Source: Tubiluchus corallicola
Lineage: Eukaryota > Animalia > Priapulida
Direction: 5' to 3'
DNA length: 64,000 bases
Assembly (NCBI GenBank): GCA_030141605.1
Contig: JAQGDQ010000085.1
Span: 1-64,000 of the forward strand
This document shows positions 1 through 64,000 of the stretch, one piece after another. Position 1 is the stretch's first letter. Each line of letters starts with the position of its first letter. Under the pieces are notes generated by a model, which had not been told where the DNA came from, did not search any database, and saw only the letters and a program-made list of their open reading frames with translations. The position numbers and the translations under genes were made by a program.

Positions 1-577
1 AACAAACCCAACCATGAACGTCTGTGAACGCCTGGGAAACAAACCCAACCATGAACGTCTGTGAACGCCTGGGAAACAAACCCAACCATGAACGTCTGTG
101 AACGCCTGGGAAACAAACCCAACCATGAACGTCTGTGAACGCCTGGGAAACAAACCCAACCATGAACGTCTGTGAACGCCTGGGAAACAAACCCAACCAT
201 GAACGTCTGTGAACGCCTGGGAAACAAACCCAACCATGAACGTCTGTGAACGCCTGGGAAACAAACCCAACCATGAACGTCTGTGAACGCCTGGGAAGTA
301 AACCCAACCATGAACGTCTGTGAACGCCTGGGAAACAAACCCAACCATGAACGTCTATGAACGCCTGGGAAACAAACCCAACCATGAACGTCTGTGAACG
401 CCTGGGAAACAAACCCAACCATGAACGTCTCTGAACGCCTGGGAAGTAAACCCAACCATGAACGTCTATGAACGCCTGGGAAACAAACCCAACCATGAAC
501 GTCTATGAACGCCTGGGAAACAAACCCAACCATGAACGTCTGTGAACGCTGGGAAACAAACCCAACCATGAACGTCC
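1..577. repeat. 38-bp minisatellite (~15 copies, runs off the window start)
   Basis: Head-to-tail unit AACAAACCCAACCATGAACGTCTGTGAACGCCTGGGAA with few variants and no spacers. Confidence 0.97.
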
Positions 578-694
578 AAATGATTGATTTTATCTGAAAA
601 TTACGTTTTCATGTGTCTAGCTTGAAACGCACCTTCTTAATAGAATAAGAGCAAATTGATTGATTTTTTTAGGAGCTACTGATCAAAAATTATA

Positions 695-3600
695 ATGAAC
701 GCAATTTTTATCTGCGCTATACTTCTTGTCAGCATTCATCTGGTTGAAAACAGAAAACTGAAGATCAAGTATGATGAGAAATTTGATAAAAGAATCGGTA
801 TGTACCCATTTTCTGCAAAACTCTCAACAGAACTGTTCTCTTTTACATAATGACAAAACCACTGCATAAATCATTTGTTGAGGTTCCGCAGTTTATATTA
901 ATTACGTTTCACGTGGCAAGAGGTTTCGTTTTATGTACGACTGTGTGGTGCATTTGTAGGCTCCAACCTGTGTTAAAGTATTACAGCTGCATTAAGTTTG
1001 ATATTTAAATGAAAAATAAGGAAGCCAAATACGCTGAAAAATTAAGTGTTTATTAAATAAAAATATTTAAGCAGCAACGTAGAAAACATGCGTGATAACC
1101 TTTAACGCTGCTGCTTTATAGTTAGGTCTAGCAAATAAAAGACTTGTCACTCACTCGCTCACCTCAAAAAAGACTTCACAAGATAACTTTCACAACTTCG
1201 CTGTTTCTTAGTTCTTCATAAGTAGAATAACAAGATACTTGAGATTGTGTTCATCAACTGCCTCTCACAAGTCCAGGTGTTATTTGCCTTATTAAACAAC
1301 ATCTGTGAGAAATAATTTCTGCCTTCCATAATTACAGTCTGCTGTTCCGTTCAGAGCTTGATGGCAATGGTGCACCAGATCCGGGAATCAGTAGTCGTAT
1401 TGTGAATGGATATGCTGCAGCACCTGGAGAATTCCCATATTACGTATGAATGAAATTCTTCATCATGCTATTGTCAGGGCTTTGTAATAGTGTACTTTTT
1501 TCTTTACCAACCTACATAAATAATATTATTTCGTGTTAACATATGGCATGTAATTTTATTAATTTCTTCAAACCGCGGCAATTATTAATGTTTATTTGCA
1601 AACCTTAGCAAGCCACATTACCATGGAAAAACCTTAACTCTGTTATCACGCTTCTGGAAACCATAGAAATTGTTTAGGATATGTAAATATTTTTAAAAAT
1701 TTTGAATAGAGCTGTCCTTACGAATACTGGGAAGCTAAGTACCTCTCAAACTTTTTCTGCGACTTTGTCCCCAAATTTCATGCAAAACTGCATTGTTTAG
1801 CTTAACGAGCTATTTCCATCGTCTCATTTTGAACTGTCATTTGGGAACGATGGCACTGTGACCATTATTATTGAAATCATATCTTAAGGTTATATAAGCA
1901 GCTGTGCATAAACACAATATTTGATGAGTGCTATTAACACACATTATAATGTTACGATGTTTAAATGACATTTACTTTCACCCCCACGTTGTGATGGTTT
2001 GGTCCTTCATGAAGCCATTGTGTATCAGCAATTCATGGCAACTATAATTAGCTGGTATGGAATGGCTTTGTGGATTCAGTAAGTGAATGGGACAGGTTTT
2101 TAACATAACGGCACATGTTTCACTTATGTCATCCAGCATAAAAAACACGTGAAAGATTCCTGGCAAATCTTCTTTTAATTTAGTTAATTATCCGAGTTAT
2201 CAGCACAATTACAGTAACATTCCGGTTTTACATGATGACATTATCTTACTACCAAAAAGTTAATTGCTGTATTAGGATGACCTAGTTGTTGATGTTTCTC
2301 CTCAGTGCTTTTTTGTTATAGGTTGAGCTGACAGTGAGATGGAGGGGTGATCACTATTTCTTCTGTGGTGGGTCACTCATTGACCGCAATTGGGTTCTTA
2401 CTGCCGCTCACTGTGTAGACGGTTACAGCCAAGTGTACGTGTTTTTTCTATGATAACGATGTTAACTCAAGTTTTTGTTTGCTTGTGTATGAACACTTCT
2501 AAAAATGATCAGGTTTGCTCTTTGTTTATGTGCCTGTTTTTCCTACTTTTGATTGTGGTTTTAATGTTTTTTTGACATTTAAGAAATAGGTAATTCTTGC
2601 TTGTCGTTCTCACTTCTTGTTACTTTTATTTCATTTTCTTTATCCTTTTATTGTTCATTTCTTGCAAGCCTCTTCTTTTTCTGTTTGTTATTTCCTTTTT
2701 ATGGTCACCAACCGATTTGTTTGCTTATGTTATACATAATAAGAAACAAATATTTAGCTCAGAACCAAACAAATGTGGATTTGATGGTAACTGGTTTGCT
2801 GGACAATATAGGTTCAGTAAAGTGTTTGAATGTAGCATTTACTATAAATTATTTTAATTTACAAAAATTTCTGATCAGTGTAAGATTTTGTGATAGAAAA
2901 AAACTAACTTACTTGTACTAGGTTACTTGCTGTTTTTGTACTGCAAGCTGACGTCCATCTGTTTCGCTCACTTTAGGCTAGCATCGATTCTAGTTGTTAG
3001 CTTAATAATTAAATAGCAGAACCAACTGAGTTAAATTATATTAATAATTGTACAGTTGTATAATTATGTTTAAGGAACAAAATCAGTAACAGCTAGGCCA
3101 CTCTTACTTAAACATTTCATGTTCATTCTGGTAGTTATTGAACATTATTGTATCTTATTGTACACGTTTTAACTGTTGTAGCTTACAGGGTGAAATGCCA
3201 GTTAGGCTAACTTAGGGAACTAGAACCTGCTGCAATAATTTGTTAATAAATTTTCAACCACGAGCAGGGCACCACCTTAGACTCACATGGCAAAATAGAT
3301 TTCAGTCGCGCACTTAGTGATATATGAGACAATGAATTCGTGCTTTACTGAAGACAGTAGCATAAACATTTTTATTTATTCTTTCTTAACAAGAAAGAAA
3401 GAAGAGACAAGGAAGGAGGTTTTTATATCATCTTGCTGTTTTATGACGAAATTTCAATGTCAACATTGATTTCAATATTTTTAAAGTTAGGTCGACATAT
3501 CCGTATTTATAACTGGAAATATACTAAGCTAAGAATTCTTGTGATTAATAGTATGAGTATTTGAAAACTGATCCAATCTATTCTATAAATTTCCTTTCTT

Positions 3601-6167
3601 TAACTCTTGAAATTATATGTTCACTGAAGACTAATGTTAATGATTTTTTTCTGCTATTTGTACTTTTATTATTTTATTGCATACTATTATTATTTTATGG
3701 GTTTGAATATGTCCTAGTCCTCAGCGTAATTTTCATCTTTTATCTAGTTTATAGCATTTCACGGCCTGAAATAAACTTAAATCTTATTGTAAGAACACCG
3801 TTTATTTTGACTTGCATCTATCCCAAGCTTAAATTATAGCTCTTTGTTAGGACCTGTAAATGTTGAAGACTTAAAAAAGCCATAACTTGGATTCCATAAC
3901 GCAAGTATTCCTGATGAAATGACCCTATGCCAAAAATAATTTTTCTACATTTTACCATTTAGGAAACTTGGAGTCCATTTTGGTGCAACTACTTTTTCAG
4001 ATGCAACACAGTCCAGGACGGTATGAGAAAAATAAAGAAATAAATATGTGAAATGAGTAATACATGCAGAAATAGCTATTTCACCTGACCAATATATAGA
4101 GTCACCTGTATAACTAATAGAGGCATGGTGACTAACATAGATAACATGTATTGTGTTTTGCTCAAAATCCACTACGTTATTGACAACGACGTGTATCGTG
4201 TAATTTATCTTTATTATACATAATTAATTATAATTTTCAGTTACTTCTGCAAACATAAGTGGATAATTAATTACTATTATTTTGTAGATTTAATCAAGTA
4301 AAATACTAAGTTAACTTATACACTGTTGGGCATGACAAAAATGAAATTTCTGTTACAACTAAAAGCCATTGGGCAATAGTTTTTAAATTATTTTTTTCTA
4401 TTTGGGTTAGCAGTATGAAGTATGTGCTGGTTTGTCCTTTTCTATCAAATCAGGTTTTGACTTTTGTTTCATTGCTTCTTGTCGTTATAAGGTTGATAAA
4501 ATCATTAACTAAATCGAGTGAAATATATTCTGTCTAGGTTGATCAAGTGATTACCCACCCTGGCTTTAGCTGGTATACAGCAGAAAATGACATAGCTCTG
4601 CTAAGACTTAGTTCTCCAGTCGATTTAACTGACTATAGAGTTGGCACAGTTGTACTACCTAACGGAACGGATCTCTATGAGAATATTACTGCTCGTATCG
4701 TCGGATTTGGACGTATATATTACAGTAAGCCACATAAAAATTTGAACATAATAAGAACTAAGGGAAATAGGTAGAACGGGTGATAGATTAATTACCACAA
4801 GAACAATTAAAAGTAAGTCCAATTTTGTTCATAGGAACATTTTTTGCAAAACTTCACAGCATACCAGAACTTATCGACAAACAAAATTGCTACCCTAAGT
4901 ATTTCTGCATAATCACATAAGTCGTTAAAATAACCAAAGATACGTACTCTTTTACTACATTAGGGTAGGATTCTTGAGTACTGCTTATTCAAAGTTTTGC
5001 CTTTACTTCTTGTCAATTTTGTATCCATGAATATTAAAGCAATAAAAAATTAAAATATATTCGGGGAAAAATACTTTTATCCATTTAATTTACCAGTAAG
5101 AGTTGAATTTTAAATTCTGTTACTGGATTTATAAATAAGGCGTAAGGGTTGGCACTAGCTATATATGACTTAAAGTTTACAGGGGCTCAAGCAGTTTTGT
5201 TTTCTATTTTTAGGATCAATTATCTCTGTTACCTTTAGAATGAATTTATCAGGAGCATATTGATAGTAAATTTCTTTTGCTACAAATCTCACTAAAAGCA
5301 AACCATTCATTAATTTTATTATTATTTTTATTAACGTTTATAAGCGGATGCTGCTCAGCATTTTTCAGTTGTTCCTATTTTTCAGTCCTTGAAAATAACT
5401 CACTAGTTTCTCACAATTATCAGCTAATAAATTTTACTAATTTGCTTATAGGTGGACCTTCACCAGATGTTCTTCAGACTGTTGTTTTACCTGTTGTTCC
5501 TAATGACAAATGTGATGATGCAATAAGAGCAGTTTCTGACGATTCGTTCCCTCTCACTGAAGATATGATCTGTATTGGAAATTTGGAATGATGAGAGTGG
5601 GTCATGCAACGTTAGTGGCAGATTTTATTTAATTAAATTACTTTAAGCCTCTTCACTGTGTAATTCTTTTCCATCAACGATTTGAGAAACAGCTTCTAAG
5701 CAGCTTCAAGAATCAAGATGCACTTTTTGGAAAAAACTAAACGTAACTAATTTAGCTTAGTGTTTAACTCACTTTTATTCCATGTTTAAATTTGTATTCT
5801 GCTAAAAGGTTTGTTTTCTGTTTCTTCACAGATCAAAATTTTTAGAAATCATAACCTTTTATCAAACCAAAATATGTTCATTCTAGTATATAAAGACAAA
5901 AAGTAAGTATTAGTTTACACCAAAGTAAACAAGGTATGAAGAGTAACGTATATTGATGGTGTTAAAGTAATTAGAATTGCCTACATTAACAAAATTATAA
6001 GTTGTTGCTTTATTCAGGGAGATTCTGGTGGTCCAGTGGTTGAAGAAGCAACGGGAGAGCTTATTGGTGTCGTTTCCTGGGGATATCAATGTCAGGGAAG
6101 TGGAACTCCAGGCGTAAAAACCCGAGTGACTTCATTCAGACAGTGGATCATTGATCAAATAAAGTGA
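695..6167 (+). pseudogene. Chymotrypsin-like S1A serine protease, paralogue 1 (7 coding exons; +1 frameshift in exon 6)
   Basis: GT-AG exons: 695-797 (signal peptide MNAIFICAILLVSIHLVEN), 1355-1443 (SSR|IVNG activation site), 2322-2434 ([14 protein letters not shown]), 3963-4020, 4538-4724 (ENDIALL), 5452-5610, 6018-6167 (GDSGGP..VSWG..PGV). An extra base at ~5589 gives TGA TGA before the catalytic Ser exon; this could be a real lesion or an assembly error. Confidence 0.88.
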
Positions 6168-9017
6168 TTACAATTATATTGTAACATTTTATGTGAAAAA
6201 AAGGAACTGATATTTCCTATTAAACAATTCCTAACTAGCAAAGAGAAAATTACATAAAGATAATTATAAACTCAAAAATTGTAATAAAGAGCGGATGGTA
6301 ATTAATTTTGTAAATTTGATTGATTTTGTTAACTAAAATCATTTTTCGATATTATGGATAGGTCAAGTTTAGCCCAAATACTAATACATTCAGCTAGAAA
6401 TTGAAAGTTGAGAAAAAAGTGTTATGGAACTATGTACTTACATACTGTGTTTTTATTTCATAACTGTATCTATTTTTTAGCACTTGTCTTTTAACTGAAG
6501 TCTTATTCGTGATGAATTACCAAAACAGTGGGAAAACTGCAGCAAATTTTTTGTGTATAATTGTGACTAAATAAAAGTATGGCACTAAATCTTTTAAAAT
6601 ATACTTTACAGCCTCTCATTATTTAGACCACGCCTTCATATATTGCAAAAGCATGCCTTACGTAAAAAGAAAGCTTTAATGATTTATTAATAACAACGAA
6701 AATAATTCTTAATAGGTAGCACGGAAATAATTTTTAATAGCAAAAATCGTTATTTTTAATAAGAAATCTCACATGTGTGTTTTCCTTTTTCGCTGTGAAA
6801 CTTCAGATTAATGGCTTTTCGTTGTTATATCTATTTGTTTTTTACTTTTTTGTTTTACGTAAAACACACGTAGAAAAATATTTTTGTGTCACAATTTGAC
6901 CATTTCATGTAAACAAATACAACGCACACCCATGTAAAAACTTTGTTATAGCAAATTGTTGTTGATGTGTTTTGATGATAATAACTAACTTTTCTCTCAG
7001 TACCACTCACAAACACGATGGTAGAGAGCCAACAATTCTTTGCATTACAATGCCAAATGCTTAACTGTTGCTGTTGATTTTGTTGTTGTTGTTCCTGCTG
7101 CTGTTGCTGTTGTTGTCTTTACGCGCTGTTGTTGTTGCTGTTGTTTACACACTTCACGAGGAGTGCTAGTGCTGTCCGTTCGTTGTGCAGTTGTACCACC
7201 ACACATTTGAATAACGTCAAAATGACCAGATTTGAACTGTAGGAGTGATTTGTGGAACTCCTCTGTTTCTTCAGCTGCATTGTAATTAAACGAATATGGC
7301 TTAACAGCTGCAATAAATAGATAAAATTTTGTACCAAACAAAATAGGCCTACAGTAGGAAAAAACCTATTACAGTTAAATAATAGACATATATTAAGTAA
7401 ATTTGTATTTTAGACTATACTTGAATTTAGTTGGTAGGCCCTCATTTCCGTTAACTTATTGTAAAAACACAATGTAAAACTTGCAGTCCCGTTAAAACGA
7501 TTTAAACAATCGATGCACTGAAAGTTGCACTTCAAAAATGCCCGAGAAATAGTGAGAACTACATTGTGGTGCCATCTTTTAGGAGAATTAGCGGAAATGT
7601 GCAAGAGATGCTTAAATTACAAAATAATTTTGCATAGACGACCGTACTAATTAAATGTTGAAATGTATACGCGAATAGTCTGAATCAGTAGCCTGTTATG
7701 TATTTTTTGCCCACTTATGGTTTATGTTACATAATGCTTCTTCTACAATGATTTTCGCTGATTATTTGGCTGTGTCGTCCAATGATTTTAATTTGCGTTT
7801 TTTCACACCGTTACAGTGTGAGCATTGACTAAACAACTTTTTGCTTTTAACCTTTGACTTTTTTACTAACGGACTTCTGATCAGGATTTACAATAATAAC
7901 CTGTTACCGCCATTTGATAATTCTAGCCCTAGTGATTTGCAAAATATGATCAATTTCGTAAAAAATTCAAAGGCAACATTGTTCGTCAGTAAAACCGGAT
8001 TTAAATAAAATAATCTGACACAAGAAGAGTACAACTCATTTTAATACACACAAAAGAATTCTAAGAGATCTTATACACTGATTTCATTTATTTGTTGTTT
8101 TTGTTTGAACTAACACTTAAGCTATGGTACCTAGAGCTATGGATCTTGCAGGGAAAACAACCCGGACAAAGCTAGTTTAGAAAACTGGAATTGTTTAAAA
8201 CGGTCACAGATAGGAGCGAAAGAGCGACAATTATGGCAAACATCTGGTGATACATGAGTAAACCACAGGCGCAGTACCATATATGGGAAGCCCAGCTTGG
8301 TACAGGTGTCTGAGCAGCAGAACAACGCCACAACGTGGATTAAACTTGACTCAGTTCAATAGTAAATAATTTTAAGTATAGGTGGCAGCACATATTAACA
8401 TTATTCATTCAAGTAATAATTAATGGTGCTTACTGGCCAGTGTGTCTGACAAGTGACAACCATGCTCATGCGTTTGGCTCTGATTTCATTTAGTCTTGTT
8501 TTATTCAACGTATTACGTCTAGCAAAAAACGACCTAAGTTTAATTTAAATCACAATTACCCATATTATTGCCTGAGAATATAATGTTGTCTCAAAATATT
8601 TCCTCACAGCCAATTTGCAATAATCACGGACGGGTGCATGACTGCATTTAATTTTTAATTTACGTTTCGTTTCCTTGGCATCGCAAAGAATATCACAAAA
8701 CTGCAAGAGAACGGGAGAACCCATCCGATAACATAAAACAACACTCGTTACCAATTACACTGGTGTTACCTATAATGCTACTAGTCATTATTAACAATAG
8801 ACAGAGGCACATTTGTGAAAAAGTCACATTTGTGAAAATTTCTAATTACGATAATAATAAATCAGTAATATCTTAGTAATAAATCAACGGACAACTGTTT
8901 ATTCCTGGTGTCCACATAATAATGCACATAAGACAAATCTATGAACCTTGTCTATAAATAATGATGGTTTCAATTTTATTATGAATATTGTCCACACTGT
9001 TGTTCAGCATGAGTTTT

Positions 9018-9092
9018 GTGTGGAGTGGCCGAGTGGTTTAGATTTCGTGCTACAAACACGCAGCCTTGAGTTCGATACTAGAGGCTGCCAAC
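9018..9092 (+). mobile_element. tRNA-derived SINE head (degenerate)
   Basis: Pol III box A TGGCCGAGTGGTT and box B GAGTTCGATACT at tRNA-like spacing, without a convincing full cloverleaf. Confidence 0.55.
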
Positions 9093-11869
9093 GCCAGAGC
9101 GTATACACTACATGTTATCCGTTATTTGTGTGTTTCATCTTTGCCCGTATTGTTGTAGTAAGTGCAAGTATAAGTGTAAATCGCTAAATAGAAACTGTTT
9201 CATCATTGGCCCAAGACTACGTGAAAGTTAGCTTCCTCCCTTCTAACATGATCCAGCAAACATAGTAGACATAGTTCAGCAGAATATGTAACCGCAATAT
9301 TTTGTACAATAAATATGTAAGAACTCATATATTAAGATAATGGTTTATTTGAGCATTAAAAAGAAATCTTGGAACCCCGCTTCGTAATAATTATTGTTGT
9401 GCGCTGCACCTTAATATAGGACCCTGCTGTAAACGAAAACTTTGCACCATTCACCACTTTATTCTCTTGCACCATTCTTTCACCATTGACGTGGTTCATG
9501 GGTTGAAGGAAAGCAGTGCACTGTCAATTTCTATCAAAATTATAACAAATTTTTACAAAAATAGATTGTAATTTTTGTGATATTGTGTATGAAGATAATG
9601 AACATTACGTAAGCTGCACAAGTTTGAACAAGTTTAAATTCGCTCTTACAGATATGAAAAGTCAAAAAATCTACCAGTTAAGCCATAACTTTCACGTGAA
9701 CGACGGCTACAGCCATATATAGATAGTATAAATAAATTTTATGCCCTCCAGACAATTTTTATGCAGAATCCTTTGTTTTTTCAAAGTTTAGTTGATAACG
9801 TTAAAATAAACATGACGATGAATTGTCATTTGCTATAAATATGATCTCATTACGCATTAAGAAAAACTGTGACTAAGCAAGATTGAAATTTGTAGCATTC
9901 ATTTTCTCTAAGCATAAACTATTTAGTGAATTTTACTGTTTAGATTCCTTGTACACCTAGCGTTCCATTGCAATTTTGCATTTAAATTCTTAGTAATTAC
10001 AATTATATTTCAATTATTAAGTTCGCCTATTTGCGTAAACAATGACTGATGTATGATTGCAGCAGTAAACATTGAACAGAGTTGCAAGAAAATTACAGTT
10101 ACAGCCAGGTGAGTAAACACTTAACTTATTCACTATTTACCTGGTTTGTGTATGTTCAATTCTCAAATGGCTGTTACTATTATTTTTTTGGATTGTTGCA
10201 TAATTACCTTTGTAATTGCATACCAAATGCAGTAATAAATTTTACATCTTTTTAGTAGGCGGATATCATATTTTTGTATAAAAGGATGTGAAAATTCAAA
10301 ATTTTGAACAGAGCGTTTTCTCAGTGAAAACCGAAGAATATTCAAGGTAACAGAAGAACGCCCGTCGTAAGGTAAGAGAGAATTCTGTTTTTACAGGCTT
10401 TAATTACTTATAAGTGAAAATGATGATTTATTGGGAAACATTCATAGGCAAATTTAGATTTGACGACGGGCATTGTAGATCAAGCATGCTATCTTTATTC
10501 ATGACATCGTTTTGACGTATGACGAGGTAAGGCATGAGTTAAGTAAGTTAAAAAACTCTTCGCTTTTCTTACGAGTCCCATATGTTGCTTCAGTCTGCAC
10601 TCAAACACAAATTAAGTAACGACATTCTTTTTTAATAATAATTAATCAGCAACTGTTTATATAACCGGCATGAACATCACAATACATCTAAATTTTAAAT
10701 TGGAAAAAACTGTTTTAAGTGGAACTACTGAGTGCAAGAAACTATTTTTTTATAAAAGTCATTTTGCCCCCACTGATCAAAGTGATCACTGATTAAAAAC
10801 AAAAATTATAATAGTGTTTCTATGAACGCTTGGGAAACAAACCCAACCATCAGTCTCCACTGGAACGTTTGATCTGTAACGCACCTTTTCTTATATTAAT
10901 GAAACAAGTTCATTTTAATTGATTTTTTAGGAGTTACTGTTCAGAAATCATAATGAACGCAATTGTTATCTGCGCTGTATTTCTTGTCTGCATTCATCTG
11001 GTTGAAAACGGGAAGCTGACGATCAAATTTGATGAGAAATTTGATAAAAGAATCGGTACGTATAGTTTTTCTGTAAAGCTGTCAACCGGACTGTTCTCTT
11101 CTGCATAAACTGAAAACCCATTGTAGAAACCTCTTTGATGAAGTGTGTATAATAATTACGTTTACATGTGACAAGAGGTTTTCGTTTGATGTATAAGCAT
11201 GTTCGTAATTGTATAAACCTAACAAATGTAGACTTCGTACTTTGTTAGAGCATTACAGTTGCTATATTTCGAAATTTGCATGAAAATTAAAGTTTGAAAG
11301 GAAACTTGTTCAGTAGGAGCAGGTGAGGTAAACCTTTTCAGTGTGATTCTGTTCGGTTACAAATTTTACTGCCTCGATAAACATGCACGCACCTTAACAA
11401 TGAAAACTTCATGAATAAACCGAAATTATTGAAGAACTTTCAAAATTTTCACAAAAATGATTCACAAATTCACGCATACGATAAGCAGGTTTACAGTAAA
11501 TGTTAAACTCAGTTAGCAGCTGCAGTAGCTCTTATTCTCATTTGAACAAGGATAATCACCGTGATTAAATCAGAGACTAACAAGGTGAGAAAAACGAAAT
11601 TTTTAATAAATAAAAATATTTAGGCACCAACATAGAAAACATGAACGATTAAGTATAAAAAAATTCCAGAAAACTGGTAATACTGGATCAGTAAATATCT
11701 GACGCTTTACTGTTAGGATCCACATATAAAAAACCTGTCACGTACATAAAAAAAAGTTCGTAATTCAAGCCAAAGACATTACCCAGTTCTAGTACATTTC
11801 ATAAGCTCGCTATTTTCTAGTTCATTATAAGAAGAAACGTAGGAGTCATGTCATTGATAATTTTTTAGT

Positions 11870-12340
11870 ATTGAACAAGTTTGTACCTTGTACGCCTAAC
11901 ATGCAAAGGTAGGCGTCCCTACTTCTGCGTACAATGGACTACGACAAGTTCCTCTGACAGTTCCTGTTGTTATCCTGAAAGCGTCCAGTTGAATTTCTTC
12001 AAACGGGAATTTCTTCAGACTGTTTAGCTGTGCAATTATCCCATATGCAACATGCATTTTCTAAAATGGGTGGTGTGAAGCTGGTATATAAAGTCCTGAG
12101 AGTTTTCCGGTCTAATTGTTATTTAAAGTTTGCGATCATGTCTTTATATGGCGGGACCATTGTTCATTAGACGAAAACGTAAGTCCCTGATGCTTATGAT
12201 TGTTGACATTACAGATGTGTTCGCCATCGAAGTATAAAGGTGGGTGTAATGGAATTGGTCTTTGAGATAACTAAGAATTCAGTTTTTTGAAGATTAAAAC
12301 TGACCAGCCATTTTTTGGACCATTGTTTAATTTTTTTCCA
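11870..12340 (-). mobile_element. CR1/L2-group LINE 3' ORF2 fragment in intron
   Basis: Minus-strand translation with frameshifts: LYTSFTPPILENACCIWDNCT..EEIQLDAFRITTGTVRGT, typical of the post-RT region. Confidence 0.6.
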
Positions 12341-12659
12341 TGTCATTATTCAATTCTAATGCAGATTGAACTGGGTTGTCTACCAGAATAAAAGGAGATG
12401 TAACATCAGCAAAAAGGCGGATATCTTGTTCCTTCTTCATCCTTGAATTTGTTTTTTTCAGAGCTAAATGGTAATGGTGAGCCAGATTCTGGAATCAGTA
12501 GTCGTATTGTAAATGGGCGTACTGCAGCCCCTGGAGAATTCCCATATTACGTAAGAATGCACTTTTTCATCATATTATTCAATAGGCAGTCCTTCCTAAT
12601 AATATACTTTTCTTTCTTTACAAAAAACACAAGTAATATTGTCCTGGGCACCATTCACG

Positions 12660-13065
12660 TTTCTATTGAGGCTAAGTTATGCATTTGGCCTATATAAAAG
12701 CGGTCTCCTCAGCTCGTTTGCTGGTCCAGTTAGATTAATCCACGACGGTGTAAACTCTATTTCGTCATTATTTTTGAATGTATTTGATGTGATTTGTCAA
12801 TAAAGGTATCCTTTTCCTCAAACATCATCCTCTTGTTTCGTGGATGGATGTCAGAAGAGTTATAGACTGATTGGCCTCCGCATCTGCTGGCACCAAACCA
12901 ACTTGGGTAGCTTTAGCCCTTGTCGGTGAGTTCTTTGGCTAAAGTATACTTCTAATTAAGATCCTACAGGTAACACACAGGTACTGCGCTTTACACGTGT
13001 TCCATTTGGAATTCTTTCTAGTCCCTGGATGTTATCAGGAACGGTATGTCACCATCTCACAAAAA
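12660..13065 (-). mobile_element. Degenerate non-LTR retrotransposon fragment in intron
   Basis: Segment absent from the paralogous intron of gene 1, higher GC; broken minus-strand frames ending ..SLHRRGLI.. resemble the GGRGL motif of R4/RTE-type ORFs. Confidence 0.35.
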
Positions 13066-15648
13066 TGGAAGATCAGGTTTTGCAAGATGACACTGTGAAA
13101 GTGGACCCTCGCCTGAAGTTCAATATTATTTCTCGATAACATACTATCTACTTTTTTTAAATTTCTTATAGCGGTGTAATTAATGCTATTATTGCAAACA
13201 ATAACACGTTACCGTCGACGTATTGTCATGTTTATGGAAACGTCGCAAAATGTTTTGAATGGTTAGATACTTAGAAATGTTGAATAGGCTATATACCCAC
13301 ATTAGCTAAAAAGCTAAATACCTGAATTAGAAACTAGGACAGGGCTTTTAACCAAACATCATGCAAAACAGCGTTGTATAAATTATGCGATCTTATTATG
13401 CCTATTAGACCTAACGTATCACATTATGCCACATTAATACTGTGTACTATTACTGATAACATTAAAATCAACTTTTAGATAATTGTAAAAAGCAATAGCC
13501 ACTACCCGTTTGAATTTACTCTTATTTGACAGTGCTGTCCTCTATATACGATCGCCAGTCATCGTTGCGTTGTCCGTTTAGTATGGATGGCGTGCTGGCA
13601 GCTGCTAAACACGCGTTTACAAGGTTATTGTATGAGGTTTTCAAGTTAATTAATGTGGGAGAAATAAACGTTAATGTCGTAAACTTTACATACATTGTCT
13701 CCGTTAAACGGTTGAACACATTATTAGCCAGCACATTACAAGAAGCAAAGCGCTGCAAGCTATGTCATATTAAAATAAATCATTTTCTTATCAAGACTTT
13801 GATGCGTACAACTAATACTCAGGGTAATATTCTAGTGTTAAAAGATGCCATTATCATTCATGTGGTGGGTCACTGATTGATCGCAATTGGGTTGTTACTG
13901 CTGCTCACTGTGTGGATTTCCTAGCTAGTCCGTACGTCTTCAATGATACAAAATAATATTTTTTTGCTGAACTTTCTCTCTGTTTGTTCGTTTGCCTGAA
14001 CACGTGTAATTTGTGTCTCTGTTTTTATTGGCTTATACAGATTTGTTTACTTATTATGGAATTATTAATTTTGCCCTTTGTTTACTTGACTGTTTTTCTT
14101 ATTTTTCCTCTTCTTCTTCTCCTTCTTCTTCTTCTTATTATTATTCGGTTTACATTTAATTGCTCATTGTTGTTTTGATATGTTTTTGTTTTTAGTTTTT
14201 TTCTTATTCGTTTTGTTGATTATGTTTTTGCAAACTTGTTTGTTTTGTAGCTTTTACTTCTCTTTTAAAATCACCAACGACGTTCTTTCTTACATGAGTT
14301 TGTTACAGAATTTAAAAAAAATCGAGGACTTATAATAGCGAGCAAATATTCGTTCACAAGCATCAACATCAAGGTTTCATTATTCGGCTATGATACAGCA
14401 GACACTTGTACAGTAATTTGAGATTCCTGCCGTAATGTATCAAAATTTAGAATCAATGCAAGATTTTTGATAGAAAAGAACATAGTTTAACCTTGAATAA
14501 GGTAGCCTGTCGTTTTCATGCTGGCTTGTTGTCTACTTAGTTTGTTCACTATAGGCTAGTGAACTCATCTACTTTACTTTTTACTTTTTACATTGTTTGA
14601 CTTTTTAGTAATGGATGCACCTATTTCATTAATCCTAGTCTTTAGTGTAATTTTTATCTTTTGTCTTGTATATAGTATTTTCATGCTGTCATAAACTTCA
14701 ATCTAAATCAAAGTGCACAGGTTACTTTGACTTAGGTCTTGCCCAGTGTAAAATTCTGGCTCTGCTTCAACCCATAAGGACGGATACCATTTCGTAACTT
14801 GGAAGAGCCGCAAGTTTTCTTGCTAAAGTGTCAAAAATAATAAGATATTTTATTTCTTAGGAGACAGAGACGAAAGCTCTTACTCCATTTTGGTGCAACC
14901 ACTTACTCAGATGCCACACAGTCCAGACGGGTAAGTCCAATACAAAGCCTTTCAAAATGTTAGTTTACAAAAAACATAAAATTTATGCATAAATAAGTGT
15001 TAATACTTATATCTCTGAATAATTGCAAGTAAAAAATAACTTAATTAAATTACTGTAGAAATTCAAGAATACTGGCTAATATTTTGGATAGACACTAACC
15101 AGATAGTGCAACAAATTTTTCGAAAGAAAATTAAAATTCTTATCATGAATCCTATTTCACACCCTTTTTTAGAACATAATAGAGCATATTGAGTAATTCT
15201 CACGAATTCATTGTTAGCAATTTTGTTTTTTACTGTCTTAGAATTATTAACAAGTGTAGCACAACTTTCTTAAACTAAGCCGAGCAAAGATCTAGAATTA
15301 AATTAGCAAAATTACTGCCTGATTTATAAACTAAACAAAAGTATTTATAAACCAGTTTAGATAGCTGATACCAGTTATGTGTATTTATCGCAACAGTAGA
15401 AAAAATAAACTCAAACTTGGAGCTTTCTCATTGTAGGACTGGTTATTAGGCCTACAGATGGCGATCCTCTATAGATTATTCTCAGCTAACGTTTTTGAGA
15501 AACACTGACGTGACTAACTGACTAACTGACTAACGCAACACACACAGTTGCTTGTGCATTTATCATCGTTACGGCCGTGGTTGAAGGCAATAGGCGCGAA
15601 AGGCCCTATCTGGCATATGGATAATACACAGAGGTCATTAATTTCCTT

Positions 15649-15984
15649 AATCATGTGATTCTTTTGACGAGAAAGTTGAAAGCGTCTACGAAAACTCAGA
15701 GCAATCAATAGTTTTTCTAATCATGGTGATTCTTTTGACGAGAAAGTTGAAAGCGTCTACGAAAGCTCAGAGGAATCAATAATTTTTCTAATCATGGTGA
15801 TTCTTTTGACGAGAAAGTTGAAAGCGTCTACGAAAGCTCAGAGGAATCAATAGTTTTTCTAATCATTGTGATTCTTTTGACGAGAAAGTTGAAAGCGTCT
15901 ACGAAAGCTCAGAGGAATCAATAGTTTTTCTAGTCATTGTGATTCTTTTGACGAGAAGTTGCAAGCGTCTACGAAAGCTCAGAA
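15649..15984. repeat. 71-bp tandem repeat (~4.7 copies)
   Basis: Unit AATCATGGTGATTCTTTTGACGAGAAAGTTGAAAGCGTCTACGAAAGCTCAGAGGAATCAATAGTTTTTCT recurring at 15719, 15790, 15861 and 15932. Confidence 0.95.
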
Positions 15985-17903
15985 GATGATAACGAAGTGG
16001 ATGGAGTCAGTAAGCAGAAGACGGAAGTGAAGAAGCGGAAAGTGAACATGCCTGCATGTCATCAAATGCAAAGAATCACTCGAGCTATTTTGTGTTTTTC
16101 ATTTTGGGCCTATAAATGCAAATAATTATTGAAAATGATGGCCATATCATTATGATCAGCAATCTCAGTTCCATTACAATTTAACTCAATAGGAGAAGAT
16201 TTATATGGGAGAGCAGATCATACTTTCTTCACTTGACATGTATTTTGTTTATTTACAATAATAAGTGCTCCCTGTTCCACGTTTTTAAGCTGTTTTGATG
16301 TTCGAGTTCTTAGAAAGTAACTGCCCAATTCCTCCCAATTACCTGCTTAATTTTACTGTTTTTTTTCAGTTGGACCTTCTCCAGACACTCTTCAGACAGT
16401 TCTTGTGCCTGTACTTTCTAACGACGTATGTGCAGATGCAATACGTGCAGCTACTGACTACTCCATACATATCATTGATTCATGGATCTGTGCTGGAACT
16501 TTGGAAGATGAGAGTGGAACTTGTAACGTTAGTAACATGTCTTTACCTTCATGCGATAAGTTTTATTAAATTAAATCACTTACAGTCTCCTCATTGTGGA
16601 ATTTAATTGCATCTAACATTTGAGACAAATTACTGACATAGTCGGTTTGAAAAGTCTAGGCCTACTGGAGACACAATTTTTTTATCCTACAGTTAATTTA
16701 GTTTTATTCTATATTTAAAATGTGCACCATGCTTAAACTATTAATACTGTAATATTTTTATAACCTGATTTGATTTGTTAGATTAAAAAGCTAAGCATTC
16801 TATTAGAATTGCAACAGGCCTTATATATATGTGAATGTTAGTTTTACGTCTGGTTTTAGCGTCTAGTGATATTATTTCATTTCATTTTTTTCATAAAATA
16901 CAACTAAAGCTAGCAACTTTTCAAGTATTAATGCTCCTAAGTTAATCAGAATTGCTTATATCAACAAAACTACAAGTTGTTGCTTTCTTCAGGGAGATTC
17001 TGGTGGTCCAATGGTTGAAGAATCAACAGGAGAGCTCATTGGTGTCGTTTCCTGGGGTGTGGAATGTCAGCGTAATGGCGCTCCAGGCGTAAGAACTCGA
17101 GTGACATCATTCAGACAGTGGATCATTGATGAAATTAAGTGAATATTTTATACTGTGATTATTTTGTGCGACTAAAAGCAACAGTTAGTTAATGTTTCCT
17201 ATTGAATAATGAATATAAAAATAGTGATAAGTGGAAAAAGACTTTATTTTTTAATAATTTGGTTTTTTAGGGTTTAAACCCTTTTTTTATGTTTTCAGAC
17301 ATAATTATACAGTTATTTTCCTTTATAATAATACACTCAGAACGATTTTAAAATTGAAAAGACGTCAAAAGTGATATTTGGAACTACATTAGTCTATATA
17401 CATAGGCAAATTACAAGTCGTTTTGTTGTATAACTGCTCTTATGCTTGGTGTACAATCGAAGATTTTACTACTACGGTCGTTTCTCGTTACAGCTCTAGC
17501 AGCGTCTAAGATATACATTTTAAAAAATCGCTCAATCTCTGTTAAATTTATGTAATACTACGTCCTTTATATAGCATGGGTTGTTTAATGGAATGCTTCT
17601 ATATGTGTGTACTGGTGAATTATTAAAACAATGTGTAAAGTGCCGGAAAAATGCGTGTATTATAATTGTAACAAAATAAATGTATGACATTAAATCTGTT
17701 AAAATTGACAGAAAGTGTTGATTTTAGATTTTTTTGTAAAATTGTGGTAATAAACTCAACTCAGAAACTACTTTAAGAGAGAAACACGTGAAACTTTTGA
17801 GAAATAAATGAAAAATAAAGTTCAACAAAGCTCAAAGCATGTTAAGCTTTAGAAAGATAAACAGTAGTGGTGGGCGTAATAGACCACTAATAATCCGTTA
17901 CTT

Positions 17904-18692
17904 CGGTTACTTATCCATAACTCTCTGGCAACGGTTACTTATCCACAACTCTCTGGCATCAGTTACTTATCCACAACTCTCTGGCATCGGTTACTCATCC
18001 ACAACTCTCTGGCATCGGTTACTCATCCACAACTCTCTGGCATCGGTTACTTATCCACAACTCTCTGGCATCGGTTACTCATCCACAGCTCTCTGGCATC
18101 GGTTACTTATCCACATCTCTCTGGCATCGGTTACTCATCCACAACTCTCTGGCATCGGTTACTTATCCACAACTCTCTGGCATCGGTTACTTATCCACAA
18201 CTCTCTGGCATCGGTTACTCATCCACAACTCTCTGGCATCGGTTACTTATCGACAACTCTCTGGCATCGGTTACTCATCCACAACTCTCTGGCATCGGTT
18301 ACTTATCCACAACTCTCTGGCATCGGTTACTTATCCATAACTCTGGCATCGGTTACTTATCCACAACTCTCTGGCATCGGTTACTTATCCATAACTCTCT
18401 GGCATCGGTTACTTATCCACAACTCTCTGGCAGCGGTTACTTATCCATAACTCTGGCATCGGTTACTTATCCACAACTCTCTGGCATCGGTTACTTATCC
18501 ACAACTCTCTGGCAACGGTTACTTATCCATATCTCTCTGGCATCGGTTACTTATCCACAACTCTCTGGCATCGGTTACTTATCCACAACTCTCTGGCATC
18601 GGTTACTTATCCACAACTCTCTGGCATCGGTTACTTGTCCATAACTCTGGCATCGGTTACTTATCCACATCTCCCTGGCATCGGTTACTTAT
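17904..18692. repeat. 28-bp minisatellite (~28 copies)
   Basis: Unit CGGTTACTTATCCACAACTCTCTGGCAT, with some 26-bp variants; accounts for the spurious 203-aa ORF. Confidence 0.97.
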
Positions 18693-20967
18693 TCAAATAA
18701 ATGAATACTAAATAATTAGTTTTATTATGTTTATCGTCGACATTTCTAAAATAAAAGAACAGTTCCTTCAAGTAAAATAAACACAGCAGTAATCCAGCAG
18801 AAAAGTTATAATTCCGAATAATTTAAAACACAATGGAAGCATTAATGTTTTTAGATCCAGCAAATCCAACTTGCTTATTTTTTGTTCCAGAAGAAAATCA
18901 CGAGAATTATTTACTGTTGTTTGAATTCCTATTTGGAATTATTGACACAGCTCCATTTATACACGAGAATAAAAGTGAGCTTAAAAATCTGAAGGGCAGA
19001 TCCATTTAATAGACGCGGTTAATTTAGCGGGCATATTTATGGGCAGTATCAAGAAACTGGCAAATAGGACGCTGTTACAGTCCGTCCAATCGTCCGTAGT
19101 AAAATTTCAAAAGTTATGGAACCTCTGGCATGGGGTAGCCTTCAAAGATAAAAGTGACAGCGCCTCAACTTTCGTGTCAAACTACAGCCTTAAATTCCCA
19201 TAAAAGTGACGGAGAGATAAAGATTTATATTATTTATCATGTTTGGTGATATTTTGGAATCTCATTGTCTAGTTGTTTACTCTCTACAGTTTATGGTTGA
19301 GCCCTGTACTGGTTAGGAGTATTCTGTTTGTATCTGTTAGTTCTGGGAATTGTTTTTAGTTTGAATAAACAAACAATGTTAGCTTTTTAATAACAACAAA
19401 GTTTACTCAACTGAAAAGATATTTTATCTGAGTATTTATTGGTTAAGCGAAACATTATAATTACTTCCATAAACAAATGCTAAATCTGCAATAATAATAG
19501 CTAGTAAAACACCTTAGTTCTACTTTTGTACTATGTACTATGTGTGGCGGATTGTAGTGTAATGATAAATTAATCTGGTTATATGCCTATAACTTTGTAT
19601 CTTGTTATAATTATGCAGATACTCTTATTATTTTGTATAACTATCATAATATTTTTATTGTCTCTCTGTAATTTTACAACATTTTATATGAGTACACTAT
19701 TTACTGTTTTTTTAATCATCATTAAATTAAAATATCGATAAAATTATATCAGGATAGATGAACATAATTAGTTTATGGCTGCTGAATATCTGTCTATTGA
19801 CCTGTCTTGTAGTTCAAGTTTATAATAATGAATGTGTTATGTTCTGCACTAAAAGTAATGCAAGTACCAGCAGTGCAGCAGTTTGTAGTAAGTAGAAAGT
19901 GAAAAAGTTAAAATTTTTAATTTCTAAATTCAGTTGGCTCTGTACTTTCACGATTCGTATGATTTTTTTGAATAAAAATATTGCAGTAAAGATGTGATAG
20001 GAACGACTCTTGTATATGGCGCAACTGTTGTGTACGAACTTTAAGTGAGATGAAAAAACAAACACAAAATTTTGGTGCTGTTGCAAGGCACTAGAAAGAT
20101 CAATATTACATACTTTCCTATCGCGTAAACATTAAAGACAGGAAATGATTTCATACATATCATAATTAAATATTGATGATAGCACAAGTATACAAGATAA
20201 TAAACACCTACATGCTGACATTTAACGTGCACGGTTTATCATTTAATTACCTGAGCGGAATGTTTGAAGCAAACACCTTTTATGACCGTTGGCGAGTTAA
20301 ATATTAAATAGACAGTAGAAATTTGGAGCAGTAACCGGAAGCCGTGTTTATATGTTTTATTACCTATAGCGAATGAAAACTAACTGGAACTGCTACGTCA
20401 GGTGTTTTGGTACTTAGATGTTTATGATGTGAAAACAATGAGCATAAAAGGAACTGAATTTTGTCTTGGTAAACTAAAGGAGGTGTGTGCGAATGGCATT
20501 GTACTCCAGAATATAAAATGAGAGTTCTCAGTCTAGTTTCTTGATAAATACGTACGGTAGTAGCATGAGAAAAGGTAAGATATGCTTTTGTTCAAGTAAA
20601 TAAACGTTATTCTGGTGACCTGTACGCGTAGTTTTTCCTAGGATAGTCTTTAAATTTGTTAATTTTCACTAGTACAAACAAATACAAAAAACACAAAAGT
20701 CCAAATAAGAACAGAAGTTTTATTTTCATAGACTGTAATAACATTATGTTTGTTGTTTTGGTACAACCGAAATATTTGCACTTGAAAACAAGTATTTTTC
20801 GAAGATTTTGAAAAACCAAGATTCAAACTCTTAGTAGTTGTATTATTGGAATCATTATAACAGTTATTTTAATTTGTCAAATTTTTCAGAATTCCACTGA
20901 GCGAGTTCAAGGATCCAATTCACCACATTTATTGACATTACCATTGTCTATACGGACTTGCAACAAA

Positions 20968-21720
20968 ATGGTAATTACAGATATTTGTGTTTAAGCTATT
21001 ATACTTTCACATAAGGAATTTTTATTGTATTAAATTATTTGCCAGTGTTTGCTGACAATAATCATAAAATTAAAGACGATTTTGTTTTCTTATCTATAAA
21101 TTGTTGTTTGATTATTAATTGTTGCATTGTTTTGCTTCTAGACGGTTAGCACACATCCAGAACGAGAACAAACAGTTCTTTCAGAAGGTAAAATCTTTAC
21201 CAGGTTGCTCGTTTGGTGCAGCCTATGTAGCTTCGTCTTGGGTGGTACGGCAACGGCAGCTGGCTGGTGTTATGAACAGACTTTTCTCATAATTTGTGGC
21301 ATTATTGTCATGGGACCTGTGACTTGCGTGTTACTGTTAGTTTTACTTGTGGTGAATAAATGCTTATTGACAGATAAGAGAAATGTTTCACTTGAGAAGA
21401 ATACTGCAGAGTTTGTCAGTTCTGAGCTGCCACCCCCTGGTTATGACGATTGTGTCAGAGAACAGGTGATAGTGAATGTTGTAGAAAGTGTTGACGCATC
21501 AGCAGTTAATAACGACTCAACAAATATCACAAACAATGGTGGCTCATTGACTGCAGCCCTACGTGTCAGTGACATATCAGGTGTTGAATTGGTAAAGTAA
21601 CTTCCAGAAGTGTTCTGTAAGGACAGGAAAAAGTGAAGGACTTCTTCTTGTTCATGTAAATCAGATGAAAGCAATCCACCTTCATATAGTTTGGTGGTTA
21701 GAAATCAGCATTTAATTTAA
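20968..21720 (+). CDS. Small two-transmembrane protein with PPxY (WW-domain-binding) motifs
   Basis: AAAATG|GT at 20968-20970 spliced in phase 0 to an exon starting at 21142 (TVSTHPE..two hydrophobic helices..LPPPGYDDCV). A probable 84-nt intron at 21581-21664 joins a last exon encoding ..SDESNPPSYSLVVRNQHLI* (stop at 21720); unspliced, the stop is at 21600. Putative UTR exons end at 20574 and start at 20890. Confidence 0.65.
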
Positions 21721-24580
21721 GTGGAGTAGCTTTGTATTCGGCTGCATTGTACATGTGCTTACGTATTATCTTACAGGAATTATCCGAACCCATGTCCATG
21801 TGGTTATAATTTTAATCTGTAGCCCAAGCTAGATTACACAATTTTTTTACATTGCAGGTGATGCAAGTATTAAGAGCTATTCCTCTCCCCATCTAATTTT
21901 TTACGTGGATGCAAAAGCAAATCGTATGCAAAATATTCAGAAAAAGCTGGTTTAATATTAATCAGTCAAACATGTTCTTTTCCCTAAAAACTCAATAATA
22001 GAGTGTCAAGTCAGTATATTAATGTAACTTTGGCTTCGAAAGTCGTGGTTTAATGGAAATTAATGTGCAATGTGCTTAATTTCCAATTATATCAATTCGT
22101 AATTATTATCCTTTAATAATCCAGTCTGTTCAGTCTAGCTTTTTAAGATCAATACAAACTGGGTTTTGCTGGCTGTTGTAGATATATTTACGTTCAGAAA
22201 TTTGCCATAAACAATCAAAAAAATAATTACAATGTTGCTATGCTGTTGTGCTATTTAATATTATTTAATACTAATAATTTAAAAGTACAAAAACATTTTA
22301 AATCATTGTAAATAAAAACATTTTTGAAATTTAATGCTAAACAGCACTAACAAATTTAATTCAACTCAGATTGACCTAGCATTACCAAGTCAAACATAAA
22401 TGTATTTGAGCATTCAAGTTAAACTATCTAACTCTGCCTGCCACTGTAGGCAAAAACTCAACCGTTAATAGCCATAATTTACACAACGAATATAAAAACT
22501 GTGCATCACACAGCTAATAAAACACGTATGACATAAATAACTCAAACTGAACTTATTACTTACAAAACTCTGTACACTGCAAATGACTACAATCTATACA
22601 GAGAGCTGACTATTTAGTAAAACAGACAGAGCTTTACTCATTAACTTGCTGATTTCGTAATGTTTATCTGTTTGACTAGATGCATAACAACGCATTTTTA
22701 GCACAATAATTTCTGCCAATGTGTTTTTTTCGATATAGAAATACGTTAACTAAAACATCAATGTTTAAGAATATCTGCTATCCTCTCAGCTCGAACTACA
22801 TTTAGGGAAGTTTTATGTGTTCCGGGCACCAAAAACACCTTCATCTCACCGCAACACACCTAAAAGGAGCAGATAAATATTCAGTCTCGATCTGTGTGCC
22901 TATTTCATGACTTGCGTGCAACTAACTATAGCAGTTGTTCTTCAACAACTAACAGCATTTATGTAAACAAATCTTCTTTGTGCTTGTGGAAATCCAGCAT
23001 CCAGTGAGTCGGCCTACTCAATGTAATCACTTATTAAGAATGCTACTCTAAGACGAGACAGCGTTCCTAGTAAACCCTATAAAATGATCCCCCTGGGCAA
23101 GTAGATCCATCTGCACAGAAAAACTAAGTTCATACTTGCACTCAGCATTCTAAAACGCTGCATACCAGTAATTTTCAGATTTGTACAGTCAATATTACAG
23201 CCTGCCCATACTTCCGGACTCAAAAAAAAACCCTAAAGTGGCTTCGCCAGCAACCGGGTTCGCCGTCACTGAAAAATTATATCCAAATTCGCAATCGGCA
23301 CCATAAAATACCCTTGTTTCGTAATTTTCTTTTATATATTATAATCAATAGTGAGGCGTAACCCTGATCTGTAGCCAGAATGCCCTAAAAAGCCCCCTTT
23401 TCTCTAAGTTATAATTAGAAAAAAATGGTACCCAAATTTTACACACTCTCTAGAGAGAAATGAATTCATTTAAACAAAAAATAAAAAAATAAATTTTAGC
23501 ACGAAAATCCCACGTGATGAGATTACGGTTCATACTTTTGCTTTTTTGTGTTTAATGGTGCGCCTTCATCAGACACTGATTTTTTCTTACCATTAACTAT
23601 CGTGTTTGGTTAAAATTTGCACAATTAAAAATTGCTTGTCTGCGTGCTCTCATAGAAACAGTACATTACGAAACCAGAGCCGTATAATGACCTTTTGAGC
23701 CCCATAGGCTTGCGAAATTACATTCTCAGACTGAGCCACCCTTTAATTTGCTCGCAGTCGTCTCGAATATTTTTTACCTGTGATATATTTTAGCAACATT
23801 TGCATAGCTGGGGCGCCATCTTACAAATAAATGGGCTTCAAAGAGGGGTCAAACTCAAATGAGGATCCATTTTAAAATTGGATTTTCAGTCTTTCTGGCC
23901 ACAGTTTTGAAGTCAGCAACGCAAAGTATGGAACCCCCTTAACTGAGGGTCCCTAGGTAGCAACCTATACTAGTCTGTAAGATAATCTGGCCTTCGATAC
24001 GAGCCATACAAATCATGTTGACATTAATAGACAGTAGTTGTATTCTGATGTAGCGTGATTTTAGTAACCAAGCTACCCCAATTGAAACAAAGCTGATAAT
24101 ATTGAACGAATTGTTGCTGAGGAAGTTAATGTATGTAAAAATCATGTGACATTCAGTTGATTCACTGTGCATTAGTTATTTCTGTAATCGATTTTGGTGT
24201 AAACGAAGAAGGAATGTGAGAGAGCAAGTGCTTGTCATGGCGACTGCATTATTTAAAATATAACAAAATACGAAATTATCGTTATGTTTGTCTCTTCCTT
24301 GCTGCTAATTTCACATCTTCAAGCGTGACGTCTGGAATAAAGCTGGAATAAAATCTCTTCAGCAAAACGGGCAGCCTGAGCAAAGCAAAATAGTGCTGCT
24401 AAATCTTATCGACATCATCTGGAACTCGTTTATAGTCTGGGGATTTCTTGAAGTGTAGATTAAACAGTACCTAGCTAGAAAATTTCGCATAGTGTTCTGA
24501 AAGAGGAATTAACTTTGTGTTAGCGATACGTAATCGGCTTGTCAATTAAAGAATCCCTAGACAAACGAAGTTGTTCATAG

Positions 24581-27580
24581 ATGATGAATGTTTTTAAGAA
24601 AAATAAAGTTCGTCAAGTCGAAACAAGGTCTCAACCGGACATAGTGCCGTTTTGGTCAGCCTTGAAAATATTGCTTATGTTAATGCGGATCAGCGCCATG
24701 TGGCGCTTTTCCATAAAAGGCGATGTCGTGAAAGAGAACAAATGTATAAAAGCTGCCTCTGTAGGACTGCTTGTGCTTTACACATCAATGGCTTCAGGTC
24801 TTGTTGTTTACAGCATCCAGTATAACAATTCGGCTGCAGCAATTATGTTCACACCATTCATTTGCTTTTCTTCAGGAGGTGTGATCAACTTGGCTACCAT
24901 ACTCAAGCAGGGTCAGCTATTTTTAGAACTGTTCAACAGTTATCACGCCTACATCTTAAAACAGGAGCAAGAAACTCTCAAGACATTTGCAAAGACTTGC
25001 AAGAGATGTACGGTAGTAATCTTCATTGGCACAACAATAATTTCACTTTTGTGCGCTATTGTTGTAACATTTGATGTTCTCGTACTGCCAGAGGGTCCTT
25101 CTCCACTTCTACAAGTTCTGTCATTTACCTGCACGTTACCCTTTACTGTCATCTTCATTCTAGATGTATGGCTGCCTGCAGCAGTTCTCTTGACCTTGGC
25201 GCTCTTTTTGCAGCACGAGTTTCACGCTGTCGCCAAAGTCATGTCCACAGATGAAAACATTGCCACGAACCTGAGAACCTACCGTCAACGCCACCAGCAG
25301 CTCTGTCAGCTTACGTCCGACACAAACGACACGTTTGGTCCAATACCATTCACATTCTGTGTCACCTCTGTGCTGATCATTCTTTGCTACATGTACATTT
25401 GCAGCGAGCCAAGCTACAGTGCGGTTGGAATATTCATGATTTTGGAAATCGTGGTTTTCTTTGCAGCTCAGTCTGCATTTTTTCTGGCAATGTGTTGGAT
25501 ATGTGGGCAAGTCAAGGAAAGAGTAAGTAAGTTTCACTCATCCTGAGCGTGACAATTTTTTCTTTAATTAATTGTTTATAATTAATCGTGATTTCAAACA
25601 TAACAATTGCATTAGTATCATAAAAATTGGCTTGTTATATCTGAAGGAAACAGACCTTTGAGAGCATTTTGCGTTTTAAAACGTGAACGATGCGAACGAT
25701 TTGTGTTTAGGAAATGAAAAAGGATTACGTTCGCTAGATCCAGGATGTACTGAGCTGTGAAACAATATTACGTGTGAAACAATTTGTGACGTAATTTGTT
25801 TGCCTTGCTTACTTGGGTTGATTGTTGCGAAATGGCGAAAACCTCTATTATTTCCCAATCGTATTTTCTCCATATTAAAGCTAACATCACTTTCTCTTTT
25901 TTTAGGCAGAAGAACCACTTGATTTATTACATGGAATCTTTCAAGCACAACTGAATTCTGACGAAAAACATGAGGTGAGGCTTAATTTTGTTATCATAAT
26001 TCATTCTTTTCCAGTGTGATATATGGGACTGTGATCGTGCAGAGGCTATTCATTCTTTATAAAGTGTTTGTCTTTTATACGTTTCCTTTATCCTATAGTG
26101 ATTGTAACGAAATAAAAGGAACAGTTTCGTATTAATACCTAATATTACTACTACACTGTTTAACAGTTTCTTCTTGTTTTTGACTTCACCATGGATTACA
26201 AGAAATAAACCAGCTTTCTCATAAAATTTATTGCATCTTCTATTTTATTGCAATCAACGACAAAGCCTGGCTCAGGGCAAAACCATGATGGGCATCAATA
26301 AACATTCCCCTATAATAATTATGTCTAATATTCGTGCGTTTTACTCAATTTTCAGATAGTTATGTTTACCAAAAGGATTGGTTATCAGAAAACCGAGATT
26401 ACAGCTTGGAAATTCTTCACCATTGACACAACACTCATTTTAACTGTAAGTTTAAAAAACAAGTTTTCATAACATTAACGAACTAAGAAGAAAAAAATAA
26501 ATAAAAGCAAAGTATAACCCAGAATTATAAGTTGCTAATTTGTGACCTAGCGGTTTCCCACTTCATGTCACGTGGGCATATGAGACCTCCACAAATCTCT
26601 ATCTATGCTCCCTTGATGACAATGCAGCCCGTGTATCATTCCATATTCTCCAACCCACGAACTCTTTCTTTCGGTTTTCAAAATGCCCTCTCCTTCAGCA
26701 GTCCATGTCGTACCAATACATCTTGAATCCCTCAAATCCTCTATTAAGTTGTTTCCAGTACAACTTCGTTCCTGACGTTGTCCTGCCACCTTGTCTCCAG
26801 AATGCGCCATAGATATTTTGTTTGAACACAGCTAATATTTTATTCTGTTTTTGGCATTTTCTGAGCGGCATCTTCAGGACCGGTTTATCCAGTATTGCCT
26901 GGTAAAGGCTGCAGCCTAGGGCCCCTCAAGCTTGGGGTCCTCAAACTTCGGTAACATTTGGTAAAGGATCTGTTGTTTCATAAGCATTGTGTTGAAATAA
27001 TTTTGTGCGATAATTTGATTTGCAATAAAATAAATAAATGATAACAGTAGCATTTCATTAAGAATATTTTTACAGATAAACAAAAGAAAGGTTTTCTAGT
27101 TTATTAAGAATCTGCAACCAGTTTAGTACAATTAAGGTTATGTAAATGTTGCTAAAATATATCATCGGCATAACCAAATTGGGTGTTAAACGGTGGATTC
27201 GTCGGAGGGGAGTCTCAATATCTTTTAGCCTAGGGTCCGCAAAAGGTTTTAATCCAGCCATGTGTATATTAAATCTAATTTTACCAAGCTCTTGGACAGT
27301 CTCAGCTTCCTGTTCTGACTATTACTTTTCAGACTTCCAATTCCAGAATAATTTTCTTCAGGCGGAAGAAAGCTGTCCTCGCAGTCTTGGCCAGCAACTT
27401 TAGCCTTACAAGTAATTTAGATTTTGCTTTCTTGACTTACGATTTGGTTAAGCTTTTCGCCAGTTTCAATATACGTAGAACTGAGTTATTTTTCTTTTTT
27501 TCCAGGCTGCAAGTATATTCGTTACGTATTACGTATTGCTCGCTCAGTTTCAACCTACTTTTGGCGTCAGCGACGATTGA
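24581..27580 (+). CDS. Gustatory receptor / Gr-like (7tm_7 chemoreceptor superfamily), ~391 aa
   Basis: Exons 24581-25522, 25906-25974, 26356-26445, 27506-27580 joined by three phase-0 GT-AG introns; multiple TM helices; C-terminal ITAWKFFTID..LILT|AASIFVTYYVLLAQF matches the TYhhhhhQF signature. Confidence 0.92.
26560..26815 (-). mobile_element. RTE-like LINE 3' fragment in the last Gr intron
   Basis: Minus-strand WRILETRWQDNVRNEVVLE resembles the RTE 'ilgi.W.D.v.N.eVL' motif. Confidence 0.5.
26875..27262. mobile_element. Possible non-autonomous TIR element (MITE)
   Basis: Imperfect inverted ends CAGGACCGGTTTA ... TAATCCAGCCATG with internal GCCTAGGG motifs near both ends; no clear TSD. 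Confidence 0.3.
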
Positions 27581-30500
27581 GTGCATCAGGCAATGCTACT
27601 GACATTAGACAAACCGTTTTGTGTGTGTTCAGTGTTTACAATTTTTTTATTATTTCACAACTATTTAAAAGTCTCGTGCCGTTTTACTGAATAAATTTTA
27701 TCGCTTTTTTGCACATGTTATGTATTGGGTTAGTATTGGAGTCTTAACATACTATTATACACAACGAACATTCTAACAATTGCAATGGTCATAACGTTTA
27801 AGGAGTGGTGACATCATTAGCTGCTAAACTCTGCATCTTCCTCTGACTTTAAATGCAACGTTTTTAATCTGCACTACAAAAATCTATGAACTTAGTTCAT
27901 CATTGTGGTAATTAATGCATTACATTTGCGGCTCAGAGCATGAGTGGCAGACTGGGCTACCAGTGTATCTTGCGCCAATTAATATACCAAATTTAATAAC
28001 GAAATAGATGCACTAATTAAGTCAGAGAAATGTCCAAGTACATTAAATATTGCATACTTGTCATCTAGTCCGCTGCCCTTTGGTTAGTTGATGAACATTT
28101 TTAAAAGTGCAGGGGCTACAGTGTATTAGCATTAGTACTGCTTGTGGTTAAAATTTAATTCTTACAAATTACATTAAATTGATATATTTATAACGTGTTA
28201 TATGTAACATATTAATATAATTCAAACGCAATAATGATAAGTTTATAAAAAAAATCAAACAAGAACTGAAAAAAAATCTGACAATGGAAACATAAGCATA
28301 ATGGCAACTGAAATATAATTCATGACACAAGCATAATTTTTGGCAGTCATAAAAAATAAATAATTATCATGCAAATAGTGGAAATCAAAATCCGTTGTAC
28401 CTATAATTTATATTAGTATGTTGAAGTATATTAAATTGGGTGTTAATTTTCACGAACAGGCATACAGAAATTATAAATTACATAACAAAAAACGGATCAT
28501 GCAGAAAAAATATTATTGTGTGTTACAATCGTGCAAAAGAAAGCACGTGTATAATGGAGACATTAAAAGTTTTAAAGCGATTTTCGATGATCAGAGGTAA
28601 AATAATTGAGCAGATATTTAAAGCACAGAAAACTACCTGGATAACTGGATGAGGAGATTGACAATTGGAGTCCGGACTACATAATATAAATATGTTATTC
28701 TAGACTTAGCAAACTTGAAATTGATTTACAGAAGTACAGAAGTTAGACAATAAACAAATTACATATTGATATTAACTAAACTTGCTATAACAGTAGTTGC
28801 ATGCAGTTAGACAAATTATTGTAATGGGCAGAAAAAATAAAATTTATATAATTTACTCAGGTGACAGATACTAGTTGATTGCTTAAGATCGTCCAAAGGA
28901 GTATTCTATAGAGTTGTACCACTGTGTTTTAAGATTTGTAGACCTTTTACTGCATTATATCTGTCCAAAATTAATTTTGTTTGGCAGTTGCTCTGGTATA
29001 GTATTACTGAACGTCACTAATCTTTCTGAAATAATTGCTGTATAACTTGGGAAAAAATGCTCTTTTTACAGTTGAACATGAATTTTGCTAACGCTATAAA
29101 ATTTCATTTATGTGTAATAATTGTAGAGCATAATAAGAAGGGGTAGCGTGATCTCGGGATGTTCAAATAAGCTTCATTGATGATACTACGTTTTTAATCT
29201 CAAGACGACCAGTAAGGGAATTATTACACAATGATAACTAAAAACATATCCCTGGCCAAAAGTCATGAACATTGCAGAAAAGAAAAAGCCGAAAACAAGT
29301 TTCCGCCTTTTGTGGTCGAAGTTCGCAAGGCTTGGAAGCACGTGGACGCGGGCTGGAGTGAGTCAGATTTCTTTGTGTGAAATTAGTTTTTTTCGTTAAA
29401 AAATGCACGTGAAAAGATTTTAGTTAGCCCCAGATACTGTAATACGGACTTTACACAAGACTAGAAAGTGCAAGTAAGTTTATTTACTTAGACGTATTGT
29501 TATAGCTTAGATGTGTTATAATTAGGTCCGCTGGACAAAATTGTAGAGCGTGCCACCATAGGTACAAGCGTGCTCATTTGATAGTGCTATAAGCACATAT
29601 TTAAAGTAATAAATTTGTTCTGAATTGACGGACAGTTAAGATTGAGAAAAAAACGCTCACGTTTTAGGACATATAGGACTATTATGAGTAACAAAAAAGT
29701 CCGATTTGCGCAAAAAATAAAAATTGTACTTTTTGTATTTCCAAATACAGATTTCAGTATGTTAGTGTTGCTAAATGGAGTGCATCACAGTAAACATTAC
29801 CGTTACCATAGGCGCCGCCAGAATTTAAAAAATGTGACTCACACGCAGCTAGAGGGTCTGGTGGAGCGTTGTAAGATCCACCAATGCATTTCCTGTATTT
29901 AAGCACATTTTGAAGGCCTCAAATGAGATCTAAATTCTGGTACATAGACGTCGTCAAACATGAAAAATTCTACTCAATAAAAATATTTTACCTCCATTTG
30001 ATAATATTCATTGTATTCTATTGTAGTAGTCATATATCTTGAAAGCAAGTTCTAATACACTGCTGCAGATTACCTATTACTTAAATGTATTTTATTTAGT
30101 GTCAAGATCATTTACCCAGCAAAATTTAGATAGTCAAACATAAAACTGATTTGAGTCTGTTAAGTTTACAGTCTACGCACTTGAGTATGCACATTTAAAC
30201 ACAATGTTTGTGCATGCTTAAACAGTTAATTAAATTAAAGGCAATAACACAAATCTTCCCATGTCTAGGATTGCTTTTGGTGACTGTGTACATAAAAAAT
30301 AAGAGCCTTTGTTGATTGTACAATTCAGTTTGCACATTTATAGCATACGTACACTGGTTTGTTTGGGAGAAAAGCGAGGAGCAATACCAAAGTTCAGGAG
30401 TAAGAGAACTATTTCAACATTTTAAGTATTTAACAATGAGCCTTTGTCGTTTGTACAATTCAGGTCACACTTTTTGAAACTATTACATAACTAACAGTAT

Positions 30501-32639
30501 GACAGATGAGCAGATTGATGAAGCTTATTTTAAACTGACAGTGCTGACAACAAGCCCGATGATGTCATTAGTATTTCCAGAAATTTATAACAAAATTTAT
30601 CAAAGCTAATCATCAGTGGTGATATTTGCTTAATTTTTTTCTGTTATTTGTTTTTAGCGATTTAATAGAAAACTTTTAAACTTGAATTTGCTGTGACGAA
30701 TGATAATGAGAATTTGTATTTTTGTTTCACCAATTTAATTAAAAAAAATTATTATATTTAATATATATAAAATCTTTATTGCAGAAGTTATACCTATAAC
30801 AGTCAAAGACAGTTGTAGGCAATTCAATTCATTTATTAACTCCTCAATAATTAACAAAATACAGTATTAGGAATACATGCAATATTACGTAACAAAGGAG
30901 AAGGGCAGGGAAGAACACGTAGGTTATCTAGTCAGCCACCCTTAAATAGCAACGATTAAGTAAAATTAATTTTGGCACCGTTTTTAATTTAAATTTGAAT
31001 TATGTTGACGTGTGTAATTGGCAATTAACTGATGGGAAATGCAATATTGTAGAACATTACAATTTAAATAACCAAAAATTTACAATTCTAAATACTGTGA
31101 ATATGCGATGCAAACAAAATAAAAGTAACTTAAGATTTTTAACATAACAGAAAATGGATAATGTGAGCATTAACTAAAAAAATCCGATAAAAAAACAGTA
31201 GAATGATCTACCAAAGATGTTCATAAAAAGAATATAATAAATTAAACTAAGGAAAAATAAGGTAAATATAAATCATACAAAACAAAACAAGGAAAACAGA
31301 AGCAAATAAGAAAAAACAAAACTGAAATGTTGTAATAATAACTGAAGCTGTCGAGAAAGAGAAGGCAATAGTGTTAAATTAGAAAAACAAATTTATAAAA
31401 GTTCATTTAAAAAAAATAATTTTGCACGAGGTCCAGTTAGTTTAAATGATTTCTTGGTAGATTGATTAGTAGGTGACACCGTAAGTTAAATGAGGAAGGA
31501 CCATGGTTTTGTAGATTAATAGTTTAGTTTTGATATTAAGATATTTGCCTTTTCTTGTTTGAGAAAAAAATACCTTGTCCCATTTTTTGTACGATGCTAT
31601 TAACTTGATTGTCCCATTTTAATTTATTATTAATTTTCATACCTAGGAATTTGGTTTCTTTAGATTTACAAATTGTTTGATTAAGAACGTTAAGTGTTGA
31701 GCTATCAGTTTTACATCCTTCATTTGGGCTTAATATTAGAAATACTGTTTTTCAGGGTTCATTTGTAAGTGATGAAAATCCAGAATTGATTTCATTTCTT
31801 CTGTTTTGTTTTAGTGTGTATACAGCTGTATTTGGGTCTGTGTTATTTGAAAATAGATTGGTATCATCTGCATATTGTGTCATGCTGCAGTTTTTTTTAG
31901 AATATTTGGAATATTGTTTACCTAAATAATAAATAACAGTGGCCCAAGAACTGTGCCTTGCTGTGCCCCATGTTTGATCGTACCACATTCTGAACATATG
32001 TTGGTTTGAAGCTTTACTCGTTGTTGTCAAAAGCTTTGCTAAGGTCTAAAAAAGCTGTGGAAATATATTCATTGTGATCTAATAGATTGCGCCAGTTTTC
32101 TGTCACGAAAATTATTGCATAGATTGCACTATGATTTTTTCTGAAACCAAACTGCTGTTTGTGTAGTATTTCTGTATTATCAAGGTATTAACATAATTGG
32201 TCGTACAGTAATTTTTCAAATATGTTAGCGACTCCATGAACTACTGATAGTTATTAGGATCCTCTACGTTTTTGTTTTTTGGCTTAGGTGTGACGTTTGC
32301 AGTTTTACAGGTATTTGAGAATCTAGAGCGCATTATCATTTAGTTATAAATATAGCATATGTGTTTTGCTATTATGCTGCCACTGATTTTAATTATTATG
32401 GATGGTATGTCAAGTTGTCCTGAGCCTTTAGATAGTCTCATTAAATTTATGGTGTTTATGACCTGTAACGTTGTTACTGGCTCAAAATTGAATATGTGGT
32501 CATGATCCTTTTCAAAGAAGAGCTTGTTATACTCATCTCTCTTCATATTCACTTATCTGTGAGAAATTCTGATTAAGTATCCTTGACGTGAACATAAGTT
32601 TTATTATCTTTTTTAATTTTGTTTATGGGTGCCTGTTCT

Positions 32640-33312
32640 GTATAAGATATAGGAAATGCAAATACAATATATAGAAACGCTGAGAAAGATAGACATTAAT
32701 AATAATGATTTAATTATGACAGCATGCATATAATAAATGGCATGAACCAGAAGTAAAACTTTTTAGGTACTTGCACCATTGTAAACACGTCCAAATAATA
32801 ATTGAGAAAAAAAGAACAAAAAAGACGAGGGTTTTAGGCAATTTAAAAAAAGTTGTGCAAAGCAAGGATAGAAGTGATGGGTAAAAGAATGTTCAGCAGG
32901 ATAGGAAGAGTGGCTTGTGAAGTTTCAGCTCATGAGATGACGAAGCACTCTGGATTCTAGGCAAAACGACACACACGGTTATGACTGTTGTGTCACACAG
33001 AAGCAGTAGGTGGTTATCAAGACTAGTTTATATAAGAATCAAACAGATATCGTTTAACTGACGTTTTAAAGCGGTAAATGTTACACTGGCACTTTACATT
33101 GGGTGGTAGTGAAGTCCAAAGTTTAGGTCCGCTATGGCTAATGAAATGTTTTGCAATATTGGTTCTGCAGAAACTGACTTGGTAATCATTATAGCGAGTA
33201 TTATGTGATTTGCCATTCTTAATTATAGGATTCTGGAAATATGTAGGGAATAGGTCACTGTTAATCTTATAAACAAAAATGGCAGTGTTATAGGAAATCA
33301 GATCATCACACT
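32640..33312 (-). mobile_element. 5'-truncated second LINE (ORF2 C-terminus + 3' UTR) nested in the old LINE
   Basis: YNTAIFVYK..HNTR..CRTN..ISHSGPKLWTSLP..FKTSVKRYL* is a classic CR1/L2 ORF2 C-terminus, but it lies upstream of the host element's RT. Confidence 0.7.
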
Positions 33313-33618
33313 GCCATTTTTGTTTTGTTCTATTCAACAGTGTTTTCATAACATCCCATTTTTCTTGTGAAGTTTTGGCATTTGCACAAATGTTTTTATA
33401 GTAGCTATTTTTTAAATTCAAATTTTTAGTATTAATTTTATTACGTGCGTTTTTGTATTTGTTGAAATGAATTTGGTCTTTGCGAGCTATGTAAATTTCT
33501 AATGTCTCCTTTTTAGTTTGTTGAAGCTCAGGTGCCCACCAAGGTGAAATTTTATTTTTATTTCTCGATATTGTATCATTATTTATAGTTTTAATCGTTT
33601 GCATTAGAGCATGTATCC

Positions 33619-35318
33619 ACACAATACCTTATATTATCGATTATTATATTCACCTGTTCGTCTACATGTGTTGTTGTGCATATGTCTTTATATATTGGTA
33701 TTTACATATTTACAATCCCTATAATTGAATTATTCCTCTGTGTCTGGGTCCTTTAGTGAATGGTCAAATTTACGTGCTAAATCCCTCCAATCCCTAGAAC
33801 GACATCTAATAGCATCACTGTAAGCCGGATTGATGTAGTACTCGTAATTTAATATTTGGAGATTGAACAAGCTCTCCTCTCTTTCTTCAACATCCGTATT
33901 GTTACTCCATATTTCCACAACCATATAAGTAATGACAGAATCGAATCTATCTTTATCAGACATGATTGATTTATTACTAAGTTTACTTAATTCAAATTGG
34001 CAGAAACAATAACACTGTATTAATAACGTGTTGGATCTCCCGCTGGTGGACATGTCACTGTCAACCAGTTCTAGAATTAAATTCGAAAAAGCAGTTTGCT
34101 TAATCGGTGGAGGTGCTTGGATGTGTGCCAGAGTGTCGGCAGAGCTAGGTATAAATAAAATAAACATATTATTAAACTGTTTAAATAGGTGCAGTTTCAA
34201 TTAAATGAAAGGAAGATTTCAGATTCAAAATTTCAAGATTTTATCATAACAATGGAGCAAAGACGGATTTGTGCATTTCTACAAAAAAAATGTAAGACTG
34301 TAGCTTAATTTTAGTTACATATATTAATATTTTGTGGCTGAGGGGACGATTCAAGCTACAAAGTTTTAAACTAGAGGAAGAGAGGATGATTTTTCATATA
34401 CTACAAGTATGCTAAAATGTTTGCATTTCAATACTAGTAATACTGCAAAATGTTTCTGATAATTAGATAACAGATTAAAGTCTTAATTAAGGGCAGGCGA
34501 ACCCAACCGATTTTTCTTTAAGAATCAAAGAATTTTGAAATAAGCTTAAGAATCTTTCATCACATCAAAATTTTCAATTTTGTCACTAACTAACAATTTC
34601 TAGTTTATTATTGTTTTATTCTAATGTTTTATTCCAGCTTATTATTGTTAATTAACAGCAAGTAAACAAGTAGACATATTAAACTTCAACATTATATTAT
34701 ACACACACAAAACTAATAATACTTTTATTACGTAAATGTTTACTTCAATTCTTAAATGTTGACGTAAATTTGAATTACTGTCAATAAACTGTTTGCTACT
34801 TGGCATGTGATGTATGGATATGCAAGGGCGATTCTAGGCAGTGTTAACGCGTTGTCTCCTGCTCCTTTGCCATTTCATAGAAACTTGTAAGTCATCTGCA
34901 AGTTTCTAAATCTATCTTGGCCCAGCTTAGACATTCTAGTGTCTTTATCTTGTTTAATAGCTGCTGCCGCGAGAAATAAAATGAGTGATGATATCAATGG
35001 CATCCATATAAACAGCTCTAACACCAGCTTGTTTGTCAGTCTTAAGTTTCCTCTTGTACATCTCAAGTCTTATCGCCTCCTGGTTGAACCCCCCAGTAGG
35101 CGAAGGATTCAAACATGGATTCTGTGTATCCATAATTATGTTGTAGTTTACTAAAATTGAGGGCCAATTTCTTGAGTTCTTATAGTGTCTCCCTATACAT
35201 CCTGTACTCATTGGTTTCACTATTTGATGGACTTCTTGCTGTGGCAATTTTGACAACAAAATGCTCTCTTTTATGGAAAGTTTCTATTCAATTACTTATT
35301 TGCTGAGCATCTTTGTGT
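33619..35318 (-). pseudogene. Endogenous viral element: Phenuiviridae-like (phlebovirus/tenuivirus) nucleocapsid (N) gene, frameshifted and split
   Basis: Reconstructed 35248-34779: ..ELKKLALNFS..MFESFAYWG/FNQEAIRLEM..DAIDIITHFISRGSS/..RMSKLGQDRFRNLQMTYKFL*NGKGAGDNALTLPRIALAYPYITCQVA. Then 34156-33730: IPSSADTL..PPPIKQTAFSNLI..LLIQCYCFCQFELSKLSNK..VEEREESLFNLQIL. Colinear with phlebovirus N motifs recalled from RVFV (QELAIQF, EFAYQGFD, LALTRGN, KMSKEG..KYKL, LTLSRVAAA..TCQA, YPRHMMHPSFAGMV, LLQFSRVINP). Confidence 0.85.
34157..34778. repeat. Host dispersed-repeat insertion splitting the viral N gene
   Basis: Shares AGGATGATTTTTCATAT (34383 vs 52536) and GTTTCTGATAATTA (34452 vs 52615), in the same order, with a second locus in this window. 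Confidence 0.55.
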
Positions 35319-36557
35319 GAACAACAAGAATTCATTTCATTCTATTCAATTCCATTTTGATTATTTCTACATCATTTGCGTTTATGTTTCGACTAGATAT
35401 CCATATGACTTTATTAATGCGCTGTAGATTGTTATTTGTGACACTTATAATGTAATTGTGATCTGAGAAATGACCAGAAAGTGTTTGTTTTGAGATGTCA
35501 TGTGATCTATAAGTGTTGCTGTCTTTTTTGTTATCCTTGTTGGCTCCTTGTCAGTTAGTAGTGCAAGATTGTGTTTGCTAAGTACGTCTCTATATGCTTA
35601 ATACACAAGACCCATTGGATTAAGTGTGTCAGTGTTTGTATCACCCATTAAAACAATTTGTCTGTTGAATAAGCACTTTCGACTTCTAGATCAGGATGTT
35701 CTAAAAAGTGTTTCGTTTTTTGTTTATGAAAACCAATGTAAAAATTGGTCCTTGAAATGCGATAACCAAAGCGGTTATGCTGAGTGCGAACACATGTCTT
35801 TAGGTTGTACTGAAGTATATCGCTAAGCATCGGCCGACCAGCATTTGTTAGTATATGTAGTTTGTACTAGAAAGAAAATAATTATGTAATAAATGTGAAA
35901 AAGGAAAATTTAGGTTTGTCAGTAAGAACAGGATAGCACTAAAAAAACAGTTTGGAGAAAGAAGGTCATGGGAGTAGGTTTACATATTATAGTTTTAGTG
36001 AGAGGTGACTATATTCTCATTTTTGTAGGAGTGTAATTATAATCATAAAATAGTTTGTATTAATTGAGAGAAACTCTGTATGCATATAGTTATAATATTT
36101 TTCAAGGAGTATGTTATGAAGGGAGTAAGGGAGACAAAAAGGTAGATACAAATTTTTGGAGCCATCAGGTGGTGGGTGGCCTGTAAACTACACATATTAA
36201 ATAATTTATCACTTTGAACCAGAGGGTTTTGATTTTATATGTTTTTATTTCTTTGACTTCGTTGTAACTGTAATTTAAACGGACTGCAGAGTGCAACGCC
36301 ATACCCTCGTTTTATTCCTAGATGATCTTTTCTAAAAACTTTATAGTCTTTTATTGAAATTGACTTAGTAAGAATTGTTTTATTGAACCAAGTTTCACTA
36401 TGCCAATGATAGTGTTTTCCGTACCACGAAGCATTTCTTTTAAATGGACGTGATTTTTAACAAGGCTATGTATATATGGATGCTAAAATTGGCTTCTTTT
36501 TGATATTTTAATAAAATATTTTTTTGCATCGTCTTTACTAGATGTTCTAATGTTAGT

Positions 36558-36602
36558 TGGCCCTGGGTTAGTTTCAAGGCCAGATGTAATAAGTAGTAGT
36601 TG
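36558..36602 (-). other. 2A-like (StopGo) peptide at the N-terminus of LINE ORF2
   Basis: Minus-strand QLLLITSGLETNPGP immediately before the APE domain; matches ExNPG|P with G in place of the consensus D. Confidence 0.75.
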
Positions 36603-36888
36603 ATTTTGTAGCCAACAAAAAAGACATGAGACAGTTTACTATTGCTTTAAGAGAAACACGTTGTTTTAACTGATGACGTGGCTCACGTTTACAATAGAAT
36701 TTGCTGTTGTCTTTACTTTTGTTTTGTGCTTCTGCGTTGTTATGAATGCATCTACCATTTTTTACAATTAACATGTAGGCACTACAATAGTCGAACATAT
36801 TTATCGTCTGTGCCTGTAAGGTTTCCTACCTGACATGTTGCCTGTAAATTGGCTTTTTTATAATTTGTCATATTAGGAGGAGGCGTAC

Positions 36889-37176
36889 TCAGTTGAAGAA
36901 ATTGTAAACGCAATAGTTCTGTCTGGTTGGGCGTCGTCTGTTGTATGGCTGTTGTCCATATGGTCTGTTTCTGTACCTGTTTCTGCGATTTATATTTTGC
37001 TGTTGTTGTAATTGTTGTTGTTGTTGTTGCTGTATGTGTGAAATTCGGTTAAGTTGTGTTTGTACGTGTGCCATGAATTGTGCCATCATTTGTTGCTGCT
37101 GAGACTTGTCGGCCACTAAATGAATCCAGTTTTGCAACTGTGGTATATCTGGGATAAACTGTGCAAGTCTAACCAT
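36889..37176 (-). CDS. Gln-rich/Arg-rich short ORF between LINE ORF1 esterase and ORF2 (probably part of the ORF1 region)
   Basis: 95-aa ORF overlapping the end of the esterase ORF; poly-Q followed by RRNRYRNRPY..RRRP. Confidence 0.35.
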   Translation of the reverse strand: MVRLAQFIPDIPQLQNWIHLVADKSQQQQMMAQFMAHVQTQLNRISHIQQQQQQQLQQQQNINRRNRYRNRPYGQQPYNRRRPTRQNYCVYNFFN

Positions 37177-37525
37177 TAGATCTTTTCATGCTAACATCAG
37201 CAGAATCAGGCCTACTCATTTTCAGCAGCATGCGCTTTAAATGGGACGCACTATGGGACGTAAATATTTTTGTTCCTTGCTCATTCAAATAATGTAAGTC
37301 ATTCTTGTAAAACTTGCACTGGATACTTGATTGGCCATTGTTCCACAAGCTATTATGGTTACAGAGAACAATACCTGCAACATCACTAAGCTGTTTTTCA
37401 AGCATTACATTAAACAATTTGACTGAATATATCAGGTTGGTTTTACCACTTGAGTTTATCTGTGAGACAATTAGGCTTTTAAATTTACATTTGAAACTAC
37501 AGACTACTTCTACATAGTTGTTCAT
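37169..37525 (-). CDS. LINE ORF1 SGNH/GDSL esterase-like domain (C-terminal half, truncated by the adjacent LINE)
   Basis: LIVSQI..VKLFNVMLEKQL..IVLCNHNSL..FYKNDLHYLNEQGTKIF resembles the 'DxxHLNxxG' block V of retrotransposon SGNH esterases. Confidence 0.6.
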   Translation of the reverse strand: MNNYVEVVCSFKCKFKSLIVSQINSSGKTNLIYSVKLFNVMLEKQLSDVAGIVLCNHNSLWNNGQSSIQCKFYKNDLHYLNEQGTKIFTSHSASHLKRMLLKMSRPDSADVSMKRSNG

Positions 37526-37742
37526 ATAATTGTTTATTGATTTGATTTGATTTAATTTGATTTACTTCTTTATTTCAAACTTTCGTTCATATATATATAT
37601 ACAACAAGAATACAAGTTAATAAACGACACAAAGCACACAATGTAAACACAACACAAAAACAAAATTACAAAAAATAAAAATGATAATTATAATAACATT
37701 TCGCATTGCTTCAATCATTACATCAATGAATATGTAAAAAAA

Positions 37743-40610
37743 TTAAGCATACAATTTTATTCTCCAAATCTTTCTTATACTGGAAGTAAATAAAGCATCA
37801 CTAGCGAATATCGTTCTACACAACAAGTTTTTACTGTTTGAAATTCTAGTATCCAGACTGTAAATGCTTTTCCTGTAAATAACATCAAAGTACACTAATT
37901 TATGCGTCACAGAAATGTTCCTGGCACTGTGATCGAACTGGTAATTGAAAAATTTTCGCACTGATTTATTATGAGCAACCTTAAGTTTGTTCAGATTATA
38001 ATTATGAAAATGCCGCCAGGTGGCTATACAGTAGAAGCTATTACAATAAGTATTGAATAGACGTGTTTTTACACCATTGGTGCAACAGTAAAATTTACGG
38101 CATAGCTTATTTGCTCGAGAGTAATAAATGCCTACTTGTCGTATGATATCTAGATCGTCTCTGTTGTCCCTAGAAATGATGTGACCAAGATATTTTTCAT
38201 TATCACAAGGCTCAATAACCGATCCAGCTAACTTAACTGTTCCGAACTCAAAGTTGCTCATAATGGAAGACGTTATAGTCAGAAGCTTAGTTTTGTCAAC
38301 ATTAATTAAAATATCAAATTTTGCTGCATAATCAACATATATATCACATAATTTCTTCAGAGCAGTTGTCGTGGTACTTAATAGGCAAATATCGTCAGCA
38401 TATGTCAAATGATTGTAATAAATATCTGCAATTTGACATCCAAGATTACTAGAGGCTAGATTTTCACTAAGTTCTCTAAAGTAGAAATTAAACAGAAGAG
38501 GGGACATCTTTCCTCCCTGTCGTACACCATTGCCAACTTTAAAAATCTCAGAGTTATAATTGCCCCATCTCACCAGCATGCATTGATGGGTGTAATAAAA
38601 AACAAGTAAACGAACAACAATATTTGGAATCTCAGTTTCAATGAGTTTTAAAAACAGTTTAAAATAATTAATTCTATCGAAGGCTTTGGAGGCGTCTAAA
38701 AACATTATATGTACAGTACTCTGGCGGTCTATATAATAGTCTACTACTTCTTTTAACATGTTAATACATAACTCAGTACCCAAGTTCTCCACATAACCAA
38801 ACTGGTTGGGTGTGGCAGGTAAACAGTCGGCATAACGAGTCAATACAACAATTTCTAAAAGTTTACTAGAAACAGAAGATAACGCGATGGGTCTGAAGTT
38901 ATTTCTGTCTGTTATATCTCTATTTTTGTCTTTAATAAGTGGCACAATTACTGATAACATTAGTGAGTCTGGTAAGAAACAATGAGTGATACAAGAGTTA
39001 TAAAACAATGCGAACAAAATTGGTAACACGTGAGAGGCATATCTAAAATGCTCTGACTTGAGACTGTCTGGTCCAGCTGACCTATTCAATGCTAGCTTTT
39101 TAATGGCTTGCTGTACCTCAACTCCCGTAAATTTGTTAATTGCATTGACGTTTCCAGATAGTGCTTCACGTAATTTATTGGCAAGATTGCTGTTATCAAC
39201 AGAGTTAAGAAGATTCTGATAATGATCACCCCACATGTCACAAATTGCCTTTTCGCCTACTACGTCGCCAATTTTTGGTGGAAGTGGCATTTTTGAATTA
39301 GTTTCTTTTTTGATCTGAGCCCAGAACTGATATGAGCTGCAGTTCATAAGTCTATATGCAATTTTATCGGCAATAATGCTTTGTTCCTGACGCTTACATT
39401 CACGCAAAGCTTGTTTAAATTGTGCGCGTGCACGAAACACAACATTGGCTAAATGCCCAGAACGAGGTTTGCCGTTCAAGTACCAGTTACGGTAGCATTG
39501 GCGCAGAAACTTATGCTTATCAGCAACAAGCTCATTCCAGCCAGGAATTATTTTCTTTTTAATGTCGGGTTGTTTGCTGCCTGGAATAGTACAATTTGCA
39601 GCATAACTGAGTATCCATACTATATTGTCATAGTATTCTGTAAGCTGCAATTTATGATTGGTGTTGTGGCAGTTTATATCTTCGCAAAGAAGTGCGTCAT
39701 ACGGTACTGCAAGTTTAGACAACAAATCTTGCGTCATTGACGTGTAATCGAACAGGTGGTTGCTGCTAGCTTTATCCCAATCTACCTGATGCCGCGATAA
39801 ACTTTTAGTGGACTTAGAAAGCACAGCGCCATCGCAGACATCAGCAGCAGTAATGAAATTGTCATTACTAGAGGCAGATATCATGTTTTCCGTATCAATA
39901 TTCATTAACATTGGCATATGATCAGAAGTAGTAAGATCATAATTTACACTAATTGATCTAATTAATGTGTCAGCAGCTTCGGTACTGACCACGTGATCTA
40001 GCCACGTAGTAGTGTTGTGGGCTACACTAACAAATGTAAAGGTTGAGTTGGGCAGCCTACTAGTATCGGATATCACATAATTATTGACGCTACAAATATT
40101 ATTTAATTCTGTAAAATTTTGTCTAGACGGATGTGAATTAAAATCACCAATACAATAAATGTAACTAGAGACAGTGTCTTCTATAATGGAATTTAGGTTA
40201 CCTAAACATTGTCTAAATTCATGGGGAAAGTAGACATTAAAAATTGTTACAGGCATTAACTTATCTTGAAATATTAAAGATATCGCCATAATACTATACT
40301 GATTATCATTGATAAGTATTTTCCAGTCCACGGGAAGATCCTTCCTCCACAAGATACCCAGTCCGCCTTGCGGCCTTCCCTCGGGCATTCCAGCAGATAG
40401 ATCAGTAGGTGATACACCACGACCGTAGAAATTTGGATGGAAATATGACAGATAATCCAGTTCTTGCTTAGGGAGCATTGTCTCTTGAAGACAAATTACG
40501 TCACTAATTTTACATAGTTCGTGCAGAACGTACTGAGATTCTGGATGCATAATAGAGTTGCAATTGTAGCTGGCCACTCGAATAGTTTGTTCTGTTGTTG
40601 GGTGGTTCAT
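37743..40610 (-). CDS. LINE ORF2: apurinic-like endonuclease + reverse transcriptase (955 aa)
   Basis: SYNCNS, CLQET, IGDFN, WLDH, SDH (APE); FRPIAL, NQFG, FLDASKAFD, GVRQGGKMSP, YADD, KYLG (RT); no stops. Confidence 0.97.
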   Translation of the reverse strand: MNHPTTEQTIRVASYNCNSIMHPESQYVLHELCKISDVICLQETMLPKQELDYLSYFHPNFYGRGVSPTDLSAGMPEGRPQGGLGILWRKDLPVDWKILINDNQYSIMAISLIFQDKLMPVTIFNVYFPHEFRQCLGNLNSIIEDTVSSYIYCIGDFNSHPSRQNFTELNNICSVNNYVISDTSRLPNSTFTFVSVAHNTTTWLDHVVSTEAADTLIRSISVNYDLTTSDHMPMLMNIDTENMISASSNDNFITAADVCDGAVLSKSTKSLSRHQVDWDKASSNHLFDYTSMTQDLLSKLAVPYDALLCEDINCHNTNHKLQLTEYYDNIVWILSYAANCTIPGSKQPDIKKKIIPGWNELVADKHKFLRQCYRNWYLNGKPRSGHLANVVFRARAQFKQALRECKRQEQSIIADKIAYRLMNCSSYQFWAQIKKETNSKMPLPPKIGDVVGEKAICDMWGDHYQNLLNSVDNSNLANKLREALSGNVNAINKFTGVEVQQAIKKLALNRSAGPDSLKSEHFRYASHVLPILFALFYNSCITHCFLPDSLMLSVIVPLIKDKNRDITDRNNFRPIALSSVSSKLLEIVVLTRYADCLPATPNQFGYVENLGTELCINMLKEVVDYYIDRQSTVHIMFLDASKAFDRINYFKLFLKLIETEIPNIVVRLLVFYYTHQCMLVRWGNYNSEIFKVGNGVRQGGKMSPLLFNFYFRELSENLASSNLGCQIADIYYNHLTYADDICLLSTTTTALKKLCDIYVDYAAKFDILINVDKTKLLTITSSIMSNFEFGTVKLAGSVIEPCDNEKYLGHIISRDNRDDLDIIRQVGIYYSRANKLCRKFYCCTNGVKTRLFNTYCNSFYCIATWRHFHNYNLNKLKVAHNKSVRKFFNYQFDHSARNISVTHKLVYFDVIYRKSIYSLDTRISNSKNLLCRTIFASDALFTSSIRKIWRIKLYA

Positions 40611-40618
40611 ACTGCAGG

Positions 40619-41000
40619 TTAAATTCTGTCCACAGTGGAAGCTATGGAACTCGTAGAACCCCAGGACTGCATTTTTGACTGTTCTAAAGCCGAGTTCACA
40701 TGCAATGTTGCAGTACTGATAGGCTCGTTCAATCCAGGTGTTTGTCTCATGTCGTCAGTAGATGTTGCTGTCTTACTATCTTTCTTTGGTGCAGCGGTTT
40801 TTGCAGGGTAATACGTTTTCAGTAGCACCCCAGCTGGCCAGATCTCCGGATTCATTATCTGGTCCTTCTCTTCGTTACCGAAGCAGCTAACCACAAATGA
40901 GCTATACGTATTGTACTTCGTCTGCAGCTGTTTTACAGTCACCTTAATGTCGCATTGGTCTATAATTAACCGTTCTATGTCACCAGTGTTAGTGTCCGGA
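40619..41000 (-). CDS. LINE ORF1 C-terminal remnant
   Basis: VKQLQTKYNTYSSFVV..IMNPEIWPAGVLLKTYY, a common LINE ORF1 motif; stop lies 8 nt before the ORF2 ATG. Confidence 0.75.
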
Positions 41001-41015
41001 TCCAGTCGCTCCAGA

Positions 41016-41196
<181 letters not shown>

Positions 41197-43625
41197 AAAT
41201 AACCCAATTAAAAATAGTCAAATAGTCTAGATTCAATTTAGTTTTCTGGATGAGTTCAAATTTTTCTCTAAAATTATGTTTCGCATACACACAAGTGACA
41301 ATGAGAGCAAAACGCATTAAGTTTTCCAACAATGAAGGCAAAAAGAGAAAATAACTGCAAAAAAACAACAATGACAGTGACAACGACAACGACAACAACA
41401 ATGGAAAGGATTCAGGACATGCAGGTCTGTTCAAATTCCCAACTACTGAGACGTAGTATCGGATTTTCTCTTTACTGACATTTATCTCTGCCCTCAAGGG
41501 CCAGAAACTAATTATTATAGATTGGGCAACGTAAATCTGTTAGTGGTAAATATTGTTTCTACGATTATCGCCGCCCAGGCTTGCGTCTAGCCTGGATTGC
41601 GCCCAATTAAGCTGATTATGCTGAGCTCCATGCCATGCTATACACTCTTTCAAGTCAATAATCGTCATCATTAAGATGGTCGAACACGCTGGCGGTAGAA
41701 CTTCGAGACACAGTCTGTATAGATATAAATTTACTGTTTATAAAAACTAGATTATGGATAGTATCATCACACAAAAATGCATATATATTGTTGTGTTACC
41801 TTATGGTACGTTACGTTAAATTGCATTTTATAGTATATATATATATTTACATATGTTTGTGTATGTATGTATGTATATTTGTGTGTGATACTATCCATAT
41901 TCTAATTTTTATAAATATAGCCTACTTTAAATTTGAAAAAGGCTTAAAATTCAAAAGGCATTCGATTTTGCAGCACAGCAGAGTTTGTGCAGTGTATTAG
42001 CTGTTAGTGATGTTAATGCTCGTAATTTTTTTGGGACAAGTGCTCAAATAAGCACGGGCGTATTTTACATGAAGCAATGCTAAATTGCGGAACATTTGAA
42101 ATTATAGCACCTAGTGAGCTAACTTTCCAGTCTGTGCTCAGACACAGTGTAATTCAGAATTGTTTCTCTTTGAAATTAGACTTCATAGAGAATTTCTGGG
42201 TATGCATGTGTTTTCTTTTTTTTGCTGGCTGGCTGGCAAAATGTTAGCGTCAAGTTGTCAGATCAAATAAATTTGCAAAGAAGCCGTGAGCAAGCGGCTT
42301 AAAAACTTGAAAAATCTTAACTTAATTTTATGCCAACTTGTGCGATTTTACCCATCGGCCCTTACACGTGGTTCTCTGAGTCTGTGGTTGTGAAACGAAA
42401 TGCTAAAAAAATTAGCTAGATACGTTGCTTTAATTTCAGTTTTATCTTGAGAACTACTTCCGTCAAAAACTGAGTGAAAATTCCATGGGTCTTACTCTCA
42501 GTAGCTGTAGATTAATACAAGAAATAATTTCGAGCTTCGGAGATCGAATTTCATTTCGCTCCTGTCTCTAGTAACTTCTTCTATTCAAAGCTAAATGTCG
42601 TCTGGGCTGAAACGTGGCCTATGTTTTAAAAATTAAAACGTCGAGTTCGGAGATCAGACCTACCTGTCGCTCCCGTCCCGGGCGCTGTACACAGTTACAA
42701 CTGGATTCAGCACAGTGTAGATCATAGCTTACCTTTATTACCTATTCTGTGGTTCTCCAGTTCACAGCTGGCTGCACGACGCGCCTTGCGACTTACAACA
42801 GTGAAGGACTGATCGTTGAAAGGATTAGCCCTTACTGAGGCAACAGTTGCTTGACTGAAGAAGCAAGGATTCACTCCAACTCTACCCTTCCCAATTAACT
42901 TAGTTTTACCAAAATATGTATATATGAGTAATCAACTTGTAAAACAACAACTTGCGGCGTCTTGTTCCGTGTTTGTTGCAAGTTTGTAAGTTATTTGCCG
43001 CGTTGGTATCAGGTTGCTACGGAAGCCAAGTCAAGGTTGAAAATTGTGACATCTATCGGCAATCTTGGAAATGTGTGTCAGTATCTAGCTCGATTTTCAC
43101 ATGTTAGCAAAAATTGAAAAATTATTCCAACTTTTTGTTAGAGTGCTAAAATGCAAGAAATTTGATTGTTCCATTCCGTAGACGATCCTTATATTAACTG
43201 TCCGAGTTATATTAGTCCCACCGACATTTTTAATCATGATTATAAAAAGAAATATAGCGTAGTTAGTTAGCTAGTTTAGGATACTACATTGATATGTAAG
43301 ATAAATTTTGACTACACTTGAACTAAGACATCGTGGACATCTTATTGAGGTTTGCAAAATGCTAGCCAGGGAAGAAAACGTTTTGCCTGAAAATTTCTCT
43401 AATTAGCTTGTTGATTCAGATACCAGAGAACATCGTTTAAAACTTTTTAAGGAGCGCTCATTTCGACATTGGTAAATATTTTTACTGTGAAATTTTCGAC
43501 AATGTTTTCGATAATGTTTTCGACAATTTATTATAAGAGTAGTGAATAGTGAAATAATTGTCTGCCATGGTGATCACCGCACAAATTCCAGTAAAGTGTA
43601 AATCTTTAACATGACACGACATGAG

Positions 43626-43766
43626 TAACATAACATAACATAATATAGCATAGCATAACACAATATAACATAACTTAATTTACCGTAACGTAACAATAAA
43701 TAACATAACACAACACAGCACAACACAACACAACATAACAAAACGAAATACAACACAACATAGCAT
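43626..43766. repeat. (CATAA/CAACA)n pentanucleotide repeat
   Basis: Direct reading; imperfect. Confidence 0.85.
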
Positions 43767-44203
43767 AATGTAGGAGTTTGCTATAGCCATGGATAGGAAA
43801 CTTTGTGATAGCTTTGTGACATCCATGGTTGGAAACTTTAAATTTTGTACCTAATCACTACACATTAATTTAATTTCCTAGTGTTTGTAATTTACGTGAG
43901 AAAGAATACGAACCCTATGGGAAACCTTGCTGCAGTTTACCTGGTCTAGTTTCGCTTGATCGCATCTACCGTATTTGAGGTAACCAAAACGGTTCTGACG
44001 CTAACGGACGAACCAATATATGAGAGACAATGGGATATATTGTTTTGGTTAATACTGAAAGGTAATTCTAGTTACGATATTAGAATTTAGGATTTATTTA
44101 TTGGCACTTACAGTGACGTAGACACGTAGACTATGTAAATTATTGTGGCTACCATATTGGTATATCATGAGTTCATTGGCAGCTTGATTTCCAATTTTCT
44201 TTT

Positions 44204-44291
<88 letters not shown>
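44204..44291. repeat. (TAA)n microsatellite, possibly a SINE tail
   Basis: Direct reading; lies at the 3' end of the adjacent minus-strand SINE. Confidence 0.95.
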
Positions 44292-44349
44292 GAAAAATAA
44301 TTAACATAAAATTAAAGAACATTTCACCTTTTAGCTTAAAAAAATAACA

Positions 44350-44502
44350 GGCCATTATCACCTCGCTTTTACAGCAAATATCACGTCCCAGGTAGAGCAG
44401 CAAGCAGGTACCATTTTTAAAACCTTTGGTATGTCCTAGCCGCAGTATCGAACTCACGACCTCCCAGACGGAAAGCGGACGCGTTACCACTAGACTATAC
44501 CG
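44350..44502 (-). mobile_element. tRNA-derived SINE with conserved central domain
   Basis: Minus strand: box A TAGTCTAGTGGTA, box B GAGTTCGATACT, then CATACCAAAGGTTTTAAAAATGGTACCTGCTTGC. Confidence 0.75.
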
Positions 44503-44929
44503 TCTACTAATTTTTTAGCTAATTGACCACGACGTTCATTTTGTGATAAATTCTCACTCTGTAATAACGGTTTTTAGTCTGCATTTGAGGCATGTACCGT
44601 TTTCTTTTGCTACTATATTGACTTTAGAGCAGAGATGCAAAATCCAGACCGGTACATATACAAAAGGGCGAGGTAATAGCTGTAAACTTTGATGCCACTA
44701 AAATTCTTATGAAACGGTGGCTCATACACCAAAGTGTCAATTCGTTCCTGACTTTCTGTTCTAACTAATATTAGTTTCTTAATACATTTTTAAATGATAT
44801 AAACACATAAAACCCGAAAGATGGCAACAGCAAAACGACAAAGGGGAAAATAACATGAACGTAGTTCATTAACTACAGTAATATAGACAATATTGAATTA
44901 TATGTTACCTAGATTTCTTTTTCTTCTGT

Positions 44930-45310
44930 TGCTTTAAGCATGTATTGTAGTCATAGACCCTCTATCTTTTATTAGAGCACTCCACTGTTTCCTGTCTGCA
45001 GCTAAAAGTTTCAATTCCTGTGATGCTATTGTTAGGTTTGGCCTCAACTGTTCTAAATCTTTATTAATTTTTGATGTCCAGGCAGTTTTTGGTTTGCCTG
45101 ACGGTCGCTTCTGTGCCTCATTTAAGGCTGATTTCACTGGTGTTGTTTCTGGTAATCTCATATTACCCATCTTACCCTTTAGATGTATTAAAGAGTCACA
45201 GCCTTGTTTAGAGGTATAGTTTCTTGCTGGTTAGAATTGATTTATTTTGGCTGCCCGTTGTTTCCTGTTTTTGATATCATCTTCTGTGTTAAGTACAATA
45301 CCTTTAAAAC
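44930..45310 (-). mobile_element. RTE-like LINE 3' fragment
   Basis: RLPETTPVKSAL..KRPSGKPKTAW..INKDL..AADRKQWSALI, a typical RTE C-terminus. Confidence 0.75.
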
Positions 45311-46279
45311 ATAGATTTAATGGCTTTTTTGTCACGTATATCATTCATGTAATGCAATAACAACAGGTGGAATGAGGAGCTATAGAAATTAGTAGGAAAC
45401 TGTGATGCAACTTACAAAAACAAATTAGGTAAATTTGCTCAATTTATAAGCGCGGCTTTTTCGTGTAAATGTAATTTGATGCCACTATACCAGTTTAAGC
45501 GTAAATTTAGACGATTATGTGCCATTAAATAACCATGTTTTCCTGAGATAGAAAATACAACTAAGTCTTTCTTACTTTATCTTTTACAGAAAATAAACTA
45601 ATTTGCAACTGTTCAATGGCATGCATGGCTGGAGTCATGGGAAATGAAACAAATCGTCTGCTTTAAACCACTCATAACAATGGGGGACTAAATTTAACTG
45701 TTCTTCTAAAAAGTCGAGTCGAAAATCCATCCTTTTAGCTAGCTGTTAGAAGTAAAATGTCGACAATTTTGCCTTTTATTGTCTGTTGTTGTATCTTCAA
45801 AAATTACCTGTAAAGCAGAACAAGATAATCGATAAACTGTTAAATGGTTATCTTCGTTTTTCTTCTGTTAATTAGTTTGACACGTTCTATTTGTCATTGT
45901 TGCGAATATGAAACCTAAAAATAAAGTGTTCGTTATTTTTTAGTTTTAGTGTTAATGTTCCTTATTTATTTATTATATATTACGTATTCGAATGGTATAA
46001 CACATATTATACCATTTACCATAAGTTAAACGGATTTAATGTATTCTTAGAAAATAGCATAATATACAATGCAGGGACAAATGACAGGCGACAATAACAA
46101 GATTATAACGATAAAATAATTATACAATTACACAGTAATGCAATTATCCAAATACAACCAAATAATAAATTATAATTACATAAAAGTTTTTTTAGTGCAC
46201 TAGATGCCACATATAGGCTTTTTGTGTTTATCCTGTGACGTTTCTACAGAAACAGTAACAGAAGTCACATGGTTAAAAG

Positions 46280-46830
46280 ACACTTTTTTCCAAAGTCCCA
46301 TTCCGTCTGTTGTAGACATTGAGGTATTACCATTTGTTAGAGCATTGCGTACACTACAATCTGCAATTAACGGTGTGTGCTCTTCTACTCCTAAAGATAG
46401 ATTTGGTTGAAACTGTTGAACATCGTTATTTATATTAGCTTGCAAGTTGTTTTTGGTTTGCCATGTGGTTTTTGGCAAGATTTTAAGGTTTTCTTTAAGG
46501 AGATTCTTACTGGTGTGTCACCTGGTAATCTTAGAAGGTAACATAATCATCTCAATTTTCGGAACCAGACTTTTGTACTCTAAGGAATTTATTTGGTTCA
46601 GGTATGTTAATCTTCATTTTTGATTATATAAGGTCATCTATCTCAAAACTTTCCTTAGAAGACTTCTGTGAAGCGTCAACTCACTTTTCTTGAATTATCA
46701 GAAAACCCTATGTTTCACTGTTGTATATAAATATGCTGGTATGCTGGTATATATGCATTAAATAGTCGAAGTCTTGTGGTTAGACTTATTTCTTGCCAAT
46801 TAATACATTCTTGCGTTGAAGAACAGCACA
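46280..46830 (-). mobile_element. RTE-like LINE 3' fragment (related to 44930-45310)
   Basis: LLRLPGDTPVRISL..PKTTW..INNDVQQFQPNL; upstream RLRLFNAYI..LYNSE. Confidence 0.65.
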
Positions 46831-49800
46831 CATTGCAGGACTGGCTGCAAAACTATACCATAAGTCGTCGTTCCTGTAAGGGCGCGTCATAAATCAGAAA
46901 GCGTCAGAGCGATTGGTGACGTCATAACATAAACGGTGTACTTTTACTAAATCACAACCAAAAACAACATGGGTAGCTAAGATAAATAAAGATGTTCAAC
47001 AACTTCTACCAAATCTAGCTTTAGGAGCAGAAGAACTTACGCTGTTAGTTGCAGGTAGGAGTGGGTGGAATACTCTAAAAATGTTAATGCTTCAATGTCT
47101 ACTACAATAAATTCAATGAGACCTTGAAGAATCACCAGTCTGCAGGCCTTAACAGAGATCTGCGTTTTACTGAGCGTGATTCTAGTTACGTTGCATATAT
47201 CAAACTTTGCATCAATTTTTTAATGATGTCGGCTGTACTTATAGTGGTGCTCGGTTGTGGCGCTGCTGATGGCATTGGTGATGATCGTGAAGATCATGAT
47301 CATGATTCTTAAATTTCCTTCATTAGCGTACTTTTGTCTTTACCAAGTAATAAATACAGGGTGTTTCAAAAGTTCCCTCATTATTTAAAAAATCATTAAA
47401 ATAGCAATTACTAGAGGAATCAAATAAATGACAACTTGGTTACCGATTCCAGGTATTGTGAGAACTCTGTTGACAAACTTACGTTCGTAAGTATACTGTA
47501 CTAAATTATACACTAGACTAAGACTAAGTTGCGCTATACGTCTGCTCTAGAGTCACCAGAAAAAACAGTGTAAAACTTAAATTGTAGCGAAACGCTTTTG
47601 AACTACTGAGTAAAAGTTTATCATGAGATCTATTTAGCTGGTTAACTAGCTGCAAAGAAAATTGAAAAACAAAAAATTGCGAGAAATTTCTGAAATACTA
47701 ACTAAAGCAGGCGACATCAAAAAATTTTATGGTGATTTTGGACCTCAGTGAGCGACTTTATATTGTTTCCAATTTCTTGAATATTAATTTTGTATAATAA
47801 GGCATAATTCATTGATCTGTGCGTGCGCCTAAACACATGGTTTCTCCCTCCGTTAAACAGTCAAGCCCCTTTGTATTCTCGCCTCTATTGTCCCCCGATT
47901 TCTCGCTTGAAATAAAGAGAATTATTTATCAAGGGTGGGCCTGCATTGATTTTCACTGAATTCGATTAATTAGTCGCCTTTGTCTGGGAACTTCGTGTGA
48001 TCGGATTTAAGGAGCAGCTTAAGCCAATGTGGTCATGTATAGCCTGCAGGCAATAATGTGTGTATGATACAATGAATGGTCAGCGGTTACTTTTCAACTA
48101 CATGCATATCATAGACAACAAATTAAATTTGCATCACTTATTTTTTACATAATTTTTCGAGGGGTGGGTGGTCTGTAACTATAACTTTGAAACAAGGATT
48201 TCCTGTGATGTTTTGCTTCTTTGGTTACTCGCTTACGAAGTAACTCTGTAAAGAGGTCTGTTTCGTTGTGATGATCTGTTTTTCTTCTCGTTGTTTTTCT
48301 AGGTTTTTATCAACTTTTAATATTGTAAGGTCACAGTAGAGTACCTCCACATTTTAAGTTTTTATAATCCCATGCCTCGCATTCCGGATTAGTTTCTTAG
48401 AAGATGGGTGCTAATGTGATAAGTGAAGCTACGATGCGGAGCTACGAAGTGTAATGCCACCACTCTGACAAATGACAGAAGTCGGGACATAAAAGTTCAA
48501 TGTCAGACATTAAAAGTACGAACATTGGCAGAAAAGTTATACAAATAAGCAACAACGTGATAATAGATGCCTTCATTAATGATATAGTTTTTTCCTAATT
48601 TTTCTGTAGCTCAAAAAAGGTTTTATAATCAAGCAGCACCAACAACACTATAACCAAGCATAAAAATAATAAAGTTACTATAGCAGCAAGTAAGATATCA
48701 TTGACATCTATGACAACAATAATAATAGCAGCAGATCTGTGACAGTAACTACAATAGCGGTAACAACAATAAGAACGACAACAGCAGCAGCAATACCACC
48801 ACCAATAACAGCAACAGCGGCAATAGCCAGTAAAAAACAGATTAAGCGGAAATCTCTGCACCTTTACGGCAATGGCTGTACGTGTAGTAATCACAGTCAT
48901 CAAGGTAATTGCATTGAAATTCTGTCACCATCAGTAGTAGAAAGCCATCATGGAAGCAATCACCCCTGTTAAAACATCAGGCGGGCGTGAGACAAATGAT
49001 GGCTATAATCACCATAATCGCACCTCAATGAAATCATTATTTAGGACTCAGTCACTGAATAAATTACTTAAACCGGAGATTTTACATTTGCCTGCATGCT
49101 TGATGAAGTTATTAACTTGGGCTCTGAGGTGGAGGATTCTGTTTAGTGCATGGATGTAAATGAAAATCAATTGCTGCCAATACATGATTTAAGTTTTATT
49201 TTTTTCAGTGATTATGAATGTATTTTAAAAGCAGATAAAGATTATATATATACAAAATATATATATACATATATATACAAAAGTGAAGCCAGGTAAATAG
49301 TAATCAGCTTGTCATTATCCTAGTATACATTTCTACCAAAATTAAATGAACAGGTGAAAAAATTACTTTAGATTATTCTTTAACTGGGGCTCAACTATTA
49401 CACAGCACAGAATAAGTGCGATGAATATTAGAAACCAATGTTTTCCTGTTTGCTTTCTGGTGAACCAATAGATGAACGAACTAGCATTAGTTGGTCGTTA
49501 TAAGGGATGAGCTTTGGGCTGATCACAGGGGATACGCTAGCCGTGCTGTGCGTTGCCTTGTAAGCAGATGATCCCTGGTTCAGATCTTGGCTTTATTCCA
49601 ACTTTTCAAATTTCTTGTTTTTCAAGTTTGGTGTCAAAATTTATTTAGATTTTGAATTTGTGGTTTTTCCAATCAAGGAGTTTTACAATAAGCAGCTCTG
49701 TCTTTTGATATGAGCATAAAGAATAACGAAACGTTCACGATTACGCAATAAATTAAATAAAATGTAATGATGCCGGGGTATCGCTTCCAATAAAAGTAAC

Positions 49801-51516
49801 GTGTAAAGTAAAATGAAATTGATTTTTTTCCTGCTTCCTGTATTCCTGCTTATTGTAACAGACAGAAACAGTGCGTCTAATTTTTTGTGTACTAGCAATC
49901 TATGTATTAGTAGGTGTATTTCTTTGCCGGATTATTAGTGCTCTTACTGACGTCGTATTAATGGTGTTTCATACTTTTTTATTGTTTTGTGATTTTAAAT
50001 TTTATGTTTTTGTGCAGCATATTCTGTGCTTACTTGTGTCTAAATATGTTTTTTCAATTCTATATTTTTTTGTGCAGCATATTCTGTGCTTACTTGGCGA
50101 TTTTACTTATTCAGTGATTGCTATAAATTACAAATTCTAATAAGTGCATTTTTGCATTTTTTCTTTTCACCGTGAGACAGAATGCACTAGCTTACAAAAC
50201 TGGCGCCTCTTTTCAATTTCTTGATCGTATCTCTGTTATTAATATGCTAACTGATGTTATGACGTCCGCGGCAGAAAATTTGTCATCCAAGCTTTTCTGA
50301 GTCATTAGATATTCACGTGTACTTCTCCCATCATTGGTAGGGAGCTGAGAAAATGACGGTTATGATTTGATTATTCAGTGTTAGTCAGTCGTGTGGACCG
50401 CTCGCAGTGTTCGATGGCAATTATTGTGATTACGAACCAATGAAGCTCTACGCATTTGTTTAATGTTTTGCACCGCTAGAGTGGCCGCATTTCTTATTTT
50501 TACAATAACAAAACTAGTGCGGAATGTGAACGATTAGACCATTGACACACACGCAGTACGCACGCACGCTGGAACGCATGTATGTACGCACGTTTTTTGC
50601 ACGCACGAAAAATATTATAAACTTTAGTAACATGCAGTATTTTGGGTGATGCATTTCCGCTGATTCTTGTAAGTCATTCCAAAATATATTATATGAACGA
50701 GAACATCACGGTGAAATAGACCTCTTTATAGGTTATTTCGCAAACGAAGAATAAAAACAATCATAATTTCATGAGAAATGTTTTATTTCGAAGACAGATT
50801 TATAACTGGTGATGCAAAAAAGTATATGCTCAGCCGTATAGATTTTACATCAAAGGCCAACGTACGACACGCACAGCGGAGGCTTTTTACATCAATAACT
50901 AATTATGCCTAGTGCTCCCACTGATAGCTTTCAAATTATCAAGAAATAATTACGAGGAGCGGAATAGTTGACTAGTCATTGTGCGAACTTAGCAAAAGAA
51001 GTAAAACGACGCAAGGCTTAGTTAGTACACGTGTGGTGACTATCAGAAAAATAGCTTTTTGAGGGTTCATTTATCTACACGTTGTACTTCTGGGTGGGCT
51101 TTCTACATCAGAACGTCGTTACGATATCTCAACGGTACAATGTTTCATCTTAAAGAATTTTTTACTTTTTTTCCTTTAAAAATACGAGACGTAAACATAA
51201 TTGATAATTAGCAAGGTTTCGGTCCTGTCATTGACTGTTTGCTTATGTTAACTGACCTTATCTTGAGTGTATGGTTTGGATAACCTATCAATGTTGTTAT
51301 TCGCTTATGACACGATTGATTAATTCCGATTTATTATTTGCTGTTTAAGGAATTCAGATTTTCAGGTTATATCAAAATTACGTAACTTTTGGTGATTAAC
51401 ATTTTACAAGTGATTTGATTTATTGCGTTAATTGTGTTTTATAACTTTTAAAAATTTTAATTTTATACTGTAAGTATGTTTTATGAATCTCGTGTTCGAA
51501 ATAAAATAACTTAGTT

Positions 51517-51652
51517 ACTTACTTACTTAGTCACTCCCTCACTCACTCACTCACTCACTCACTCACTCACTCACTCACTCACTCACTCACTCACTCACTC
51601 ATTCACTCACTCACTCACTCACTCACTCATTCACTCACTCACTCACTACTTA
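51517..51652. repeat. (ACTC)n microsatellite
   Basis: Direct reading. Confidence 0.95.
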
Positions 51653-53661
51653 CTATCGTATTTGTGTTTGGCTGAAATACACAGATAACAATTAATTTTT
51701 TTTAATGATTTTAAAACTGTGAAAGGCAATCCGAAAATAAAGAAAAAAAAACTTTTCAGAAAACTTTCAGTTAATAACAGAAGAATCTTAATTGTGAATT
51801 GAAATTGCAAATGATGCTTAGTAAGAATGATTCAATACTGTCATTTAATATCTTCGCTCACTTGCAGGGCTGGGGTACATTACATGTGAAGCTTATTTTT
51901 TTAGATTCACATCTGCCGCATCTACCTGCACATCTATTACATATAAAAATGCAAAAAAACTTCCAGTCTGGCTGAAATCTGTATGAAGAGGTAAATTCTA
52001 ACTACACATGCCACCAGTTTAAAAATTTTGAACTCCATCTTGGAATTTTTGATCTAATACATCAATTACATCATTTTCCTTGCTTATCAACCTGCCATTG
52101 AATTTATGACTTGGCCTAGCCTCAACAAAATTTTCCGAACTGGGTTGCCTAGGCTCGACGACCTCGGGTCAAACGCCACAAAATTTCGTCATCACAGGTC
52201 CCTTGATTGTGTTTTAGCCCATTCTGCATGCGCAGCTTGAGCACTAAACACTTTTAAGTCTCTCAGCAAGTATCAGCAAAAACACTTGGTATCTACCCCA
52301 TACTATGCAGTCTGCCAGCCACGTAAAAAATAATTATTCAGCTCAAGCCTTAAAGATTTTGAGGACAAAGAAAATGGCCGATTAAACCTGACAGTCCTGA
52401 ATTATAGGTCACTGGTCCCATATTTTTTCCAATCTAGTACATCCACATCTATCCTACAATGAGTATCATGACTCTGGAAAAGAAGAAAATGATGAGAACC
52501 GTAAGATTGCTCTTAACAAGTTTTTAAAGAAAAACAGGATGATTTTTCATATCCCACGCCATTTTGAAGTATGTGAAAAAGTATACATTTTAACGCTTAA
52601 AATAATGCCAAACAGTTTCTGATAATTAAATAATAAGTTAAAACGTAATTAACGCCAGGAATGCACAGTTAGTGATTACGTCACAAATGAAATTTTTATA
52701 GCAGCACAAACATTCCAAGAGCGTGTTACACGTGTTTACGAAAGCGAAGATTGGTGTACAGCACTACTGTAAAACATTCAGTGTGATATAGAACAACTCG
52801 GCAAATTTAAAGTTTAGAACTCAAATTTTAAGTTTACCGCTGTGCACACGCATGAGCTCTCGAAGGTGTGTAGTACGTCACAACCGATCACCTCCGAACT
52901 GAGAGATACAGCACCTGTTTTTTGCGCAACATGTTTCCGAGATGCAGGCGCTAGTGTCCATCTAATTAGCGAATGACGTAACAGCGAAGAACAGTTACTA
53001 ATCACGCGAAAGCGTAAATCATTCTTGAAAAAATAGTATGTTCCTTTTCCATATTTTGCAGGGTAAATTGTTTTGAGCTATACTATAACATTGGGTCCGA
53101 TTTTCCTTCAATAATGGTTTTGAAGACAAGGGAATGCTGCAAGAATTATAGAATTTTAACAACCAAATGAGAAGCAAAAAAATTTACTTTAAGAGAAACA
53201 GGGGAAACGTACGATAAAATTAAACAGCAGCTTGCAGAAGATGTTGGAATAGGTCTTCTGTGCGTGTATGTAAACACCCATATAAGATCTGTCTAATTAC
53301 AATAATTACGACAAGCGCTTTGTCGTTACTGCAGAACATCCTAATTAAAGTATTGGCGCTCACAGATTTAGTCTAGTAGCAATACTGCAGTATGTACTGT
53401 ACTGTGAGGCAATTACTGCAAAAGTTGCCATGGGCGATTATAATGAGATGATTGGGAGCACGAACAGGAAACAATTTGGAAAATGACTTACCTCGCTATC
53501 TGAATTAACGATCAAGTATAGAAGAACAGTATACTCACATACTATAAATAAAAGAATCATAGTTACACTTAGACAACAGTAGAATGAAAATTACGCTCAT
53601 TCGTAAACATAAATTACGTCTAAATGAAATAAGAGTGTAAAAAATCGAAAGCCAGCAGGGT

Positions 53662-53995
53662 TACAACACGACAACCCTGTTAACAACAAGGACAGCAATA
53701 GCAACAATAACGACGACAACTACGCCGATAACGACGACATCATCATCTTCATCAAGGGGGTCATCATCATCATCATCACCATCATCACCACCACTATCAT
53801 CATTATCATCACCATCATCATCATCATCGTCATTAACATCGACAACAACAACAATAACAACAACAGCAGCAGCAGTAACAACAACAGCAGCAGAGCAACA
53901 ACAAGGCAGCAAAGGCAATTGGCAGTAGAAGCAGAAGCAGCAACAACTACAGCAGCAAAAACAACGATAACAACAACAACAACAACAGGCAGACA
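53662..53995. repeat. Compound trinucleotide low-complexity tract (AAC/ATC/AGC)
   Basis: Direct reading. Confidence 0.85.
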
Positions 53996-56740
53996 AGCGT
54001 AGGTAGAAAGTAATTAATGTTTATCTCTCAGTAAAGTAAAGGCTTTACTCAGGAGAACTGCGCGATTTCTTAATTTTTTCGGAGAAGGGATCAACTCTAT
54101 AACTCGATCAAGGGAAATTGCTTTGACTGGGCCGGAAGTGACTAAAGTACGATTCATACAGAAGCACTGAGGCTGTGACTAAAATTGAAGCCAAGAATTC
54201 TCTGCCAATTGTTACTGACTTAAACCTATGGCTGTACTGGTGAAATCCTTGCAATGAACGAATGTCGCAGATTACTCAAGCATTTTGACACATAGAGAAA
54301 GTAACTTATTAATGTTACACACAAAGTTAAGGTAAGAGTTTTATAAGGGTAGAAAAAAGTAAATGCCACTACATTTACACGTTTACAGTACATGGATAGC
54401 AAAGAAAATAGATGCCAGGAAAGGCTGATTTCTCTTCGCATACATGAAAAATTCGACAGTCTTTTTAATTTAAACATCTTAGTAATTTGTACGCAAAACC
54501 AATGCGAAAAATAACTCTTGTAAATATATATCATACGCCCGTCACGTCTATTGTAGACATTAGGCAGGCAGAATTCTAAAATAAAAGAACAAGAGTTTTG
54601 GCAATAAATCAGTATGAGATATCTTTTCAAGACGCAGTTAAGTTCAAAACACAGATTTTGACATTTTTTGTCTTTTTTAGCCATACCCAAGCTTTGTTCA
54701 TTGTACGAAAGTTTGCTCTCCAAGATCAACCTTCATTCTGCTTGTTTCCGTGTCGGTCAAGCTAGCCACCCGTGTAATTTGAAGTGACATGTATACGCGT
54801 GCTAATACAAAAATGCTCATGATTGGTTTCCTACATCTGCACAGCTGATTGTGAGCAATGCTGTTTCATGATTTTTCCTCATCTTAGCAAGATTAAAGTT
54901 TCATCACGTTGTAGGCTGTGTGCAGTTTCACCGATGTCTGTTCTTCACACGTCCTTTCTGATTTCACACTGCAGTTATCCAATTTGTTTTGGTGGATTTT
55001 GCACGTTTTAATCGATTTATGCGTTACGATTTATAAAAAAAATCTATCGACATGTTGCAGCTTTGATGCAGTGCGTCATGCCTATTATATATTTCTTCAT
55101 ACCATGTCAGTCGTTTGACATACTTGTCATTTCTTTGTCATACTTATATCATTTTTGTCATACTCATGTCGTTTCTTGGTCATGCTACGTAAATCTTTTG
55201 CCATACTTCAACATAAGCTGTGTCATTCTGATATGCTGTTTCTGCTTCTGTTATGTTATCGCTTTGCTTATGTGTTCGAAAAACGACATGTTTTGCAAAT
55301 GACATTCTAAGAGCATATTATAAACAAGAACTCAAACAACGCGCATATTTATATGTAAAAGCTTTTGCTTTAACCATAAAAGCCACAGAAAGTAACAAAG
55401 AAAAGCGAACTATAAAAAAATTTGGTGGTTTTCATGTGCTAAAACCTGCTTATGAACTAAAACATAAGAACATCTACTTTAAAAGTATAAAAAAGTTATA
55501 CTTTTGATAACCAGAGGAATAAAGTCGGAAAACATTTGTTTTGAAACAAAATCTTTAATATTTCTACTATTACTTATTTAAAAATATAAATATGAAGGTG
55601 ACTCGCATGGTTTGTCAAAAGAAAACAACAGGAATTTGCATTGGTTACCCTGCGGGTGCCGCTTTACTCGCGCGCCATCTGCTGCACCGGATAATGGTCA
55701 CATAATCGCTATCAGTTCTTAAAATTATTGTTATTGCCCTGTAACTATGATACCAATACACCGTATTAACGCTTAACAATAAAAATCCCATAAACAATAT
55801 GCGAAGACCCAGGGGACTCTACTAATAATTTTCACCAACGGGGATAAACATTAAGCAATATGCGCACATGGCTATAAAATAATTATAGGCTCAAAAGCGT
55901 CTAAAACGTCTTTGCTTTTCTGATAATGCTTTTGAGATTACGACTATTACCTGCCTGTATGCTGTTGACATAGAAATTATGGCAATTTAGACATGTCGTG
56001 TAGAGCTAAAATCGCATGTGGTGGATAAACAGAGCATGTTCAAGTGATAATTGTAGGCCTAGCCGCCTAAGCATCATCGTGACACTGCTTACTGTTTAAG
56101 CGATTTTGCTTTTTTTCTCGATATGGTTAATTTATTGAATCAGCACTAATATTCACATTTATTCATTTAAACACTATAATGAACTTACTTTTGTTGTTAT
56201 TAACGTTTTACTTGTTAAGTGCTTCGTCCAGCATTATTGTTTTTTAAACGAGATAATGTCTTCTAAAAAGGTATCACGAATTTCAAATTTGAGATTTACG
56301 GTACAAGAATACAGTCTTTTCATTCGAAAGTTTCAAGAGGTTCTCAGGCAGTATCGCGATTTGGCCTTATTGCGGAGAAATGCGATGATGGTTTCTCTAT
56401 AAACTAGAACAACAACAACAACATCCAGATGAGTAACAATTTGGGTGGAGCTTCGACCAAAAATATCACAGGGAATTCAAACATTTGGCAAAACTTGCGT
56501 GTCTGTGCAAATCTATAGATGTCAATAGTCATTAGGTGCATTACGCACATCGGTACTTGTACGGCAAACCTGGTTAAATCGATTATGTCCGCTATAATAC
56601 TGTTTTTACGTGGATTATCAGTGTTTTGACTACATCATATATATCATATTGATTCTAGTAACCACTTTGAGATTTTTTTCAAGGCCACAATGTAAATATT
56701 GCATCTGTAGCATTTTTGAGACCAACTTTCGCACTCAAAT

Positions 56741-56846
56741 AAGTAGGTAAGTAGGTAGGTTGGTAGTTTGGTAGGCAGGTGGGTAGGTAGACAGGTGAAC
56801 AGATAGGTAGGTAGGCAGTTAGGTAAGTAGGCGGGCAGGTAGGTAA
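56741..56846. repeat. Imperfect (AGGT)n repeat
   Basis: Direct reading. Confidence 0.8.
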
Positions 56847-57566
56847 ATACCTAAGCAGATTCATTCATTCAAAAGTACATTTAATATCAGCCGTAGAAAT
56901 TGTTAAATTTCAAATTTCTGGGAACAGAAATTTCAGACGATCTAAAATGAGAAGCTAACGTACTTTGATGTGTAAAAAAGGCCGGCCCGCCAGCGTTTGT
57001 ATTCTTTAAGACAACGTAAATCATTTAACATTGCCTCTGCTGTGATGCAGAGTTCTGATGGGACCGTAATTGAGAGCATTTTGACAACATCCGTCACTGT
57101 TTGCTATGGCGGGAGATCACAAAGTTCTTGATCAGGCTGTTAAATCTGCTACAAAAAATAAGAAGAATTGAAGAGCAATTTATAACACATTTGTACGAAA
57201 CGAGAGTTTCAAAGAGAGCGCAAGTTATCATTGGTGACGAATGTCATCCTGGTAATATTTATTTTAAATTCCCCCTCTGGCGGCAGATACCGTTAACGCT
57301 AAAACCACAAGGACTTTAGATACTTTCTATCCTGTCGTAGTTACTATCAACAGTAAATTTCAGTAAATTTGCAATATTATCTATGTCACTGTATATAGCT
57401 TATTGACACTTATGTAACGACTGATTGAATTAATTTGTGTTAATTTTTTTGCTGTAGTACATAAAACCACACAAATTTCATTATATTATAATATAATGAC
57501 AAAATACATTGCTTACTTACTTCACTCACAAATTCGTTAGTCAGTTAGATTTATTAGTTGATTACT

Positions 57567-58182
57567 TCATTCGTTCATTCATTCATTCATTCATTCATTC
57601 ATTCATTCATTCATTCATTCATTCATTCATTCATTCATTCATTTGTCCATCTATTGGTCATCTATCCGTCCATCAATCCATCCGTTTGTCATCAATCCAT
57701 TCATTCATTTATTCTTTTACTCACTCATTCACTTTTTCCTTCACTCAGTTAGTCAGTCAGTCGGTCAGTCGTCAGCCACTCAGTCAGTCAGTCAGTCAGT
57801 CAGTCAGTCAGTCAGTCAGTCAGTCAGTCAGTCAGTCAGTCAGTCAGTCAGTCAGTCAGTCAGTCAGTCAGTCAGTCAGGCAGGCAGGCAGGCGGTCAGT
57901 CAGTCAGTCAATCAGTCAGTCAGTCAATCAGTCAGTCAGTCAGTCAGTCAGTCAGTCAGTCAGTCAGTCAGTCAGTCAGTCAGTCAGTCAGTCTGTCAGT
58001 CTGTCTGTCAGTCAGTCAGTCAGTCAGTCATTCAGTCAGTCAGTCAGTCGGCCAGTCAGTCAGTCAGTCAGTCAGTCAGTCAGTCAGTCAGTCAGTCAGT
58101 CAATTAGTCAGCCAGTTAGTCAGTCTGTCGTCAGATAGTCAGAGAGTCAGTCATTCAGTCAGTCAGTAACTGATTCATTCAT
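57567..58182. repeat. Compound (ATTC)n / (AGTC)n microsatellite
   Basis: Direct reading. Confidence 0.96.
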
Positions 58183-61100
58183 TGAAACTGCTTATTCAAG
58201 ATTGTTCAACTACAGAATCTGCATTTACTTGAAAAATAAAAATTCTAGGTGATGATTATTATTACGTTATTACGTTAGCAATACTTTCTACTGATATGAT
58301 TTTTCTCCACACGTTAAATTTACAATAACCATATTAACAAAAATACTAGCACAAATAATTTGCTAAAATAGTAAATAATGATCGTAACCGCAGTAAAGAT
58401 AGCGAGTAGTCACCTAGTCAACTATCCTTATATAAGAAAAAATAAAGAATTAAGCAGCTTTAATAAGCTACGTAATGTGAATTTTGACTTAGATTGATTT
58501 AATTAAACAGTATTACTATTATTATTATTATTATTAAGTCTTATTTAATTTTTCTACAACAAGATTTTTCTACAGTATGAGGTAAATGAATATTCAATAC
58601 TTACTTGTATAAAAGCGTAAAATAGTAGTATAAAATTGAACAAAAACGGTGGCATTGCCTAACAAGTAAATAAAAATTGATCTTAGTCTCATGTTCTAGA
58701 ATATGCATGCGTTTGTTTTTTAAATGACGTGTGAAAAATCTTAGTGACGCACTGTAACTGTTTAAGCCTGGTTAAATCTGTTAGTGTAAAAAAGAAATCG
58801 TATTTAATTTTAATTACTGCGATCAAATAGATACAAGGTCGGCAGTATTGACTAGAAGATAAACAAACCCCCAGTTTAATTACAGGAAAAGTAAATTGAA
58901 TTTCAAGTGTGCGCAATTGATAAATCCGCTTTTTTGGAATCTCCGTTCTGTTCAGTTTTTCTTTATTTTCTTTAGCAATTATTTGCATTGTATCGCATTC
59001 TACCAGAGAATTGTGTGAATTAATTGCAATTGTTATGAAATTAAATGCAAATGTGGTGAGAAAACAGCAGAAACCGATCACGGCTGGGAGGGTTTTACTT
59101 TTAGGCAAGAGTTAACATTCGCGGAGCAGACACGTGATTTATTAACGCCAGAATTTACGATGTAACGGTCCACTAGTTAGTAATAAAGGACTCGTGGGTG
59201 TGGTAGGCCTTGCTGTTGCTGATGTTGCTTATTCAAGCGTCAACTTTTTCATCTAATCTTAAGCTTATTAAAATCTAAACAGGCGTGGGTTTAGTTACGA
59301 ACCCTCCCGAGATTATTCACCCACTGATAATCGGTTTGTCTTAATCTGAATGTGAATGATAGAGGGAAGCAGCAGAATGCGTTGACCACAAAATCGTCAT
59401 TTGGAAGAAGAAAAATAACACATATAGCTCGATGACAACAGCGCTGACGACTGCGACGCCAACGAACAACAAGAAGAAGGCGATTATGATGATAATGATG
59501 GCCACGAAGTTAAAGACGGTGGAAGTAAACAATTATCGACATGTTCATTAGTATTGCACTACAAATCAGGAATTTGCTTACATGCGAAATGACGGTAACG
59601 TACGAGAGAAATGTAGAAGCGCACAATTAAAATTAAAAATAATCAAAATTCCCTTAATCACCCACGTATTGCTCCATTTGTTTGTTTAACAGTTTTGGTT
59701 GCTGTAATAAGAGATTGTTATAAAATGATCAAATCCTGTTTCAATCGTAATTGCAACTGTTCTGTTCTCGGCTATGGAGTAATTTATAAAGTTCATACCA
59801 GGCAGACAGTAAGTCACAGCGCATAGGTAAAGGTCGGAGCCTATTAATTTTTGGCTCAATCAGTGTAGATTTGATAATTTTTACAATTTTGAGTATACTA
59901 ACATTCCCTTACTGTGGATTATGAGCCGCGGACAACTATACCTCTCCACGAAGGTCTCTTCTGGGCTGTAAAGTGGCTTTACTCCACTCTAGTGCATATT
60001 GATGTCTGCTTGAAAGTTCGTTATCAGTTGATGGGGAAAAACCTATTTAAATTATGAGATGTGCTAGTACTCAGAATGCGGTATTTTCTAGTAGAAGTTT
60101 TGGAATACATTAAATGCTGGATGGCTTGAATTTTTTACAATATTGTAACGAAGAGCGGATCGCGCTCCATGTCAGTTGTCCTTACGGAGCAGGTGCTGAG
60201 ATGAAAGACGCCCCTGCCCGTCAGCCCACTGAACCAACGAGTCCATTTCATACCAGCTACTTATAGCTGCTATACAACGCTGATATGCAATAGCTTCGTA
60301 ATGGATCGAACTATCACAATGTAGAGGGAGGGGTAGAAAATAAATGGCATTTCGCCCCCGTAACAATATTATTGATTTTAGAACTCATTTTGCAGTACAA
60401 AATTTTAGATTCTGCTAGCAGTCACTTTGATTTACACATTTTTGAATGAACATTGATCAACTTTCTTTCTTGTTTCTGGAATTATTCTGAACAGGTCCTT
60501 ATAGTTGCTCGTTTACAGCATTTAATGTGCAAAGGTTTCTCTTATTACTACCCGCAAGCATTGGTTAAAGATGAATTGTGATGGAGTAACATGACTTTAT
60601 TTCTTCCGTTATATGGCTTTGTATCACACGATATGTGAGTTTACAATTTATTATTAAATTTTGTCTTGTTTTCTTGTCACAATGTTGAATTTGGAATATT
60701 TTTACATAGTATGTTTATTTAGGTGAACTTTTGCGTGAACATTACTTTAACTGTGTCGAAACGTTGCAGATGCTGTGCCTTAATGAAAGCCATGTCTTTG
60801 CTTAAGTGGGTGCTGGCTGTTATTTTTATGTTAAGAATTTGTTTTCCCCATTACCAGTCAGTACAGACTTCCTCCAGGGAGCCGAGAATACAGTCATGTC
60901 CAATAATTCTTTCGGCAGTACTAACAACAAGCTACCCACACTAGATGTACGGTTACTAGTTACTACTTCTCCATGTGAAGGTTTTCTATTTCAGCTACTT
61001 GGTGACAAATTATTGCTCATGCTATTCATGCTATGCGTACAAATTCTCATTAACTGTTACTAGCGTTCAGCTTCTGCTAATGAAGGTGAGGTGAGAAATT

Positions 61101-62855
61101 TGGCAGAATACAGGTGTCGCAGGTAATGGTAACATAATACGGAAGCTTACCTGTCAGCCCTCATTAACCAGGTAGCGATACTTAACGTGCGCAGGTAAAT
61201 AGATGGTATCTTTAGTGAGCCTGAGTCTTTGTTACCTGCCTGAAAGAGTTGACACTCTATAAGGCTTATCAGTTGAGGCTGCCCGGGAAAATGACTTGTT
61301 CTTGCCTTTTTTGGCAACAGAATCCAAGATGTCCTTTGCAAAATGAAGCCAATCATGATGATAGTTTACAGAATTATAGGCTTCATCAATTTACACCTGA
61401 ACAATAGTCTTGGAGAATCTTGCCCGAGGTAGAGAGAGATTAGGCTGATACTAGCACTCTTGGTTTATTTGCGCATGTGTGATACGTTAAAAAATTCATT
61501 TAAAATAAATTGTTTTTGTATATGTGTGTTATTTCTAGAATCAAGCAGCATGAAAGTTTTTAACTACATGTTAGATGAATAAGTTAGTGGACTTCAGTAC
61601 CTTCACGTTATTGTAGTGCTTGTAAATAATAATATTTTATTTTGCTTTTCTACGTTTTATAAGGCAATAAACGTATAAATCTGTAATAATAAAAACTGTA
61701 AATAAAGATTGTAAAATTCGATAAATTATTTATAATTTCTGCAAAAAGGTACCCTGTGAAATAGTAAGAGAAATTACTCAGTAGTTACAACAGATCAAAT
61801 ACACTAAATAGTAGTTAGTAAGATTAAGAAGCAAACATATACCTACATGTATAAATGCTTTAAAAAGGAGTTACTAAAATCTTAGTAGCAATAGAACTAA
61901 TATGATCCAATATGTACAATACATTATGGTGTGAACGGTAATGGTAACCTTGTGAATGCTTTGAACAGAAAAAATGTTTCGTATTGCTTTCATTTTTATG
62001 TTTCGCCCCGCACAAGCCACCTGTACTCAACACAGCGTTATTTTATTGTAATTGGATATACACCATTAGTTCGTAAAGTATACACTAACGCTAAAAGGCG
62101 TCTAGCATTTCAGTCTGCTAACAGCAATGTGTCTTCATGTGATTACAGGCACCGGACAAAATCATTCTACTTACATTTTATTTCAGCGAAAACAAATTTG
62201 TCATGTTGCAATATTAAGAGAAGAACATGAAATTTTTAAAAATTTACAAGCTAAAATACAACACAAACCAAGAAGCATAAAATAGCTATTTAGAACTTTG
62301 ATGAAAAGATTTAGATACGTTTTTGTTTTGAAATATATTTTATTTATAGATTGTTCGGGCTTGGCCAAGTACCACTTTGAACTTGCGCCATCGACCATGC
62401 AACATTTCTACAGTCTCAGAGTTAGCGTCATACCTTTCGAGCTGTTTGATGATAAAATGCCCTGATCATCTAAGAAAGAAAATTTTAATCCAACTGCATA
62501 ATATACATGTAGACAAATGTACCAATTTAAGCAAACCGTTAAAATGCATGTGAAGTCGTTTTTTCTTTGTTAGCTTTCGCGGCCATTTTGCAATTAATAT
62601 CGTAACTGTTGTACCAGGCTTTTGTCTATTTCCGTAGTTTAAGTCATTTTTCAAATGGAGGTGGAGCGAGGGAGGAGCAGCTCATAGAAGCCCGCCATGT
62701 TTTCTCCATTTTACATGTTAAATTACCTCTGAATGAAGCGTGAAGACGCAGAGCGATTTAGAGGCGATTCACACATTTCTGTGTCTGCTTTCATTTTGAG
62801 TTTCTGGATTTTCATCCGGGCACAATAAGTGTTACAATAAGTAAACAGGTAAATA

Positions 62856-63096
62856 AGTAGGTAGGTAGGCAAATAGGTAGGTTGGTGGGTAGGTAGGTAG
62901 ATAGATAGATAGATAGGTAGGTAGGTAGGTAGGTAGGTAGGTAGGTAGGTAGGTAGGTAGGTAGGTAGGTAGGTAGGTAGGTAGGTAGGTAGGTAGGTAG
63001 ATAGGTAGGTAGGTAGGTAGGTAATTAGATAGGTAGGTAGGTAGGTAGGTAGGTAGGTAGGTAGGTAGGTAGGTAGGTAGGTAGGTAAGTAGATAG
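62856..63096. repeat. (AGGT)n microsatellite
   Basis: Direct reading. Confidence 0.96.
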
Positions 63097-64000
63097 GAAA
63101 GTAAATTTTCCCTGCATCTCTGAACAGAATATATTCTTTAAACATGCGTATTAAACTTCTTATCAACTTACAAATTAATTCACAAGATGAACAGATTCAT
63201 TGATTAATTGATCGACCAAGCAACTGACAAATAATCGCTTTGTTGATTAAAAAGTCGGTTCGACTTAGAACCTGACTTTATTTTCTAATTTATTTAACCG
63301 ATTTTCATGAATTGGTTTTTGGTCAATCATTTGATAAAGTCTATCATTAAACTGTTCATTTATTAGTTAATCTGTGAGTAGTTAGTTAGTCGGTACTTTA
63401 GTCAGTCAGTCAGCTAGTTGGTTACTTAGTTGATTACTCACTTAATAAGTCAGCCAAGCAGCCAGTCAATCTGTTAGTCAGCTAAACAGCACTCACGTAC
63501 AGTCTTTAGCTCAGTTAGTCAGTCATCCAATATAGCCTTTTGCTTGTCTGTCATTCTGTTATTCAGTTACCAACAAGTCAGTCAGACACCACGATAGTTG
63601 TCTGATCATTCAGCCAGTTGCTCACTTAACTAATCATATAAATGACAACCTGACAACAGTGTCTTCTCCCAAACTGCTGGTGACTATGCCTCTTCTACTT
63701 GATCTGTTGATCATCAATATAGTACCTACTAACCAACCAGCCAACTAGCTTACTAAACTTTCAACCATGCGACAAAGCCGTCCAACGAACCCATTAACGC
63801 AATGCAAAAAGTGGGAATCGAAGCCTGGGCAATATGGCCGAAGGTGCAAAGATAGTTATGATTGTATGCAGCTATAATCTTCACCATTTTAATTCTCACA
63901 CGTTTTCGTTTGTTTGTCGAGTTGTCGTCCTGTGCCCTGACATAAAAAGTAAATAAGCTGGCAGCTAGAATGCAATGTACAGCAAATATTTGTAATAGAA

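Follow-up and report, generated by a model that had tools for sequence, protein, structure and literature searches.

Endogenous elements derived from the nucleocapsid (N) gene of Phenuiviridae are described in ixodid ticks in the accessible part of one report (PMC10675110), and the available text of another (PMC6580184) describes an approximately two-fold enrichment for fragments of non-LTR retrotransposons in the regions of Ixodes scapularis viral elements. In Aedes, viral elements, including phenui-like ones, occur both as hybrids with LTR elements and standing alone, according to the accessible portion of PMC8048955. The endogenous bornavirus elements known as EBLNs are LINE-1-made copies of viral mRNA that carry poly(A) and target-site duplications, in the account given by the available part of PMC3205384. 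Within the accessible text of a survey of 31 invertebrate phyla (PMC11097642), no mention of phenuiviruses was found. Searches of open-access main texts turned up no bunyavirus fossil reported with surrounding LINE sequence, with a snatched leader or with its termini preserved, and the papers listed included none on template jumps between a LINE and a virus.

The locus considered here lies in a stretch of 64,000 nucleotides of DNA from the priapulid Tubiluchus corallicola, referred to as the window, and is almost certainly a phenuivirus-like N fossil. As far as the available texts on the tick (PMC10675110, PMC6580184) and Aedes (PMC8048955) elements go, those are likewise genomic DNA copies of phenuivirus-like N. 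In contrast to them, no close relative of the fossil was found (the best match is 45% over 49 aa); it covers a transcription unit in full, beginning at the end motif, and it interrupts a single LINE ORF2 whose sequence continues in order on the far side. It has in common with the Aedes aegypti LTR hybrids (Bel/Pao and Gypsy, from the same portion of PMC8048955) that viral sequence lies within a retroelement, but it is a LINE, a non-LTR element, that houses the fossil, and there is no sign of hybrid amplification. Like an EBLN, as presented in the accessible part of PMC3205384, it is one viral N transcription unit that was probably copied by a host non-LTR reverse transcriptase (RT); unlike an EBLN it has no poly(A) or target-site duplication, and it may carry a cap-snatched leader. 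The fossil works like a processed viral mRNA copy, and it is not classed as an EBLN type because both of these marks are missing. To our knowledge, bornaviruses have no cap-snatched leader. Phenuivirus N fossils are already known in ticks and other arthropods, and this locus adds a member with an unusually complete 5' end.

A broken nucleocapsid gene and its relatives

A preliminary description of the locus had proposed a Phenuiviridae-like N fossil made up of three minus-strand ORFs, with two frameshifts, two stops and one insertion, and this picture was borne out. The three ORFs (34954-35259, 34875-35066 and 33730-34200) are all present in the window; the reading frame shifts twice (near 35090 and 34960) and contains two in-frame stops, and an insert of ~630 nt interrupts it. 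The peptide motifs lie where they had been placed, in order over three successive frames: ELKKLALNF at 35179, FAYWG at 35104, GFNQ at 35091, FISRG at 34980, RMSKLG at 34937, TYKF at 34892, LTLPRIALAYPYITCQ at 34847, PPIKQTAFSNLI at 34110 and FELSKLSNK at 33996. A dead start codon had been suggested near 35248, and no ATG is found there. The extent first given, 33619..35318, was right at its start (35318) but not at its downstream limit, which is now set at about 33702; in addition, the first ~50 nt of the third ORF are part of the inner insert. Coordinates are collected in Table 1. Stops, frame changes and a nested repeat are the marks of decay in a host genome, and with such lesions and a genomic repeat within the viral part, the source cannot be a live RNA virus. 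The listed lesions all fall in the 5' half of the N copy (34780-35248), and the 3' half (33730-34149) is open over 417 nt, a distribution that is probably due to chance.

Table 1. Features of the viral copy and of the surrounding LINE (positions in the window)
Feature	Position	Strand	Remarks
Host LINE ORF2, first part of APE endonuclease domain	36130..36660	-	decayed, ends approximate; ETNPGP 36575, ETW 36399, VYRPP 36188 in order
Nested high-copy repeat in host LINE	35661..36129	.	ends approximate; breaks motif series between VYRPP and GDTN
Host LINE ORF2, APE domain end and linker	35332..35660	-	GDTN 35645, PTR 35543, IDH 35510, SDH 35466
13-nt A-poor spacer, candidate cap-snatched host leader	35319..35331	-	putative; outer limit set by LINE frame end
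ACACAAAG, phenuivirus segment-end motif	35311..35318	-	shuffles, real windows, literature motif
Putative viral 5' untranslated region (UTR), 70 nt	35249..35318	-	between end motif and expected N start
N gene piece 1	35090..35248	-	no ATG at expected start; one in-frame stop
N gene piece 2	34957..35094	-	extends Tenui_N match to profile position 42
N gene piece 3, conserved core	34780..34958	-	one in-frame stop; Tenui_N E=1.4e-7
AT-rich later insert in N gene	34146..34779	.	ends uncertain by ~15-30 nt; high-copy repeat
N gene piece 4	33730..34149	-	139-codon open frame, stop at end
28-nt tail after N stop	33702..33729	-	no poly(A), no complementary end motif
Host LINE ORF2 resumes, between endonuclease and RT	33323..33701	-	translation; A-rich sense strand like left flank
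Nested 5'-truncated LINE 3' end (ORF2 tail and 3' UTR)	32600..33322	-	ends approximate; high contig depth, bins 32511-33512; translation
Host LINE RT domain, decayed	31469..32560	-	RVT_1 E=6e-5, 0.02; translation

The viral identity was assessed by searching Pfam with the broken frame as read, with X at stops and breaks. None of the three ORFs as given matches Tenui_N (PF05733; gathering cut-off 25 bits). The piece 34776-34970, with X at its stop, does so with 31.8 bits (one of five pieces tested), and one of two reads, that with X across the second break, reaches E=2e-9 and 37.9 bits. The repaired-frame search that had been proposed, run in this form, is above the cut-off, but over profile positions 42-123 of 224 only. 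Of the ~297-aa N protein envisaged earlier, the central 82 residues match Tenui_N, while nothing significant was found for the pieces at either end, so that N homology is statistically shown for the central 82 residues only. Against the PDB, the core (piece 3) has a nucleocapsid, 4j4w, as its sole match (E=0.017).

An exhaustive search of 1.84 billion proteins with the N core returned two matches. The best of them (P0001) is an unnamed 272-aa Logan protein with 45% identity over 49 residues and E=3.5e-4 to piece 3, and none of 3000 shuffles is as good. It is itself a clear Tenui_N member (E=9e-21) in a cluster of one, and matches solved phlebovirus-type N at 2e-8; this divergent phenuivirus-type N sits on a 2.7-kb Logan contig. 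The other (P0002) is a bacterial repeat protein without a Tenui_N domain and was dropped. With proteins of PF05733 (the Logan protein and solved N such as PDB 4j4w and 3lyf), the fossil shares the conserved core with the LTL.RIA.A...TCQ block, whereas it differs from them in being broken and in the divergence of its two end pieces, neither of which gives a significant pairwise match. Word-index protein searches gave nothing for piece 3 or piece 4, and scans of viral contigs with piece 3, piece 4 and the Logan protein gave no relative. A metagenome locus (L001) was dropped as a chance 25-residue match in the shadow frame of a bacterial gene, which we take to be dprA-like. Only N is present in the element, the L protein (RdRp) being absent, and the one relative found is too few for a tree. 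As suggested before, the source virus appears to represent a phenuivirus-like lineage without a close relative in the collections searched.

The remaining pieces are less conserved. Piece 1 alone has no significant match in Pfam or to the Logan protein; it ends FAYW/GF, where solved N has FAYQGF. Piece 2 alone matches the Logan protein weakly (126/3000 shuffles semi-global, 441/3000 local). Piece 4 alone has no match in Pfam, PDB, Atlas (scores all <0.8) or fold searches, and aligns with the Logan protein collinearly and in the expected region, not significantly (215/3000 shuffles local; 2185/3000 semi-global). Its AlphaFold single-sequence model is helical and of low confidence (pLDDT 45.7), and fold searches with this low-confidence model gave generic helical matches, with no N among the matches listed, an outcome that carries no weight either way. 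Its frame is fully open, which 0/5000 shuffles equal, and in G content it resembles the 5' viral half (p=0.80) and departs from the LINE (p=0.002). Because of this non-random open frame and virus-like composition, piece 4 is likely to be the C-terminal half of N.

The host LINE, the inner insert and independent genomic data

The viral piece had been placed co-oriented between the APE and RT regions of a LINE, and this position holds. Upstream on the same strand, 7/7 endonuclease motifs occur in order, where 2000 shuffles reach three at most, and two RVT_1 matches lie downstream; the motif patterns were set after the sequence was seen, and the same count is 3 on an intact ORF2 at 37743-40754 that belongs to another clade. 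The left LINE frame runs for 42 codons beyond SDH to a stop at 35334-35332. The two flanks form one decayed LINE ORF2 that continues in order across the element, whose junctions were placed from translation alone. We assign 33323..33701 to the LINE by general LINE features, and assume that the host LINE belongs to the Jockey group and is CR1/L2-like. The APE pieces have no Pfam or PDB match, and the LINE linker has no database match by word-index protein search or Pfam; the word-index protein search with the linker found no uninterrupted copy of the host LINE, and no empty site was encountered. The nested repeat between the two parts of the endonuclease domain stands out by a contig depth of 1358 in bin 35517-36017, against ~15 beside it, and by loose ends at 35841 and 35999. 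Neither this nor the other nested LINE insert has a clear target duplication (longest shared words 8 and 6 nt). Judged by eye, decay has gone about equally far in the LINE and in the viral piece, so no age gap between them is shown.

Some further features of the window were recorded. Its sequence is typical of animal DNA, AT-rich and containing microsatellites. At 36889-37561 on the minus strand, immediately ahead of the ORF2 of the host LINE, there are two frames without a Pfam match, one of them glutamine-/arginine-rich, which are possibly the ORF1 of this LINE. The ORF2 at 37743-40754 (minus strand), of a clade other than that of the host LINE, is intact (1003 aa, with endonuclease and RT) and is preceded by an ORF1-like frame at 40619-41026 (minus strand); this LINE is apparently young. 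A 321-codon frame at 24581-25546 (plus strand) encodes a gustatory-type 7tm_7 chemoreceptor (E=4e-7), and ~600-6200 and 10800-17200 (plus strand) form a tandem duplication with a period of ~10-11.5 kb and trypsin-like exons. An Rfam search of the window gave no match.

The insert that divides the N gene contains a high-copy repeat, with a contig depth of 3219 in bin 34014-34514, and a contig of one DNA run (X2 record 14) matches 34400-34792 and then continues with 284 nt of other sequence past 34792, a copy with other flanks. It is bordered by a 10-nt direct repeat (34785-34794 and 34173-34182), a length that 35/3000 shuffles reach. Its borders are also splice-like: GTAATT at 34778 resembles a donor, and a pyrimidine-rich stretch whose end lies near 34145 resembles an acceptor. 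Splicing between them would leave the N frame not open, and for this reason the insert is more probably mobile DNA of later arrival, and less probably an intron.

Contigs of four DNA runs were compared, three of them from one sample, which may be the source of the window, and the fourth from another study; all four cover the element region. Both junctions, which earlier had been singled out for checking, are bridged by these public contigs: the 3' junction by three (X1 record 5, X2 record 13 and X3 record 19, all from the one sample that is possibly the window's source), and the 5' junction by X3 record 20 and, in the second study, by X4 record 31 (19 differences in 635 nt). The second study also has a contig (X4 record 30) that runs over one boundary of the inner insert. 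Independent genomic data show the element attached to host DNA, and no single contig among those of the four runs spans the whole of it. Over the viral parts, depth stays at the low background, a hint that the viral element is single-copy, contig depth being no copy number. No RNA data set was listed as containing the sequence, a result without bearing on expression. One X2 contig joins 32532 to 36311 via 10 other letters, so that 3.8 kb with the whole viral element is missing; this form is an allele or a paralogous LINE copy, deletion-like rather than an empty site.

The ends of the viral copy

The viral part begins with ACACAAAG at 35318, 70 nt ahead of the expected N start. Tenuivirus segment termini are ACACAAAGUC, partly common to other phenuivirids, in the available part of PMC8148189. 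The motif occurs five times in the window, counting both strands, and its occurrence by chance in the 83-nt gap is rare, being met in 82/20000 shuffles and in 380/127834 real 83-nt windows (~0.3-0.4%). A hairpin in the 5' UTR was considered and rejected as no better than shuffles (z=-0.76).

Between the end motif and the LINE frame lie 13 bases with a single A; equally A-poor 13-mers number 65/2273 in the LINE and 24/932 in the viral part. Phenuivirus mRNAs carry a 12-14 nt non-viral leader obtained by cap-snatching, as given in the accessible text of PMC11162785, and the general mechanism of cap-snatching is covered in the accessible part of PMC6555543. The length of the spacer and its non-LINE composition would fit a snatched host leader and are suggestive, not proof. 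Taken alone, and for an mRNA template by either route discussed below, this leader reading is evenly poised between true and false. Both contigs that bridge the 5' junction are without 2 nt somewhere in the span, so the length of the spacer may differ between alleles, and two other contigs stop at 35324, within it.

At the other end, the copy stops 28 nt past the N stop. There is no poly(A) at the 3' junction (the longest A run is 3), and the complementary end motif CTTTGTGT is absent across 33000-35400. The boundaries of the element, from the end motif to 28 nt past the N stop with no complementary terminus, match those of one transcription unit. The RNA of SFTSV is without a poly(A) tail, according to the available part of PMC13118471, and absence of poly(A) is to be expected where the template is an untailed phenuivirus mRNA. 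A target-site duplication was not found at the element ends, where the longest shared word, 6 nt, is of a length usual in shuffles; a duplication that is very short or has decayed may exist.

Routes into the host genome

An RNA virus without a DNA stage needs a host RT for integration. On balance, we consider it somewhat probable that a whole N mRNA was copied by a host LINE-type RT and later inserted into an old LINE already in place. In this sequence of events, a phenuivirus-like virus would have infected the germ line, and the template would have been its capped, untailed N mRNA, with the 13 bases before the end motif as a snatched host leader. A host non-LTR RT would then have copied the mRNA end to end, the copy would have entered the LINE at a single site where hardly any LINE sequence, if any, was gained or lost, and it would since have drifted without selection for the protein; its present role, if any, is putatively that of a small RNA source. 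An mRNA template is suggested because the copy halts shortly past the N stop without a complementary terminus, as a subgenomic untailed mRNA would. The preliminary description had offered template switching or later insertion. Later insertion is somewhat favoured, since the LINE holds two other inserts and the viral piece itself contains a third, and since a plain insertion predicts that the LINE resumes in order; template switching during the retrotransposition of the LINE is its main rival. Against the favoured reading, the usual marks of LINE-made viral copies, poly(A) and a target-site duplication, are both missing, and the shared orientation has only even odds under later insertion, whereas it is required if the LINE RT changed templates.

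Such a change of templates would be a single event, in which the LINE RT, in the course of inserting its own element into the chromosome, switches to the untailed viral mRNA at its 3' end, copies it to the capped end and jumps back to the LINE RNA, onto its upstream part and at nearly the position it had left; copying of an RNA already joined as LINE-virus-LINE is a variant of it. The model predicts the same orientation, an in-order LINE and a complete 5' end, with neither poly(A) nor a target duplication, and the similar decay of both parts (by eye) agrees with it. Jumping of a non-LTR RT between separate templates has been shown in vitro for R2, in the accessible part of PMC8857657, and LTR-virus hybrids from reverse transcription are described for Aedes in the available text of PMC8048955. 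However, two jumps are needed, with a return to nearly the same base, three other insertions at the locus make later insertion ordinary here, and the chimera is present at low contig depth with no sign of spread. We regard this origin as doubtful. The fuller proposal, that a complete cap-snatched N mRNA including its leader was stitched into LINE RNA by template jumps of the LINE RT and then fixed in the germ line, is improbable.

Repair of DNA breaks provides another route, and one that we also think rather improbable. Here, cDNA of antigenome or genome RNA, not mRNA, would have ended up in the old LINE as a patch over a double-strand break, with the 13 bases and a nearby 12-nt repeat as repair filler. 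The missing target duplication speaks for this route, and Aedes viral pieces have been integrated alone, one with a 27-nt site loss (as described in the accessible part of PMC8048955). The 12-nt word is common to the LINE flank (35340-35351) and the UTR (35282-35293), which 4/5000 shuffles equal, but words of this kind are not rare in the genome (38/1439 real neighbouring pairs), and the repeat was set aside as a meaningful signal. The exact end motif, the stop just past the N stop and a spacer of the reported leader length also speak against break repair.

The open 3' half raises the question of whether the host once made, or in part still makes, use of the N copy, with the inner insert as an intron and the open 3' piece as a kept exon. 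The donor-like and acceptor-like sites would suit such co-option, as would the confinement of the lesions to the 5' half, but splicing between these sites gives no open N frame, the insert includes a high-copy repeat and is met elsewhere between other flanks, and four lesions would fall in one half by chance with a probability of ~8% (a simple binomial, our own estimate). Co-option is very unlikely. An assembly chimera or a chance resemblance, which three of the four pieces having no significant match alone and the lack of one contig covering the whole element might suggest, can practically be dismissed: the Tenui_N score passes the Pfam cut-off, a live RNA virus is excluded by the stops, the frame changes and the genomic repeat found in the viral part, and DNA contigs of two studies contain the viral part and bridge its 5' junction.

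Phenuivirus mRNAs are without poly(A), and the route by which they enter host DNA, and from which template RNA, is for this reason a puzzle. At this locus an exact segment end goes together with a spacer as long as a leader and with boundaries like those of an mRNA, and this makes the question of the entry route testable. If the leader reading is true, the spacer should be the capped start of a host transcript; if the leader reading and the template jump are both true, the element would be a fossil of cap-snatching and would indicate a route for untailed viral mRNAs into genomes. The element is common to the samples of two studies and so provides a datable marker, and it records a phenuivirus-like lineage in an invertebrate host.
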